A stretch of 64,000 nucleotides of DNA from Isurus oxyrinchus (lineage: Eukaryota), in the NCBI GenBank assembly GCA_026770705.1, contig JANJGN010000003.1, forward strand, positions 184,326,001 to 184,390,000, given 5' to 3'. Every line of letters starts with the position of its first letter. Within the stretch, counting starts at the first letter, position 1. The notes beneath the pieces are model-generated. The model saw only the letters and a program-made list of their open reading frames with translations. It ran no database searches and was not told where the DNA came from. The translations under genes and the position numbers were made by a program. This document shows positions 1 through 64,000 of the stretch, piece by piece.

Positions 1-585
1 AATTTCCAAGTTTGCAGATGATGTGAGGAGGATAGTGTAGAACTACAGAAAGACATAGTGGAATGGGCAGACAGGTGGCAGATTAAGTTCAATGCAGAGC
101 AATGTGAGATGATACATTTTGGTAGGAAGAACATGAAGAGACAATGTAAAATAGAGAGTACCATTCCAAAGGAAGCAGAGGGACCTGGGTGTACATGTAC
201 AAAATTCATTAAAGGTGGCAGGACAGGTTGAGAGTGTGGTTGATAAAGCTTACAGTATCCTAAGCTTTATTAATAGGAGCATAGAGTACAAGAGCAAGGA
301 GGTTATGTTGCACTTGTACAAGACACTAGTTTGGTCTCAGCTGGAGTATTGGATCCAGTTCTGGATGCCACACTTCGGGAAGGATGTGAAAGCATTGTAG
401 AGAGTGCAGAAGAAGTTTATGAGAATAATTCCAGGGATAAGGAACTTCAATTATGAATTAAGATTGGAGAAGTTGGGACTGTTTCCCTTGGAGAAAAGAA
501 AGCTGAGAGGAGATTTGATAGAGGTATTCAAAATCATGAGGGGTCTCGGCAGACTATATAGGGAGAACCTGTTCCCACTCATTCA
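1..585 (+). mobile_element. CR1 LINE ORF2 (reverse transcriptase) 3' fragment, decayed
   Basis: Starts with ISKFADD-like codons. ORFs 215-400 and 404-739 give CR1-typical 'IEYKSKEVMLHLYKTLV..QLEY..QFW.PH..KD' and 'LEKLGLF.LEKRKLRGDLIEVFKIM'. Confidence 0.9.
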
Positions 586-2465
586 GAAGGGAATTAGACT
601 GTTATCTCAGAATCACAAAATTGTTACAGCCCAGAAGGAGGCCATTCAGCACACTGTCTGCTCCGACATTTCACCCAGTGCCATTCTCCTGCCTTCCTCC
701 GTTACCCTGCAGATTGTTTCTTTTCAAATAATCATCTAATCCCCTCTTCAATGCCGCGATTAAAACTGTCTCCACCACACTCTCAAACAGTGCATTCGAG
801 AATCTAACCACTCGCTGTGTGAAAAAGTTTTTTCTCATATCACTTTTGCTCCTTTTGCCAATTACTTTAAATCTATTGCTTCTCATTCTTGATCCTTTCA
901 CAAATGGGAACAGTTTCTCCCTATCTACTACACTGTCCTCCTCACAGTTTATAATGCTTCCAAGTTTAGTATGGTCATAAAACTTTGAAATTGTTCCTTG
1001 TACACCAAGATCCTAATCATTAATATATATATATCAGGAAAAGCAAGGGTCCCAATACCGACCTCTGGGGCACTCCAATAAACGCCTTCCTCCAGCCTGA
1101 AAGATATCCTTAACCATTACTCTCTGTTTCCTGTCACTCAGCCAATTTTGTATCCATGTTGCTACTGTCCCTTCTGCTCCATGAGCTACAACTTTTCTCA
1201 CAAGTCTGTTGTGCGACATTGGCCAGGATTTTCCACCCTTGCTCGGAGTGAGCATGTTTGGTGGTGAGGTTGGAGAATCTTGCGAGAAGACCCTAGTTGC
1301 GTTTCCCAACAATGTAAATCTGGGACGTGATTGTCCCCTCCCCCCATCAATGGTGGGGGGGGAGGGGGCGCGTTTCCCACAATCAAACGTTGGGAACTTA
1401 ATTGTAGTAAATTTGCATATAATTATTGCGGCCACACACCGGAATCATCCCTCACGTCAAATTTAAATCCCACAATGGCGGGATTTCACGATGGTGTGGT
1501 TTACAACTGCCTTTAAAAGGCATGAACCTGGTGCCCTCAACTTTGAGGGGAGCTTGGAGGTGAATACACACAACTTTCCACAGCGCTCATGATGATTCCA
1601 GCAGCTCCATGATTCGGGGGGTCACAGGCAAGTCTCCGCAGCGGCTCTTTGTGGCTGGCTTGCTGTGCTGGTGCAAGGGCAACAGTGCAAAGGGGGAAGG
1701 GTAAGAAGGCAACCTTGGGGCAAGGGCGACAGTGGAAAGGGGGAAGGGGGAAGTCAGCAGCACCAATTCAAGTTTGAGCACAAACACATATGGGGACGGG
1801 GTGATGGGTTGGTGGGGGGGGGGGGGGGGGGGGGGGGTGAGAAAACTGTTGGGCTAAAACATATCAAAGATGAGGACTTCACCGCAGCTGAGAACATTTA
1901 GCTTGAGCTCAAGTGACATACAGGAGTCAGCCCAGTCAAGCAATTGTGCCTATTCAAGCAGCACTAATTCCTCACAGTGCCATTTATTGCTCCAATACTC
2001 TTGCACATACATTTCAAACTTTAATGAGCACTATGGTGCTGCAGAGCTATTGCGCAACTGGGTAAGCCTGAGGATCCCGTTGGGAAAGGTGGCCATCGAA
2101 CACTGAAAGATGAATGCTCCCCTTGTGCCTTGCATTATGTTTCAGTTGACATTGTAAAAGTCACTCTTATGGTACAAGCAAACCACAAAGCCTTGGAGCC
2201 CAGGCTAGGAAAATGCCCAAGCCTGAGATGAGAGCTCAGGATGTAGTGGAATGGCCGTAGATGCCGCCAATCAGTAATGTGGTGTGAGCATTGCTAGATG
2301 TAAGCATGGTGAGCCATCATGCGCACTAAACACTGGACATCCATGTGGTGGCTTGGACTCTCTGCCAGCTGCAGGCAATGACTTGACTAAGAGTGGTCCT
2401 TAGGAGACACTTGCTGACTCTTGCGTCTCTCCCTTTGATACTGCAGTGAGGAGACCATCAGGACC

Positions 2466-3698
2466 ATGGAGTCTGGTGATCTCACCAGCCTCTGCTTATA
2501 GGCAGGAGGGAAGATGGGAAAGAATATGACAGAGGCGCTTGGCTTGTCAATGGGAGGAGCAGAAACCTGAAGATCAAGGAGTGGCACAGCCTCCTCTGCA
2601 TGCAGAGGATGAACCCCATAGAACTGTCATTCATATGCACAGCGCTAGACCCAGGGTCTACCTGCGGATGAGTGAAAACCAGTGTTGGCGACGCCTGTGA
2701 ATGTCAAGGGAACTGGTCATGCACACATATGCCACCTTATGCAGGATTTGGCACCATGAGGACTTCGAGGGCACCCACTACCAGTGGCGGACAAGGTTAC
2801 CACCGTACTCAATTTCCACAGCAATGGCTCCTTTCGAGCTCCACTCGGGACCTTTGCGGGAACTCACAAGCCTCCACCCACAAATGTATTCAGGAGGGCA
2901 CGGATGCCTTTTTTTCCAAGGCACACACCTTTGTCAGGGACAGGGATCAGGCAAACCAAGAAGCAAAAGTACTGGGATTTGCTAGGATTTCTGGACTCCC
3001 ACTGGTGCAGAGTGCCATTAACTGCACCCACGTGGCTCTTAAATCTCCCTGGCAACAAGCAGTTCCATATGTGAACCCGAAAGGCTTCCACTCTCTATGT
3101 TCAGCTGTTCTGCGACCATAACAAACAAATCATGCAGGTGTGCAAGTTTATCCTGGAAGTGTCCATGACTAGTACATCCACAGCAGGTCTCAGATCCCTG
3201 ACATCTTTCAGGGACCACACAGGATGCAGGCAGTGTTGGCTATTCGGGAACAAGGCCTACCCATAAATGACTTGGCTGATGATGCCTGTGCGGCGGCCTC
3301 AGACTCCTGGTGAGAGAAGGTACAATGAGGCTCATGCTGCAACCCGGAGTTTGGTTGAACATGCCATTGGCATCCTGAAGATGAGGTTCTGGTGCCTGAA
3401 CAGATCTGGTGGAGCACTGAGTACACTCCCCAGAGGGTGTTGCGCATCATAGTGGCTTGCTGCGTGCTACACAACTTAGTGAAGGGAAGGGACCTGAATG
3501 ATGGGGGATGCAAGAGCTGCGCATCTCCTCTGATGCAGAGGAAGTGGAAGGAGATGAGGGTGATGAAGCCCTGGAAGGCCAGGGTGCAGGTGATGAGGTG
3601 CAGGCGATGAGGATATTGCGCTGAACAGACGGGGCAGGCATAGTCATGAGGCCCTCATTGCCGCAAGATTCCAGGAGGATGATGACAAGATACAGTGA
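2466..3698 (+). pseudogene. HARBI1-like DDE transposase of Harbinger-1, frameshifted
   Basis: Fragments 'PLVQSAINCTHVALKSP..VNPKGFHSL', 'ERRYNEAHAATRSLVEHAIGILKMRFWCL' and 'IIVACCVLHNL' plus an acidic tail match DDE_Tnp_4/HARBI1 motifs. Multiple stops and frameshifts. Confidence 0.9.
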
Positions 3699-3861
3699 GG
3701 ACACTCTTGAGATCTTCCCATAGCATGTGGGGATGTTTGACACCTGTCTGGCTGAGGGCAACACACATACATTCTGTGAAGAGGCTCATATCATCGAGAC
3801 GCTGCTGAGAAACAGTGGCCCCATGGACTTTAAGACAACTTGATTCTCTGGCAGGCTTCAT

Positions 3862-4031
3862 GGCTCTCTACCCCGCTGTAGCTGTCCCACCCCCTTTCAA
3901 CCAGCTTATATTCCAACTCATTTCTATATTTCTTAGTTCTGATGAAGAGTCATTCGGACTCGAAAGGTTAACTATATTCCTCTCCGCAGATGCTGTCAGA
4001 CCTGCTGAGTTTTTCCAGGTATTTTTGTTTT
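3862..4031 (+). mobile_element. Short Penelope-like element terminal fragment with hammerhead motif
   Basis: 9-bp TSD aggcttcat at 3853-3861 and 4032-4040. Ends in the gatgctgtcagacctgctgagtttttccagg tail shared with other copies. Confidence 0.8.
3934..3974 (+). ncRNA. Minimal type I hammerhead ribozyme motif (Penelope-associated)
   Basis: TAGTT-CTGATGA-A-GAGTC attcg GACTC-GAAA-GGTT-AACTA. Canonical core, 5-bp stem II, 5-bp stem I. The helix III palindrome ACGT is mutated to AGGT. Confidence 0.72.
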
Positions 4032-4461
4032 AGGCTTCATCACCTGTTCCCCTCAGCACCACATCTTCACCTGTCAGGAATGGTGTCGAGATGGGAGGAC
4101 AGCCCTGTGTCAAAGGTGATGAGAGCACACAGAGAACATCACGGAACCCAGTGACATTTGGGTATGACCTTCTTGCAGCAAACACAGGCCACACAGAGGT
4201 GCATGCATCGCTAATCTGGACACAGTGACTTTGAAGGATGACAATCACTGTGCTCGAAAGGTTACACTCTGCACACGGGATGAGCCCTGGACTGTGACAA
4301 TAGCCTTCGTTTTGTGCAGGAAACAATGTTTCACATCTGATCGACACGAGCACTACTCAACATAACAAGGAAGCACAGACAAGGAGACATTCTTGGGACT
4401 GTATTTACAATGGTCAATATTAAGTACAACTGATTAACCCCCCCATGCCCGCATCGTGCAA

Positions 4462-6144
4462 CTAAATCTTCTTGACCTTTCTAACCCTGCTGCTACATCT
4501 TGGGGCTCCCCCGGCATCCATAGCGGAGGTCGAGGTGGCCTGCTGACTGCTATGCCCTGTTGTCTGCAATGATCTTGGCGGCCGTCCTCTGGAGGGCCAA
4601 GACTTGAAGGGCCCTGGCCTGCTTTTGGGGTCCTGCTGTGTGGCAGTGGCACCCACCTCGGCCTGTGGAGCTGGCGCTGCTTGGGTCACAGGAAGAGGGG
4701 ATTGGGATAGGCCAGACACTCCTTGAGTCACCTCAGTGGATGGCATCAGGATGTGCACCTACTGATCCTCCTCCCTATTGGTGCCCGAGGGCCCCTGGCT
4801 GACTCCTTAAAGGAAGGTGTAATTGGAGTGAGATCGAGATGCCCTTCCCCCCTATAGTGTTGGGCATTGATGGATGCCTGCAAGTCCCTCAGTGATGGAG
4901 TGCAGCTCCTTCAGTAGTGCAGGACCAATGCCCTAGACCAAGGTCTCCGTGGCGGCCGCCATCCTACCAGTGTTGACATCGCTGCATTGGCATATTGGTG
5001 CTTTCCCCTCAGACTGAAGTTGGACGGTCTCCTCCATTGTGCCTTGCAATCTGAGGAGTGCAGCGGACATCCCTTCCTGATGTTCCTGAGCCTGCCTTTG
5101 CAGCTCCAGCATCCAAGGTATGTCCGAGTGCAGAGGCTTCTTACCTGACTCAGACCAAGCAGATTTCTGGCCTCCAGCAGTCTTCTGAATGCTGGCAACG
5201 TGGGAAGTCCCTGCCTCCACCTGCTGTGGATCAGACAGGGCAATGTACTCACCAGATTGTGACCCCGAGGCTACTCCAGAACTAGGTCCCACCACGTGGT
5301 GTCTCTGCACTGGTGGAGGTTGAGCACTGTGACGGGTCATCAGTTTTCTCTTCCGACATGTCTTTGGGGTTTGAGTAAAGGACCTGGATCGTGGATCCTC
5401 TCGTCAGTTTCCCAGTTGTGCCTGCGAAACTAGGAGAGATAATTAGTCCATGGCAGGGAACTGCGGAATGGGGAACTCACTCACAGCATGGTTGTCTGAT
5501 GGATGTTGCACTGCTAAATCCTCACTTCGTTTGAGCGCCGTCAGCACAAGAATGGTCCAGATTGTCGCTGGCCAGCTAGATGGCTCTATTTTCAAAGCCT
5601 ATGAGGATCTTGGTGTCAGGCATTCCTCCACCAGTCTGCAACCTCTTCATTTTGTTGTGTGCCAGCTTGTCCTGCATGAATACAGATGGAGACAGTATAA
5701 GCAGGACACTGTCTTGGCCAGATGAGTAGGATGCCTGGCATGTGTGTGTGTTGAGTGGTGCCATGGATGGGATGAGGACACAATCTGCAGGGCAGTCAAA
5801 TATGGCGTGAGGGAGTGAATGGTGATGTCCCTTGAACCGGCAGTGAGTGAGTGTGTGATGGGTTTGTCAGTGTGTGAGTTGAGAGTAATGAGAAGAGTGA
5901 CTTACCCTGGCAGAACGGAGATATTCATCCTCTTTCAGCACTGAGTGGCTGTCCTCTATTTCAGGGCATTGGTGCTAACCAGCACAGCCACCATCTCCCA
6001 TGCTGGGTTGGTAACCTCGCTTGCTGGTCTTTGCCCAGAGCGGGGGTACAGGACTTTGCGATGGGCCTCCACTGCATCCAGTAGGTGCTCGAGGGAGGTG
6101 TCACTAAATTTGGGGGCAGCATGTTTCTTCCCTTTGGCAGCCAT
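4462..6144 (-). pseudogene. Myb/SANT-like (NAIF1-like) gene of Harbinger-1, three exons (~6144-5906, 5671-5526, 5421-4462)
   Basis: 'MAAKGKKHAAPKFSDTSLEHLLDAVEAHRKVLYP...AWEMVAVLVS' trihelix domain. GT/AG sites conserved among paralogous copies. Basic C-terminal 'RVRKVKKI'. Confidence 0.85.
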
Positions 6145-6642
6145 GACTTTCCAGCAACTTTTGATCCCTTAGAGAGAGCTAGCACTGTGCAGGAGTGGCC
6201 TTTAAATAAGGCATCTGGATTACTGAAGGCCTGAGGTGACAGCAGGGTGGGCAAATCAGAGGCTGCCCCACCAGCGGTCTGACGTGAAACCTGTGCCTCT
6301 GCATTTTTGAAACAAAGTGCTGAATGTTACAGCAGAAGAAGCCGCCATTACTGTCAGCAGGTCAAATGCCACTTTCCCTGCCGATATTGGACTTTGCTGA
6401 TTTCTGGGACGATTCCTCCCATTGTAGCAAATGCCTTTTGGAAGTCCATATACACCACATCAACAGCATTGCCCTCATCAACCTTCCCTGTTACCTCTTT
6501 GTAAAACTCCAGCAAGTTAGTTAAACATAATTTTCTCTGAAGAAATCCATGCTGGCTTTCCTTAATTAACCTGCATTTGTCCATGTGACTATTAAATCTG
6601 TCCCGAATTATAGTTGCTAGAAGTTTTCCCAGCACCAAAGTG

Positions 6643-6885
6643 GAAGAATGTGCAAGGCAGGAGAATAGCACTTAGTGAATTGCTCATCTGCAGACACAAT
6701 GGCCTCCTTCTGCACTGTATCAGTTCTGTGATTCTGTAATATATTTTAGTTAGGCAGGGATTTTACAGGATATGGAACCTAGATGGGTAGATGGAGTTAA
6801 GATACAGATCAACCATGTTCTAACTGAATAGTCGAACAGGCTTGGGGTTGTATAGCCTACTCTGGTTCTTATGTCCCTATATTCT
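6643..6885 (+). mobile_element. Two short CR1 3' tail remnants
   Basis: CR1 3' UTR-like hairpin region ending ttctgtgattctgt, and a second ending cttatgtccctat. Confidence 0.55.
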
Positions 6886-8509
6886 CCATTCAGATATTGA
6901 AGGAAGCCTGAAATTCAGTGATCTGTCATGTAGAAATATGCACGGTAACAAGGAGTGTGAGAAGAAGGTACACAACACCCCAGTCCTTAGCAAATTTGTT
7001 GCCTGTTAGGCAAAATCAATGCTATCTATTTCCTTTTTAACTGCAATAAAATTATTGTGTTGCTAACTTCTCTGGATTGAAAACCTGAAGGTGTAGAACA
7101 GAACACAATGAATCGAGAGCACAGAGTTTTAAATACAAGATCCAAATATTAAAACTAGGTCACCTCTCACCCTCAGCTGCAAGGTTGCTTGCAGCTATAA
7201 CTAGATACCAGATCCTCTTTTTAGACATTATCCTGGAGATTTATGCCAATTTAAAATAGAATAAGCATCTAGCTCCAGGTTACGTACCAAATGCCATATT
7301 AAATAAATACTGTACAAAAACTTGGCATCCAACACTCCAGTAAGCATTGTGTTTCAATTACAATCCACAAAGAAATTAAAGTATTATTTTGTGTATAGTG
7401 TTAGTGAATGTCAATAGGCTCTTCAGCTGTGGGGAGCATCCTTACAGAGACTGATTCTGCCCTTACCCGGTATCATGGGGTGGAATATTCTGTTCCCACT
7501 GGCGGCAGGCATGATAGATAGCGTGTGTGGAAAATATGGCGTGACCTGCTTCACGGTGGCGTGAAGGCAGGTCGCGATCATCTGCTCGGCCCACCTTGTT
7601 CCCGTCATCAGTCAGTGGGGAGCTCTTTGTAATACATCAGCATATAACTAAAAGGCCATCCTGTCAGGATCTTGGAACCCCACCATATCGTCCGTCCACA
7701 TTGGCGAGAAAGCAGGTCGACATGTTTCACAACAGCACATAGTCGGCCTTCACTTTGGGGAAATTGAGCTGAATGAGCAGCAGCATTCTCCACAGCTCGC
7801 CCGTTGTTTACAGGGCTCAGGGATGCCGGAAGTTGGGGGATGGGGGTGCAAATGCTGGCCAGCCTCGGAGGCAACTGCTGAGGGGACGATGTCCGGGGCA
7901 AGTGCTGGCCAGCCTCGGAAGCAACCAATGTCAGTAGGGGGTCAAGTGCTCCCTTGGCGCTGCATCCCTTGCACAGGCAATCGAGGGAATTGGCCATGCG
8001 TTAGAGACATCTGTATAAACTGACTATGCCTCTGCAACTGAGACAGATCAGGCGCAGCCACAGTGAAATGATTGGGGTCAAGCTCCTAGCCTGCCCACCT
8101 ATGCAATCAATGTGGTGACACCAAAGAGCTACCCAGGGCGCTATACCTTACCCTCACCCCCCCATCCCCGTGGCACAAACTTCGAGTCTGCCACCACTTT
8201 ATTGGACCACGGAGCAGTTGGACTGCACACGTTGTACAATCTCCTCGCCAACGCTGGCCATGTAGCAGTCACTGCTGGGGGCGCTCACAACCCCTTGCAA
8301 GCTGAGCATCCTGGTTTGGACTAGTGTTCCCCATGTCGCAGGTTGACAGGGCAGCCATGCAGGGCACTCATCTCTGGCCATCCGAGGGTGACCAGCACTC
8401 TCAGGGAAGCATTAAGGGGTGGTCACGCAGGGCCAGGAACGGTGCTAAGTACAGCCATGATAACCACGTCTCTCAGTTTTTCATGCTGCAGGAGGACCAC
8501 GTCAGGCTC

Positions 8510-9706
8510 ATGGATCCTGGTGAGCTAGCTATATGCCAGATTGCCTACAGAGACCGTAGAAGACGGAGGAGAGAGTGACTGATGGTCCTGGCTGTGCAAA
8601 TGCAGGAGCAGTAACCTCATGAAGAAGGGGCAGCAGGAGCTACCGCACACGCTGCCCAGGAGTGACAGAGCTGTGGCTGGTCGGCGCCTAGCGACACTCA
8701 GGGTCAATAGACGTCGCCTTCCATTCCTGCAGTTGACTGAGAACCAGTGTCGCTGACGACTGAGCATGTCTAGGGACCTGGTGGCTCACATCTACCACTG
8801 ACTGAAGAACTTGGTGCCAAGGGGACATGGAGGGCATCCACTGCCAGTGATTGTGAAAGTGACCGCAGCATTCAATTTCTATGCCAGTGGCTCCTTTCAG
8901 AGCTCTACAGTTGACCTCTGTGGGATTTCACAATCCACCACCCACAAATGCATCCATGAGGTCACAGATGCCATCTTCTCCATGGCACACAACTTTGTGC
9001 ATTTTGCCCGGGCCTGGGACAGCCCTGGTCTTGAGATTTCCACAGATGCAGGGTGCGATTGAATGCACTCCTGTGGTGCTCAGGTCTCTGTCGCTACACT
9101 CAGTGGACTTCATCAACTCACTGAATGTGCAGCTGGTATGTGACTACCAGAAATGTATGCTGCAGGTGTGCGCACGGTTTCCAGGGAATGTGCACAACAC
9201 CTACATCCGGAGTCACTCACAGATCCCTGCAGTCTTCCAGGGTCCATAGAGGCTGCAGGGTTGGCTCCTTGGGGACAAGTGCTACCCGCAGAGGCCTTGG
9301 CTGATGACACCCGTGCGGAGGCCTCAGACTGCAGCAGAGCAATACTATCGTGAGGCTCATGCTGCAGCTCTCAACTTGGTGGATCAGACCATCAGGATGC
9401 TGAAGATGCAGTTCCAGTGCTTGGACCAGTCTGGTGGAGCCCTGCAATACAGTCCGCAGAGGGTGTCATGCATCATTGTCGATTGCTGCGCCCTTTACAA
9501 CCTGGAGTTCCAACGGGGCGACGAGCTGGCTGAGGAGGAGATGGAGGTCCTCTCCGATGAGGAGGACGCCGACAGGGATGAGGGTGAGGGGGTCCTTGGT
9601 GGTGACGATGAGGGAATGAGGCTGTCACACAGGCTAGACAATGCAGGTGCGCTCGGGAGTTCCTCATAGCTGCCAGATTTGTGGAGGGTGATTACGACAT
9701 GAAGTG
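8510..9706 (+). pseudogene. HARBI1-like DDE transposase of Harbinger-2
   Basis: 'GHPLPVIVKVTAAFNFYASGSFQSSTVDLCGISQSTTHKCIHEVTDAI' (HTH), 'FPQMQGAIECTPV', 'LNVQLVCD', 'GDKCYP', 'LKMQFQCLD'. Frameshifts. Confidence 0.92.
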
Positions 9707-10401
9707 AGGTGTCCCCATAGATCCTCACATCGCAAATGTAAACGTTTGACTTCAGTCTGGCTTATGGCGGTGCCAATACCCTCTGTGAGAATGCTCCTGT
9801 CATGCAGATGCAGTGGAGGCCCTAATAGTTGCTCGATCGCATATATCTTCAAAAAGCCTCTGAGAATGTCTGACTCCTGTCTGGCCGAGGGCAGCTTGCT
9901 TGCGCTCCATGATCAGGGCCATCTCAGAGACGCAGCCATGAAACTTTAGACGCATCTGATGCTGTGTCCGCCTTCAGCATCTCAGCCCCTTCAGGAGCTG
10001 ATGTATAGCATCACTGGTCGCAGATGCTAGTGTGATAGGGGCCAGCCCAACCATTAAGGTGCTGAGAGCGCACAGAGAGAATGAGAGAACTCTGTGGCAC
10101 CTGCCCACTACATTCTGGCAACAATGACCAGCACTGCCGAGGTGCAGGCGTCAGTAATGTTTCCAGGTAGCGTGAGGCTGGACCATGACTGTGGTCAGAA
10201 GGCCGCACAGAGCACAGGGAAGAGGCCCTGGACTGAGACACCTGCCTTTTATCTTGTGCACAAAAGTTTCACATCGGAGTGACAAGAATACTGATCAGAA
10301 CAAGGAGCCACAGGCAGGGAGACATTCTTAGTAGTTCATTGACAATCGTGAACACTATGTACAATTGATCAACACCCTTGGCCTGGCATTTGCAATTACT
10401 T

Positions 10402-12225
10402 TTACCTAACTTTCCTAACCCTGCCACTACGTCTTGGTGCTCTCCGGATATCCACAGCAGAGGTGGAGGCAGCCTGCTGACTGTGACACCTTGACTGTGA
10501 TGACTTTGACGAGCGTTCTCTGGAGAGCTGAGACTTGGTGGGCCCCGGCCTGCTTTCAGGGTCCTGCTGTGTGGCAATGGCCTCCTTGGCCTGTGAAACT
10601 GGAGCTGTGGAGATCACAGGAAGAGAGGATGCCGATGGGCCGGTCAGTCCCAGATGGCCCCGGAGTGTGCACCTGCTGATCCTCCTCCCTATGGGTGCTC
10701 GAGGGCCCCTGGCTGATTCCGTGAGCGGAAGGGGTAGCTGGAGTGAGATATAGCTGCCCAGCACCCCTCTCCCTTACACTCTTTAGGAGGCCAACTATGG
10801 CATCAGTGATGAAGTTAAGCCCATGCAGCAGTGCAGGAATAACGTCCTGGCCCAAGGTCTCCATGGTGGCTGCCATCCTGCTAGTACTGACCTCGGTGTG
10901 TTACAATGCTGGCGCTATCACCTCAGCCTGAAGATGGATGGACTCCTCCTTCGTGCCTTGCAATCTGAGGAGTGCAGTGGACATACCTTCCTGATGTTCC
11001 CTATGCCTGTGCAGCTCCAGCAACTGTGACACGACTGAGTCCAGAGGCTCATCATCTGACTCGAACTCAGCAACGTTCTGGCCTCCAGCAGTTCTCCGAG
11101 TGCCAGGGACCTGGGAAGTCCCTGCCTGTGCCTGCCGTGGATCAGAAAGTGCGATGTGCTCACCAGGTTATGATTCTGAGGCTACTCTAAAGCTCGGTCC
11201 CACTGAGGTGTGTGTCTCTGTGCTGGTGGAGGGTGTGGGTGAGCGCTGTGACTGGTCTGCAGGGAGGGTGCCTTCAGATTCCTCTTCAGAGGTTTCTTCG
11301 GGGCCTGATTGGAGGCCCTGGGTCATGGACTCTGTCAGCTATTTGGCAGATGTGCCTGTGAAAGCAAGGGGAAATAATTAGTGTATGACAGTGGCCCGTG
11401 AAAGAGGACACCACTCACAGCATGGTTCTTGTTTGATGTTGCACTGCTGGATCCTCACTTGGTACAGCAGCGCCAACCTCACTATCAGCACACGACTGGT
11501 GCCAGTCATCGCCGGCCAGCTGGATGGCTCTGTTTTCAAATTCTGTCAGAACTTTGAATTCCGGCATCCCTCCACCTGTCTGCGACATTTCCCTCCTGTT
11601 GTGTGCCAGTTTGTCCTGCGTGAATAGAGTTGGGGAGAGTGTATCAGGACACCTGCCAGGCCAGATGATAAGTGTAAAGACAAAACAAAACTGCGGATGC
11701 TGGAAATCCAAAACAAAAACAGAATTACCTGGAAAAACTCAGCAGGTCTGGCAGCATCGGCGGAGAAGAAAAGAGTTGACGTTTCGAGTCCTCATGACCC
11801 TTCGACAGATGATAAGTGTGCCTGGCCTTTGTGGTGAATGGTCACGTGGACAGGATGAGGGCAATGCAGGTGTGTGTGAAAGAGTGAATGGTGATGTCCC
11901 TTGCACTGGCAGTGAGTGAGGGCCCTGTGGATGTGGGATGGGTTTGTGAGTAAGTTGGGAGTGTTGAAAAGAGTGACTTACCCTGGTGGAACAGAGGAGA
12001 TCATTCATCCTTTTGTGGCACTGGGTGGCTGTCCTCCTCTGCAGGGCGTTTGCGCTGACCATCACTGCCACTGCCTCCCATGCTTGGTTGATGACTTTGC
12101 TACCTATCCTGCGGCCAGAGTGGGGGTAGAACACATCCCGTTGGGCTTCCACTGCATCCAGCAGTCGCTCGAGCAACCCGTAGTTGGAGCAGGGGGGCTG
12201 GACTCCACTTTCCTTTGCTGGCCAT
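10402..12225 (-). pseudogene. Myb/SANT-like gene of Harbinger-2, spliced and decayed
   Basis: 'LERLLDAVEAQRDVFYP...QAWEAVAVMVSANALQRRTATQCHKRMNDL', second exon 'DKLAHNRREMSQTGGG', C-terminal 'RRSGRVRKVR'. Confidence 0.87.
11676..11808 (-). mobile_element. Short Penelope-like insert (young subfamily) in a Myb gene intron
   Basis: 14-bp TSD cagatgataagtgt at 11662-11675 and 11806-11819. Identical over ~110 bp to the copy at 34801. Minus strand carries CTGTCGA-A-GGGTC atgag GACTC-GAAACGTC. Confidence 0.85.
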
Positions 12226-12679
12226 GTCTCCCAGATAGCGGTGATAAACTGGTGGCGATGAGTGCTTTGCTGCCGGCTGTATTTTAAAGATGGCAGCCTG
12301 CGTGATGCAACATCAGGATGATAGTGGGCGGGCGAATGAGACCCTGCTCACCATGGAAACAGCGTGTTTTGTGGGAGTGAATAAATAATGAGGCAGGCTC
12401 AGGACGATACCCGCCATTTTTATCAGAGTGTAAGATTCCATTTTCCCGTCTGCTACCGCATTTAGTGCAATTCTGGGAAAATTCCGCCATTCTGTGCGTA
12501 TTTTCCAAGATGAGTTATTAAATAGGACCTAGAGGGGGTCTTGAGGTTTTGTTTATTCCCTCCTTAGCCCTGTGACACAAAAGAAGAGATCACCTAACTC
12601 AGCAAAGACCAGGGGTTGTACCTGAGACTTTCCTTGCTCTGACTCAGTTCCATATTGGACAATGTACTTAGTAATCCAA

Positions 12680-13270
12680 AAACAACAACTTGTATTTATA
12701 TAGCTCTTTTAATGTAGTAAAATGTCCCAAGGGATAAATGAGAAAAAAGCTTAGTGAAAGAGGTAGGTTTAAGGAGTGTCTAATAGAAGAAAAGAGAGGA
12801 AGAGACAAAGAGGTAAGGGCCCAGAGCTAAGGACCTTGGCAATTGAAGGCCATAGGAGTGATGGGTGATCAGGTCTTGATGCAAGTTGATACATGAACAG
12901 CAGAGTTTTGGAGACTTCAGGTTTACAAAGGGTAAAATGTGGGAGATCAGCTGGGAGGGCATTGAATTGTCAAGTCTAGAGGTAACAAAGGCATGAATGA
13001 GAGTTTCAGCAGCAGATGAGCTGAGACAAGTCAAAGTTGGGCAATGTTGCGGATGTGGAAATAGGCGGTCTTAGTGACAGCACAAATGATGTGTGATTGG
13101 AAGGTAAATCTCTGGGACAAATGTGACATCAAGGTTGTCAGGGAGAGGGATGGATCGGTAGCTAGGGAATACAAATTTTGTTGGGAACCAAAAGCAATGG
13201 CTTTAGTCTTCCAAATATTTAGTTGGAAAAAAAAATTTCTCCTCTTCCAGTACTGAATGTCAGACAAGCA
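12680..13270 (-). mobile_element. L2 LINE 3' fragment
   Basis: Minus ORFs 'AAETLIHAFVTSRLDNS' and 'TKTAYFHIRNIAQL'. Tail aacaacttgtatttatatagc. Confidence 0.82.
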
Positions 13271-13852
13271 GACCCTAAAATACCCACTCCTGCCCCCAAC
13301 TTTCCCTGAGAAGCTGCTGGGAAATCACACTCCCCAGCAGTGTTCTGACACAGATAAAATGCCAGTGGGAGCATAAAATGACAATTAATAGAGCGGTTAA
13401 TTACATTAATTGGCCACCCACCTCTGGTAACTGGGCAGCTGAGTCACTGTCTTTCATAATATTCTGTTGTGGCGAAAAGATGTTGGACTTGCCTTGTGAC
13501 ATCTTCCACCAACATTTTACCAGATTTCCTGCCTCCCAGCCCATCTCCAGAAAATTGAGAAAATTCTTGCCCATTAGCAAGCTGCAGAAGACTCGAATGG
13601 TTTTGATAAGATTATATATGTTTCTTATTTCTTTTCTTCCCAGCCAGGTTTCCACAAATTTAGCAGGATTGCACCTGCATTATGTGTTTGAAAATGACAA
13701 ATTTGAAATGTGTTATTATTTAAGTGTGTTATTATTTAAGGTATTTGCAGCCATATGCTTTTCTAAATTATATGGAATTTAAAACACGCTGATTGTAATG
13801 CATAACATTTATAACATAGATTGGAACATGTTACAAGGCTACAGAACACTTT

Positions 13853-14550
13853 GGGCAACATTTTCCCCCTGAGGGGGAAGTGCAGGAGCGGGTGCGGGCC
13901 TTCTGATCAGCGATCCTGGTTGGAGGGGTACCGCCATTTTACATGGGTGGGCCAATTAAGGCCCATCCAGTGTGACATCCGCCAGGAAGCGCTGTACGCT
14001 CCCTGTGAGGGCAGGTGAGGGGATTCTCTCAGCTGGGAGTATGCTTTTTCACGCACGCGCGTGAAAGAGTGCACAGATCTCCCTGAGGCAAAGTGCTGCC
14101 TCAGGGAGATCAGGTCCGATTGAAAACTTTAAATAAAGGTGATTAAAAAAATTCCCTGCCATGTCCCTTCATGTGATACTGTCACATGAGTTGGGACATG
14201 TCCATAACTTTTATTGAAACATTTCATAAAAATTTAAATACCCTCATAAAACCTCATCCCGCCCGTGGATGAGATTTCATGTTTTTTCCGAAGCCCACCT
14301 GGGCTTTCAGCTGTCCACCAACCTTAAGATTGGATGGGCAGTTCCATTAATCACCTTAATTAGTTTTCTAATGTCCTTAATAGGGCGTTGACAGTTCGGA
14401 GGGCATGCAGCCGATTCGGCTGCGTGCCCTCCGAACTGAGAATCTAAATGATGCTGAGTGACATTGGGATTCACGCCGACATATCCCTACGTCATTTTAC
14501 GCATCGGAGAGCGGGCCCCACGCCCGCTCAGCAACTGGAAGATGCTGAGC
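13853..14550 (+). mobile_element. Harbinger-type hairpin MITE, copy 1
   Basis: TSD TTT/TTT, left TIR gggcaacattttcc, internal hairpins shared with seven other copies. Confidence 0.85.
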
Positions 14551-14841
14551 TTTAAGTTTTAATGAAGCTCTAAACAATAGGAACAAATTTTATATCTCAG
14601 TTCTCTTTGGTATGTTATAAATAGTCTTGAACATACTTCCAGCGAATTTTCATTCTCACTTTTGCTTTTTAACAATTACATTTTGTTGCATTCAGAATTC
14701 AAATCTTTGGTTGCAGATGATAACTTTCCCCTATGTCAATACCTGCCACTTTTACTTTTATTAATTCCAGTTATCATGGTTTTGGCTGACCTTATTGCCC
14801 TTTACAGCCTGCTGCGTTTGAGAAATGTGCATATATTCTTT

Positions 14842-17020
14842 TGCCGGGATTTTCTGCTCCAGGCCTAAGCCCAGTGGCGGGGGCAGTAAGTCAGAAGGAC
14901 TCCCACTGCAGAGCTTAGCAAGTAAACAGAGGCATTGCGCTATGTTGGCTCATTGATTATGCAGTCGGGGTTTCCTGGCAAATCATGTGGTGGGGCGGGC
15001 AGAAAGTCACATGCCCTGCCATCATATCTAGGCGCCATATTTAAAAGGCGCTTGGACAGCTACTCATTCATTGCGCCACGAGTTCGGACCTAGACGTGGC
15101 TGCCAGGAAACAGCAAGCACTGGCCCCCAGGTGCCACAATGCCTTGCTGGACACATGACTGCAAGCTGTGGAGGACAGGAGGGTCATCATTTTTCCAAGG
15201 AACGTGAGGGGAAGACCGACTTGTCTCCCCACTCCTGCATGGGAGGTTGCCAGGGTGGTCAGTGCCACTTGTATTCAGAGGACTGCCCTGCAGTGCAGGA
15301 AAAGAATGAGTGACCTAATCCGCGCCACCAGGGTAAGTGAACCCTCTAGCCACCACACTCACCTCACTTAACGGGAACTGTGACATGGTCCTCAATTACA
15401 AGGCCACCATCTGTGCTGCCCTTTGGAAGGTGCTGGGGTGGTGCCTCATAGCCCCAATGCAGTCCATGTGGTCTGCTGGTAGGGAGGCGACCGTGGATCA
15501 CTGACTGAGCCACATGGAAGGCACAAATCTTGGGAGTGCTGGGTTGGTGTAGAGGGCAACTGTGGATGTTGCTGCTGTTGCCATGCCTCTGTTCTTGTCC
15601 TTCTAGCTGCTGGACCTCGTGGGTCTGGAGCGTGCTGCAGAAGTACCCTCGGGGACTAGCAACAGTGCATCTTTCATATGGCACGCATAGTTAGTTGTCA
15701 ATGGGTTGGTGGTGGAGACCGGCAGCATGCAAACAGCACCTGCATCAGAAGTGCTCACAAAACCATCTTCTATCTTCATGCAGGAGAATACAGTGCACAA
15801 CAGGTGCCGGAGGGAGAAGACAGTAGGGGGCATGCCCGTTGTCTGCCCCCTCACACAGTGTGAAGAGCGGGAGGACCATGACTGTGCATCTGTCAGCAAT
15901 GTGGTTGGCCTCCCCCAAGCATCCAGTGAGGAAGCTTAACCTCTACATATTGAAACCTGAGTTGAGGCTCTGTGCAATATAGGAGGCAGCCCATGCTCAT
16001 TCTCTCCTCTTTCCATTACAGGTGCCAGCTGGAAGAGCATGAGGCCAGACCCCAATTCTGAGTCCAGCCCCAGCCCCAGCCCACAGAGAACCGATGACAA
16101 TGATCAGTTCTCATTTGTAGAGTCGTCACAGCATTCACCTGCACTCTCCACCAGCTCAGAGACATCTTGGTAGGTCATAGATCTAGTTTAGATGGGGCCC
16201 CACACTCTGGTGGTCACCGCATGGCCATGTGTCCTCAGCAGGAGGAGGCAGAGACAGCCAAGGTCCCCGGCATTCAGAGGACTGTTGGGAAAGAGGCCTC
16301 TGCCAAGTCCAAGTCTGATGATGAGCCTCTGGGAACAGTCATGGACAAAATGCTGGAGATGCAGCGAGAGGCCAGGGAACATCAAGCAGAGGTGTCAGAG
16401 GCCCTCAACAGAGCGGCACCTGAAGTAGAGGACTCTGTCCACCATCCCTGTACTGTAGTGGCACTGACATGTGCGCAGATGGAGGTCTCCATGTTGAAGT
16501 TTGTGGATGCCATGAAGAACCTGGTCCAGCAGAACGCTCAGTTTCTGCCAGAGATAGGCTTGGACCTGCACTCCAATGCCATGGGCGAGCTTTTGCAGCA
16601 GCTATGTGAGAGGGAGCAGGGCACCTTGACCTCCCTCCTGGTGCCATCTTCCCTCAAGGAGTCAGGGATGAGCCCTCAGGTACCCAAAGGGAGGAGGAGC
16701 ATCAGGCGGACACCTCAGGGGCTTCTACTCAGGGCTTTCCAATGATAGTCCAGGCATTCCGAGTCCCCCTCTGTCTGTGACCCCATTAGCTCCAGCCTCT
16801 GGGCCCATTGAGATACTTCTGCTCCAGAGCAGGAAACCCAAAGAAGGCTGGCACCCTTCAGGCCTCAAGCCTCCAGAGGACAGCCGCCAAGGTCATCAGT
16901 GACAAGAGGGCATAGTGGTCAGCAGGCTGCCTCCACCACTGCTGCAAATGTCGGGGAAGCACCTAGACATAGTGGTACAAGCATAGTACATAATTGTTGC
17001 ACGGTTTTAAATATATCTTT
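14842..17020 (+). mobile_element. Partial Harbinger carrying only the Myb/SANT-like gene (Harbinger-3)
   Basis: TIR-like tgccgggattttc. Myb exon 'AWEVARVVSATCIQRTALQCRKRMSDLIRATR' with donor gtaagt at 15333 and acceptors before 15784 and 16022. C-terminal region homologous to copies 1 and 2. No transposase; right end not found. Confidence 0.78.
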
Positions 17021-17658
17021 AATTGCACTTAATGGAGGTCTGGGTTTCCCCCTCTACACCCCAACAACAACAACAACCCAAAACGGCCCTTCACCCACCA
17101 TTGACGGACCCTCACCCTCCCACCCTACTGCACCCCACTGTCCCTTTAACTGTTACTGTTCCCTACCACCACCAATACCCTTGGTTTGCTCCACAGGATT
17201 CCTCCAGTGACACCACTGACCCCTCCCTCTGAACCCTCCCTCTTCTTACTGTCCCTTGCTTCCCCCTCCCCACCATACTGTCCCCTGCTTCCTCCCTTCC
17301 TCACTGTCCCCCACTTTCATGGCCCCTGCACCTCTCTCCGGTCCCCCACTGACCCCCTGCCCCCGCCACCCCTGCAAATTCCTGCCGTCATTTCCCACTG
17401 TTGGAAAACCAATTTTTTCACTCATGTCATGTTCTCTGCCCCAGCCTGCTACAAACCCACCTTTGTTTCTATGGCAGCTGTAATCAAAACACCAGGTACC
17501 CCAGTTTTACTTCCAACAATTTCATGCTATATAAATCAATGAACACTAATATCAGAAAAATTGTGAATCACAGCACACTCTTAATAATGCTGTTCTCTCA
17601 CTTCTGAATCTACTGCCTTGACCCTGCTGTCTGGAATTTCCTTCTCAATCTTATACTC

Positions 17659-17895
17659 CAGCACAGTACTGAGGGAGTACTATATTGTTGGAAGTGCCGT
17701 CTTTCAGATAATCTTTATCCCTCTTTCAACATAACAAAAACAGATTATCTGGTCCTCAAGTTGCTGTTTGTGGGAGTTTGTTGCCACATTTCCTAAATTA
17801 CAACAGTGACTACACTTCAAAAGAACTGTAAAGCGCTTTCAAATATCTGGTGGTCGTGAAAACGCTATATAAACACAAGTCTTTCTTTTCTTTCA
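17659..17895 (+). mobile_element. DeuSINE (SacSINE1/AmnSINE1-like) fragment with L2-type tail
   Basis: Deu-domain-like cagtactgagggagt...gtgccgtctttcagat followed by the tail gctatataaacacaagtctttctttt. Recognised from memory of the family. Confidence 0.7.
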
Positions 17896-18950
17896 ACCCC
17901 CTATCCCCCTCCTGCCCGCCTCTACCATTCTCTTTCCAGCTTAAAAGTTTTCTCTGAATATATCCCCTCACTCAACTTTCTGGCCTACTCTGCTAATCCT
18001 ACTATTTTCCTCTGTGAAATATCTTGGGACTTTTCCTACATTAAAGAAACTATATAAATACAATTTATTATTTAATTAGTATAATGTGCAAAAATGTAGT
18101 TAGCTCAGCCACATAAACATAAAAATTGATACTATTCAAAATGGCTGGCTGAAATATCAATAGATTTAGATGCAGTAACTAGGATGTATATGCTCTGCTG
18201 GAATCCATTATTGAAAACTGAATACACTTAAAAGTGTGACCTACAAACATCTCAAGAGTGACACGTTTAGTAGGGGATGAAGGAGAATGATCCCATTGGC
18301 AGAATCACAATGACTTAATATTTTAAAAGCACCACATCAATTTGCTTGAAATAAAGATTTTTTTAATTCTTTTTATCATTATCAGAGGAGAATGTATTGT
18401 TCTAACTTTGTCACTGATCGCACAATATATGACCGAGTAATGAATGCTTCAAGCTGTCATTACAAAAAATGGGAGTATTATACATTCCACCACTAGGAAT
18501 ACTTTTTAAAAGTACACCTCTACATTGTATACATGTAGCCTATTGAATCGCAGGTACTCTCTGAGCTACTTCAGTATAATGAACTATTGATAGGCAATCG
18601 ATGAAATTGTGCTCATTTTACTAGAATTTGTCTATAGCTACATATCAGACTTGAAATTATCTGTAACTATGTTCCATAAGGCAATTAATGTCCTAAAGAT
18701 ACAAACAACTTGTAAAATTTAGGTTTTAATACAATTATTGCACTCTCTTCAGAAGTACATAACACGATTTCTGGTAACCCTTTCAATGTGCGTATTCCTT
18801 AAGTTGCAAATGAGGGCATGTAGCATTAGAAAACTAATAAACTCAGTTGGATAAAAGTAAAATCAATAACAGAATATGACAGTGCACACAGAGTAATTTG
18901 CATATTACTAGTTGTACATACGAGAAAGCTCAGACAAAAAAGCATCACAA

Positions 18951-18956
18951 TTTATT
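18951..18956 (-). promoter_or_regulatory. Candidate polyadenylation signal AATAAA of gfod1
   Basis: tttatt on the plus strand, with U/GU-rich context on the minus strand (ttgtgatgctttttt downstream). Confidence 0.5.
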
Positions 18957-21799
18957 ATTCCAAATAAACAACACAAACTACATCTAACAAGCAGAGACCA
19001 ACATACACAGTAAGCTTACAGTAAACCTCTTTAACCCTCTTCACAGTACTAGGATCTTAAGGTCCAATTGTTTTGTGCATATTTTAAATAAGAACATTTA
19101 TTTTAACAAACCAAGTATGTTTTTGCCTGTCCTATCTATTATATAAAATATAAACTTTATATAGTTTATAGTACTTGAATTTTTACCTTGATAAATATTT
19201 TTCTGCATATATACAGATATTCATGCTAAAAATACATTACCATAAATAACACAAATAATTGACAGACAAGTCTCCTCTGTACATATATCTAACATTTCAA
19301 AAACCATTAAAAGAACAGTAATAATTATTAATAATTAGTAATAATTATTAATTCACATCTTATCAGCAACATTTAATTTCAAGTACAAATGCTGACAGCA
19401 GTCTGAGTGAGCATATTATTTCTCATTCAATCCAACTAAAAGATGTTTTAAAAAAACTAAAACAAGTTTATTTAATGTCCTAATCTAGCCATTGCTTTTA
19501 TCATAAATTGCTTGTTTTACAAATATTTTTTGTTTTTCTTATATGATTGTGTATTGTAAATAGTATGTAGCTGCATATGTTAGGAAATTGACGTTTTTGT
19601 CTTAGAAACAAATGATTCAGCCTCAATTGGGACTTATGTTTTGATCCTATCTCAGTGAATTCAGATCCAAGTCTTTGAAATGTATTTTGGATTAATTTGG
19701 ATAAGTGAGATGCAAAGAGGGAAAAGGGTTGGCTTTGTTCTGCTCCATTTGCATTACTTGCATTAATAATTCTGGTAACAAGTATAAATTTGTCCTTTTA
19801 TGCTCACTCTGAGTCAAAGCCAGCCAAATTTAAATAGGAGTGGCATGAAATACTGTGTTGCTGTCACCCCAACACTAATGTCCTTTATATTATTGCACAC
19901 CTTTAAGTATTGCTTATCATATACAATTTCCCCATAATCCTTGTGATTTTTCTCCTTTGATTATTTATACAATTTCCTTCTGAATCTGTATCCACCATCT
20001 TACCAGACAGTGTATTTCAAATCCCAGGCACTCACTGCACAAAAAAGTTTTCCTCATGTCTCCTCTGGGTCTTTTGCTAATCACTTACAACTTTGCCTTT
20101 CTCATCTATAACATCCCATGGAGATATAACATCTTTTTGGCAGCAATTTCAGCCCAGTTATTTGTGTTTACCTCCTCAAACAATTCATTGTACAAAGTTG
20201 CATTATCATACACAAATGAAAGTTTTGATGTAAAAAATACTGCCATATTTCAAAAGAAATTGTTCTTAACTTTTTTTGATAGCTCCCAGCTCCCAGCCAC
20301 CAGTAATATGTTCTCCTACGGAGAACTGGTTTCCTCTGCCATGATGCCAGTGTTGGGCCTACTTCTTAATCTGATTTGCATCCTGTAATGGATTCTTATG
20401 TTCTACACTGCTATCCAAATGAAAGTAAATTCTTACAGGGTACTTACCTACTTTATGGCTCGTTTTAGCTTTTGATTGCATGTGTCTTTCGTGTACGGAC
20501 TGGCCAAAGTAGGTAATTTTAGCTCTTTCTAATTTATTTTAGAACGATAGGGCAATTTTTACCCTCAACTGGAAGCAAACATCGGGGCTCCTTCCCATAA
20601 TTTTTTTTTTGCTGGCTTCTTGATACATGCTCATGATGGGCGAAACTCCATGGTGGGAGCACAGCTTATTAAAATTACTCCTACTTATACCTTCCAAATG
20701 CACCAGTGCTGAAAGGCGGGTGAAATCACATAGATGGCATTTTTGGATTTTTGTGCTATCACAACATCAAAGCATCTGGGAAAAGATCATGCCCTTTGTA
20801 TTTTTTGTGGTCCAACAAAGCAGAAGAATTATAGAGATTTCCACTGCAACTACACAACAATCCTTTAAAAGATAAACCTGAAATTCCAAATGATAGGATC
20901 AGCATCTAAAAAATCTATACTTGTTATTTTTCAACAAGGTGTATCTTTAACCCAAGCATGAAATTTACTTCACACAGTTTGTAAGATGTAGAGTAATATT
21001 TTCACCATGGAACAAGAAGTTACTTTTGACTAGAATAAGTATTACAAATTGACAGGATCTGCCTGTGATGCCATTTTAGGCCTCTTTGTTTATATAAAGA
21101 ATGTTTCTGGGATCCTGTTAGGTGTTCAAAGCATTTCAAAGTGTATATTTTAAAAAATAAAATTAGGTTGTTTTACTGACTCCTGCCCTGCAGTCGTATG
21201 GATTTCATTTACTGCTATTTTTGCCTCCTCTGGAGCAAGGTTGCATAAAACACTTTTTCTATCTTAGAACTGCTGTGTTTGGACTCGTAGAGGAATCTTC
21301 AGTGTCACTCTGCCTAATGTTTCCTGGCACCTATTCACACATGCTTCCTCATGATAGCCAGCAACACCTTCTCAGTGCCAGACAGTGAAGGAGGGCTGGC
21401 AGGGGGTGGGGTTGGAGAGAGAGTTACATGGTTTCTTCACTGTATCATGGTGGAAAACTACCACAATGCACATTCCCAGCATTGTGTGGAGGGGAGGGAG
21501 ACACATTGAAACTATTCTAGCATACTAGTAGCTCCATCATGTAAACTCAAATTAAATTGCACTGTTTGAGTTCCAAATATCACATTCTGTAAATTTCTGA
21601 AACATAAGATTTTTAAAATGTCCTTTAGAAGGAAGAAAAATATCTTCTGTAATGAAAACTATCTCATTAGCGTTCTTTTTATGATAGCATTAAAAGCTTT
21701 TGTTGACAAGGGTTACAAGGATTGGATTTTAAAAGTTTTGCTCTTCAATCCCATAACAATTTAAATTTAATTACAGATTTAAACTTTGAGAATTATTTT

Positions 21800-21943
21800 A
21801 TCCTCTTTTGATACACCCTGGACTTTGGCAGAGGGGATAATCAAGTGACTTATGACCATCACTATCTCAAAATCAATTAGGGATGGGAAACAACTGCTGG
21901 CCTTGCCAGTGATGTTCGCATCTCATGAAAGAATAAAAAAAAC
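21800..21943 (+). mobile_element. 3' tail remnant of the CR1/L2-clade LINE or its partner SINE
   Basis: tagggatggg...tgctggccttgccagtgatgttcgcatctcatgaaagaataaaaaaa matches the tail at 40210-40272. Confidence 0.65.
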
Positions 21944-22269
21944 CTTACTTGCTGCTGAATATACAAGAAGTATTGAGTATGGACCTGAGTAGAACCCATG
22001 CTTGCTGATTATTTTTGACTCCATTGCTCAGTGGTTTGCCTAATAGCCCAAATGAGACTGACAGTTTATCACTTGGGGAAACGTAGATGCAAATGTCAAT
22101 GAAGAATGGGATGTTCACCTTTTGGCCAGTTTATGACACAGCTTACGCACCAGTGAGCCTTGCCTATTTGTAACTTCTGTTTACATACCCCAGCCTGGCT
22201 TAATATTTGTGTTGCAGCTTAAGAAATTATGCAGCATATAATGAGGAAAACAGCACCAGCATGCATGGT

Positions 22270-22636
22270 CTTTTTATTCTTCTTGGGATGTGGAAAAAGT
22301 TGGCATTTAGTGTCGATACCCGGTTGCCCTGAGAATGTGGTGGCCATTCTTCTTGAACCTCTGATAGCCCAACTGAGTGGCAGTTAAGAGTTAATCACAT
22401 AGGTGACTCCAGTCCTCCACCAATCAGCCAGATTCCCTTCTGTACATATTAGTGAACCATTGTGTTTTTATGACAATCAGAGAACTTCCTGGACACTTTT
22501 GCATTTTTTTTATTTCTAGATTTTGTTTTAAACTGAATTTTCAAGCTGCCAAGGTGGGATTTGAGCACTCATTCTCTGATTTATTAGCCCGGCTTTGGAT
22601 TACTAGTTCAGTAACATAATGACAACACTATTGTAC
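22270..22636 (-). mobile_element. tRNA-derived SINE with LINE-shared tail, old copy
   Basis: Homologous to 57065-57367, with decayed A and B boxes on the minus strand. Confidence 0.65.
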
Positions 22637-23092
22637 AGAATTATATAACATACCATGTAGCATTTAACAAATTTTTTTTCAAAATGCAGTTTTCATTTTT
22701 TAATTTCCCACTGTATCCTTTCCTCCTCTGGGTTCCCCCATAATATGCACCTTTTGAAAAGGTAACCTGGAAACCTACTCTCAACTGTTCACCAATAATG
22801 TTCCCCAGTCAAGCACCAGAAAATCTACAAACTTCCGTCACTCCACTGCGAAAGCAATTAAGATTACAAATGTATTGCATAGTGAATTGTTAAGTCAGAT
22901 GTCTAGCCGGCTGGCTGCAAAACGTTATGATTTTTAAAAAGATTTATCTTTGAAGGGTAAGCTTTATGATTTAGCACTCCTGGTACAGAGCTTTGTACAA
23001 TGGCAACACACACAAGAAATTCATGTACAAAGGTTCACACCTGTGACTTATGACTGACTCGATTTTTTTGTCAGCCAAAAATAATAAATCAT

Positions 23093-23196
23093 AATAAAAA
23101 CATAAAATGCTGGAAAAACTTAGCAGGTCTGACAGCATTTGTGGAAAGAGAAACAGAGTTAATGTTTTGAGTCCATATGACCCTTCTTCAGAGCTT
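23093..23196 (-). mobile_element. Short Penelope-like insert with decayed hammerhead, sense to gfod1
   Basis: Minus strand reads CTGAAGA-A-GGGTC atatg GACTC-AAAA-CATT-AACTC followed by the shared gctgtcagacctgct tail. Confidence 0.78.
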
Positions 23197-23634
23197 TTAT
23201 AAAAATAGTAGACCTCTGTGTTCACTGTCATGTGCTCCAGTTCTGTAAAGTTCTGTGCCTGGAGTAAAAAAAATTGTAACATTTATCCCTTTTCAAACAA
23301 AGTGATCTTCAATACAAGTCACTTGAATCAATAGAAAGTTAACATGTCACCTGGTGATGAAAACCATTGTCTTTTCAAAAGCTTACAATGACCACCAACT
23401 AAGGTGGTCCTCAGTACCTGTAGTTATTAACACTCGTTTGTTTTAATAACATTTTTTGTTACCAGACACCACTTTAATCTTACTTGGTATGTTGCTAAGA
23501 AACTCTGTAGATGTGTCAATATTTGTTTAAACCAGGAAGTCTCAGAGGTATAGCATTCACATATCTGCTCATCTAAAGATATTAATTCCTTTTACATACT
23601 GAATCTACTTGTTACAAGAAGTTGTTAAAAGCAG

Positions 23635-24554
23635 TTAGTATAATAGTGACATTCTGCTGCGACGCATAGCCTCACTGATCAAATATGCAGGGCTAATCTC
23701 AGGCTCTTCTGTCATTATCACAATGTTCTGCCATTCACCAGTCTCGTTTGATTTTTTAATGGTGTCCACTACACACAGTGCGTACAAGCAATCCTCAAAT
23801 GTTGCTGCCATAGTTAGTGGTCTCCCATCCCAGGTCCGTCGATCTTCTTGGTCTTGGAATGCTTGCCGAATAGCTTGAACCATCATGATAGTACCCCTGA
23901 GGAATGGGGATGGGATATCCCTGAAAGCTTTTTCTGGGAGCAATGCATTACTTACAGGTGTTGAGTCTTCTAAAATCAATTCCTTTTGAGATGCACTATT
24001 TCTTTGTCCATACAAGTCGCTACCATTTACCATTAATCGGCCAGTGGACCCCACCACAATGATTTCTTGTTTAAAATCCCCAGGGACATTGAAATTCAAA
24101 GTCACAGTACAGCACACACCACCTTCTAAAACCATCTGAAAGGTGCAGAAGTCATCACTAGTGATCTGACGGATCCCTCTGATATGCTCTGTCTGCTTCA
24201 CAAAAGTTTTCAGGAAGCCATGGACTTTGGCAGCTTTTTGGCTGGTCAGAAAAGTCAAAAGGTCAATAATGTAGCTTCCAACTGAATGTAGCCCTCCACC
24301 CCCCATCAGGTCATCACAGCTCCAGTTGTATTTCTTGCCCAAAAGACTTCCACTGTGAACCTGGACCTCACAGATCAATAAGTCCCCCACATATCCTTCT
24401 TGAATCATTTGCTTCATCTTAACAAAAGCAGGGAGGAAACGGAGAACATTACCCATTATACTCATGAGTTTGGGATAATAATGTGCTGCTGACATCATCC
24501 TAAACGCATCCAGAGGAGTTGCAGCTCTGTCACAGATGACATTTTTCCCAATTC
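23635..24554 (-). CDS. gfod1: Glucose-fructose oxidoreductase domain-containing protein 1, last coding exon
   Basis: Intact ORF (G)[29 protein letters not shown]...[24 protein letters not shown], very close to the vertebrate GFOD1 C-terminal part as I recall it. Polypyrimidine tract and AG acceptor (ttttcttttcattttcaattag) at 24555-24576, phase-1 intron. Confidence 0.96.
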
Positions 24555-24884
24555 CTAATTGAAAATGAAAAGAAAATACATCAACAATGCAGACACAAAT
24601 ACTTACGCCTACTCACAAGCATAGTGTTTAACCACAACTAGAGAACAATTGATTTCTCAGGTTTTTCAATCAACAGAAGAGAAATCACATTCTTTTGCTA
24701 AAATATACTTTATTAATAAAACACCTGAAAGAACATTAGAAAACATTTCAAAATGGCCATCACATAAAGTGAAATGATATTCAAGTTTTCTGTATAGATC
24801 ATATTGCACTCTGAGGGAGGCGCCTCAATACAATAAGAGGAATGTTACCAACATTTCAAAGTGGTCACTACCCTTGATATTCAA

Positions 24885-26169
24885 GGGTAGAATTTTCCCC
24901 TTGTCGGGGGGTGGGGGTGGGCGGACCCGATCGGCACCCCCTATCAGGTCCACGCCGCCATTTTATGTGGGCGAGCTAATTAAGGCCAGAAGAGCGCAGA
25001 AATCTCCCTGAGGCACCTCTGTGTTTTAAATTTTAACAGTTCAATAAAGCGTTGAAAATTTTTTTATGACATGTCCCCTCATGTGAAACTGTCACATGAG
25101 TGGGACATGTGCATTAATTTCAATAAAAAATTTTGAGAAAATTTAAAATCATTCATAGAAACTACATACAATATTTTCATCTCAACTACTTTCTGTGGTA
25201 CCGAATTCTACAGGCTCACCACCCTCTGGGTGAAGAAATTTCTCCTCATCTCAGTCCTAAATGATCTACCCCATATCGTCAGACTGTGACCCCTGGTTCT
25301 GGACTCCCCCACCATCGGGAACATCCTTCCTGCATCTACCCTGTCTAGTCCTGTTAGAATTTTATAGGTTTCTATGAGAACCCCCTCATTCTTCTGAACT
25401 CCAGCAAATATAATCTTAACCGACTCAATCTCACCTCATATGTCAGTCCCTCCATCCCAGGAATCAGTCAGGTAAACCTTCGCTGCACTCCCTCTATAGC
25501 AAATACATCCTTCCTCAGATAAGGAGACCAAAACTGCACACAATATTCCAGGTGTGAGCTCACCAAGGCCCTGTACAATTGCAGCAAGACATCCCAGTTC
25601 CTGTACTCGAATCCTCTGGCTATGAAGGCCAACCTACCATTTGCCTTCTTTACCTTCAGCGACTGGTGTACAAGGACACCCAGGTCTCATTGCACATTCC
25701 CCTCTTTCAATTTATAGCAATTCCGATAATAATCTGTCGTCATGTTTTTTCTATCAAAATGGATAACCTCACATTTATCCACATTACACTGCATCTGCCA
25801 TGCATTTGCCCACTCACTCAGCTTGTCCAAACCACACTGAAGCATCTCTGCATCCTCCTCACAGCTCACCCTCCCTCCCAGCTTTGTGTCATCTGCAAAT
25901 TTGGAGATATTATATTTAATTCCCTCATATAAATCATTAATATATATTGTGAGTAACTGGGGTCCCAGCACCGATCCCCGCGGTACCCCACTAGTCACCT
26001 GCCATTCGGAAAAGACCCGCTTATTCCTGCCTGTGGATGAGGTTCCATGAAAAATGCGAATGCCGTCTGGGTCTTTGCCTGCCCGCATATAACTGACGTC
26101 AGGATGCGTGTCATTTTACACCTCAGTGAGTGGGCCCCACCCCTGCTCGCCAAGCTGAAGATTCTCCCC
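24885..26169 (+). mobile_element. Harbinger-type hairpin MITE, copy 2, interrupted by CR1
   Basis: TSD CAA/CAA, TIRs gggtagaattttcc / gaagattctcccc. Confidence 0.85.
25154..26025 (-). mobile_element. CR1 LINE 3' fragment nested in MITE copy 2
   Basis: 'VTSGVPRGSVLGPQLLTIYINDL..GI...ISKFADDTKLGG' on the minus strand. Tail-like catagaaac at the left edge. Confidence 0.9.
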
Positions 26170-27436
26170 CAAGTTTTCTACCTAGATCATGCTGCACCTG
26201 AGGTGCTTCAATACAATCAAAGGAACTTTACAAACATTTCAAAATGGTCACCATAGAAAGTGCAATGATATTTAAGTTCTCTGCATAGATTATGTTGCAA
26301 TCCTCCTAATATTTTCTTTGACTCAGCATTCATTATTTTGATTATGCCTCTTGGAAATATTTTGGGATCTTTCCTATATCATAGGCATTATATAAATGCA
26401 GGTTTTTGTGGGCCTTGCAATTTTAGGGCTCTAAGGCCAGGCATGCGGGGGCTGGCCCGACATCATGGAATGGGTACAGCACAGGAGACCATTTAATCTG
26501 TGTCACCAATCCAACTAGCTCCACTCCCCCACTATTTTCCCCCATAGCTGTGCCAATCTTTCCCCTTCAAGTACTTATTAATTACCCTTTGAAAGCCACA
26601 ATTGAATCTATCTCCACCACCCTCTCAGGCACTGCATTCTAGATCCTAACCACTTGCTACACAAAGAATTTTTTCTTCATGTCACCTTTCGTTCTTTTGC
26701 CAATCACCTAAATCTGTATCCCCTGGTCTAGATGCTTCCACCAATGGAAGTTTCTGTCTATCTATCCTGTCTGGACCCATCATGACTGAACACCTCTATC
26801 AAATCTCCTATAAACCTTCTCTGCTCTAAGAGAACAATCCCAGATTTTCCAATGTATCCATGTAATTGAAGTACCTCATCTGTGGAGCCATTCCAGTAAA
26901 TCTTTTCTGCATCCTCTTTAAGACTTTCACATCCTCCCTAAATTGGGTGCAATACTTCAATTGTGGCCAAACCAGTGTTTTATATGCCCAGGATATTGTA
27001 TGTTTTTTTAACCACTTTCTGTATCTGTCCAGTAATCTTCAAAAGATTTGTGCCCATATACTCCCAGTTCTCTCTGTTCCTGCACCCCCTTTAGAATTAT
27101 ACCCTTGAATTTATATTTCATCTGCCAATTGCTCACCTATATTGCACCAGTATATGTCCTCTTAAAGTCTACTGCTAGCTTCCTCACTGTTCACTACACT
27201 TATAGGTTTTGCGTCATCTGAAAATTTTGAAAGGGCGCCCTGCACACCCAAGTTCAAGTTATTAATATATCACAAAAAGCAGTACAGACCACTGGGGAAA
27301 CCCAGTGTATTCCTTTTTCCAGACTGACAAACAGCTGTTCACCATTTCTCTGTTTCCTGTCCTTCATCCAACTTCATATCCATGTTGTCACTATCCCTTT
27401 TATTTCATGGGCTTCAACTTTGCTGAGAAACTTGTT

Positions 27437-29182
27437 GGGCAGAATTTTATGGACATTTTCTTCGGGTTTGCAGGTGGGGGTGGGGAGATGTCTATAAAAT
27501 TCCCCTGGTGGCTTTCCCACCAACCTCACCCCTGACCTGTCCACAATTTTACAGGTGGTAGGCAAGGACTAGGGTGGCCCGCCTTCCCTTGCCCCAATTG
27601 AGGTTCTTTAGTGGCCAATTAGTGGCCACTTCCCACCTCAGCCTCAGCTTTTGGAGGAGAGGGATGGTTGGGGGTGGGGGGGGGAGGGGGGTGGTAAGGG
27701 GGGAGCGGTGTGGAGGGCTGCTTTTGTCCCTGTTTTGAGATCAGGCTCTGTACCTGCCCGCCCCCTCCCCCCTCCCCCCAGCAAGGTCAGGGCCTTCCTC
27801 TCCACCTGCCCATCAAATCACAACCCTCTCACCTGCACCCCCAGGCCTCCTGACCCTGCCACTGCACCCCAAGCACTTACCTGCATCGTGGTTCTGGCAC
27901 TTTGACTCAGCAGACTGCTTGTAGTACCAGCAGTGGCCACTGTTCCTGGTGGCGCTGCTGGGACTAGAAAGCTGCTAGCTTGCCTGGCAGCTCTCCAGAG
28001 GCGGGACTTCTTGCCAAGTGTTACAGACAGGAGGGGGACAATTCAAACAGCACTGTTTTTCTCTTACTGCCTGTCCGTAAGCAGAAGACGTTTTGAATTA
28101 GGCTGTTTTAAAGAGTAAGCGACGGTGTACTTTTTCCAACCCCTTGATTTTTGTGAGATCTAATTTTACTATTAAACCACAGCAAATTTGAGTTAGGATT
28201 AACTCAGAAGGTTGGTTTATTTCATACATTCAAAATCTGTGAAATGAGTGCCCACAACATCCCACTCAGCATTCACGCAGTAAAGGGGGAGGAGTTAAAG
28301 AAAAGGAGGTTTGCAGTACAAGGACCACAGAAAAATTGAATATTAGTTCATGTGAGTTCCAGAGTCCCAAACTCAGAGTCCAATAAGGAATCCTTTCACG
28401 TAGGCTTTCGAGTTCAGCTGGCTGGAGACTGGTGTTGGAAGATTCACTTTTCAGTTGGTGTTGATGTTGCAAGATGAGGCCTGCAGAGATTGGGTTGGTT
28501 CTAGAGGCAGTGGTACAAAATCTTCCAGCAGAGTCAAGTTAAATGGGCCGGTTGTCCTGTCTGGACAGAGCCGGCTTCTTTGTGGCTTGCCTGTCATACT
28601 GGGTGTGCAGCCCAGAAATGTAATGTTAATCTGTTCCAAGGGCCAGAGCCTTGGGTCATCTGATCTTCCTCCTTCAGAATGACTTCAAAAGGGAGGTTTA
28701 TCCAGTGTCCGGAATTATTTTTTTTTCAGGACTGATAATGTCTCAGTCATTATGCGTTGAAAGGGGTGCCATTTATGTTGAGGGTCTGGCATTTGGGAAG
28801 CCATTGTCTCAGTAGACCTACTGACTCTGCTAGCAAGGTTGGCTTATCAAATGTAAATAGCAATCCTGTAGCACCTTTTGAACAGTCTGAAGTTTTCTGT
28901 TAGTAACTCCCTAGGCATAGCGAGGTGAGACATTCCAGAAATGGAGAAGAGAATTCTTTTGTTCTGAACAAAATGTCCAGTTTTTAAAAAAAGCAATAAA
29001 TTTAACCTATTTAAATACTTATAGTGTTGGGATTCTGTTCCATGTCAGCAGAACTCAACATCGAGTGAGGGATGAAAGTCTTGCCTCTAGCCAATTAACA
29101 TGGCTGTGGGGCAAGCCTGATCAGCAGGAACGCATTCCCGGCTGACTCCTTCAGTGGTAGGGCCATTGGAAAAATTCTGCCC
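27437..29182. mobile_element. Non-autonomous Harbinger-type element containing a solo LTR
   Basis: TIRs gggcagaatttt / aaaattctgccc, TSD GTT/ATT. Confidence 0.8.
28019..29060. mobile_element. Probable solo LTR
   Basis: TGTT...AACA ends, degenerate 5-bp TSD ccaag/tcgag. The host element appears to resume after it. Confidence 0.55.
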
Positions 29183-29943
29183 ATTCTGTGTCACTTTATC
29201 AAACGTGTTTTGGAAGTCTATATACACCACATTAAATGCATTGCCCTCATCAACGCTCTCTGTTAATTCATCAAAAAACTTAATCAAGTTCATTAAACAT
29301 GATTTTCCTTTAATAAATCCATGCTGGCTTTCCCTAATTATTATGCACTTGTGCAAGTGCCTGTTAATCTTGTCCCGGATTATCTTTTCTAAAAGCTTCC
29401 CCACCACCAAGGTTAAACTGACTGGCCTGTAGTTGCTGGGATTATTCTTGCACTCTTTCTTCAATAATGATGTAACATTTGCAATTTCCTAGTCAGCAGG
29501 CAATCCGTGTTTATCTCAGATGACTGCATTCTCCTGATCACATTTAATTTAATGCCTGACTGCAGATTGTCAAGTCCCTGTTTGTGTTCATTTTCAAGAT
29601 GAAACTAAGATAAATTGATTGGTTGACTTGATAGTTATTATCCAGTTTGTTTTTTTAAAAATTCTTAATTGTTGTATTCCTCTAATTAGCAAAACATCAT
29701 ATTAAGTCTAATCGATATGTCACAGACACAGAATGATAAATGAAACATCTCTCAGTTCTGAAGACGTAGTTTGTTGGAATATTAGCAGTCCAATCACCAC
29801 AAACAGTAGTTGTATGAAATTTAGCGACCATGCAGCATTTGAATGGCTGGAGGAGAAAAAAAATTAGTATGAACTTCTGCTACCAATCACCATGCAGTAA
29901 ATAATCCTGGGAAATACATGTCCATGGATGCTGATTGAAGGAA

Positions 29944-30488
29944 AGGTTGGATTTGCTCTGGATGGTTGAGCAGCTGGCTGAGACTTAGTGACTGAGGCTA
30001 ACACATGAAGAATCGATACTTCGAACAGGACTTTTGTGGAGGAGGAAGGAAGGTCAAGTTGGGAAACTTCCCAACCTGGCAGACCAGCTTCCTTTAAAAG
30101 GGGCCCCACCCCCAATATTTTCATTCCGGGGAGGCAGGGATGGGATGGAGTTGGGCCAAGCCTGTGGAGACAGTTCAGAGGTGGCGAGTGCAGAGGCAGG
30201 CTAGTTAGAAGGCTCACTTCAGTATCTCTGGGACTTTGGGCTAGTTGTATTAAAGGCTGTTAGGCCCTCTAATCCTCAGCTCTTATACACCCTAACCAAT
30301 CCCCATGCCCCTTCATATTCTCTATGCCACCTCAATGCCCCCACCATACCCCTGTGCCTCTGATTGGCTGGCAGCTCTCAATGGGCAGGGCCTCCACCAC
30401 TGGGGTTCTAATCCTAGGGAAAGGCCCACTGACGGTGGTCCTGCCAGCTGGCAGGTGACACCCCCACTGCCTCCACAAGATTCTGCCC
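29944..30488. mobile_element. Old non-autonomous TIR element remnant
   Basis: Right end aagattctgccc matches the Harbinger TIR and the interior is GC-rich. Left end uncertain. Confidence 0.4.
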
Positions 30489-31234
30489 TGTGGGTTTAGG
30501 TCCTTAAAACAGTGAAAATAGGTCTGTTTGAACTCAGCACTAATTTCAAATGGCTTAGCAGATTTGTGATTTACAGTGCTGGAGCAGGAAGAGAAGCTAC
30601 TGCAGGTGATACTCTGACTATGATTAGGTAGATAAGAATGGAACCATGAGATCTGCTGGAAATGGAGGTGGGATTTCCACCGGGTCCCACCTGCCATTTT
30701 AAAATGTCTACCGAGTCATCCTGACTCAGTGAAAATCCAGGCCTTAGCAAACAGGGAAGCCAGCACCTGTGAAACTGCACCCCAACACAGTAAACTTCTA
30801 AAACAAAGGTTTTTTTTTTCATCCAAATACAAACCTTTGAGCTGCAGTATTGAGTTCTACTACCTTAGGCAGTACAGCTCAAAGGACTTCTTACCACAAT
30901 TAATTGGTAGGAATCTGTTACAATATTTGTGTACATACTTTCCTGCGAAACTGACAACATAATGACATTTTTTTCTCTCGCTTCAATGTAATAGTGCTAT
31001 TTGTAGATAAATGCAAATCAGAGGCTGTTAAATGTTTAAATAGTGGAAAGGTATCCATTAGATAGCACAAAGCATCTCTTATTCATTGAGTCAGCAATCG
31101 CCCCCTTGGGCAGATGGTAGGTTTGTAATCGTCCATATTAAGAAGCTTTATTGAATGGCAGCATGAATCTGCAGACAATGTAGGCATGAATGTATTTAAC
31201 TCCTGAAAGTGCTTTGAAAATAGCACATCACATA

Positions 31235-31838
31235 GGGGAGAATTTTCTGGGCGGGAGCAGGCACAGGCGGACCTGCCGCCATTTTACATGGGCGGGCCAA
31301 TTAAGGCCCGCCCAGCGTGACGTGTACCCATAAGCGTCAGCGCTACCTGTGAGGGCAGGGGAGGAGGGAAAGTTGGGGTATGCACGCGAAAGAGCGCAGA
31401 AATCTCCCTGAAGCACAGAGCTGCCTCAGGGAGATTACTTTGATTATGAAAACTTGAAAGAAAGAATAAGAAAATTAATCAGACATGTCCCCTCATGTGA
31501 CAGTGTCACATGAGCTGGAACATGCCAATGAATTTTAATAAAAATTTTTATTAAACTTATAAACCCATCATGGAACCTCATCCCGCCCGTGGATGAGGTT
31601 CCATGAAAAATGTGAAGGTTGTCTGGGCTCTTCGCCTGCCCACCAACCTTAAGGTTGATGGGCAGCCCTGGCGATAACTTTAATGAGGTGATTAATGGCC
31701 TTAACAGGCCTTTGACAGTTCAGCAGGTGCGCAGCCGACTCCAGTGCGCGCCCGCCAAAGTGAAGATCGGAATGAAGCGTGATGACATCGGGACGCGTCA
31801 TTTTATGCCCGCCGCATGCCAACCAGAAAATTCTGCCC
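31235..31838 (+). mobile_element. Harbinger-type hairpin MITE, copy 3
   Basis: TSD ATA/ATA, TIRs ggggagaattttctgg / ccagaaaattctgccc, all internal hairpins present. Confidence 0.9.
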
Positions 31839-31909
31839 ATAATTTTTTCAACAGGGATGAAATATCATAAAACTTGCTTTTTTTAAAAGCAGTGAAAATA
31901 GGAATAGGC

Positions 31910-32400
31910 ATTGCATGTATACGGTATGATCTACTTTTAGTCCCTGTATACAGATGTAGTATTTTTCCACTGTATGTGCATTATGTGTTCAACCTATGCA
32001 TAGCTAGCAATGATTATGCCAGTGCATGTATACAGAATGTTGCACTCATATGTGTGTACAGTGTTATACATACATTGCCTGCAAATGTATAAAGACAACA
32101 AGCATACAACATTCTGGATAAATATACAGGTAGAAAACTATACAAAGGTAGCATAATATATATAACCAAGGGTAAACCTTCTGTATACATAAACAGGTAG
32201 AATATTGTGCAGAATCAGAGCATGTTGTGTGCATACATATGTATAGCATAATCTACCTGTGCATCTACACAGAACATTGTGCCAGTGTATTGTACCCATG
32301 TATAGGCATTATACCTGTTTATGAGCTATTTTCTACATATGAATGTATGCGATGTTGTAGCTCTGTATGTATAAAGAATGTAATATTTATGTTTCAATAG
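31910..32400. repeat. Low-complexity TGTATA/ATAC-rich region, degenerate minisatellite
   Basis: Dense recurrence of tgtat, tatac and atgca words without a clean period. Confidence 0.45.
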
Positions 32401-32732
32401 AGGAAAATACATGGAAAAATAATCAAAAGTTTTAGCAAAATTTAAGAAAATAACCTTGTATTCAATGTGGTCATGATCTGGAACACAAGTACTAATTATT
32501 TGGTGTGGGATAAGTGGCTAAAATTCCAATATTAATTATTTATATTCAATACACCTTGCACCACTGTTATCTAAGTAAGATTAGGCTAAATTTAGGCTAA
32601 AGGGAAGATTTGCTATCGGATCCAGTAATTGGGAATGAACCAGAGCAGATAGGAGAAGTAAAAGCAGGGGAACATCTTGGCAATAGTGACCATAATATAA
32701 TACGCATTAAGATGATGATAGAGAAAGACATG

Positions 32733-33385
32733 GAGGAGAATTTTCTGATTATCAGGCGGGCCGGTCAGGGGCGAGTGCAGGCGTGTGGGCGCGGAGCCGA
32801 TCGCTGCCCACGATCGACTCCGCGTCACCATTTTATATTGGCCCACCCAGCGTGACGCATGGCCAGTAGCACTCAGCGCTACCTGTGTAGGTGGGGGGAA
32901 GAGGGACAGTTGGAGCCTGCGCTCTTTTGTACGCATGCGCATGAAAGAGCACAGAAATCTCCCTGTGGCATGGAGCTGCCTCAGGGAGATTAAATACATA
33001 TTAAGAATTTTTAATAAAGGAAGATAAAAATTATTTATATATGCTTATGGATTGAGCAAAAATTATTCATTTATTTAATAAAACCTTCAGGAAACCTCAT
33101 CCTGCCCATGGATGAGGTTTCCTGACAAATGCGAAAGCCGCTTGGGCTCTTTGCCTGCTTGCCAACCTTAAGGTTGGATGGGCAGGGTTGATTTGTACTT
33201 TAATTGGTTTTTTAACGATCTTAACAGCCCTTTGACAGTTCGGCTGTCGTGCAGCCACCTCCGGCACACGCCCACTGAACAAGAGATCTAAATGACATTG
33301 GGATGCACAGCCGATGTCACTGTGCATCATATTACGTGTCGGCATGTCGGGCCCGCCCCCGCTCGCTGACGTCAAAATTCTGGCC
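32733..33385 (+). mobile_element. Harbinger-type hairpin MITE, copy 4, in CR1
   Basis: TSD ATG/ATG, TIRs gaggagaattttc / aaaattctggcc. The central catgtgac hairpin is missing. Confidence 0.87.
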
Positions 33386-34800
33386 ATGAGTATGACAAAA
33401 AAATCGGGCTATTAAATTGAAGAAAAATGATTTTGAGGTGCTGAGAATAGAACTTAGGAAAATAAAACAGTCAACAATATTGGCAAATAACAATGTAGAA
33501 CAACAGTGTGAAATATTTAAAATGGTGTTCCACAGAGTGCAGAAAATATGTATTACACTAAAAGGAAAGAACAAACTAAACACAAATGAGACTCCATGAA
33601 TGAATAAGGGAACAACTAAGAATGAGGAAAGAGGCATACATTAAGTACATAGGCAGCAGAGGAGTGCACGATAAGAGAGAATATGAAGAGATTAGGAGAG
33701 AAGTAAAAAAAAATAAGAAAGCAAAGAGGAATTATGAAATTAAATCATCAAAGAACATATTACAAAATAATAAAATATTTTACAGGCATATATATAAAGA
33801 AGGAAAGCTGTGATGGGAATAGGACCATTAAGAGATAGACAGAATAATACCACAGGTAATGATAGAGAGATGGCATAAATATTAAATAATTATTTTGCTT
33901 CAGTGTTTACCAGGGAGATAGAACAGTAAGACATGACATTGATTGATGAGATGAGCAATTAGATTTAATTAGATAATTAAACTGACTGAGTGACAGGAAA
34001 CAGAGAGTAATGATAAATGGTTGTTTTTCAGTTTGGAGAAAGGTTTGTAACGGAGTTCCCCAGGGGTCAGTGTTGGGACCCTAGCTCTACCTGATATATA
34101 TATATATATTAATAACCTAGATGGTGGTGTTCAGGGCATGATTTCAAAATTTGCTAATGATATGAAGGTTAGAAATGCCAACTGTGATGAGGATAATTGT
34201 GAACTTCAAAAGGTGGATTGGGGACACAAGGGCAGATGAAGTTCAATTGTAGAAAAGCATGAGGTGATTCATTTTGTTAGGAAGAATATGGGGAGACAGT
34301 ATAAAATAAAGGAGAAACTCTAAAGGAGGTGCAGGAACAGAGGGACCTCGGTGTATAAGTATGTAGGTCATTGAAGATGGCAGGGCATATTAAGAGATCA
34401 GTTAATAAAGCATATAGTATCTTAGGCTTTATTAATAAGGGCATTGAGTACAAGAGTAAGGAGGTCATGTTGAATTTGTGTAAGACACTAATTAGGCTTC
34501 AACTGGAGTACTGCGTCCAGTTCTGGGCACCATATTTGAGGAAGGATGTAAAGGTATTGGAGAGAGTACAGAGGAGATTCACAAGAATGATTCCACGGAT
34601 AAAGAACTGTAGCTACGTGGATAGCTTGGAGAGGCTGGGACTGCAAGTGAGTAAAACATCCTTTTTCCAGCCCACTCCCGCACTTAGTGCAAATCTGGGA
34701 CAATTGCATCCTTAGAATAAGTTCTGCTCACCATATTATAAAAAGGATATAGAGGCACTGGAGAGGATGCAGAGAAAATCAAAGGATGATACCAGGAATA

Positions 34801-34991
34801 AAAACAAAAAACTGCGGATGCTGGAAATCCAAAACAAAAACAGAATTACCTGGAAAAACTCAGCAGGTCTGGCAGCATCGGCGGAGAAGAAAAGAGTTGA
34901 CGTTTCGAGTCCTCATGACCCTACTGCTGAAGGGTCATGAGGACTCGAAACGTCAACTCTTTTCTTCTCCGCCGATGCTGCCAGACCTGCT
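34801..34991. mobile_element. Penelope-like insert with inverted 5' end (hairpin)
   Basis: 16-bp TSD gatgataccaggaata at 34785-34800 and 34992-35007. Perfect inverted arms 34860-34922 and 34931-34993. Confidence 0.88.
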
Positions 34992-35973
34992 GATGATACC
35001 AGGAATATGTTTATACACACCAGGAAGGGATTGATCGGCTGGGTCTCTTTACTCTTAAAAAAAACTGAGGGGTGACCTAATTGAGGTCTTTAAAATTCTG
35101 AAAGGTTTTGATAGAGTGGGTAGTGAGAGAATGTTTCCTTTTTTGGGGAAGAACATAACAAGAGGCCATCAATATAAGATAATCACCAAGAAATCCAATC
35201 GGGAATTCAAGAGGAAACTTCTTTCCTGAAGCAGAAGTGAGAATGTGGAACTCGCTACATAGGGAGCGGTTGAAGCGAATAGAATAGACGCATTTAAGGT
35301 GACGCTAGATAAGCACATGAAGGAGAAGGGAATAGAGGATTACAGTACTAGATTTAGATTTAGGAAAGATGGGAGGAGGCTCAAATGCTGAAATGGTCTG
35401 TTTCTGTGCAGTATGTCCAATGTAATCCTATGTAAATTTGTTTAGTCTGCCTAAAATGCTGCTATTCAAGTATTCTATCCTCATTATGAATTGAAGTATA
35501 ACACTACCAATGCCTATTTTAGTGCTGGATTATGAACTAACTGAAAAACATGTTTTTTTGGGAACCTGTATTGGTCAATTTGGTTTTCATTTTTCCTCTA
35601 ATGTGGCTCTTCGAGACCAGATCAATAAAAGTCATTAGAAAAAAAGAGGAAACTACATCAAACAGCTTAGAAAATATTGCTTTAGATAAGGTCATGTCAA
35701 GGAAAGAACATTGAGTAGCTCTTTTCTTGTTTGCGTTTGCACTTTTGAGCAACAAATCTGCCACTCCAGCTTCGCCATCAATCACTGTGCTGTATTTTAC
35801 TTACAATCAAATCTACTGAACTCCCACAAAATTATTTTTGCTGTTCATGCTCTTTTCTATCATATTCACCAACTCCCTGGCATCTGCCAGCAATGATTCT
35901 TAGCCACTAGACTTTATGACAAAATGGATTATGGAACTACAAGATGGGATTATCATCACAGTAAACTGAAGAT

Positions 35974-37268
35974 TGTTACAATCCCAACTGAGGTTACGCC
36001 GCACAAGCCTGATCCCAGAGTGAAACCCGGCTTGATAGGTCCTAACTTTTGTTTGTTTGTTTAGGTATGTGGAGAGTAGCTATGAACAGAGGCATAGGGA
36101 TCAGCTGATGAACTTTTAATAACAGTATAAAACATGTATTCAACAAGAAAAGATGAACTATATTACAATACTCCTTCACCCACAACTATATCTTTACACA
36201 TGTATAAAGATTTGTAAGGATAACGCAAGTTACAAAAGCTATCTTAAACTCTAATATACACGGTGAGTACACAGTCCATGTAAATCTATGGCACCTTGTG
36301 GTCAGACACACCACACTCTGAAATCAAGTGATAGGTGCCACCTCAACCAGATGCTATGCATCTCTCCTCAACTCCCCCCAGACACTTGTCACACAGTAAA
36401 CCAATCAGGCTCACTGAATTCCGTCCTTCACACAGGGTTTCCAATCTCCACTCTCCAAGACTTCACCTTGGAACCTTCTCTCAAACCAGTGCTTTCTCTC
36501 AGACACCTTCTGCAAGGGTTCACTTCCAGGGTTTCAAACTTTCCTTCTGATGTTCCTCTTGCCTGGGTCACCACATGCATTCAAGCTGTCTTCCACGTAC
36601 TCTGTCTCATCAACTCAGCCATCAACAGCACACCACTGCTTCACATGCCCAAGGCAAAGAGTTACAGACCTTCAGTTGTGTCTTTGGACTTTCTTGCCTC
36701 TTTCAAGCTGTTCTCACTTTAAATCCGCTTTCTGCAGCTTTTGTCTCTTTAAATCTGAAGCATGGAGCCTTTCTCTTTGCTCCACACTCTTAACTTCACT
36801 TAACAGGACCTTTTCCCAGGTTCCTGTCCTTCCTTTGACTAGAAGGTCTTCTTTGGACTTTCTCTTCTTCCACTCCCTTGGATTTTTGGGGTTTTTCTTT
36901 AGCTTGGGTCTGGCTATCTGTCACCTTTGTTCCAGTCTCTCCTGACAGCAACTTTCAGAACCAACTGCACTCAAACAGCTTGCAAGGCAACTGCTGTTTC
37001 TCTTCTTCTGTGTGTGCGTCTGTGGGAGGGACCTGCTTCTCTGCGCTCCTGTTGCTAGGCAACAGTTCTACCCCTGTATGTTTACCTTCTCTTTAGGGGT
37101 TGTAAAACTCCTCGTTAGAAATGCAAGCACCTTTTCGAAGTGAAACTAAAACTCCAGTGACCTTTCTTAACACAAATACAAATGGAACTTAAACTTTAAA
37201 GCTAAAACTCATTCCTAATACCCACAAATGCCAATATAACTTACTTAAACTTTCTCTATTTCCTAACA
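35974..37268. mobile_element. Solo LTR (Gypsy- or ERV-like)
   Basis: TGTTA...TAACA termini, exact 4-bp TSD AGAT at 35970-35973 and 37269-37272, no convincing coding content. Confidence 0.8.
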
Positions 37269-37429
37269 AGATGAAAAGGGCTTATACTTTTTGAAAAGTC
37301 AACAGGCACATGAGAAATACTCTGAAGGATAAACACCTTTCAATACATGTCATCTAATGTTAAAATATGACTCCAAATAGAATAAACTCAAACCACCAAG
37401 CGGGGAGCAGCAATTGGATACTATCCTTT

Positions 37430-40400
37430 GTGGGGATTTTTCTGTGTCCGCTGGTGGCAGACATGATAGGTGGCATGCGCAGACAATATGGTATGATCTG
37501 ATTCATGATGGTGGGAAGGCAGGTTGCGATTTGTCCACTCAGCCCGCCAACAGCAGGCCATGTTTTCCACCAACGGTCATTGGGAGCTCATTTTAATCAG
37601 CATATCATTTAAAGGCCATCCTGCCAGACTCTTGGACTCCCGTCGGATCATCCTTCCACGTAGGCGGGAAAGCACATCAACATGTTTCACAACAACACAC
37701 AGGCAACGTGCACTTGGCAGCCTTCACTTTGGGGGAACTGGAGGTGAGTGAACAGCATCGTTCTGCAGAGCTCGCCAGGGTCGCCTGTTACTTTGCAGGC
37801 TTCAGGGGGCGCCGGGGTAAAGTGCTGCCCTGCCATGGAAGCGACTGTTGTCGGGGGGGGGGGTGTCCGGGGGCAACTGCTGCTAAGCCCTTGAGGCAAC
37901 TGTTGTCGGAGGGGTGTCTGAGGGCAACTGCTGCCCAGCCTTGGAGGCGACTGTTGTCAGGCAGGTGTCGGGGGTCAACTGCTGCCCAGCCTCAGACTGT
38001 GAGTTGGACTGCACTTGTACAATCTCTTCGCCAACACTGGCCATGTAGCAGTCACTGCTGGAGGCGCTCACAGCCCCTTCCAGTCTCAGCATCCTGGTTA
38101 GGAGCAGTCTCCCTCATGTTGCAGGTTGACAGGGCAGCCATGCAGCACACTCATCTGTGGCTATCAAAGGGGTGGCCAACACTCTCCGAGAAGTGTTGAG
38201 GGACCACCACACAGGGCCAGGAAAGGTGCTAAGTACACCCATACTAACCACGTCTCTCTCTCTCTCTCTTTCATGTCACAGGAGGACCACATCAGGAACA
38301 TGGAACATGATGACTTAACTGTATGCCTGATAGTCTACAGAGACTGTAGAAGATGGAGGAGACAGCAACTGAGACTCCTGGCCATGCAAAGGCAGGAGCA
38401 GCAACTTCAGGAAGAAGGGGCTGCTGGGGCACCCACATACACTGCCCAGGTGCGACAGCGAGCCATGGCTGGGTGGCGCCTAACGATGCCCAGGGTCAAT
38501 AGACGCCGCCTGTCATTCCTGCAGATGACTGAGAACCAGTGTCGCCAATGACAGTGCATGTTTAGGGACCTGGTTACTCACATCTGCCACTTACTGCAGG
38601 ACTTGGGCCAAGGGGACATGCAGGGCATCCACTGCCAGTGGCTACAAAAGTCCCCAGCATCACAGATGCCAATCTTCGGCCAATTCGATTCACTCCATGT
38701 GATATCAAGAAACGGCTGAAGGCACTGGATACTGCAAAGGCTATGGGCCCTGGCAATATTCCGGCAATAGTTTTGAAGACTTGTGCTTCAGAACTTGCCG
38801 TTTCTAGCCAAGCTAATCCTATACAGCTACAAAACTGGCATCTACCCAGAAATGTGGAAAATTGCCCAGGTGTGTCCTGTACACAAACAGCAGTTCAAAT
38901 CCAACCTGGCCAATTACAGCCCCGTCAGTCTACTCTCGACAATCAGTAAAGTAATGGAAGGGGTCATCAACAGAGCTATCAAGTGGCACTTGCTTAGCCA
39001 TAACCTACTCACTGATGCCCAGTTTGGGTTCGCCAGGCCCACTCAGCTCCTGACCTTATTACAGCCTTGGTTCAAACATGGACAAAAGAGCTGAACTCCT
39101 GAAGTGAGGTGAGAGTGACCACCCTTGACAGCAAGGCAGCATTTGACAAAGTGTGGCATCAAGGAGCCCTAGCAAAACTGGAGTCAATGGAAATCAGGGG
39201 AAAACTCTCTGCTGGTTGGAGTCATACCTAGCACAAAGGAAGATGGTTGTGGTTGTTGGAGGTCAGTCATCTCAGCTCCAGGACATCACCACAGGAGTTT
39301 CTCAGGGTAGTGTCCTCAGCCCAACCATATTAGCTGCTTCATCAATGACCTTCCTTCCATCATAAGTTCAGAAGTGGGGATGTTCGCTGATGATTGCACA
39401 ATGTTCGACCATTCGCAATTCCTCAGATACTGAAGCAGCCCATGTCCAAATACAGCAAGACCTGGACAATATCCAGGCTTGGGCTGACAAGTAGCAAGTA
39501 ACATTCACGCCACACAAGTGTCAGGCAATGACCATCTCCAATAAGAGAGAATCCAATCATCGCCCCTTGATGTTCAATGGAAATTACCATCACTGAATCT
39601 CTCACTATCAGCATTCTAGGGGTTACCATTGCAGAAACTGAATTGGACGAGCTATATAAAAACTGTGGCTACAAGAGCAGATCAGAGGCTAGGAATCATG
39701 CTATGAGTAACTCACCTCCTGACTCCCCAAAGCCTGTCCACCATCTACAAGGCAAAAGTCAGGAGTGTGATGGAATGCTCCCCACTTGCCTGGATGAGTG
39801 CAGCTCCCACAGCACTCAAAAAGCTTAACATCGTCCAGCACAAAGCAGCCCGCTTGATTGGCACCACGTCCACAAATATTCACTCCCTCCACCACCTACG
39901 CACAGTAGCAGTAGTGTGTACCACCTACAAGATGCACTGCTGGAATTCACCAAGGCTCCTGAGACAGTACCTTCCAAACCCACGACCGCTACCATCTAGA
40001 AGGACAAGAGCATCAGATAGGTGGGAACACCACCACCTGGAAGTTCCCCTCCAAGTCGCTCACCAAACTAACTTGGAAATATATCGCCATTCTTTCACTG
40101 TCGCTGGGTCCAAATCCTGGAACTCCCTTCCTAACAGCATTGTGGGTGTACCTACACCACATGGACTGCAGCGGTTCAAGAAGGCAGCTCACACGACCTT
40201 CTCAAGGGCAACTAGAGATGAGCAATAAATGTTGGCCCAGCAAGCGAAGCCCACATCCTGTGAATAAATAAAAGAATGGTGATGTCCCTTGAACTGACAG
40301 TGAGTGGAGGCCCTGTGGATGTGTGATGGGTTTATGAGTTGAGAGTGATGAGAAAAGTGACTTACCCTGGCGAAATGGAGGAGTTCTTCTTGCAGCACTG

Positions 40401-40869
40401 GGTGGTTGTGAAGGGCATTGGTGCTGACCATCTCTGTCACTGCCTCCTAAGCTGGATTGGTCACATTGCTGCCCGTCCTGCGGCTAGAGCGGGGGTACAG
40501 GACATCCCGGTGGGCCTCCACAGCATCCAGCAGTCACTCGAGGGACCCGTTGTTGAAGCGGGGGGCTGAGATCTTTTTTCCTTTGCTGGCCATGTCTCCT
40601 GGGCTGCGGTGGTGAGCTGGTGGTGATGAGCAATGTGCTAACGGCTGCCTTTTAAACATGGCGGCCAGCATGATGCAATGGTGGAGTGATAGCGGGCGGG
40701 CAAAGGAGAGCCCAGGCGCTAAAGAAGCAGCGTTTTTCCTGGGAATGTGTAAGTAATGTGGTGGGCTCAGGACAATACAACGTGAAAATCCACCATTGCC
40801 ATCGGCGAGTGGAATGCCATTTTGCCCATCTGCTACCCCATTTAGTCTAAATTTGGGAAAATTCCACCC
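37430..40869 (+). mobile_element. Internally deleted Harbinger (Harbinger-4, close to Harbinger-2) with a LINE in place of its middle
   Basis: TSD TTT/TTT. Left ~1.2 kb aligns with 7478-8850, including the transposase N-terminus 'RVNRRRLSFLQMTENQCR'. Right ~600 bp aligns with 11887-12488 (Myb exon 1). Confidence 0.88.
38645..40272 (+). mobile_element. CR1/L2-clade non-LTR retrotransposon, 5'-truncated RT to 3' tail
   Basis: 'WKIAQVCPVHK...NYSPVSLLSTISKVME', 'QGSVL.P', gttcgctgatga (FADD). Tail ..cccacatcctgtgaataaataaaa. Confidence 0.9.
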
Positions 40870-42913
40870 TTTATCTCAGGCTTCAAATTTTGCATGGGCT
40901 GATGAGATAAGTCTTCTTTCTCTCTCACTCTCATTCTCTTTCTCTTTGTCTGTCTGTCTCATTCTCTGTCTGTCCATGTTAGTTGTCAGATTCCAAATTC
41001 TAAGTGGGAATGGGCTCACAGCACAAAAGTACCCATAACTCAACACTTGTTGGCACTAAATGAAAAACCTCACTCAGAGAAGTTGTAAGAATGACAGACA
41101 TGGGAAATTAAAATGTCACACTGGTACAGGACAGGATTAAGGCATCAGGCAGAAGAAGTAATTTTATTCTTTCTCTGACCTATTTTCTCCATGGTCTGGA
41201 ACAACCTGTGAACAAAATTTCACTCTATCTGTTTAATGCTATATCAGGCCTGGAAATGCTTGATGGGCTGTTAAAGAAGGCTTCACTCTGAATCTGACCT
41301 ACACCAATATTCAGTGGATAAAGTAATAATATTTTGAAATTTGCATGAACAACATTACTGCATGTCTTATTTTGTTTCAAAGCAATCTTTTGCAAACTAC
41401 AACAAGCTATTATTACTCACTATCCTTCATGGTGCATTGCAAAACAGAGTCACAATTAAGGAGAAATATAGCAAAATAAACATATCTAACTGAATTGCAG
41501 TAAATATGATTGCCACAAACATAAACTGAAGGAATGAATAAAGTGCCCTAAAATAACGCAAGATGGAATCATGACTAAAATTGAATATTTGGTCCATAGT
41601 TCATTTAGTTTTCATTTACATTGGTTCTTTGTTTAAAGTAAGTTCCTTTTACAAGTACCTCCACAAAACGGAAGCTACATTATCATTAAAAAAACCCAGA
41701 ATATTTGACTCAAACATTGGAAGCAACTGCACAATTCTACAATGAAACAAAGGGGACGACTTTAACCTTAAAACATCTTGAATTACTTACCTGCCCTGGA
41801 GCCACCTGTAAGTGATTCCACAATCCATGACTTTAAAGTGCACACCTGGCAGGGGGTGCAAAATTGTCACAGGCTAGCATAAGTTAAAGCTAGCCTGCTC
41901 TACTTAAAGCCGCTGCTTCTCCTAACAGGGTACATTGTAGTTGCAGCAGATGCTGGAAGTCATTCTACAATTGATTCTGCCCTGTGGAAGATGCAAGTTT
42001 GGCACAACATGGGTGAGAGCAGGTTCTGAAATTTTCTCACACTGCACTGGAGGCCTTGGCTGAGGAGGTGCAGAGCAAGAAAGAGAGGTCCTATAGACAA
42101 ACCATCAGAAGGCATTGTGACCAGATGGCCATGGTGGTCATTACCAGGAGTCAAGGTCCAGTGAGTTGGAATCACTGCTGCAAAAGTTTCATTGACCCCA
42201 AACAAATGGTCAAGATCAATCGACGCATTTCAAATGGATATCTGTCCAGTGTCGGCTATTCAACTGTGGCAGACATTTCACCTAAACACATTGATTCACA
42301 CTGACAGACTTCCCTCACCTAATAGGGCAACAAGAGGCAGCAGGTGCTAACCGGCATGGGGCAGGCATGTCTAGATGTCCTTACCCCAAAGAGGGGACAG
42401 TGCTTGTGATTACTGGAGCAGCCATTGTTGAGGCACGGTGGTGCTGAAACAATAGAGATGATAGAAGATCTTCATACATAATCCTCCTTATATCCAACTT
42501 CCCCTAATCCTACACTCTCTTCTGATTTATAAGCATGCACCTCTTATCTACCTCATACTTTTCAACAATCCCCTCATTACAACTCTACTCTAGTGCCTTT
42601 CTCCTTTCAGATGCTGAAGACCTGCAACCTGACCAGGCTTTCATGGAAGAGCAACAGATGGAAAAGCAAGATGACAGGAATGTTAGAGAAACACCATCAT
42701 TCAAACTCAACCTTGCAGCCACCAACTCTGATACTGACACTGCATGCACCTTACAGGATAGCTAAAAGGCTGATATGCACATGGTGAGACATCAGACATC
42801 AATGGTCTGCAGCCATGGCTTGGAGCAAGGTAAGTACAGGTGCCAACCTTTTGGAGGGTATGGTCACATACCAGCTTTGTTGTAAAAGATTCAGATAAAA
42901 GACTACAGATGAG

Positions 42914-42999
42914 GTTCTGATGAAAGATCATTGACTCTGTTTCTCTCTCCACAAATGCTGCCAAATTTGCTGAGCATTTCCAGAATTTTCAGTTATTAT
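42914..42999 (+). mobile_element. Short Penelope-like insert with internally deleted hammerhead
   Basis: gttctgatgaaagatca...actctgtttctctctccacaaatgctgcc...gctgagcatttccag, with approximate TSD tacagatgagg/tacagaagaagg. Confidence 0.6.
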
Positions 43000-43729
43000 T
43001 ACAGAAGAAGGCTGATAGGTTTTGAAAATAGGAGCAGGAGTAGGCTTTCGAGCCTGCTCTGCCATTCTTTATGATCATGGCTGATCACCCAACTCAAAAG
43101 CCTGCTCCCGCTTTCCCCCCATATCCTATAGAAACATATGCTTGTTGCATTGAAAAACCTTCAAGAAAGTTTGTATGCAATGTCAAGGAGCATGGAGGAA
43201 TCCAGGACCAACTTTGTGCAGAGCTTGGAGCCTGTGCTTTCCAGTGTGGAAGTGGTGTCCAACTTCATGACAGCACTTGTGAACCCAATGTCTGATGGCC
43301 AATGTATTAACTTCCATTGCAGCACAAATTCTAAAAGCCTTCCCGCCACCAGATTCTTGTAAGGGTTCTTCAAGCTCCCAAGCTCAATGGTAATGCGGTG
43401 TTCCTGAAACAGCTTGTCCCTTAACAGAGCGGAAAACTCGGGCAAGATCAGTCCGTATTACAGCTAGGGGACCATTCAGTAAATGGAGCCTAGTGCACAA
43501 CTGGAGCAGAGCAACCTTTAAGGTGTCATGTTCAATGGCAAAGATACAGATGGCAGTGTAAGAAGTGACACACTCTCGTACAGCTAACATGAGATGTCGT
43601 TCACGCATGATAATATCAGCAGGAAATAAAATGTCAATGACCTTTGGAGGGTCACTCAAAAACTGGGGGTCAATAGTGTGAGGGACTGAAGAGACACAGT
43701 CTTCTGAGTTTGGACCTGGGAGACACCTT

Positions 43730-45758
43730 GGCCCGAATTTGCAGCCAAACAGAAGGGTTCCTCACCTTAGCCAAACTGATGCCAGAGCCCCAATTCCTCA
43801 AGTCCCACCCCAAAGGCAGCACCAATTAATTTTGCATGGGGTAGGGGTTGGGGGGAATAAGGGTAGGTTGTAATTCACACATCCACAGTTAACTGAGGTA
43901 GCGGCACATTTATAAGTGCAGCTGCCTTGATTCAGGAGCAATTTTCATCACCCAGGTTTCTGAACACGAATCATGGGCTTTAGACATTTGAAGAAAAGGT
44001 CTAAATGTACCAGAATTCTTTGGAGAGGTTAGGTACCCTTTTGGAGTGGTCAGGGTACCCTTTTGGACAACTCAGGTATCCTTTTGGAGAGGTTCAAGTA
44101 CCCCTTTGGGATTTTTAACAGTAGGCATTAATGTGCATAAAACATGGATAAACTCTGTGGAACTATGAAGCTGTCATGCCATTTAAATCCCCTGCCCTTT
44201 AAATTTTGAAAAAGAAACAGCCTGCTGTGACTTGCAGTTGAAAAAAGTAGGTGCTTGTAAGTTCAAAAGATGTTTGTTGACATATGCCTGAGGGTTTTCA
44301 CTATAGTATTAGTGCTACTTGACTGCTTCCGCAAACTATCATTATCAGACTGGGAGCTGTAAATTCAGTTTCACTGAGCAGTTATAAAGTAAATAGCTGT
44401 CTTTGATGTGCGGCTGTGAATACAAATGTTTGTTTTCATAAGGGATTAAGTACTTGAAGGAAATGTTTGCTTTTTGATTACAGTGGGCAAAATTTTTACC
44501 TCAGCGGGCACACGCCCAACCCGCTCAAACATAAAGTGATGCATGTTAACGCCGGGCGAGCGTCCTGATGTCAAGATGCAGTCATGCAATATTTCAGTCG
44601 GCAGGTGCGCGCTGGAGTCGGCAGCGCACCCACTGACAATTAAGTCATGTTAAGGCCATTAAGAAGATAATTGAATGCAATTTTTCGCAGCCCATCCAAC
44701 TTTACGGTTGGTGGGCAGGTAAAAATGCCTAGCGGCCTTTGCACCTTTTAGGAAACCTCGTCCATGGGCAGGATGAGCTTTCCTAAAGCAAATAAAAATA
44801 AAATAAAAAATTTAAAATTTAATTAATAATATATCCCTGCTCATGCAACAGAGTCACATGAGGGGACATGCTTTATTACATTTTTCTTATCTTTATTTTT
44901 TAAAAACTCTTCATCTCCCTGAGGCAGCTCTGTGCCACTTGCATTCCCCCACCCCACTCCACCTGCACAAGCACTGAGCACTACCGCTCACATTGCACAT
45001 CGTTGCCTTCTGGCCTCAATCGTAGGCAGTGATTGGTTTCCTAACCGCCCCCACCCAGCCCTGCTGAGCCCACCCGACAAGGGCGAAAATTCTGCCCAAT
45101 GAAGTCTATAATAGATACATAGAGCTTTATTTTATTCCCTCTCAGCATGGCTCCCGAAGTCTGCACATGGCGGATGCTGGGTGAGTTGGCATAGAGGGTG
45201 TAAGGGCAAAGGGTGGTGGGTGTGGGTCATGGGTGGCCACGAGTTGGCATTAAGTTGGCATAGAGGCTATAAAGGGCAATGGGGCTGAGTGGAGGTCATG
45301 GATGCCATGAATTGGCATAAAGTTCTCATGGCGTATATGAGGGGCCATGGGTGTTAGGTAGAGGGGCATAAGTTGGCCATGGAGGATGAGGGTTGTTGGG
45401 GTGGGTAGAAGGGCATAGGTTGGCATGGAGGCTTGAAGAGACATGAGTTGACATGGATGAGACATGGGGAGTGGGTGAGGTGTGAGGGGTAAGGGCTAGA
45501 GGGCTGTTTTTTGTTTTATTATTTTTAATACAACTGGAACAAAGTCCCACACTAACAGGGCAGGCCTTTTGAACAGCTTGCCTCAGCACCCGACATACCC
45601 GGTGGCTGAATCTGCAATGGGGGTAACCCGACTCCATTAGCACCTACCCCTCTGGAATGAAAATCCAACTATTCGAGTCACTTTCTCCCAAGTCAGGTTT
45701 GTGGAGTTGCAAAATTTCCCAACTCTGCACATCCAACTCAGGAGCAAAAATTCAGCCC
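43730..45758. mobile_element. Non-autonomous Harbinger-type element (second family)
   Basis: TSD CTT/CTT, TIRs ggcccgaattt / aaattcagccc. Related in reverse orientation to 61099-62088. Confidence 0.78.
44485..45097 (-). mobile_element. Harbinger-type hairpin MITE, copy 5
   Basis: TIRs gggcaaaatttt / aaaattctgccc, TSD AGT/AAT. Confidence 0.85.
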
Positions 45759-46657
45759 CTTTTCAGCCTTAATTACCTTCTCGCTGCCAATCTGTCAGCC
45801 ACTGATGCATTTGCACCACCCGCACCTCATAACTTTTGTCAGCAGCAGGATGATGTCGGGACATGTTTCAATGTCATTTTACCTGTTCACCCACCTCCAT
45901 TCCTGCCACCATGGGACCAGTAAATTTCAGCCCATAGAAACTAGTTATAAACTAGTCTTCCATGTGAAAAACAAAAGCCTGGCCTACCTGGCCAGGTGGA
46001 AGTAAAAAATTCCATGGCACCATTCCCTGAGCAGGGAGCTCTCCAAATATCCTGGCCTACTTTTGACCACCCACTGATGGCTATTGTCCATTTTGTTTGT
46101 ACAGGACAACTATTAGGTTTGCTGGGTTCATGTTTATATCAGCTACTAGGAAATTCCAGAACTATATAATCTCTTGAAAACAAGTCAACAAAATAATCAG
46201 CTTTTTTTAAAAAAAGCACTTTGTTATGCATTTTATCTTCCGATCAGATATATGGACAACTTCTGGTAGAATAAGGGGAAAATGTGCAGCTTTAAATCTA
46301 AAAAAAAAGCCCATTGAATTTGTTCAATGTCTTCCTGTGTTTTTACAATTTCCCTCCCTTCAGAGCTTCCCCTCTACTATTGTTCAAATTATCAAGTTAC
46401 CCAAACAAGTGGATAATTGGCTGGTCTGCATCAAGATAACTAGAGACCAGCAGCTTTATGTATTCAAATTGGCAACTGACTGGCAATTGTACAGACACTG
46501 GGGTGGACTTTATGATCAAGATTAAAACATTTCTAGTGACTTTAACAGTGAGAACGATGGTTCTAACCTGAGTGCAGATACATGGTCCTGAAATCACCAG
46601 GGGATCATTAACCAGGAATATGGGTTAAATGGGAAAACTGGAAAGCTGCAATTCAAA

Positions 46658-47272
46658 GGGGAGAATTTTCATGTCGGCATGCGGGGGCAGACCCAGCACA
46701 CCAACACATAAAAAATGATGCACAGTGACATCGGGTGTGAGTCCCAACATCACCGTGCATCATTCAGATCTTTTGTTTGGCAGGCATGTGCCAGAGGTGG
46801 CTGTGCACCTACCGAACCATCAAAAGCCCATTAAGGCTGTTAAGAAACCAATTACAGTAATTATCAACGTTGCCCGTCCAACCTTAAGGTTGATGGGTAG
46901 GCAAAGAGCCCAAGCGGCCTTCGCGTTTTTCAGGAAACCTCATCCATGGGTGGATTGAGGTTTCTTGAAGGTTTTATTAAGTAAATAAATATTTTTTCCA
47001 CAATTCATAAATATGTCCCAGCTCATGTGACACTGTCACATGAGGGGACATGACTATATAATTTTTATCTTTCTTTATTTGAAACCTTCAATTTGAACTT
47101 AATCTCCCGGAGGCACGGAGTTTCTGTGCTCTTTCACCCGCATGTGCCAACTCTCCCCCCACCACCCGCACAGATAGCGCTGAGCGCTACCGGCCGTGCA
47201 TCGCGCTGGGCAAGCTTTAATTGGCCCATCCACATTAAATGGATGATCACAAGCAGCAATCGGCTCTGCACC
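46658..47272 (-). mobile_element. Harbinger-type hairpin MITE, copy 6, one end lost
   Basis: ggggagaattttc TIR, ccaaccttaaggttg and catgtgacactgtcacatg palindromes. Confidence 0.83.
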
Positions 47273-48890
47273 AAAGAGATGTGCAATTAAAGGGAAGTGA
47301 CCAAAGAAAGGGGCCAAAAATCTTAAATGGGAAATATTCAAAAGAGATTTCGAGATAATAATAGTATTTAGCAAGACTGTAAAGGGTAAGAGAATTGACA
47401 GTCAAAATGAAAATAGAGTATGGAGGCATCATATATAGTCAGCATGTGAAGAATCTGAAGCTAGTGAAGAAGCAGCCCAGCTCTGAGCCTTTTATGGCTA
47501 GAGAAGTGGACATTATACAGCTTGACATGAGTGAGAGATTTGTTGCCCTCTTTGGCATTCTAAGGTATCTATCCATTGGGAGCAGTGCAGCATGTCTTTA
47601 ATAAGCCTGAGGTAAAAGTAACGGTAAAGGGTGACTTTGACAACCACCAGCAATTCGATGTCTGCACTGGTACTAGGCTGTGGGGCAGATTGATTTCTAA
47701 GTGAACTGCAGTTCCTCAGATAAATCAAGGTAAGTGCTTCCGTTCAGGTGTCAATAGACATGGGTAAGCACAGTGCTGCAACCTCCCAGCCTGACATCTC
47801 GCAATTTCTCTTCTTTATTTTTCCTAAAAATATCAGCATTCCAGAATTGATGCAGAATAAGGTACTGCCAGTACCACTGGCACAAAACCTTGTCCTTTAA
47901 GTAGTCACAAGAAACTTGACTAGAAAAAGCTGCTATGATGAATTTAAGATTACTTCCCAAAATGCTTTTAATAATCCTTTAAAGTTTAAATGCCTCCTTC
48001 AAAAGTTGCCTGGTACTCCTGAAGGCCCTTTGAGATGTATATCTTTAGAAGTCAAGGTGGAAACAGTGTTAAAGATCAAAACTTGTGAGAATGTTTTAAT
48101 TATTGCACGTCATCCTGCCTCCATTCTTCTTCTTCTCTTGCCAACAGCACATTTGGCAATTAATTGCTTTCAATGTTTTTACATCCAGCAGATCATTTGC
48201 ATTGTTTATGTAACAAAGACCTCTTTTTAATATAGACAGGTCATTAGCCTGACCAAGAGGGATCAGCTGGATATGATGCAATTGGGTGCAGGGGTGCACC
48301 ATTCCACTCCACTCCCATTGGATGCGAGCAGTCTATGGTTTTCAAACCAGTATTCAGAGGCCAGAATTCTCATCTTTGCTTGCCAGGATAGATCCTTGGG
48401 GAGGCACCAGAGGTAACAATGTGGTAGTGGCATAGGAAGCCATTGAAAGAGATACTCTTATGATTAGCTAGATGAGAATGAAACAAGGTAGCTAGTACAG
48501 TCCCATTCAATTGGGCAACAGTGAAAAGGCATTGGATAGGGATTGTATGGTCAACCGTGTCAAAGGCTGCAGATGGGTCAAGAAGGACGAGAAGGGATAT
48601 TTAGTTTAGTTACAGTGACGTAGTTACAACCACGTAAAAGGTGTTTCATTAAAGTGGTCCATGAGCTAAAAATTTGTATGTATGTAGCCCGCTTTTAATT
48701 TATGAGTTTATTTTAACCTAGCAGACAAACTTATGTCTTAAACAAGATAAACGTTAGTTTATTACAAAACTACTGCTGGAAGTTACTTAGGTAAAAGTGA
48801 TAAAATTATTAACTAAAATACAATTACAAAGATTTAAAGTAGATAAAGATAAAAAGATACTTAAAGATGAGATTTCATATCTATCTCTAT

Positions 48891-49544
48891 CGAGAGAATT
48901 TTTCTTATGGCGGGCGGGCTGGGTGGGGGCGGGCACGGAGCCGATCACCAACCGTGATTGGCTGTGCACCGTCATTTTATGTGGGCAGGCCTATTAAGCT
49001 CAGTGCTACCTGTGCGGGCAGGAGGAATAAGGAGAGTCAGTGCCTGTTCTCTTTTGTGCATGCGCGCGAAAGAGTGCAGCAATCTCCCTGCGGCATGGGG
49101 CTGCCTCGGGGAGATTGAACAGAGAATAAAACATTTTAATAAATAATGTAAAAAATTATTTAAACATGTCCCCTCACATGAGTTGGGACATATTTGTGAA
49201 GTTGGGAAAAATTATTTATTTATTTTATAAATGCCTCAGGAAACCTCATCTCGCCCGTGGATGAGGTTTCCTGAAAAATGCAAAGGCTGCTTGGGCTTTT
49301 CGGCTGCCTGCCAACTTTAAGGTTGGATGGGCAGCATTCTCAACTAGTTTAATCACTTTCTCAATGGCCTTAATAGGCCACTGACATTTCAGCGGGTGCG
49401 CAGCTGCCTCCAGCGCGCACCCGCCGAATGTAATATCGAGATGACACGCGATGACATCGGGACGCATGCCCTACATCATCGCGCGTCATTTGACGTGTTG
49501 GCATTTCGGGCCCACCCCCACACGCTGATCTGAAGATTCAGCCC
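48891..49544 (+). mobile_element. Harbinger-type hairpin MITE, copy 7
   Basis: TSD TAT/TAT, TIRs cgagagaattttt / aagattcagccc. Confidence 0.85.
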
Positions 49545-49689
49545 TATGATCCAGGCCCGTTGCTTGAATTCTTTCTTTCCAAAGCAAAGGGGTTGAAATT
49601 TGGCTTAGCAGCAGTGATAGCTTCAGCAGTTGACTATTTGGAGGTTTCCCTTTTCAGGTGGACTCAACAAGTCAGCAGGTTTTTGGAGG

Positions 49690-50730
49690 AGAGAGTTTAC
49701 CAGAATAGCAATTGTGGGGCTGTAATTAGCTGGGTTGAATTTGTCCTGCTTTTTGTGGACAGGATCATACCTGGGCAATTTTCCACAATGCCGTATTGCC
49801 AGTGTTGCAGCTTTACTGTTCTGCAGCATCAGTACTATTGCCAGAATGTTGTCAGGGCCCTTAGCCTTTGCAGTATTCAGTGCCTTCAGCCATTTCTTGC
49901 TATCAAGTGGAGTGAATCGAATTGACTTAAAACTGGCATCTGATGCTGATGACATCAGTAGGGGGCCAAGATGGATCATCTACTCGGCACTTCTGGCTGA
50001 CGTTGGCTGCAAATACTTCGGTCTTGTCTTTTGCACTGATGCACTGAGCTCCCCCATCATTGAGGAAGAGGATTTTTCTGGCGCTTCCTCCTCCAGTTAG
50101 TTGTCAAATTGTCCATCAATAATCATGACTGGATGTAGCATGACTGCAGAGCTTAGCTCTGATAAATTAGTTGTGGGATTGCTTAGCTCTGTCTATCACA
50201 TGCTCCTTCCGCTGTTTAGCATGCAAGTAGTCGTGTGGTGTAGCTTCATCAGATTGACACCTCATTTTTAGGTATGCCTGGTGCTGCTCCCGGCATGCCC
50301 CTCTACACTCCTCATTGAACCCGGATTGACCTCCCAGCATGATGGTAATGGTAGATTGGGGGATATGACGGGCCATGAGTTTACAGATTGTGGTTGTATA
50401 CAGTTCTGCTGCTGCTAATGGTCCACAGCACCTCATGAGTGCCCAGTTTTAATTTGCTAGATATGTTTGAAATCTATCCCATTTAGCATGGTGGTAGTGC
50501 ATGATGGAGGATATCCTCAATGTAAAGTCGGGACTTCATCTCCACGAGGACTGTGAGGTAGTCACTCCTAACAATACCGACATGGACAGATGCATCTATG
50601 GCAGATAGATTGGTGAGGACAAGGTCAAGTAGGTTTTCCCTCTTGTTGGTTCCCTCACCACCTGCCAAAGACCCAATCTAGCAGCTAAGTTCTTAAGGAC
50701 TCGGCCAGCTTGGTCAATAGTGGTGCTACC
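49690..50730 (-). mobile_element. CR1/L2-clade LINE internal fragment (same family as 38645-40272)
   Basis: 'IRFTPLDSKKWLKALNTAKAKGPDNI' and 'ENLLDLVLTNL...SDYLTVLV' on the minus strand. Confidence 0.82.
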
Positions 50731-50734
50731 GAGC

Positions 50735-53500
50735 ACTGGAGTGCTGCTTTGGGCTGCATTAGAGTCCTTAAGTTGAGGTTTGGTGAGAAAGGGATTTTTA
50801 ATGGTTAATTTCTTTCTAAAGTCTCGTCTTTCTTTAATTTAGCAATTAACTAAAAGTTGCTCTTTGGATTGGGAGAAGGTGAATTTTAGTCCAGCTTTAA
50901 AACAGGAGTTGCACAGGCTCTGCTTGCAGTTGCAACTAGTTAATTAGATAACTGGATTAAACAGGTTTTCAGAAGCTAGATTCATATCGCATAAAAGCAG
51001 GCCATCTTACAGTGCTGCTATTGCCTGCATTGGAGCGCTGCTTTGGGCTGCATTAGAGTGCTTAAGTTGGAGTTTGGTGAGAGAGGGAAACTGGTGTTCC
51101 TTTCATTTTCTACCTTTCCTCAGAAAGAAGAGTGGCAACCTTTGTAGATAGGACCTGGTAAGTATTTCTGTCCTTAATATTCTCTAAACTAGAGGAAGTA
51201 AAAGTGAGGGAGTAATTTAAGGATAAGTCATGGCAGGGCAGCTCAGCCAAATGGCATGCTCCTCCTGTGCAATGTGGGAAGCCAGGGACACTTCCTGTGT
51301 CCAGGGTGACCACATGCAGGAAGTGTCTCCAGCTGCAGCTACTCGAAATCTGTGTTTCAGAGCTGGAGTTCTGTCTGGAGTCACTGTGGAGCAAAGATGA
51401 GATATTTATGGGTAGCACAACAGTGATCACACCGCAGGTAAAGAGTGTGCAGGCAGAAAGGGAACAGGTGACTACCAAACAAAAGGCACTAGGCAGATAC
51501 TGCAAGAGCCCCCTGGGTCCACCTCCCTCTCTAACAGGTATTCAGTTGTGGACATTCCTGGAATGCATCCGGGGGGATGCCCTCCCCTGGTTTCTTGGGA
51601 GAATGCATCAAGAGCCAAGTCCGTGGTATCATGAATGGCTCAGCTGCACAGCAGGGGGAGAAAAAAGAGTGGGAAAGCAATAGTGATCCTATCGTAAGGG
51701 GAACAGATAGACGTTTCTGCAGCCGCAGGCATGACACCAAGATAGTATGTTGCCTCCCTGATGCCAGGGATGTCACTGAGTGTCTGCAGGACATTCTGAA
51801 AGGGGCGGATGAATAGCCAGAGGTTGTGGGCCATATTGGTACTAACGACATAGGTAAAAAGAGGGATGAGGCAGATAGATGAGAACACCACCACCTGGAA
51901 GTTCCCCTCCAAGTCACTCACTAAATTAAAAAGCCAATCTCCAAGGTAATAATCTCAGAATTACTCCAGTGCTAACAAGATCAGGAGTATGAGAACAGGC
52001 CAGATGAATGTGTGGCTGGAGAGATAGTGTAGGAGGGAGGGATTTAGATTCCTCAGGCAGCACTGAGACCTGTACAAGTTGGACGCGTTGCACCCTAGCA
52101 GGACCGGCACTATTATCATTGCTAGTAATGTGGCGGAGGGTTTAAACAAGAGTGACGGGGGGGTTGGGAACCTGAGCAGGGAGACACAAGAGAGCGAAAT
52201 AAAGAAAGGAATGAAAGACAGAAAAGTAGAAAACAAAAGTGGAAGGCAGAGGAAACAAAGACTGGCAGCAAATTGGGCCATTGTACAAAAGAAGATTTGT
52301 AAAAATGCTAAAAAGGCAAGTCTAAAGGCACTGTATCTTTTTCTTTCATTCACAGGATGTGGGCTTCGCTGGCTGGGCCAGCATTTATTGCCCATCTCTA
52401 GTTGCCCTTGAAAAGGTGGTGGTGAGCTGCCTTCTTGAACTGCTGCAGTTCAGGTGGTGTAGGTGCACCCACAGTACTGTTAGGAAGGGAGTTCCAGGAT
52501 TTTGACCAAGCAACAGTGAATATTTCCAAGTCAGGATAGTGAGTGACTTGGAGGGGAACTTCCAGGTGGTGGTGTTCCCAACTGTCCGGTGCCCTTGTTC
52601 TTCTAGATGGTAGTGGTCATGGGTTTGGAAGGTGCTGTCAAAGGAGCATTGGTGAATTCCTGCGGTGCATCTTGTAGATGGTACACACTGCTGCTACTGT
52701 GCATCGGTGGTGGAAGGTGTGCATGTTTTTGGATGTGGTGCCTATCAAGTGGCAACACATCCTGGATGGTGTCATGCTTCTTGAGTGTTGTGAGAGCTGC
52801 ACTCATTCAGGCAAGTGGGGAGTATTCCATCACACCTGACTTTTGCCCTGTAGATGGTGGACAGGCTTTGGGGAGTCAGGAGGTGAGTTACTTGTCGCAC
52901 GATTCCTAGCCTCTGACCTGCTCTTGTAGCCACAGTATTTATTTGGCTAGTCCAGTTCAGTTTCTGGTCAATGGCGGAACTGAAGCAACAAGGGGTGGAA
53001 AACATTAGTGGGAGTTGTCTATAGGCCTCCAAACAGTATTGGTAAGGTAGCGGATAGCATTGGACAGGAAATTAGAGATGCATGTAACAAGGGGCTACAT
53101 TCATCATGGGTGACTTTAATATACATATAGACAGGGCAAACCAAATTTGCAATAATACTGTGGCAGATGAATTCCTGGAGTGTGTATGAGTTTTTTAGAC
53201 CAGTACATCGAGGAACCAACTAAGGAATAGGCTATCCTTGATTTGGTATTGTGTAATGAGAAGGGGTTAATTGTTGTGCAGGGTCCTTTAGGAAACAGTG
53301 ACCATAACATTGTAGAATTCTTCATTAGGATGGAAAGTAAAATAGTCTGATCCAAAACTAGGGTCCTAAATCGAAACAAAGGAAACTACGAAGGTATGAG
53401 GCTGAGATAGATTGGGGATTTTCATTAAAAGTTATGAAGTGGATAGGCAAAGGCTAATATTTAAGGAATGAATGTTATACATTCCTTTCTGGCACAAAAA
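50735..53500 (+). mobile_element. CR1 5' region: 5' UTR, ORF1 (zinc finger, leucine zipper, SGNH esterase) and start of ORF2 endonuclease
   Basis: 'CRKCLQLQLLE..VSELE..LESLW', 'DPIVRGTDRRFC...VCCLPDAR..TECLQDILKG', 'HIGTNDIG'. Endonuclease motifs 'IMGDFN' and 'LGNSDHN' at ~53105-53310. Confidence 0.85.
52337..52972 (-). mobile_element. CR1/L2-clade LINE 3' fragment inserted in the CR1 copy
   Basis: Reverse-complement match to ~39630-40270, including the tail. Confidence 0.87.
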
Positions 53501-54399
53501 CATAAAAGGCTTTTTTAAAAATTATCAGTTTCTATGGAGATTGTAACAATAAGCTTTCAAAAATATTTTACTTTTTAAAATTGTGACATGGCATATTGGC
53601 TTGCCTAGTGTCAAAAAATCCTGCAACACTGATAACAAAGTTGTTAATTCAAACCCACTGGTCTACCCAGATCCTGTGAGGACTCCCTTACAACCAACCT
53701 AATACATTACAGGTTATTTAAGAGGTCAAATTTCCCAAAGACCTAGCTCAAAATAGTGCAACAATTGGAAAATTATTGCTGGATCCATTTTTTTCTAGTG
53801 GCTTATGTGATACTTCCTTCTTTAATCAAAATAGCAGCTCTGCTGACATAAGATAAGGAGCATTGTTTAAAATCTCTTCCACATAAAAGCATTTGCTTGA
53901 AATTTACTCCTAAATCATAATAGCAATTATAATGACTGGAAATACATCTGTGAAGGCACATAATTCTACAGTTCCTGTCACAGCACTCGTCATGCAAATT
54001 GTGTGGAGCAGAATTCAAAGAACACTGTATTTCTGAATATCTCTCCCTCTTCAGTTATCCAAAGGTTGCTAATCATGACTCTCCACACCTTGCTATCTCT
54101 AGTAGACTTTCTTTGATGCCATGATATCATGGTAGAAGAAGCAGGTCAGAAAAACTACCTCAGCTTCACAGTATGGGGACTGAACTCATCCTGTTGGTGA
54201 AATTAAGCACCACACACTAATCATCTGAGCTAACCAGCCATCATATTTATGAATATAAGAATGCTTTATATTTTGTCAAATTTTTGATTTCCATACAATT
54301 ACTCTCTACTTTGCCTACTCTGCATTGGGAAACTAACTCCTGCAGTGCAACTTGGGTCCACAACACAGAATAAAAGCAAAATACTGTGGATGCTGGAGA

Positions 54400-55037
54400 T
54401 CCACACCGCTCGCCAACGCGGAATGACATCAGGCGGAACTCCCAGCGTCATCCTGCGTCATTTGCATTTTCAGATTGGCGGGGGCATAGCCAAGTCAGCT
54501 GTGCACTTGTGATCCTGTCAACGGCCTATTGACACCATTCAAAAATCAATTGAAGCAATTAGTGGGCCTCTCCGTCCAACCTTAAGGTTGGCAGGCGCTG
54601 CAACCACCCGAAAAAGCATGAAACCTCATCCATGGGTGGGATGAGGTTTCATGACTGAATTAAAAAATTAACATTCACTTTTACTTAAAGTTATGTCCAT
54701 GTCCCAACTCATGTGACATTGTCACATGAGGGGACATGGATGCCAAATTAAATTTTCAAAATGAAAACTTTTTCCCTTTGGGAACCGATCTCCTTGAGGC
54801 AGCACTTAGTCTCGGAGATTGGAGCGGAAGGAGCGCACTTCTGCATTTGCCATCTCCCCCCCCACCCCCCAAACGCACAGGAGCGCACATGGCTTCCCTG
54901 CAGATGTCACGCTGGATGGGCCTAAATTGACCCCTAAATAGCGGCACACGGGGCACCGATCAGAGGGCTGCCAGCCCATGCCCGGTCCCATACCTCCTCC
55001 CGCCTGCCCAGCCCCGACGGGGGGGAAAATTTTGCCC
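54400..55037 (-). mobile_element. Harbinger-type hairpin MITE, copy 8, one end replaced by a Penelope-like tail fragment (54367-54400)
   Basis: Right TIR gaaaattttgccc and internal hairpins present. Left junction aaaagcaaaatactgtggatgctggagatc. Confidence 0.83.
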
Positions 55038-55735
55038 TTGGTGTTCATAATCAATCCATATTCTAAACTTGTATATTTTACTTGATCTACAATATTTTGA
55101 ATGGCCATTTCTGATTCTGCAAATAGTGCTATATCACCAGCATACCTCAAGTTTATGTTCTTGCCTCCAATTTTTACCCTGGGCAAGCATCTAATTCTCT
55201 GAATATATGCTCAGTGTACATATTGAGTAATTTTGGTGACAATACACAGTCTTGTCATATTCCTCTCTATACTTGAAGCATGTCTGATTTTCTGTCTTCT
55301 AGCCTGATGCTTGCTATTTGGTCCCAATATAAGCTCTGGACAAATCTCACATCTTTACTGTTAACGTTACATTTCAGCAGTACGTCTATAAGCTTTTGGT
55401 GATAAACACAATTGAATGCTTTTTCATGGTCTGTGAAGCATATGTAAATGTTCTTGTTTACTTCTAGATATTTATCAAAGATTATTCTTAGGTTAAATAT
55501 TCCCTCTCTTGTTCCTACTCGAGTTCTAAATCCAGACTGTGTTTCACCAAGTTCTCTTTATTATTATTTCTTTCTCTTATGATTTTCAAAATCAGTTTAA
55601 TGAGATGAGCCATTAAGCTTATAGTTCTAAATTGATTGCACTGCACTGCTTTAGGTTTCTGAGGTAACTTAATAAATAATGAATGTTTCCAGTCACTTGG
55701 AATGTATCCTTTGGATATATTTGATCACAAATCTC
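55038..55735 (-). mobile_element. RTE-clade LINE RT fragment
   Basis: 'VKIGGKNINLRYAGDIALFAESE..Q..VD.V...S.EYGL.MN' plus upstream QSGFR/TREGIFNLR-like motifs. Confidence 0.8.
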
Positions 55736-57064
55736 TGATAATTAAGGTCACCGGCAGTGGAAGTACCACCCACAAGTGGTCACTGCCAGCCAATCGGAGG
55801 CCAGAAGCTACAGGTGGCTACTGGTGCCATAACACTCACCGTAGGCCGAGGAATGTCATGGGACCCCAGAACAAAGGTGAATGAGGGCATGGTAGGGGTC
55901 ACGGGTGGAGATAAGGGCAGGGCAGTGGCTTTTGTTGACTACACCCCCCATGCTTCTTCTGGGGGTTGAAATTCCCTGCAGCTCCCATTTAATCACTGAA
56001 GCACCAATAAATTGTGATGCCCTCAGGGATAATGGGTGTTAATTGGCTTGTTTATGAGCCTCATTGACATCCTGTTGCCAGTGGCCAGGAATTCCATGTC
56101 AGCACCTTCTAACCTCTGACTTTAGCCGGGCAAGTTCTCCTATCACTGGGAGACTTGACACAGGGGCTCTCCCACGATTAAATGCACCCAGCTGCCATAT
56201 TTCCTGCTGTGATGGGCTGCATTAAATCCAACCATTAAGTCTATATTGTCTTCCCTATCCCTTCTGCCAAAATGTAAATCCTCACATTCTCTGTATTAAA
56301 TTCCATCTGCAACTTGACTATCCATTCTGTTAGCCTATCTATGTCCTGATGCAGTTGATTGGTATCATCCTCACTGCCACACCTCTGAGTTTGGTACAAT
56401 CAGTCTCTCAGGTGCAGATAATCCTGGAAACTGCTTCCTAATTTTTCAGATGTAGCAATCTTAGAGTTTGGTGTCCATACCGTCAGGTAGAAAAGAATTT
56501 TTTTGACTTATGACCAGTTCATTTGATGTAATAAAACCTAAGATTCTCAGTAATTGATTACATTGCATTGCTTTTAAACCTACAGCTTATCTTGTCAGCT
56601 TGACTTGTTCCCACAACAATCAGTGTTTACTGGCCTTGACGTATTCACTAATTGTCTAAGCCTGCAGTTATGGCAATATTGCTCTCTGAAAATGGTACAA
56701 TGAATCTTTTATTCTGAAGTGGGTGGTGGCAGGGCTGGGGGCAGAGATGATTAAAAATCCATCGAATGCTTTAATCTGCTCAAATGGAAACTTGCATTAT
56801 AGCTCCTCCCTGCCAGTAACAATTCAATGACTAGAATTGAACTTACTCTGGATATAAATTTTATCATGCAACAAAGCCTATTCCCTAAATGCCCACAAAC
56901 ATTAATTAAACATATCCAGGAGAATTCACTTGATGTGAAGGAGGATGTTGGCATGCTTGAGGGGTGGCAAAGGAGAGTGGCTACATTGGTTTAACACAGA
57001 GAACCTATTGGAAACTCTTTTGGGTAGGTTAGGGGACATGGTTAATTTGTGTACCTTAGGTTAC

Positions 57065-57367
57065 CTTTTTTTATTTACTCATGGGATGTTGGCACTTATT
57101 GCCCCATCCCTGATTGCCCTTGTTTAAAGGGCATTTTTAAGAGTCAGGTAAGGACAGCAGATTTCCTTCCTTGAAGGACATTAGTGAACAGAAGGGTTTT
57201 TACCACAATCGACAGTGGTTTTGTGATCATCATTCGACTTTTAACTCCAAATTTTTGTTGGGTTCAAATTTCACTGTCTGCCATGATGGGATTCAAACCT
57301 GGTCCCCAGAGGATTACCCTGGGTCTCTGGATTACTAGTCCAGTGACAATACCACTATGCCACCTCC
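57065..57367 (-). mobile_element. tRNA-derived SINE sharing its 3' tail with the local LINE
   Basis: Minus-strand A box GGTGGCATAGTGG (57364-57352), B box GGTTTGAATCCC (57299-57288), tail ggatggggcaataa..catcccatgagtaaataaaaaaa. Confidence 0.75.
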
Positions 57368-58741
57368 AGCCCTTAGGTAGTTAAGAGTTGCTGAGATATA
57401 GTCATATGGAAGTCTTATTTATACAGTAGCTGTTCTTTGTAGAACATCATTGAATATGCACCTGGAAAAGTAGTTCTCCAGCAGTGAGGAAGATTGCTAA
57501 AAGCTCTGTAGTGTTGACCTCTTATTTTAGATGAGGACCATAGATTTTTTTCTGTGGCAGGTTTTGGAAATGCTTTGTATGTGAATTTCCTTTTAAGCAG
57601 TATATATGGATTGCAGAGCAGTGGATTAGAATGTTTTCATTTCCCATTCAAGACCGTAGATTAATTTAATTTCAAGTAGGTAGAATGAAAATATCCCCTT
57701 TCAGATGGCATAGAATCTAAGTGAAAATGAGTTGAGCAGACTCAACCTGGTTTCTAATGGACCTGAGTAAACAGCATAAACTGTCCATAATTTGGGAATG
57801 CAGGAAGCCCTTGCTTAATGTTGTTAATTGGTTCCTGGAAAATGCAATATTATGCAGAATTATGTTATGCGAAACAATCTGCCTGAGACTCATAAACCCT
57901 TCCCAAGATTGCCTGCTCCCCACCTTATCCGTGATCCAGCTCTCTTAAACTCAGAATGGGAATTACATAGGAACATCCAGAAGTATGGTGATATTAATGC
58001 GCAACAGCAGCAATGCAATGCAAATGCAGGGTCCTAATTGGAGAGCGATATTAATATGCGAGGATGTATAGCGGGAAGATGTTAAATGAGGACTTCCTAT
58101 ATATGGCATAAATAATGAATCCCACCCTAGGCATATTTATAATTGACAGAATTTATGACCCTTTTTTAGGAGAGCAACCTTTAAGAGTTGGCCTCTCCTG
58201 CGTCCTCCAAATGATATGGGTGACCATGCTCACTGTTGAGACTACCATTGTCTCCTGCCCTAACTGTTGCTGATCCTCGAACAGTTGGAGCAAGATCATC
58301 ATTGATGATGTCCTGGAATCTGGTTTGGGGCATAATTTTTGTTGCAAGGCAATGTAATGTAAAGAACAAAAGAGTTCTATGATGGTTATCCTAGTAACAA
58401 CATAAAGTCCTCAGCTACAAAATTAGAATTTGGGTCGTAAAGCCTAATCCATGTATAATTATTTTCCCTTTGACTTGTCCGAACATCTGCAAGGAAAGTT
58501 AAATTCCTTCCCCTAAAATAAAGCAGACTATTCATATCTCTATAGCTTTTAATTCTCCTTCTCAATAAATCAATTTACTCTGCTTAATTCAAAGCTAGTT
58601 AAATCAAATTATTTGTTAATTTGAATTAAAATCATGTAAAAATACTCTGTTGTTACTTCATTAAAGTTTCTTAATTCAAACTACTGGATAATGCAACTTT
58701 GTTTCAAATAAAAAGTAATTTATAGTTAACAGGAATATATC

Positions 58742-58762
58742 AATATATTTAATATATATATA

Positions 58763-58793
<31 letters not shown>
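58742..58793. repeat. (AT)n microsatellite
   Basis: Imperfect atatat run. Confidence 0.9.
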
Positions 58794-58794
<1 letters not shown>

Positions 58795-58829
58795 TAAAGA
58801 TATTCACTGACCCTGAATCAGTTACCTGG

Positions 58830-59335
58830 GACTCTCTTGTGCCATTAATCTAACAAAAGGCTTTAAACACTAAATAGGCAGGCACTGTGGTCGCTCCTAG
58901 CTAAGTTTGGCTGTCACAAACTTTCATTGTGTCATTCACCAGCTACATGTTGGAAGGGATGATTACTAATGAGGTGATGCCTGATGCTCTCTCCATTATT
59001 AATGAAGTCAGGCAAGGGTGTGTTCCTACACTCATCCTGTTTAGTCTGTCCTCTTGTGCCACGTTGAAGAGAGATCTGTCAGACCTATATCGAAGAGTAT
59101 ACTTGTAGTTTAGGACAGAAAGAAAGCTGTTTACCTTACACAGACTAGAAGAAAAGTTCGGCATTTCAAAGATCATCATATACCAGATGACTGTGCTCTG
59201 TTAACCTACAGGTGTTCACCAACCATTTTGCATCCATTGCCAAAAAAAACAACCTAACCATCAATTTGAAGAAGATTGACGTGATAGTCAATCTACACAA
59301 TGTAAATAAATCCAAACACTTTCTATGTCTTGGGG
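58830..59335 (+). mobile_element. Old RTE-clade LINE RT fragment
   Basis: 'DLTKGF..LNRQALWSLLAKFGC', 'VRQGCVPTLILF' and 'Y.DDCAL' across frames. Confidence 0.65.
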
Positions 59336-59494
59336 TAGTTTAAATACCATAAGGACACATTGAAAAATAATCTAAAGAAGAGAGATGAATGTGATATCTT
59401 GTCTAGTGGCAGAATGGTTTTCACAATAATATCCTAGACTTTCAGATTGCTGTTCTTTTAATGCTGGATCAACCCATTTAAAACAAATCAATTA

Positions 59495-60355
59495 ATGCCA
59501 AATGTCGTGGTCCAGGATGTTGCCATACTGCCATCTATTAGTATTAACAATGTGGCGCTGGAGATTGTTTATAGCTTCACATATCTAGGGTCCACAATCA
59601 CCAGCAATCCCTCACTTGATGCTGAAATCAGCACTCACATCTCAAAAGCTGCAGCTGTTATGTCCAAGCTGAGTGAGAGAGTGTAGAACAACTGAAAACC
59701 TTACTGAGAACACCAGACTGCAAATCTACCAAGTTTGCATCCTCAGCACACTCCTCTGTAGTGGTGAGGCATGGACAACATATGCAAGACAGGAGGAAAG
59801 GCTGAACAGTTTTTATCTTCACTGCCTCAGATGTATTCTTGGCATCTTTTGGCAGGAAAAGGTCACCAACTCAGAAGTCCTGGATCATGCTAATTACGTC
59901 AGAATACAATCATTGCTCAACCAACAACATCTGCACTGGCTTGGCCATACCATCAGATGGATGACAGCCGTATACTCAAAGACCCTCTGCACGGTGAATT
60001 GGCCACTGGGTCACAACCTCCTGGGCATCCATACCTGCACTACAAGGACACCTGCAAGTGAGATATTAAGTTTGCGGACATTGACAGTGACAACTAAGAA
60101 ACAGTTGCTGATGACCATAACCTCTGGAGGCTGATTGGAAGAGCATAGGAAAAGGTGAGCAGAAATGAAAGCTCAACTAGCGAGAAGAGGGCCCAGAGAA
60201 AACAGAGGTCAGGTAATCATGCACCTTCTCAGTCCACTGTCTTACTCTGCAACAAATACGGCAGAGCCTGCCATGTCAGAGTGCCACACCAGCAATGCTT
60301 AACACGGAGCAGAGCACCATGGTGCAAACCATTGTCTTACAAGACAGAAGCCTGC
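59495..60355 (+). mobile_element. RTE-clade LINE 3' fragment
   Basis: 'SFTYLGSTITSN.SLDAEI..HISKAA', 'LQIYQVCILSTLLCSGEAWTTY...LNSFYLHCLRCILGIFW', 'LHWLGH'. Confidence 0.85.
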
Positions 60356-61098
60356 CATAGGAATGCCAGCATTAAAAAATGCCAGGTTAGAAAATCTGGG
60401 CTAGTGTGTTGAAGTAGCACAGGAGAAAAGAGAAAGGAAACTAAGGAAAGACTGACCACTAGACTGGAACAAACTCTGAACTCACCTATACTAAATTTGG
60501 TTGCATCTGTTTCTTACATATTGGGCTGGTGAGACATACGGGAGCTCATTAGAAAAGTCACACCACCCAAATGTCACCTGATCAAAATGTCATTGTTATT
60601 CTCATGGGCAAAAAAAAGCTAGAGGAAAGGAATATCAAGGTGCCTCTACATTTGGTGCTTCTGTAATCCGGATCCTGGAAGACAATATCTATGTGCCAGC
60701 TATTCAAGTTTATATCACTTAAACTGGTTCATTTATCCTAAAGGGAGAATCACAGAATTACATTTTCATACATCTACAATTCTGTTGTTGGGCTAAGGAA
60801 ATCAGTTTTAGAACTGTAAATGCAAAGAATGTTGCTTGATGTTACTGGTCCATGATCTGAACTACACAAGGGACAAAGGTAGAACTTCCCCTTCGAATAT
60901 TGCTCAAGTACTTAGTTTGTAGACAGTGGTTGTTAGCTAGTTTATTGAGTCCTATATTTTGACCTATACTCCTTTTGTCTGTCTACAATCTTAGTGTGAT
61001 TTAAATGCCAAATCATATCTACCACTGGGGCAGCTTCCTTAATCTATGGAAGTTTGTCTGCCTTCACCCATACCTCAGTCTTCCACTGCTGAAACTTT

Positions 61099-62088
61099 GG
61101 GCCGGATTTTGGCTACCAAAGTGAGTAGCTTGAGTTGGGAAATTTCCCCAGATCCACCTCAGTAAAAAGTGCCCCGAATTGCATAAGTTTGCTCCGTAGC
61201 AGGGAGGCAGGGGAGTCTGGCCTGTCGATCCCACAAGTGGAGCATAGGCAGCAATGGGTGCAAACAAGTGCTGAGGCAGGCCGGTTAGAAGGCCCATCAC
61301 AGTTCCCTGGGACTTTGTTCCAAGTGTTTTACAAATTGTTAGGCCCTCTAGCCCTCACATCCCCTCACCCTCTCCCCATCACCCTGCCCCTCCCCCCTCT
61401 GTGGCCCCTCATAACCTTCATGGCTACTCAATGCCAACTCATGCCCCCAACCCTATTGCCCCACATACGCTCTAATGCAATTCCATAGCCATTCATACAG
61501 TATCCACCATGAACAGACCTCTGGAGCCATGTGGTGATGAAAAAAGTAACCTAACAATCTACTAAAACTTTTTCTCCTACACTCTTGATAATGAAAAAAA
61601 AACTCCTATTCAAAAAGCCTTTTAAATCTCAAGTGATAAATCTCTTATAAGAACATACTTCTTTTCAGACCCCACATCAAAGAGAGTTAATTTTTTAAGA
61701 CTCTTTAAACTGTCAATCAGACTGTGAACTCAAGAAGCCCTACTGGAATAATGGTAGCTTTTGAAACTCAGCCAAGCATTCATAATGAGATAATGAACTC
61801 TATTGAAACTGCAGTAACCGTTTTTTCCTAACCTATGCCTGTCAATCAAATAGTCCAGTGGAGGTTTTTTAAACATTCACTGACAGCTGCAGTCTGTTTT
61901 TTTTTTAAGTTTAAAGAGCAGGGAATTTTTTTTAAAAACTTCAGATCATGTCAGTTATATAGACTGTATCGGGCCTTCAAGAGCATTTATGTCCACTCCA
62001 CCAATTTGTCACTACCACACTGTGGATTAAGGCCTTACAGCAGCAAAAATAGGATCTGTTGGAAATGGAACCTATGAAAATCCCACCC
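61099..62088. mobile_element. Non-autonomous Harbinger-type element (second family)
   Basis: TIR-like gggccggatttt / aaaatcccaccc. Similar to the reverse complement of 43730-45758. TSD not matched. Confidence 0.62.
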
Positions 62089-62320
62089 TCACATTCCCTA
62101 AATTAAAACAGTGATGACATTTCAAAAGTACTTAATTGTCTTTAAAATTCCTTGGAATGTCCTGAGGTCATGAAAGGCACTTACTTTCTTTATCTTTGCC
62201 ACCTCCAGACTTGGCAACTCCTGAACACTCCTTCCTGGCGTCCCAACACTGCATCCTCCATAAACTACAACTTAGCTAAATGCTGCCTTATGTATCCTGT
62301 CTCATACTAAAGTTCTCCTA

Positions 62321-63013
62321 AGGCTGAATTTTCCGATGGATATTGGGAATTCAACATGGGGACCATTTCCAGATCCAGAGCCTATACTGTTCAGTAGTGC
62401 ATCTGCCAGCTTAATTTTACTGGTGACAAATCAACAGGCCCCATCTTTGCTGTCCAATTAGGATGGCATGCAGCTTCCTGAGGCAGGAGCTCAGGACAGC
62501 ATGGTCGAGGGGGGCCAAAAGCTTCCAGTGAGTGATCAGTAGCAGCTCTGCTGAGACCAGAGCAGCAGGAGTGATGAGGAAGCACTGCATTCACCAACAG
62601 GAGAGCAGCCGAGACATCGTGAGGCTCATGGCAATCAGACAGTGATCTCCACAAATTGTCCAGTCAATGGCAAGGCTGGGAGATGGAAACACAACAGCCT
62701 TGTCATTTTTTGTCATTATCAGTTAAATCTCAATTATATGTTACGTGGCCTCCATCTTCCGCTGTGTAGTCGTTGCATCGTACTTGTTGGGGTGTAACAC
62801 AGTGGGAGATCCCTGCAATGCCAGCAAGATTGCAGTCTGCTCACAAAATGCTCGCTTTTGTCAGGTACATTGGCATTGCTGGTGCGGTCCTGCCTCCAGG
62901 AACACCAAAAGGAGGCAGGAACTCATCAGGGAGAGAGCCTAACACTTTCATTTCAATAATTTCATGCTTCCCATCTCCAAATTCACCTCCACGGGGTTGG
63001 GAAAATTTTGGCC
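62321..63013. mobile_element. Non-autonomous Harbinger-type element (third family) in an L2-like remnant
   Basis: TSD CTA/CTA, TIRs aggctgaattttc / gaaaattttggcc. Confidence 0.68.
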
Positions 63014-63145
63014 CTAGTTCCCCCAACATAACACATGAAAGTCTTTTACTAGCCATAAAATCCGTTGTCACATTTCAGGATTTCTGACTATTTTACCATG
63101 AAAGGATCTTTGAATTATTTTCTTAAAATACTACTTTTAAGTCAA

Positions 63146-63301
63146 TTTTTTTATTTGTTCATGGGATGTGGGTGTCATTGGCTGCGCCAGCATTTATTGC
63201 CCATCCCTAACTGTCCTTGAGAAGATGGAGGTGAGCTGCCTTCTTGAAGCTCTGCAGTTCATGTGGTGTTAGGGAGGGAGTTCCAGGATTTTGACCCAGC
63301 A
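63146..63301 (-). mobile_element. CR1/L2-clade LINE 3' tail
   Basis: Matches 52337-52512. Confidence 0.8.
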
Positions 63302-64000
63302 AATGTTTGTTCGTAAGGGATTAAAATTATCCACAGCAGAGTAAGGTGGGCGGAAAGGATGTGTTTTAGAGCTATGTGAACCAGATTGCTTGAGAGAATT
63401 CAAGTTCATCAAGAACTTCCCAGCATTCATAAATCAGGAGATGGAAATTTCTAGCAGGAGGTAGTGTCCATGGACCCCACCTGACAGAGGAGGGCAGTAA
63501 CAAGGTAACTGGACAACTTCATAGAAAGGGTGAATGTCAAAGTTGTTGACTTCTTGTCCAGCTAAAGAACAAGCAGCAGGGGGAAAAATATAGTTTAGTG
63601 GAGTTAAAACAAGTTTGCTAAGACACAAGAAGAAAGGTTTCTTTTTTAAGAGCTAAAGCCTAGAAAAACTTTAGTTTACAAAATTAGCTGAGCCTGAGAA
63701 CAGGGACAGTATTGTGTTATTTTCTAAACTACAAGATTTTTGAAAGTAATTTAACAAATGTAAAATAAAACATGTTTTCATTTGCAATCAGCCTCATGTC
63801 ACTGAAGTGTGAATCAGTTCACTTTTCAGAAAACAGAAATGGGGCACATGCAAGATTACAGTATCTAATTAATTTATCGTGAGCTTTTATTCTGACCTGA
63901 GGTCACACTAACACGTGACTAAAGTTTCAGAAAGTAATGGGAATTTCTGATCATAAGGTGTGTGCGATGATCCTCTTATAAGAGAAGCAGTGAATCGGAG

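Follow-up and report, generated by a model that had tools for sequence, protein, structure and literature searches.

The two-ORF vertebrate transposon Harbinger3_DR reportedly carries subterminal palindromic sites for its Myb-like protein, made up of one short repeated motif. The element described here lies at positions 31235-31838 of the window, the whole 64,000-nucleotide stretch of Isurus oxyrinchus DNA that was analysed, and its family is probably likewise of the vertebrate two-ORF Harbinger type, with dyad elements near its ends; in the shark family, however, the stems number about 11, are unrelated to one another in sequence, measure 5-21 bp and carry compensations. For the Myb-like protein of Harbinger3_DR a role in nuclear import has been given (Sinzelle et al. 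2008, as related in a citing paper). The Tourist-like MITE mPing of the PIF/Pong group offers a second parallel, being a deletion-type non-autonomous element of a two-protein system whose internal sequences tune mobility (PMC9921582, PMC10288884). In contrast to the shark family, mPing has TWA as its target, and the accessible text of the mPing paper is without the terms 'hairpin', 'palindrom' and 'secondary structure' and reports no shared internal promoting sequence (PMC9921582), whereas the internal array of the shark family is conserved across families that are 56-90% alike. As regards cartilaginous fish, no Harbinger was reported in the elephant shark, and other members of the group were proposed for checking in the part of that study available (PMC9179366).

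Within the PHIS groups, as set out in the available text of Han et al. (2015, PMC4482050), a TWA target marks strict PIF/Harbinger, CWG marks NuwaI, and NuwaII has a TNA duplication with C and G flanking it. The shark family is a non-autonomous, Nuwa-like transposon of the PHIS/Harbinger superfamily, a placement that follows from its terminal inverted repeats (TIRs), its 3-bp target-site duplication (TSD) and the ends that it has in common with an element encoding a DDE_Tnp_4 transposase; being short (693-707 bp), non-coding and present in high copy number, it is also a MITE. A 3-bp TSD was seen in 60 of the 84 copies with both TIRs recognisable, 46 of them at the exact boundary, with CAT in 9, ATA in 8, ATG in 8 and TAT in 6; C precedes the TSD in 33 of 52 copies and G follows it in 35 of 52. 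Strict PIF/Harbinger was rejected, with TWA in 2/60 TSDs, and so was NuwaI by target site, with CWG in 7/60; for NuwaII the flanking C and G were found, but TNA occurred in only 2/60. The family shares with NuwaI and NuwaII, as far as these are described in the text seen of PMC4482050, the 3-bp TSD, TIRs that start GG, relatives of about 4.5-5 kb with a DDE_Tnp_4 transposase, and a Myb/SANT-like ORF, the latter in the window's own remnant; the L354 transposase core resembles the Nuwa rows of Fig. S3 of that paper by eye only. It differs from both in its mixed TSDs, which are neither CWG nor TNA. The string 'palindrom' is absent from the main text of PMC4482050, where no hairpin array is described for Nuwa. 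The genome has undergone a very large Harbinger expansion, judged by first-look transposase candidates, with a mixed 3-bp target flanked by C and G that fits no published PHIS group exactly. Searches of the open literature, work on Harbinger in sharks among it, turned up no description of a covarying-hairpin arrangement; the family may already be catalogued in repeat libraries.

The element at 31235-31838 (forward strand, 604 bp against a 700-bp consensus) belongs to subfamily C, one of eight defined below. It is bounded by the TSD ATA at 31232-31234 (forward, preceded by C) and 31839-31841 (forward), and by TIRs at 31235-31250 (forward) and 31823-31838 (reverse), the left one being 16 nt long and 94% complementary to the right one. 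The insertion is also found in a second species, where one contig spans the left junction and another, about 2% different, spans the right. The first-pass annotation had described a string of five local palindromes, occurring in the same order in at least eight copies. The string is real, and all five stems stand in that order in this element, although the list was too short: about 11 stems run end to end. Stem b (31289-31314) is a perfect 10-bp repeat common to the Myb-side end of autonomous relatives. The five modules named before are stem e (31398-31439), kept in 8/8 subfamilies; stem f (31483-31525, inner and outer parts), part-deleted in subfamily B and decayed in G and H; stem g (31568-31606), 16 bp in this copy; stem h (31636-31665), which has another sequence and register in autonomous relatives; and stem i (31697-31710), extended to 13 bp in subfamily E through one-sided changes. 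Stem j follows at 31719-31759 and is CpG-decayed in this copy, and stem a together with one arm each of stems k and l has been deleted from it (by eye). Deletions that hit hairpins were noted by eye elsewhere too: besides stem a and the arms of k and l here, they removed 10 bases of f in subfamily B and, in subfamilies C and D, the tip of another stem that lies between c and e. Folded as DNA, the copy reaches -144 kcal/mol (z = -13.2 against 20 shuffles).

Stem g recurs at seven places in the window, with 14 matches over the two strands where 0.2 would be expected; the window holds seven near-complete copies and one split copy in both orientations. The other copies lie at 13853-14548 (forward, E-like), 24886-26270 (forward, TSD CAA, right end placed by eye), 32734-33385 (forward, subfamily B, TSD ATG), 44485-45097 (reverse, subfamily A), 46657-47273 (reverse, B-like), 48892-49545 (forward, from a small B-like cluster) and 54374-55036 (reverse, subfamily D). 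Not all of them have the five modules: by eye, the copy at 33087 is without the second stem, and those at 44748 and 46939 have an incomplete first stem. The split copy is broken within stem g, where about 860 bp that include a reverse-transcriptase-like reading separate its halves. Copies are locally enriched over 13853-55036: the 64-kb window has seven near-full ones, and the sampled genome about one in a stretch of that length. The window also contains decayed two-ORF Harbinger-type elements at about 2200-6420, 7478-12490, 16100-17000 and 37430-40870, parts of which are 67-81% alike. The one at 7478-12490 (forward, ends by eye) is an autonomous-type element of another family with a DDE_Tnp_4 transposase on the forward strand and a Myb/SANT-like ORF on the reverse, whose Myb_DNA-bind_5 match (E 7e-4, 20 bits) falls under the Pfam cut-off of 21.7; its ends have single imperfect inverted repeats of 9-13 nt only and do not extend the array. 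At 34860-34993 the sequence is self-complementary over 134 bases (97%) and adjoins a repeat that recurs at 11675-11801 and 23086-23192. An exon of the GFO/IDH/MocA type lies at 23635-24612; we take it to be that of GFOD1, and the copies would then presumably lie in the first intron of that gene.

Evenly spaced samples of the 4.98-Gb assembly, 800 kb in total, gave 42 matches, 12 of them near-full copies, and extrapolation from these 12 gives about 75,000 full copies genome-wide. One 29-base stem pattern has 11,234 exact matches in the genome, a lower bound on copy number. A set of 264 non-redundant near-full copies was assembled from eight DNA searches, the transposase loci described below and the samples, most of them being best BLAST matches to a query and not a random draw. 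Of these, 208 fell into eight clusters (A-H) of 17-30 copies; the consensuses do not draw on the 14 copies of three small clusters or on another 42. The eight consensuses are 693-707 bp long, 56-90% identical, all start GG and carry 58-85 CpGs each. The divergence of copies from their CpG-corrected consensus is 6-10% at non-CpG sites and 27-36% at CpG sites, and the sampled subfamilies are therefore old. Perfect hairpins of at least 7 bp number 3-11 per consensus against about one in block shuffles, the counts for G (4) and H (3) being close to chance.

Eleven stems (13 helices, 156 pair positions) were anchored on their loops, and the 149 pair positions paired in at least four of the eight consensuses were kept. 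As the stems were picked by eye and filtered by this pairing rule, the resulting conservation figures (88% of cells paired overall and 93% in A-F) are biased upward. At 26 of the 149 positions more than one Watson-Crick type occurs, amounting to 30 extra types in all. When right-hand columns were re-dealt among positions with the same majority pair, so that each column kept its history, 6.0±2.3 extra types were obtained, with a maximum of 17 in 20,000 permutations; the covariation proposed earlier thus survives a lineage-preserving control. Extra types numbered 20 against 2.1 in A-F only, 11 against 1.2 with the two outermost pairs excluded, 4 against 0.4 in the inner six pairs and 8 against 1.0 in the central stems named by the first-pass annotation, and all six subsets lay above every permutation. 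True double changes in stem g separate A/B/C-E/F. Most of the real compensations lie in stems that the first-pass annotation had left unnamed. The pair catggaacc/ggttccatg at 31569 had been taken for a family-level compensation, and it is not one: in subfamily C this pair is an A·C mismatch, the left base is A in 27/29 subfamily-C copies, about 99% of the depth of sequencing-run contigs at 31573 reads A, and the G at 31573 (forward) that repairs the mismatch is private to this copy. This private change, together with 477 compensated-looking cells that CpG decay has produced in inserted copies, is what could be said for the covariation being an artefact of CpG decay on both arms, of alignment or of pair choice. 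Against this, the compensations among masters are mostly transversions and exceed every permutation in the six subsets, and we regard an artefact as the least probable of the explanations considered. Covarying hairpins in these DNA transposon ends are real and statistically solid; the dyads stand at rigid spacings along the ends, and they covary from one master subfamily to another.

The spacing of the array is conserved along with its sequence. Distances are identical in 8/8 subfamilies between g and h (63.5), i and j (35.5), j and k (57) and k and l (48), and nearly so between a and b (43.5-44) and between h and i (53-54), while the c-e and e-f spacings vary by 9-10. At the right end, inserted copies have 0.086 indels per substitution; the masters show a single gap block over at least 200 substitutions where 17.2 were expected (P about 6e-7). 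By parsimony, changes per column among masters amount to 0.40 in inner stems, 0.64 in loops, 0.73 in outer stems, 1.24 in terminal linkers and 1.79 in central linkers. These figures bear on the notion that GC-rich palindromes were perfected by mutation alone, in the absence of selection. The template-switch footprints described below are in keeping with such a process, but inner stems change three times slower than terminal linkers, indels are depleted about 17-fold, and CpGs persist in the masters at 58-85 per consensus, so that purely mutational perfection is improbable. DNA-level selection is supported for sequence and spacing, and the fixed lengths of the unpaired linkers point to a DNA scaffold; DNA-level selection on the symmetry of the arms is a further step that we infer. 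No single central stem is essential, since subfamilies G and H, with at least 26 sampled copies each, are without stem f and most of outer g, and subfamily C was amplified despite its mismatch in g.

A PF13359 search of the genome returned 73,236 first-look transposase candidates, and 20 loci of 10 kb around the best DDE_Tnp_4 matches were examined. They contain elements of 4-5 kb with ends that can be aligned to the MITE: 12 transposase-side ends, upstream of the transposase, correspond to MITE positions of about 400-700, and nine opposite ends, one of them aligned over the TIR only, correspond to positions 1-135 and lead into a Myb-like ORF (by eye). The end consensuses of these relatives form stems a, b, h, i, j, k and l and show additional compensations. 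Stem g is short in them, its loop and right arm being conserved while the left arm pairs over about 4-8 bp; in the MITE, by comparison, the left arm now reads as the reverse complement of the right one. Neither stems c-f nor a true autonomous partner carrying them were found among the 20 transposase loci. The idea that the modules are novelties internal to the MITE was therefore mostly wrong, as stems a, b and g-l derive from the subterminal ends of transposase-bearing relatives. Nor was a single palindromic site for a Myb partner, shared by the stems, supported: no common half-site was apparent by eye beyond a GC-box-like 7-mer.

The relatives also bear on whether the stems were selected as RNA structure, in a transcript or a small-RNA precursor. 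The folding potential is strong, and transcripts of plant MITEs can form hairpins and small RNAs, as stated in the accessible part of PMC12595863. However, in the relatives a TATA-like word and the start of the Myb ORF are found downstream of stems a and b (by eye), the unpaired linkers are of fixed length, and inserted copies showed no structural constraint. Among distinct mismatch types, G·T (18) does not exceed A·C (24; P=0.44), so that wobble types are not enriched and no G·U strand bias is seen, and the compensations, mostly transversion-type, mostly cannot pass through G·U. Two chance-level Rfam matches were found in all, and only one of these lies inside the element. RNA-structure selection, which had been offered earlier as one cause, is thus not supported and appears very unlikely.

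Template switching within hairpins leaves multiple compensations, stem extension and inverted loops as footprints (Mönttinen and Löytynoja 2022, PMC8794818), and all of those listed in the accessible text of that paper are present in this transposon family. In PMC8794818 the process is described for RNA genes, and the string 'transpos' is absent from the text available; here, in contrast, the substrate is the end of a DNA transposon. Inversion of the loop was analysed at stem g only and in assembly sequence only, using the asymmetric flank as an anchor. The loop has 14 reversed genomic matches against 6,292 normal ones; flank scoring confirmed 10 of the 14 as inversions, each in a copy of its own and with A, B, C and F as the best-scoring subfamilies, while the other four are normal elements read from the other strand. 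Loop inversions at this one stem thus amount to about 0.16% per copy; none was present among 79 local copies with an intact loop. As reversal of a 7-base asymmetric loop would otherwise need several simultaneous substitutions, switching mediated by the arms is the plain reading of these inversions. In subfamily E, five of the six bases left of stem i have changed so as to complement the unchanged right flank, which equals that of D, making stem i a 13-bp perfect repeat. Compensations comprise 10 of transition type and 20 of transversion type, non-stem columns having a ratio of 196:225; the share of transitions expected is 60% with two independent steps (P=0.003) and 47% with one templated step (P=0.2). 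Some compensations nevertheless took two steps, as mismatched intermediates persist in the consensuses (k10 in E; l1 in C and G).

Copies already inserted in the genome were analysed for the same paired changes. Among non-CpG pairs of the multiple alignments, 2,043 changes were one-sided and 51 were compensated against 39.7 expected, with a non-partner control ratio of 0.98. Pairwise realignment retained 262 of 350 matches of at least 150 bases, the other 88 being too short in alignment or more than 15% divergent, and gave 2,496 one-sided changes and 74 compensated against 52.1 expected (P=0.002; 21,767 non-CpG cells), an excess that is an upper bound, as unrecognised sub-lineages add to it. 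Compensation beyond chance makes up less than 1% of stem changes. Inserted copies thus decay near-independently, and maintenance acted on the masters and not on host-resident copies. Stems in copies mutate about 16% less than context-matched non-stem sites, and the direction is the same in 43 bystander copies. Selection at the level of copies was considered as the reason, but symmetric templated repair would then give hundreds of compensated cells, and an excess of only about 22 was seen; hidden variation among masters is therefore the likelier cause. Partner CpGs in stems had 387 complementary double decays against 439 expected (477 against 521 after realignment), same-strand double decays being slightly high (485 against 450); a complementary-decay deficit was absent from non-partner CpGs and from the 43 bystander copies (43 against 39.9).

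The first-pass annotation had also proposed hairpin-templated correction in master copies. Loop inversions, a one-sided stem extension and transversion-type compensations are direct footprints of such a process, but in dead copies templated repair occurs much too seldom to maintain the stems. In a toy model, the copies fit an arm-to-arm correction rate, per stem and unit mutation rate, of about 0.2-0.5 events, and neutral masters would need 20-40 to keep 91-96% pairing over the master lineage. With copy-level correction so rare, the masters must have either selection on symmetry or much stronger correction. Our tentative preference is for an account in which the double changes arose by template switching from one arm to the other, and in which the sequence, spacing and arm symmetry of the masters' DNA ends were kept by selection. 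The hairpins or cruciforms would form at least transiently, one-step templated changes would survive in masters by avoiding an unpaired intermediate, and the array may serve as a landing platform for a complex of the transposase and the Myb/SANT protein.

A somewhat less probable account, which we nonetheless consider a serious possibility, is that selection acts only on the primary sequence and spacing of double-stranded binding sites and that symmetry is a neutral by-product of gap repair. Masters would pass repeatedly through gap-repair synthesis, with strong hairpins corrected arm-to-arm far oftener than in dead copies. The rigid spacing and conserved loops agree with this, as do the position of most compensations at the outer parts of stems, the loss of stems f and g without harm in G and H, and the templated events themselves; homology-dependent repair, moreover, adds mPing copies in yeast, according to the accessible text of PMC10288884. 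If the paired positions are neutral, however, the toy model calls for a rise in correction of about 40-200 fold that is specific to masters, and the stems are without a common half-site. Selection on symmetry is slightly favoured because inner pairs, too, are compensated (4 against 0.4) and because stem h survives in the relatives with a different sequence and register. Against it speak the losses of f and much of g in G and H, the mismatch carried by C, the 12% of consensus cells that are unpaired and the lack of enrichment of wobble-type mismatches. Beyond the preferred combination of templated writing and selection on symmetric ends lies a bolder proposition, which we hold to be rather unlikely: that a clan of eukaryotic cut-and-paste transposons has ends consisting of a fixed-pitch array of extruded DNA hairpins that are read by shape and evolve in an RNA-like manner through one-step template switches.

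As a rule, covariation is read as proof that an RNA fold is functional. Here it is strong in a DNA transposon that lacks an RNA signature, which is a caution for covariation scans of repeats. The family also provides a natural measure of hairpin-templated mutation, given by the rate of loop inversion at one stem. Structured DNA ends are known mainly from HUH-type elements; selection on symmetry itself would mean that eukaryotic transposons of the DDE type use them as well, and the array may be relevant to how some MITEs come to number in the tens of thousands.
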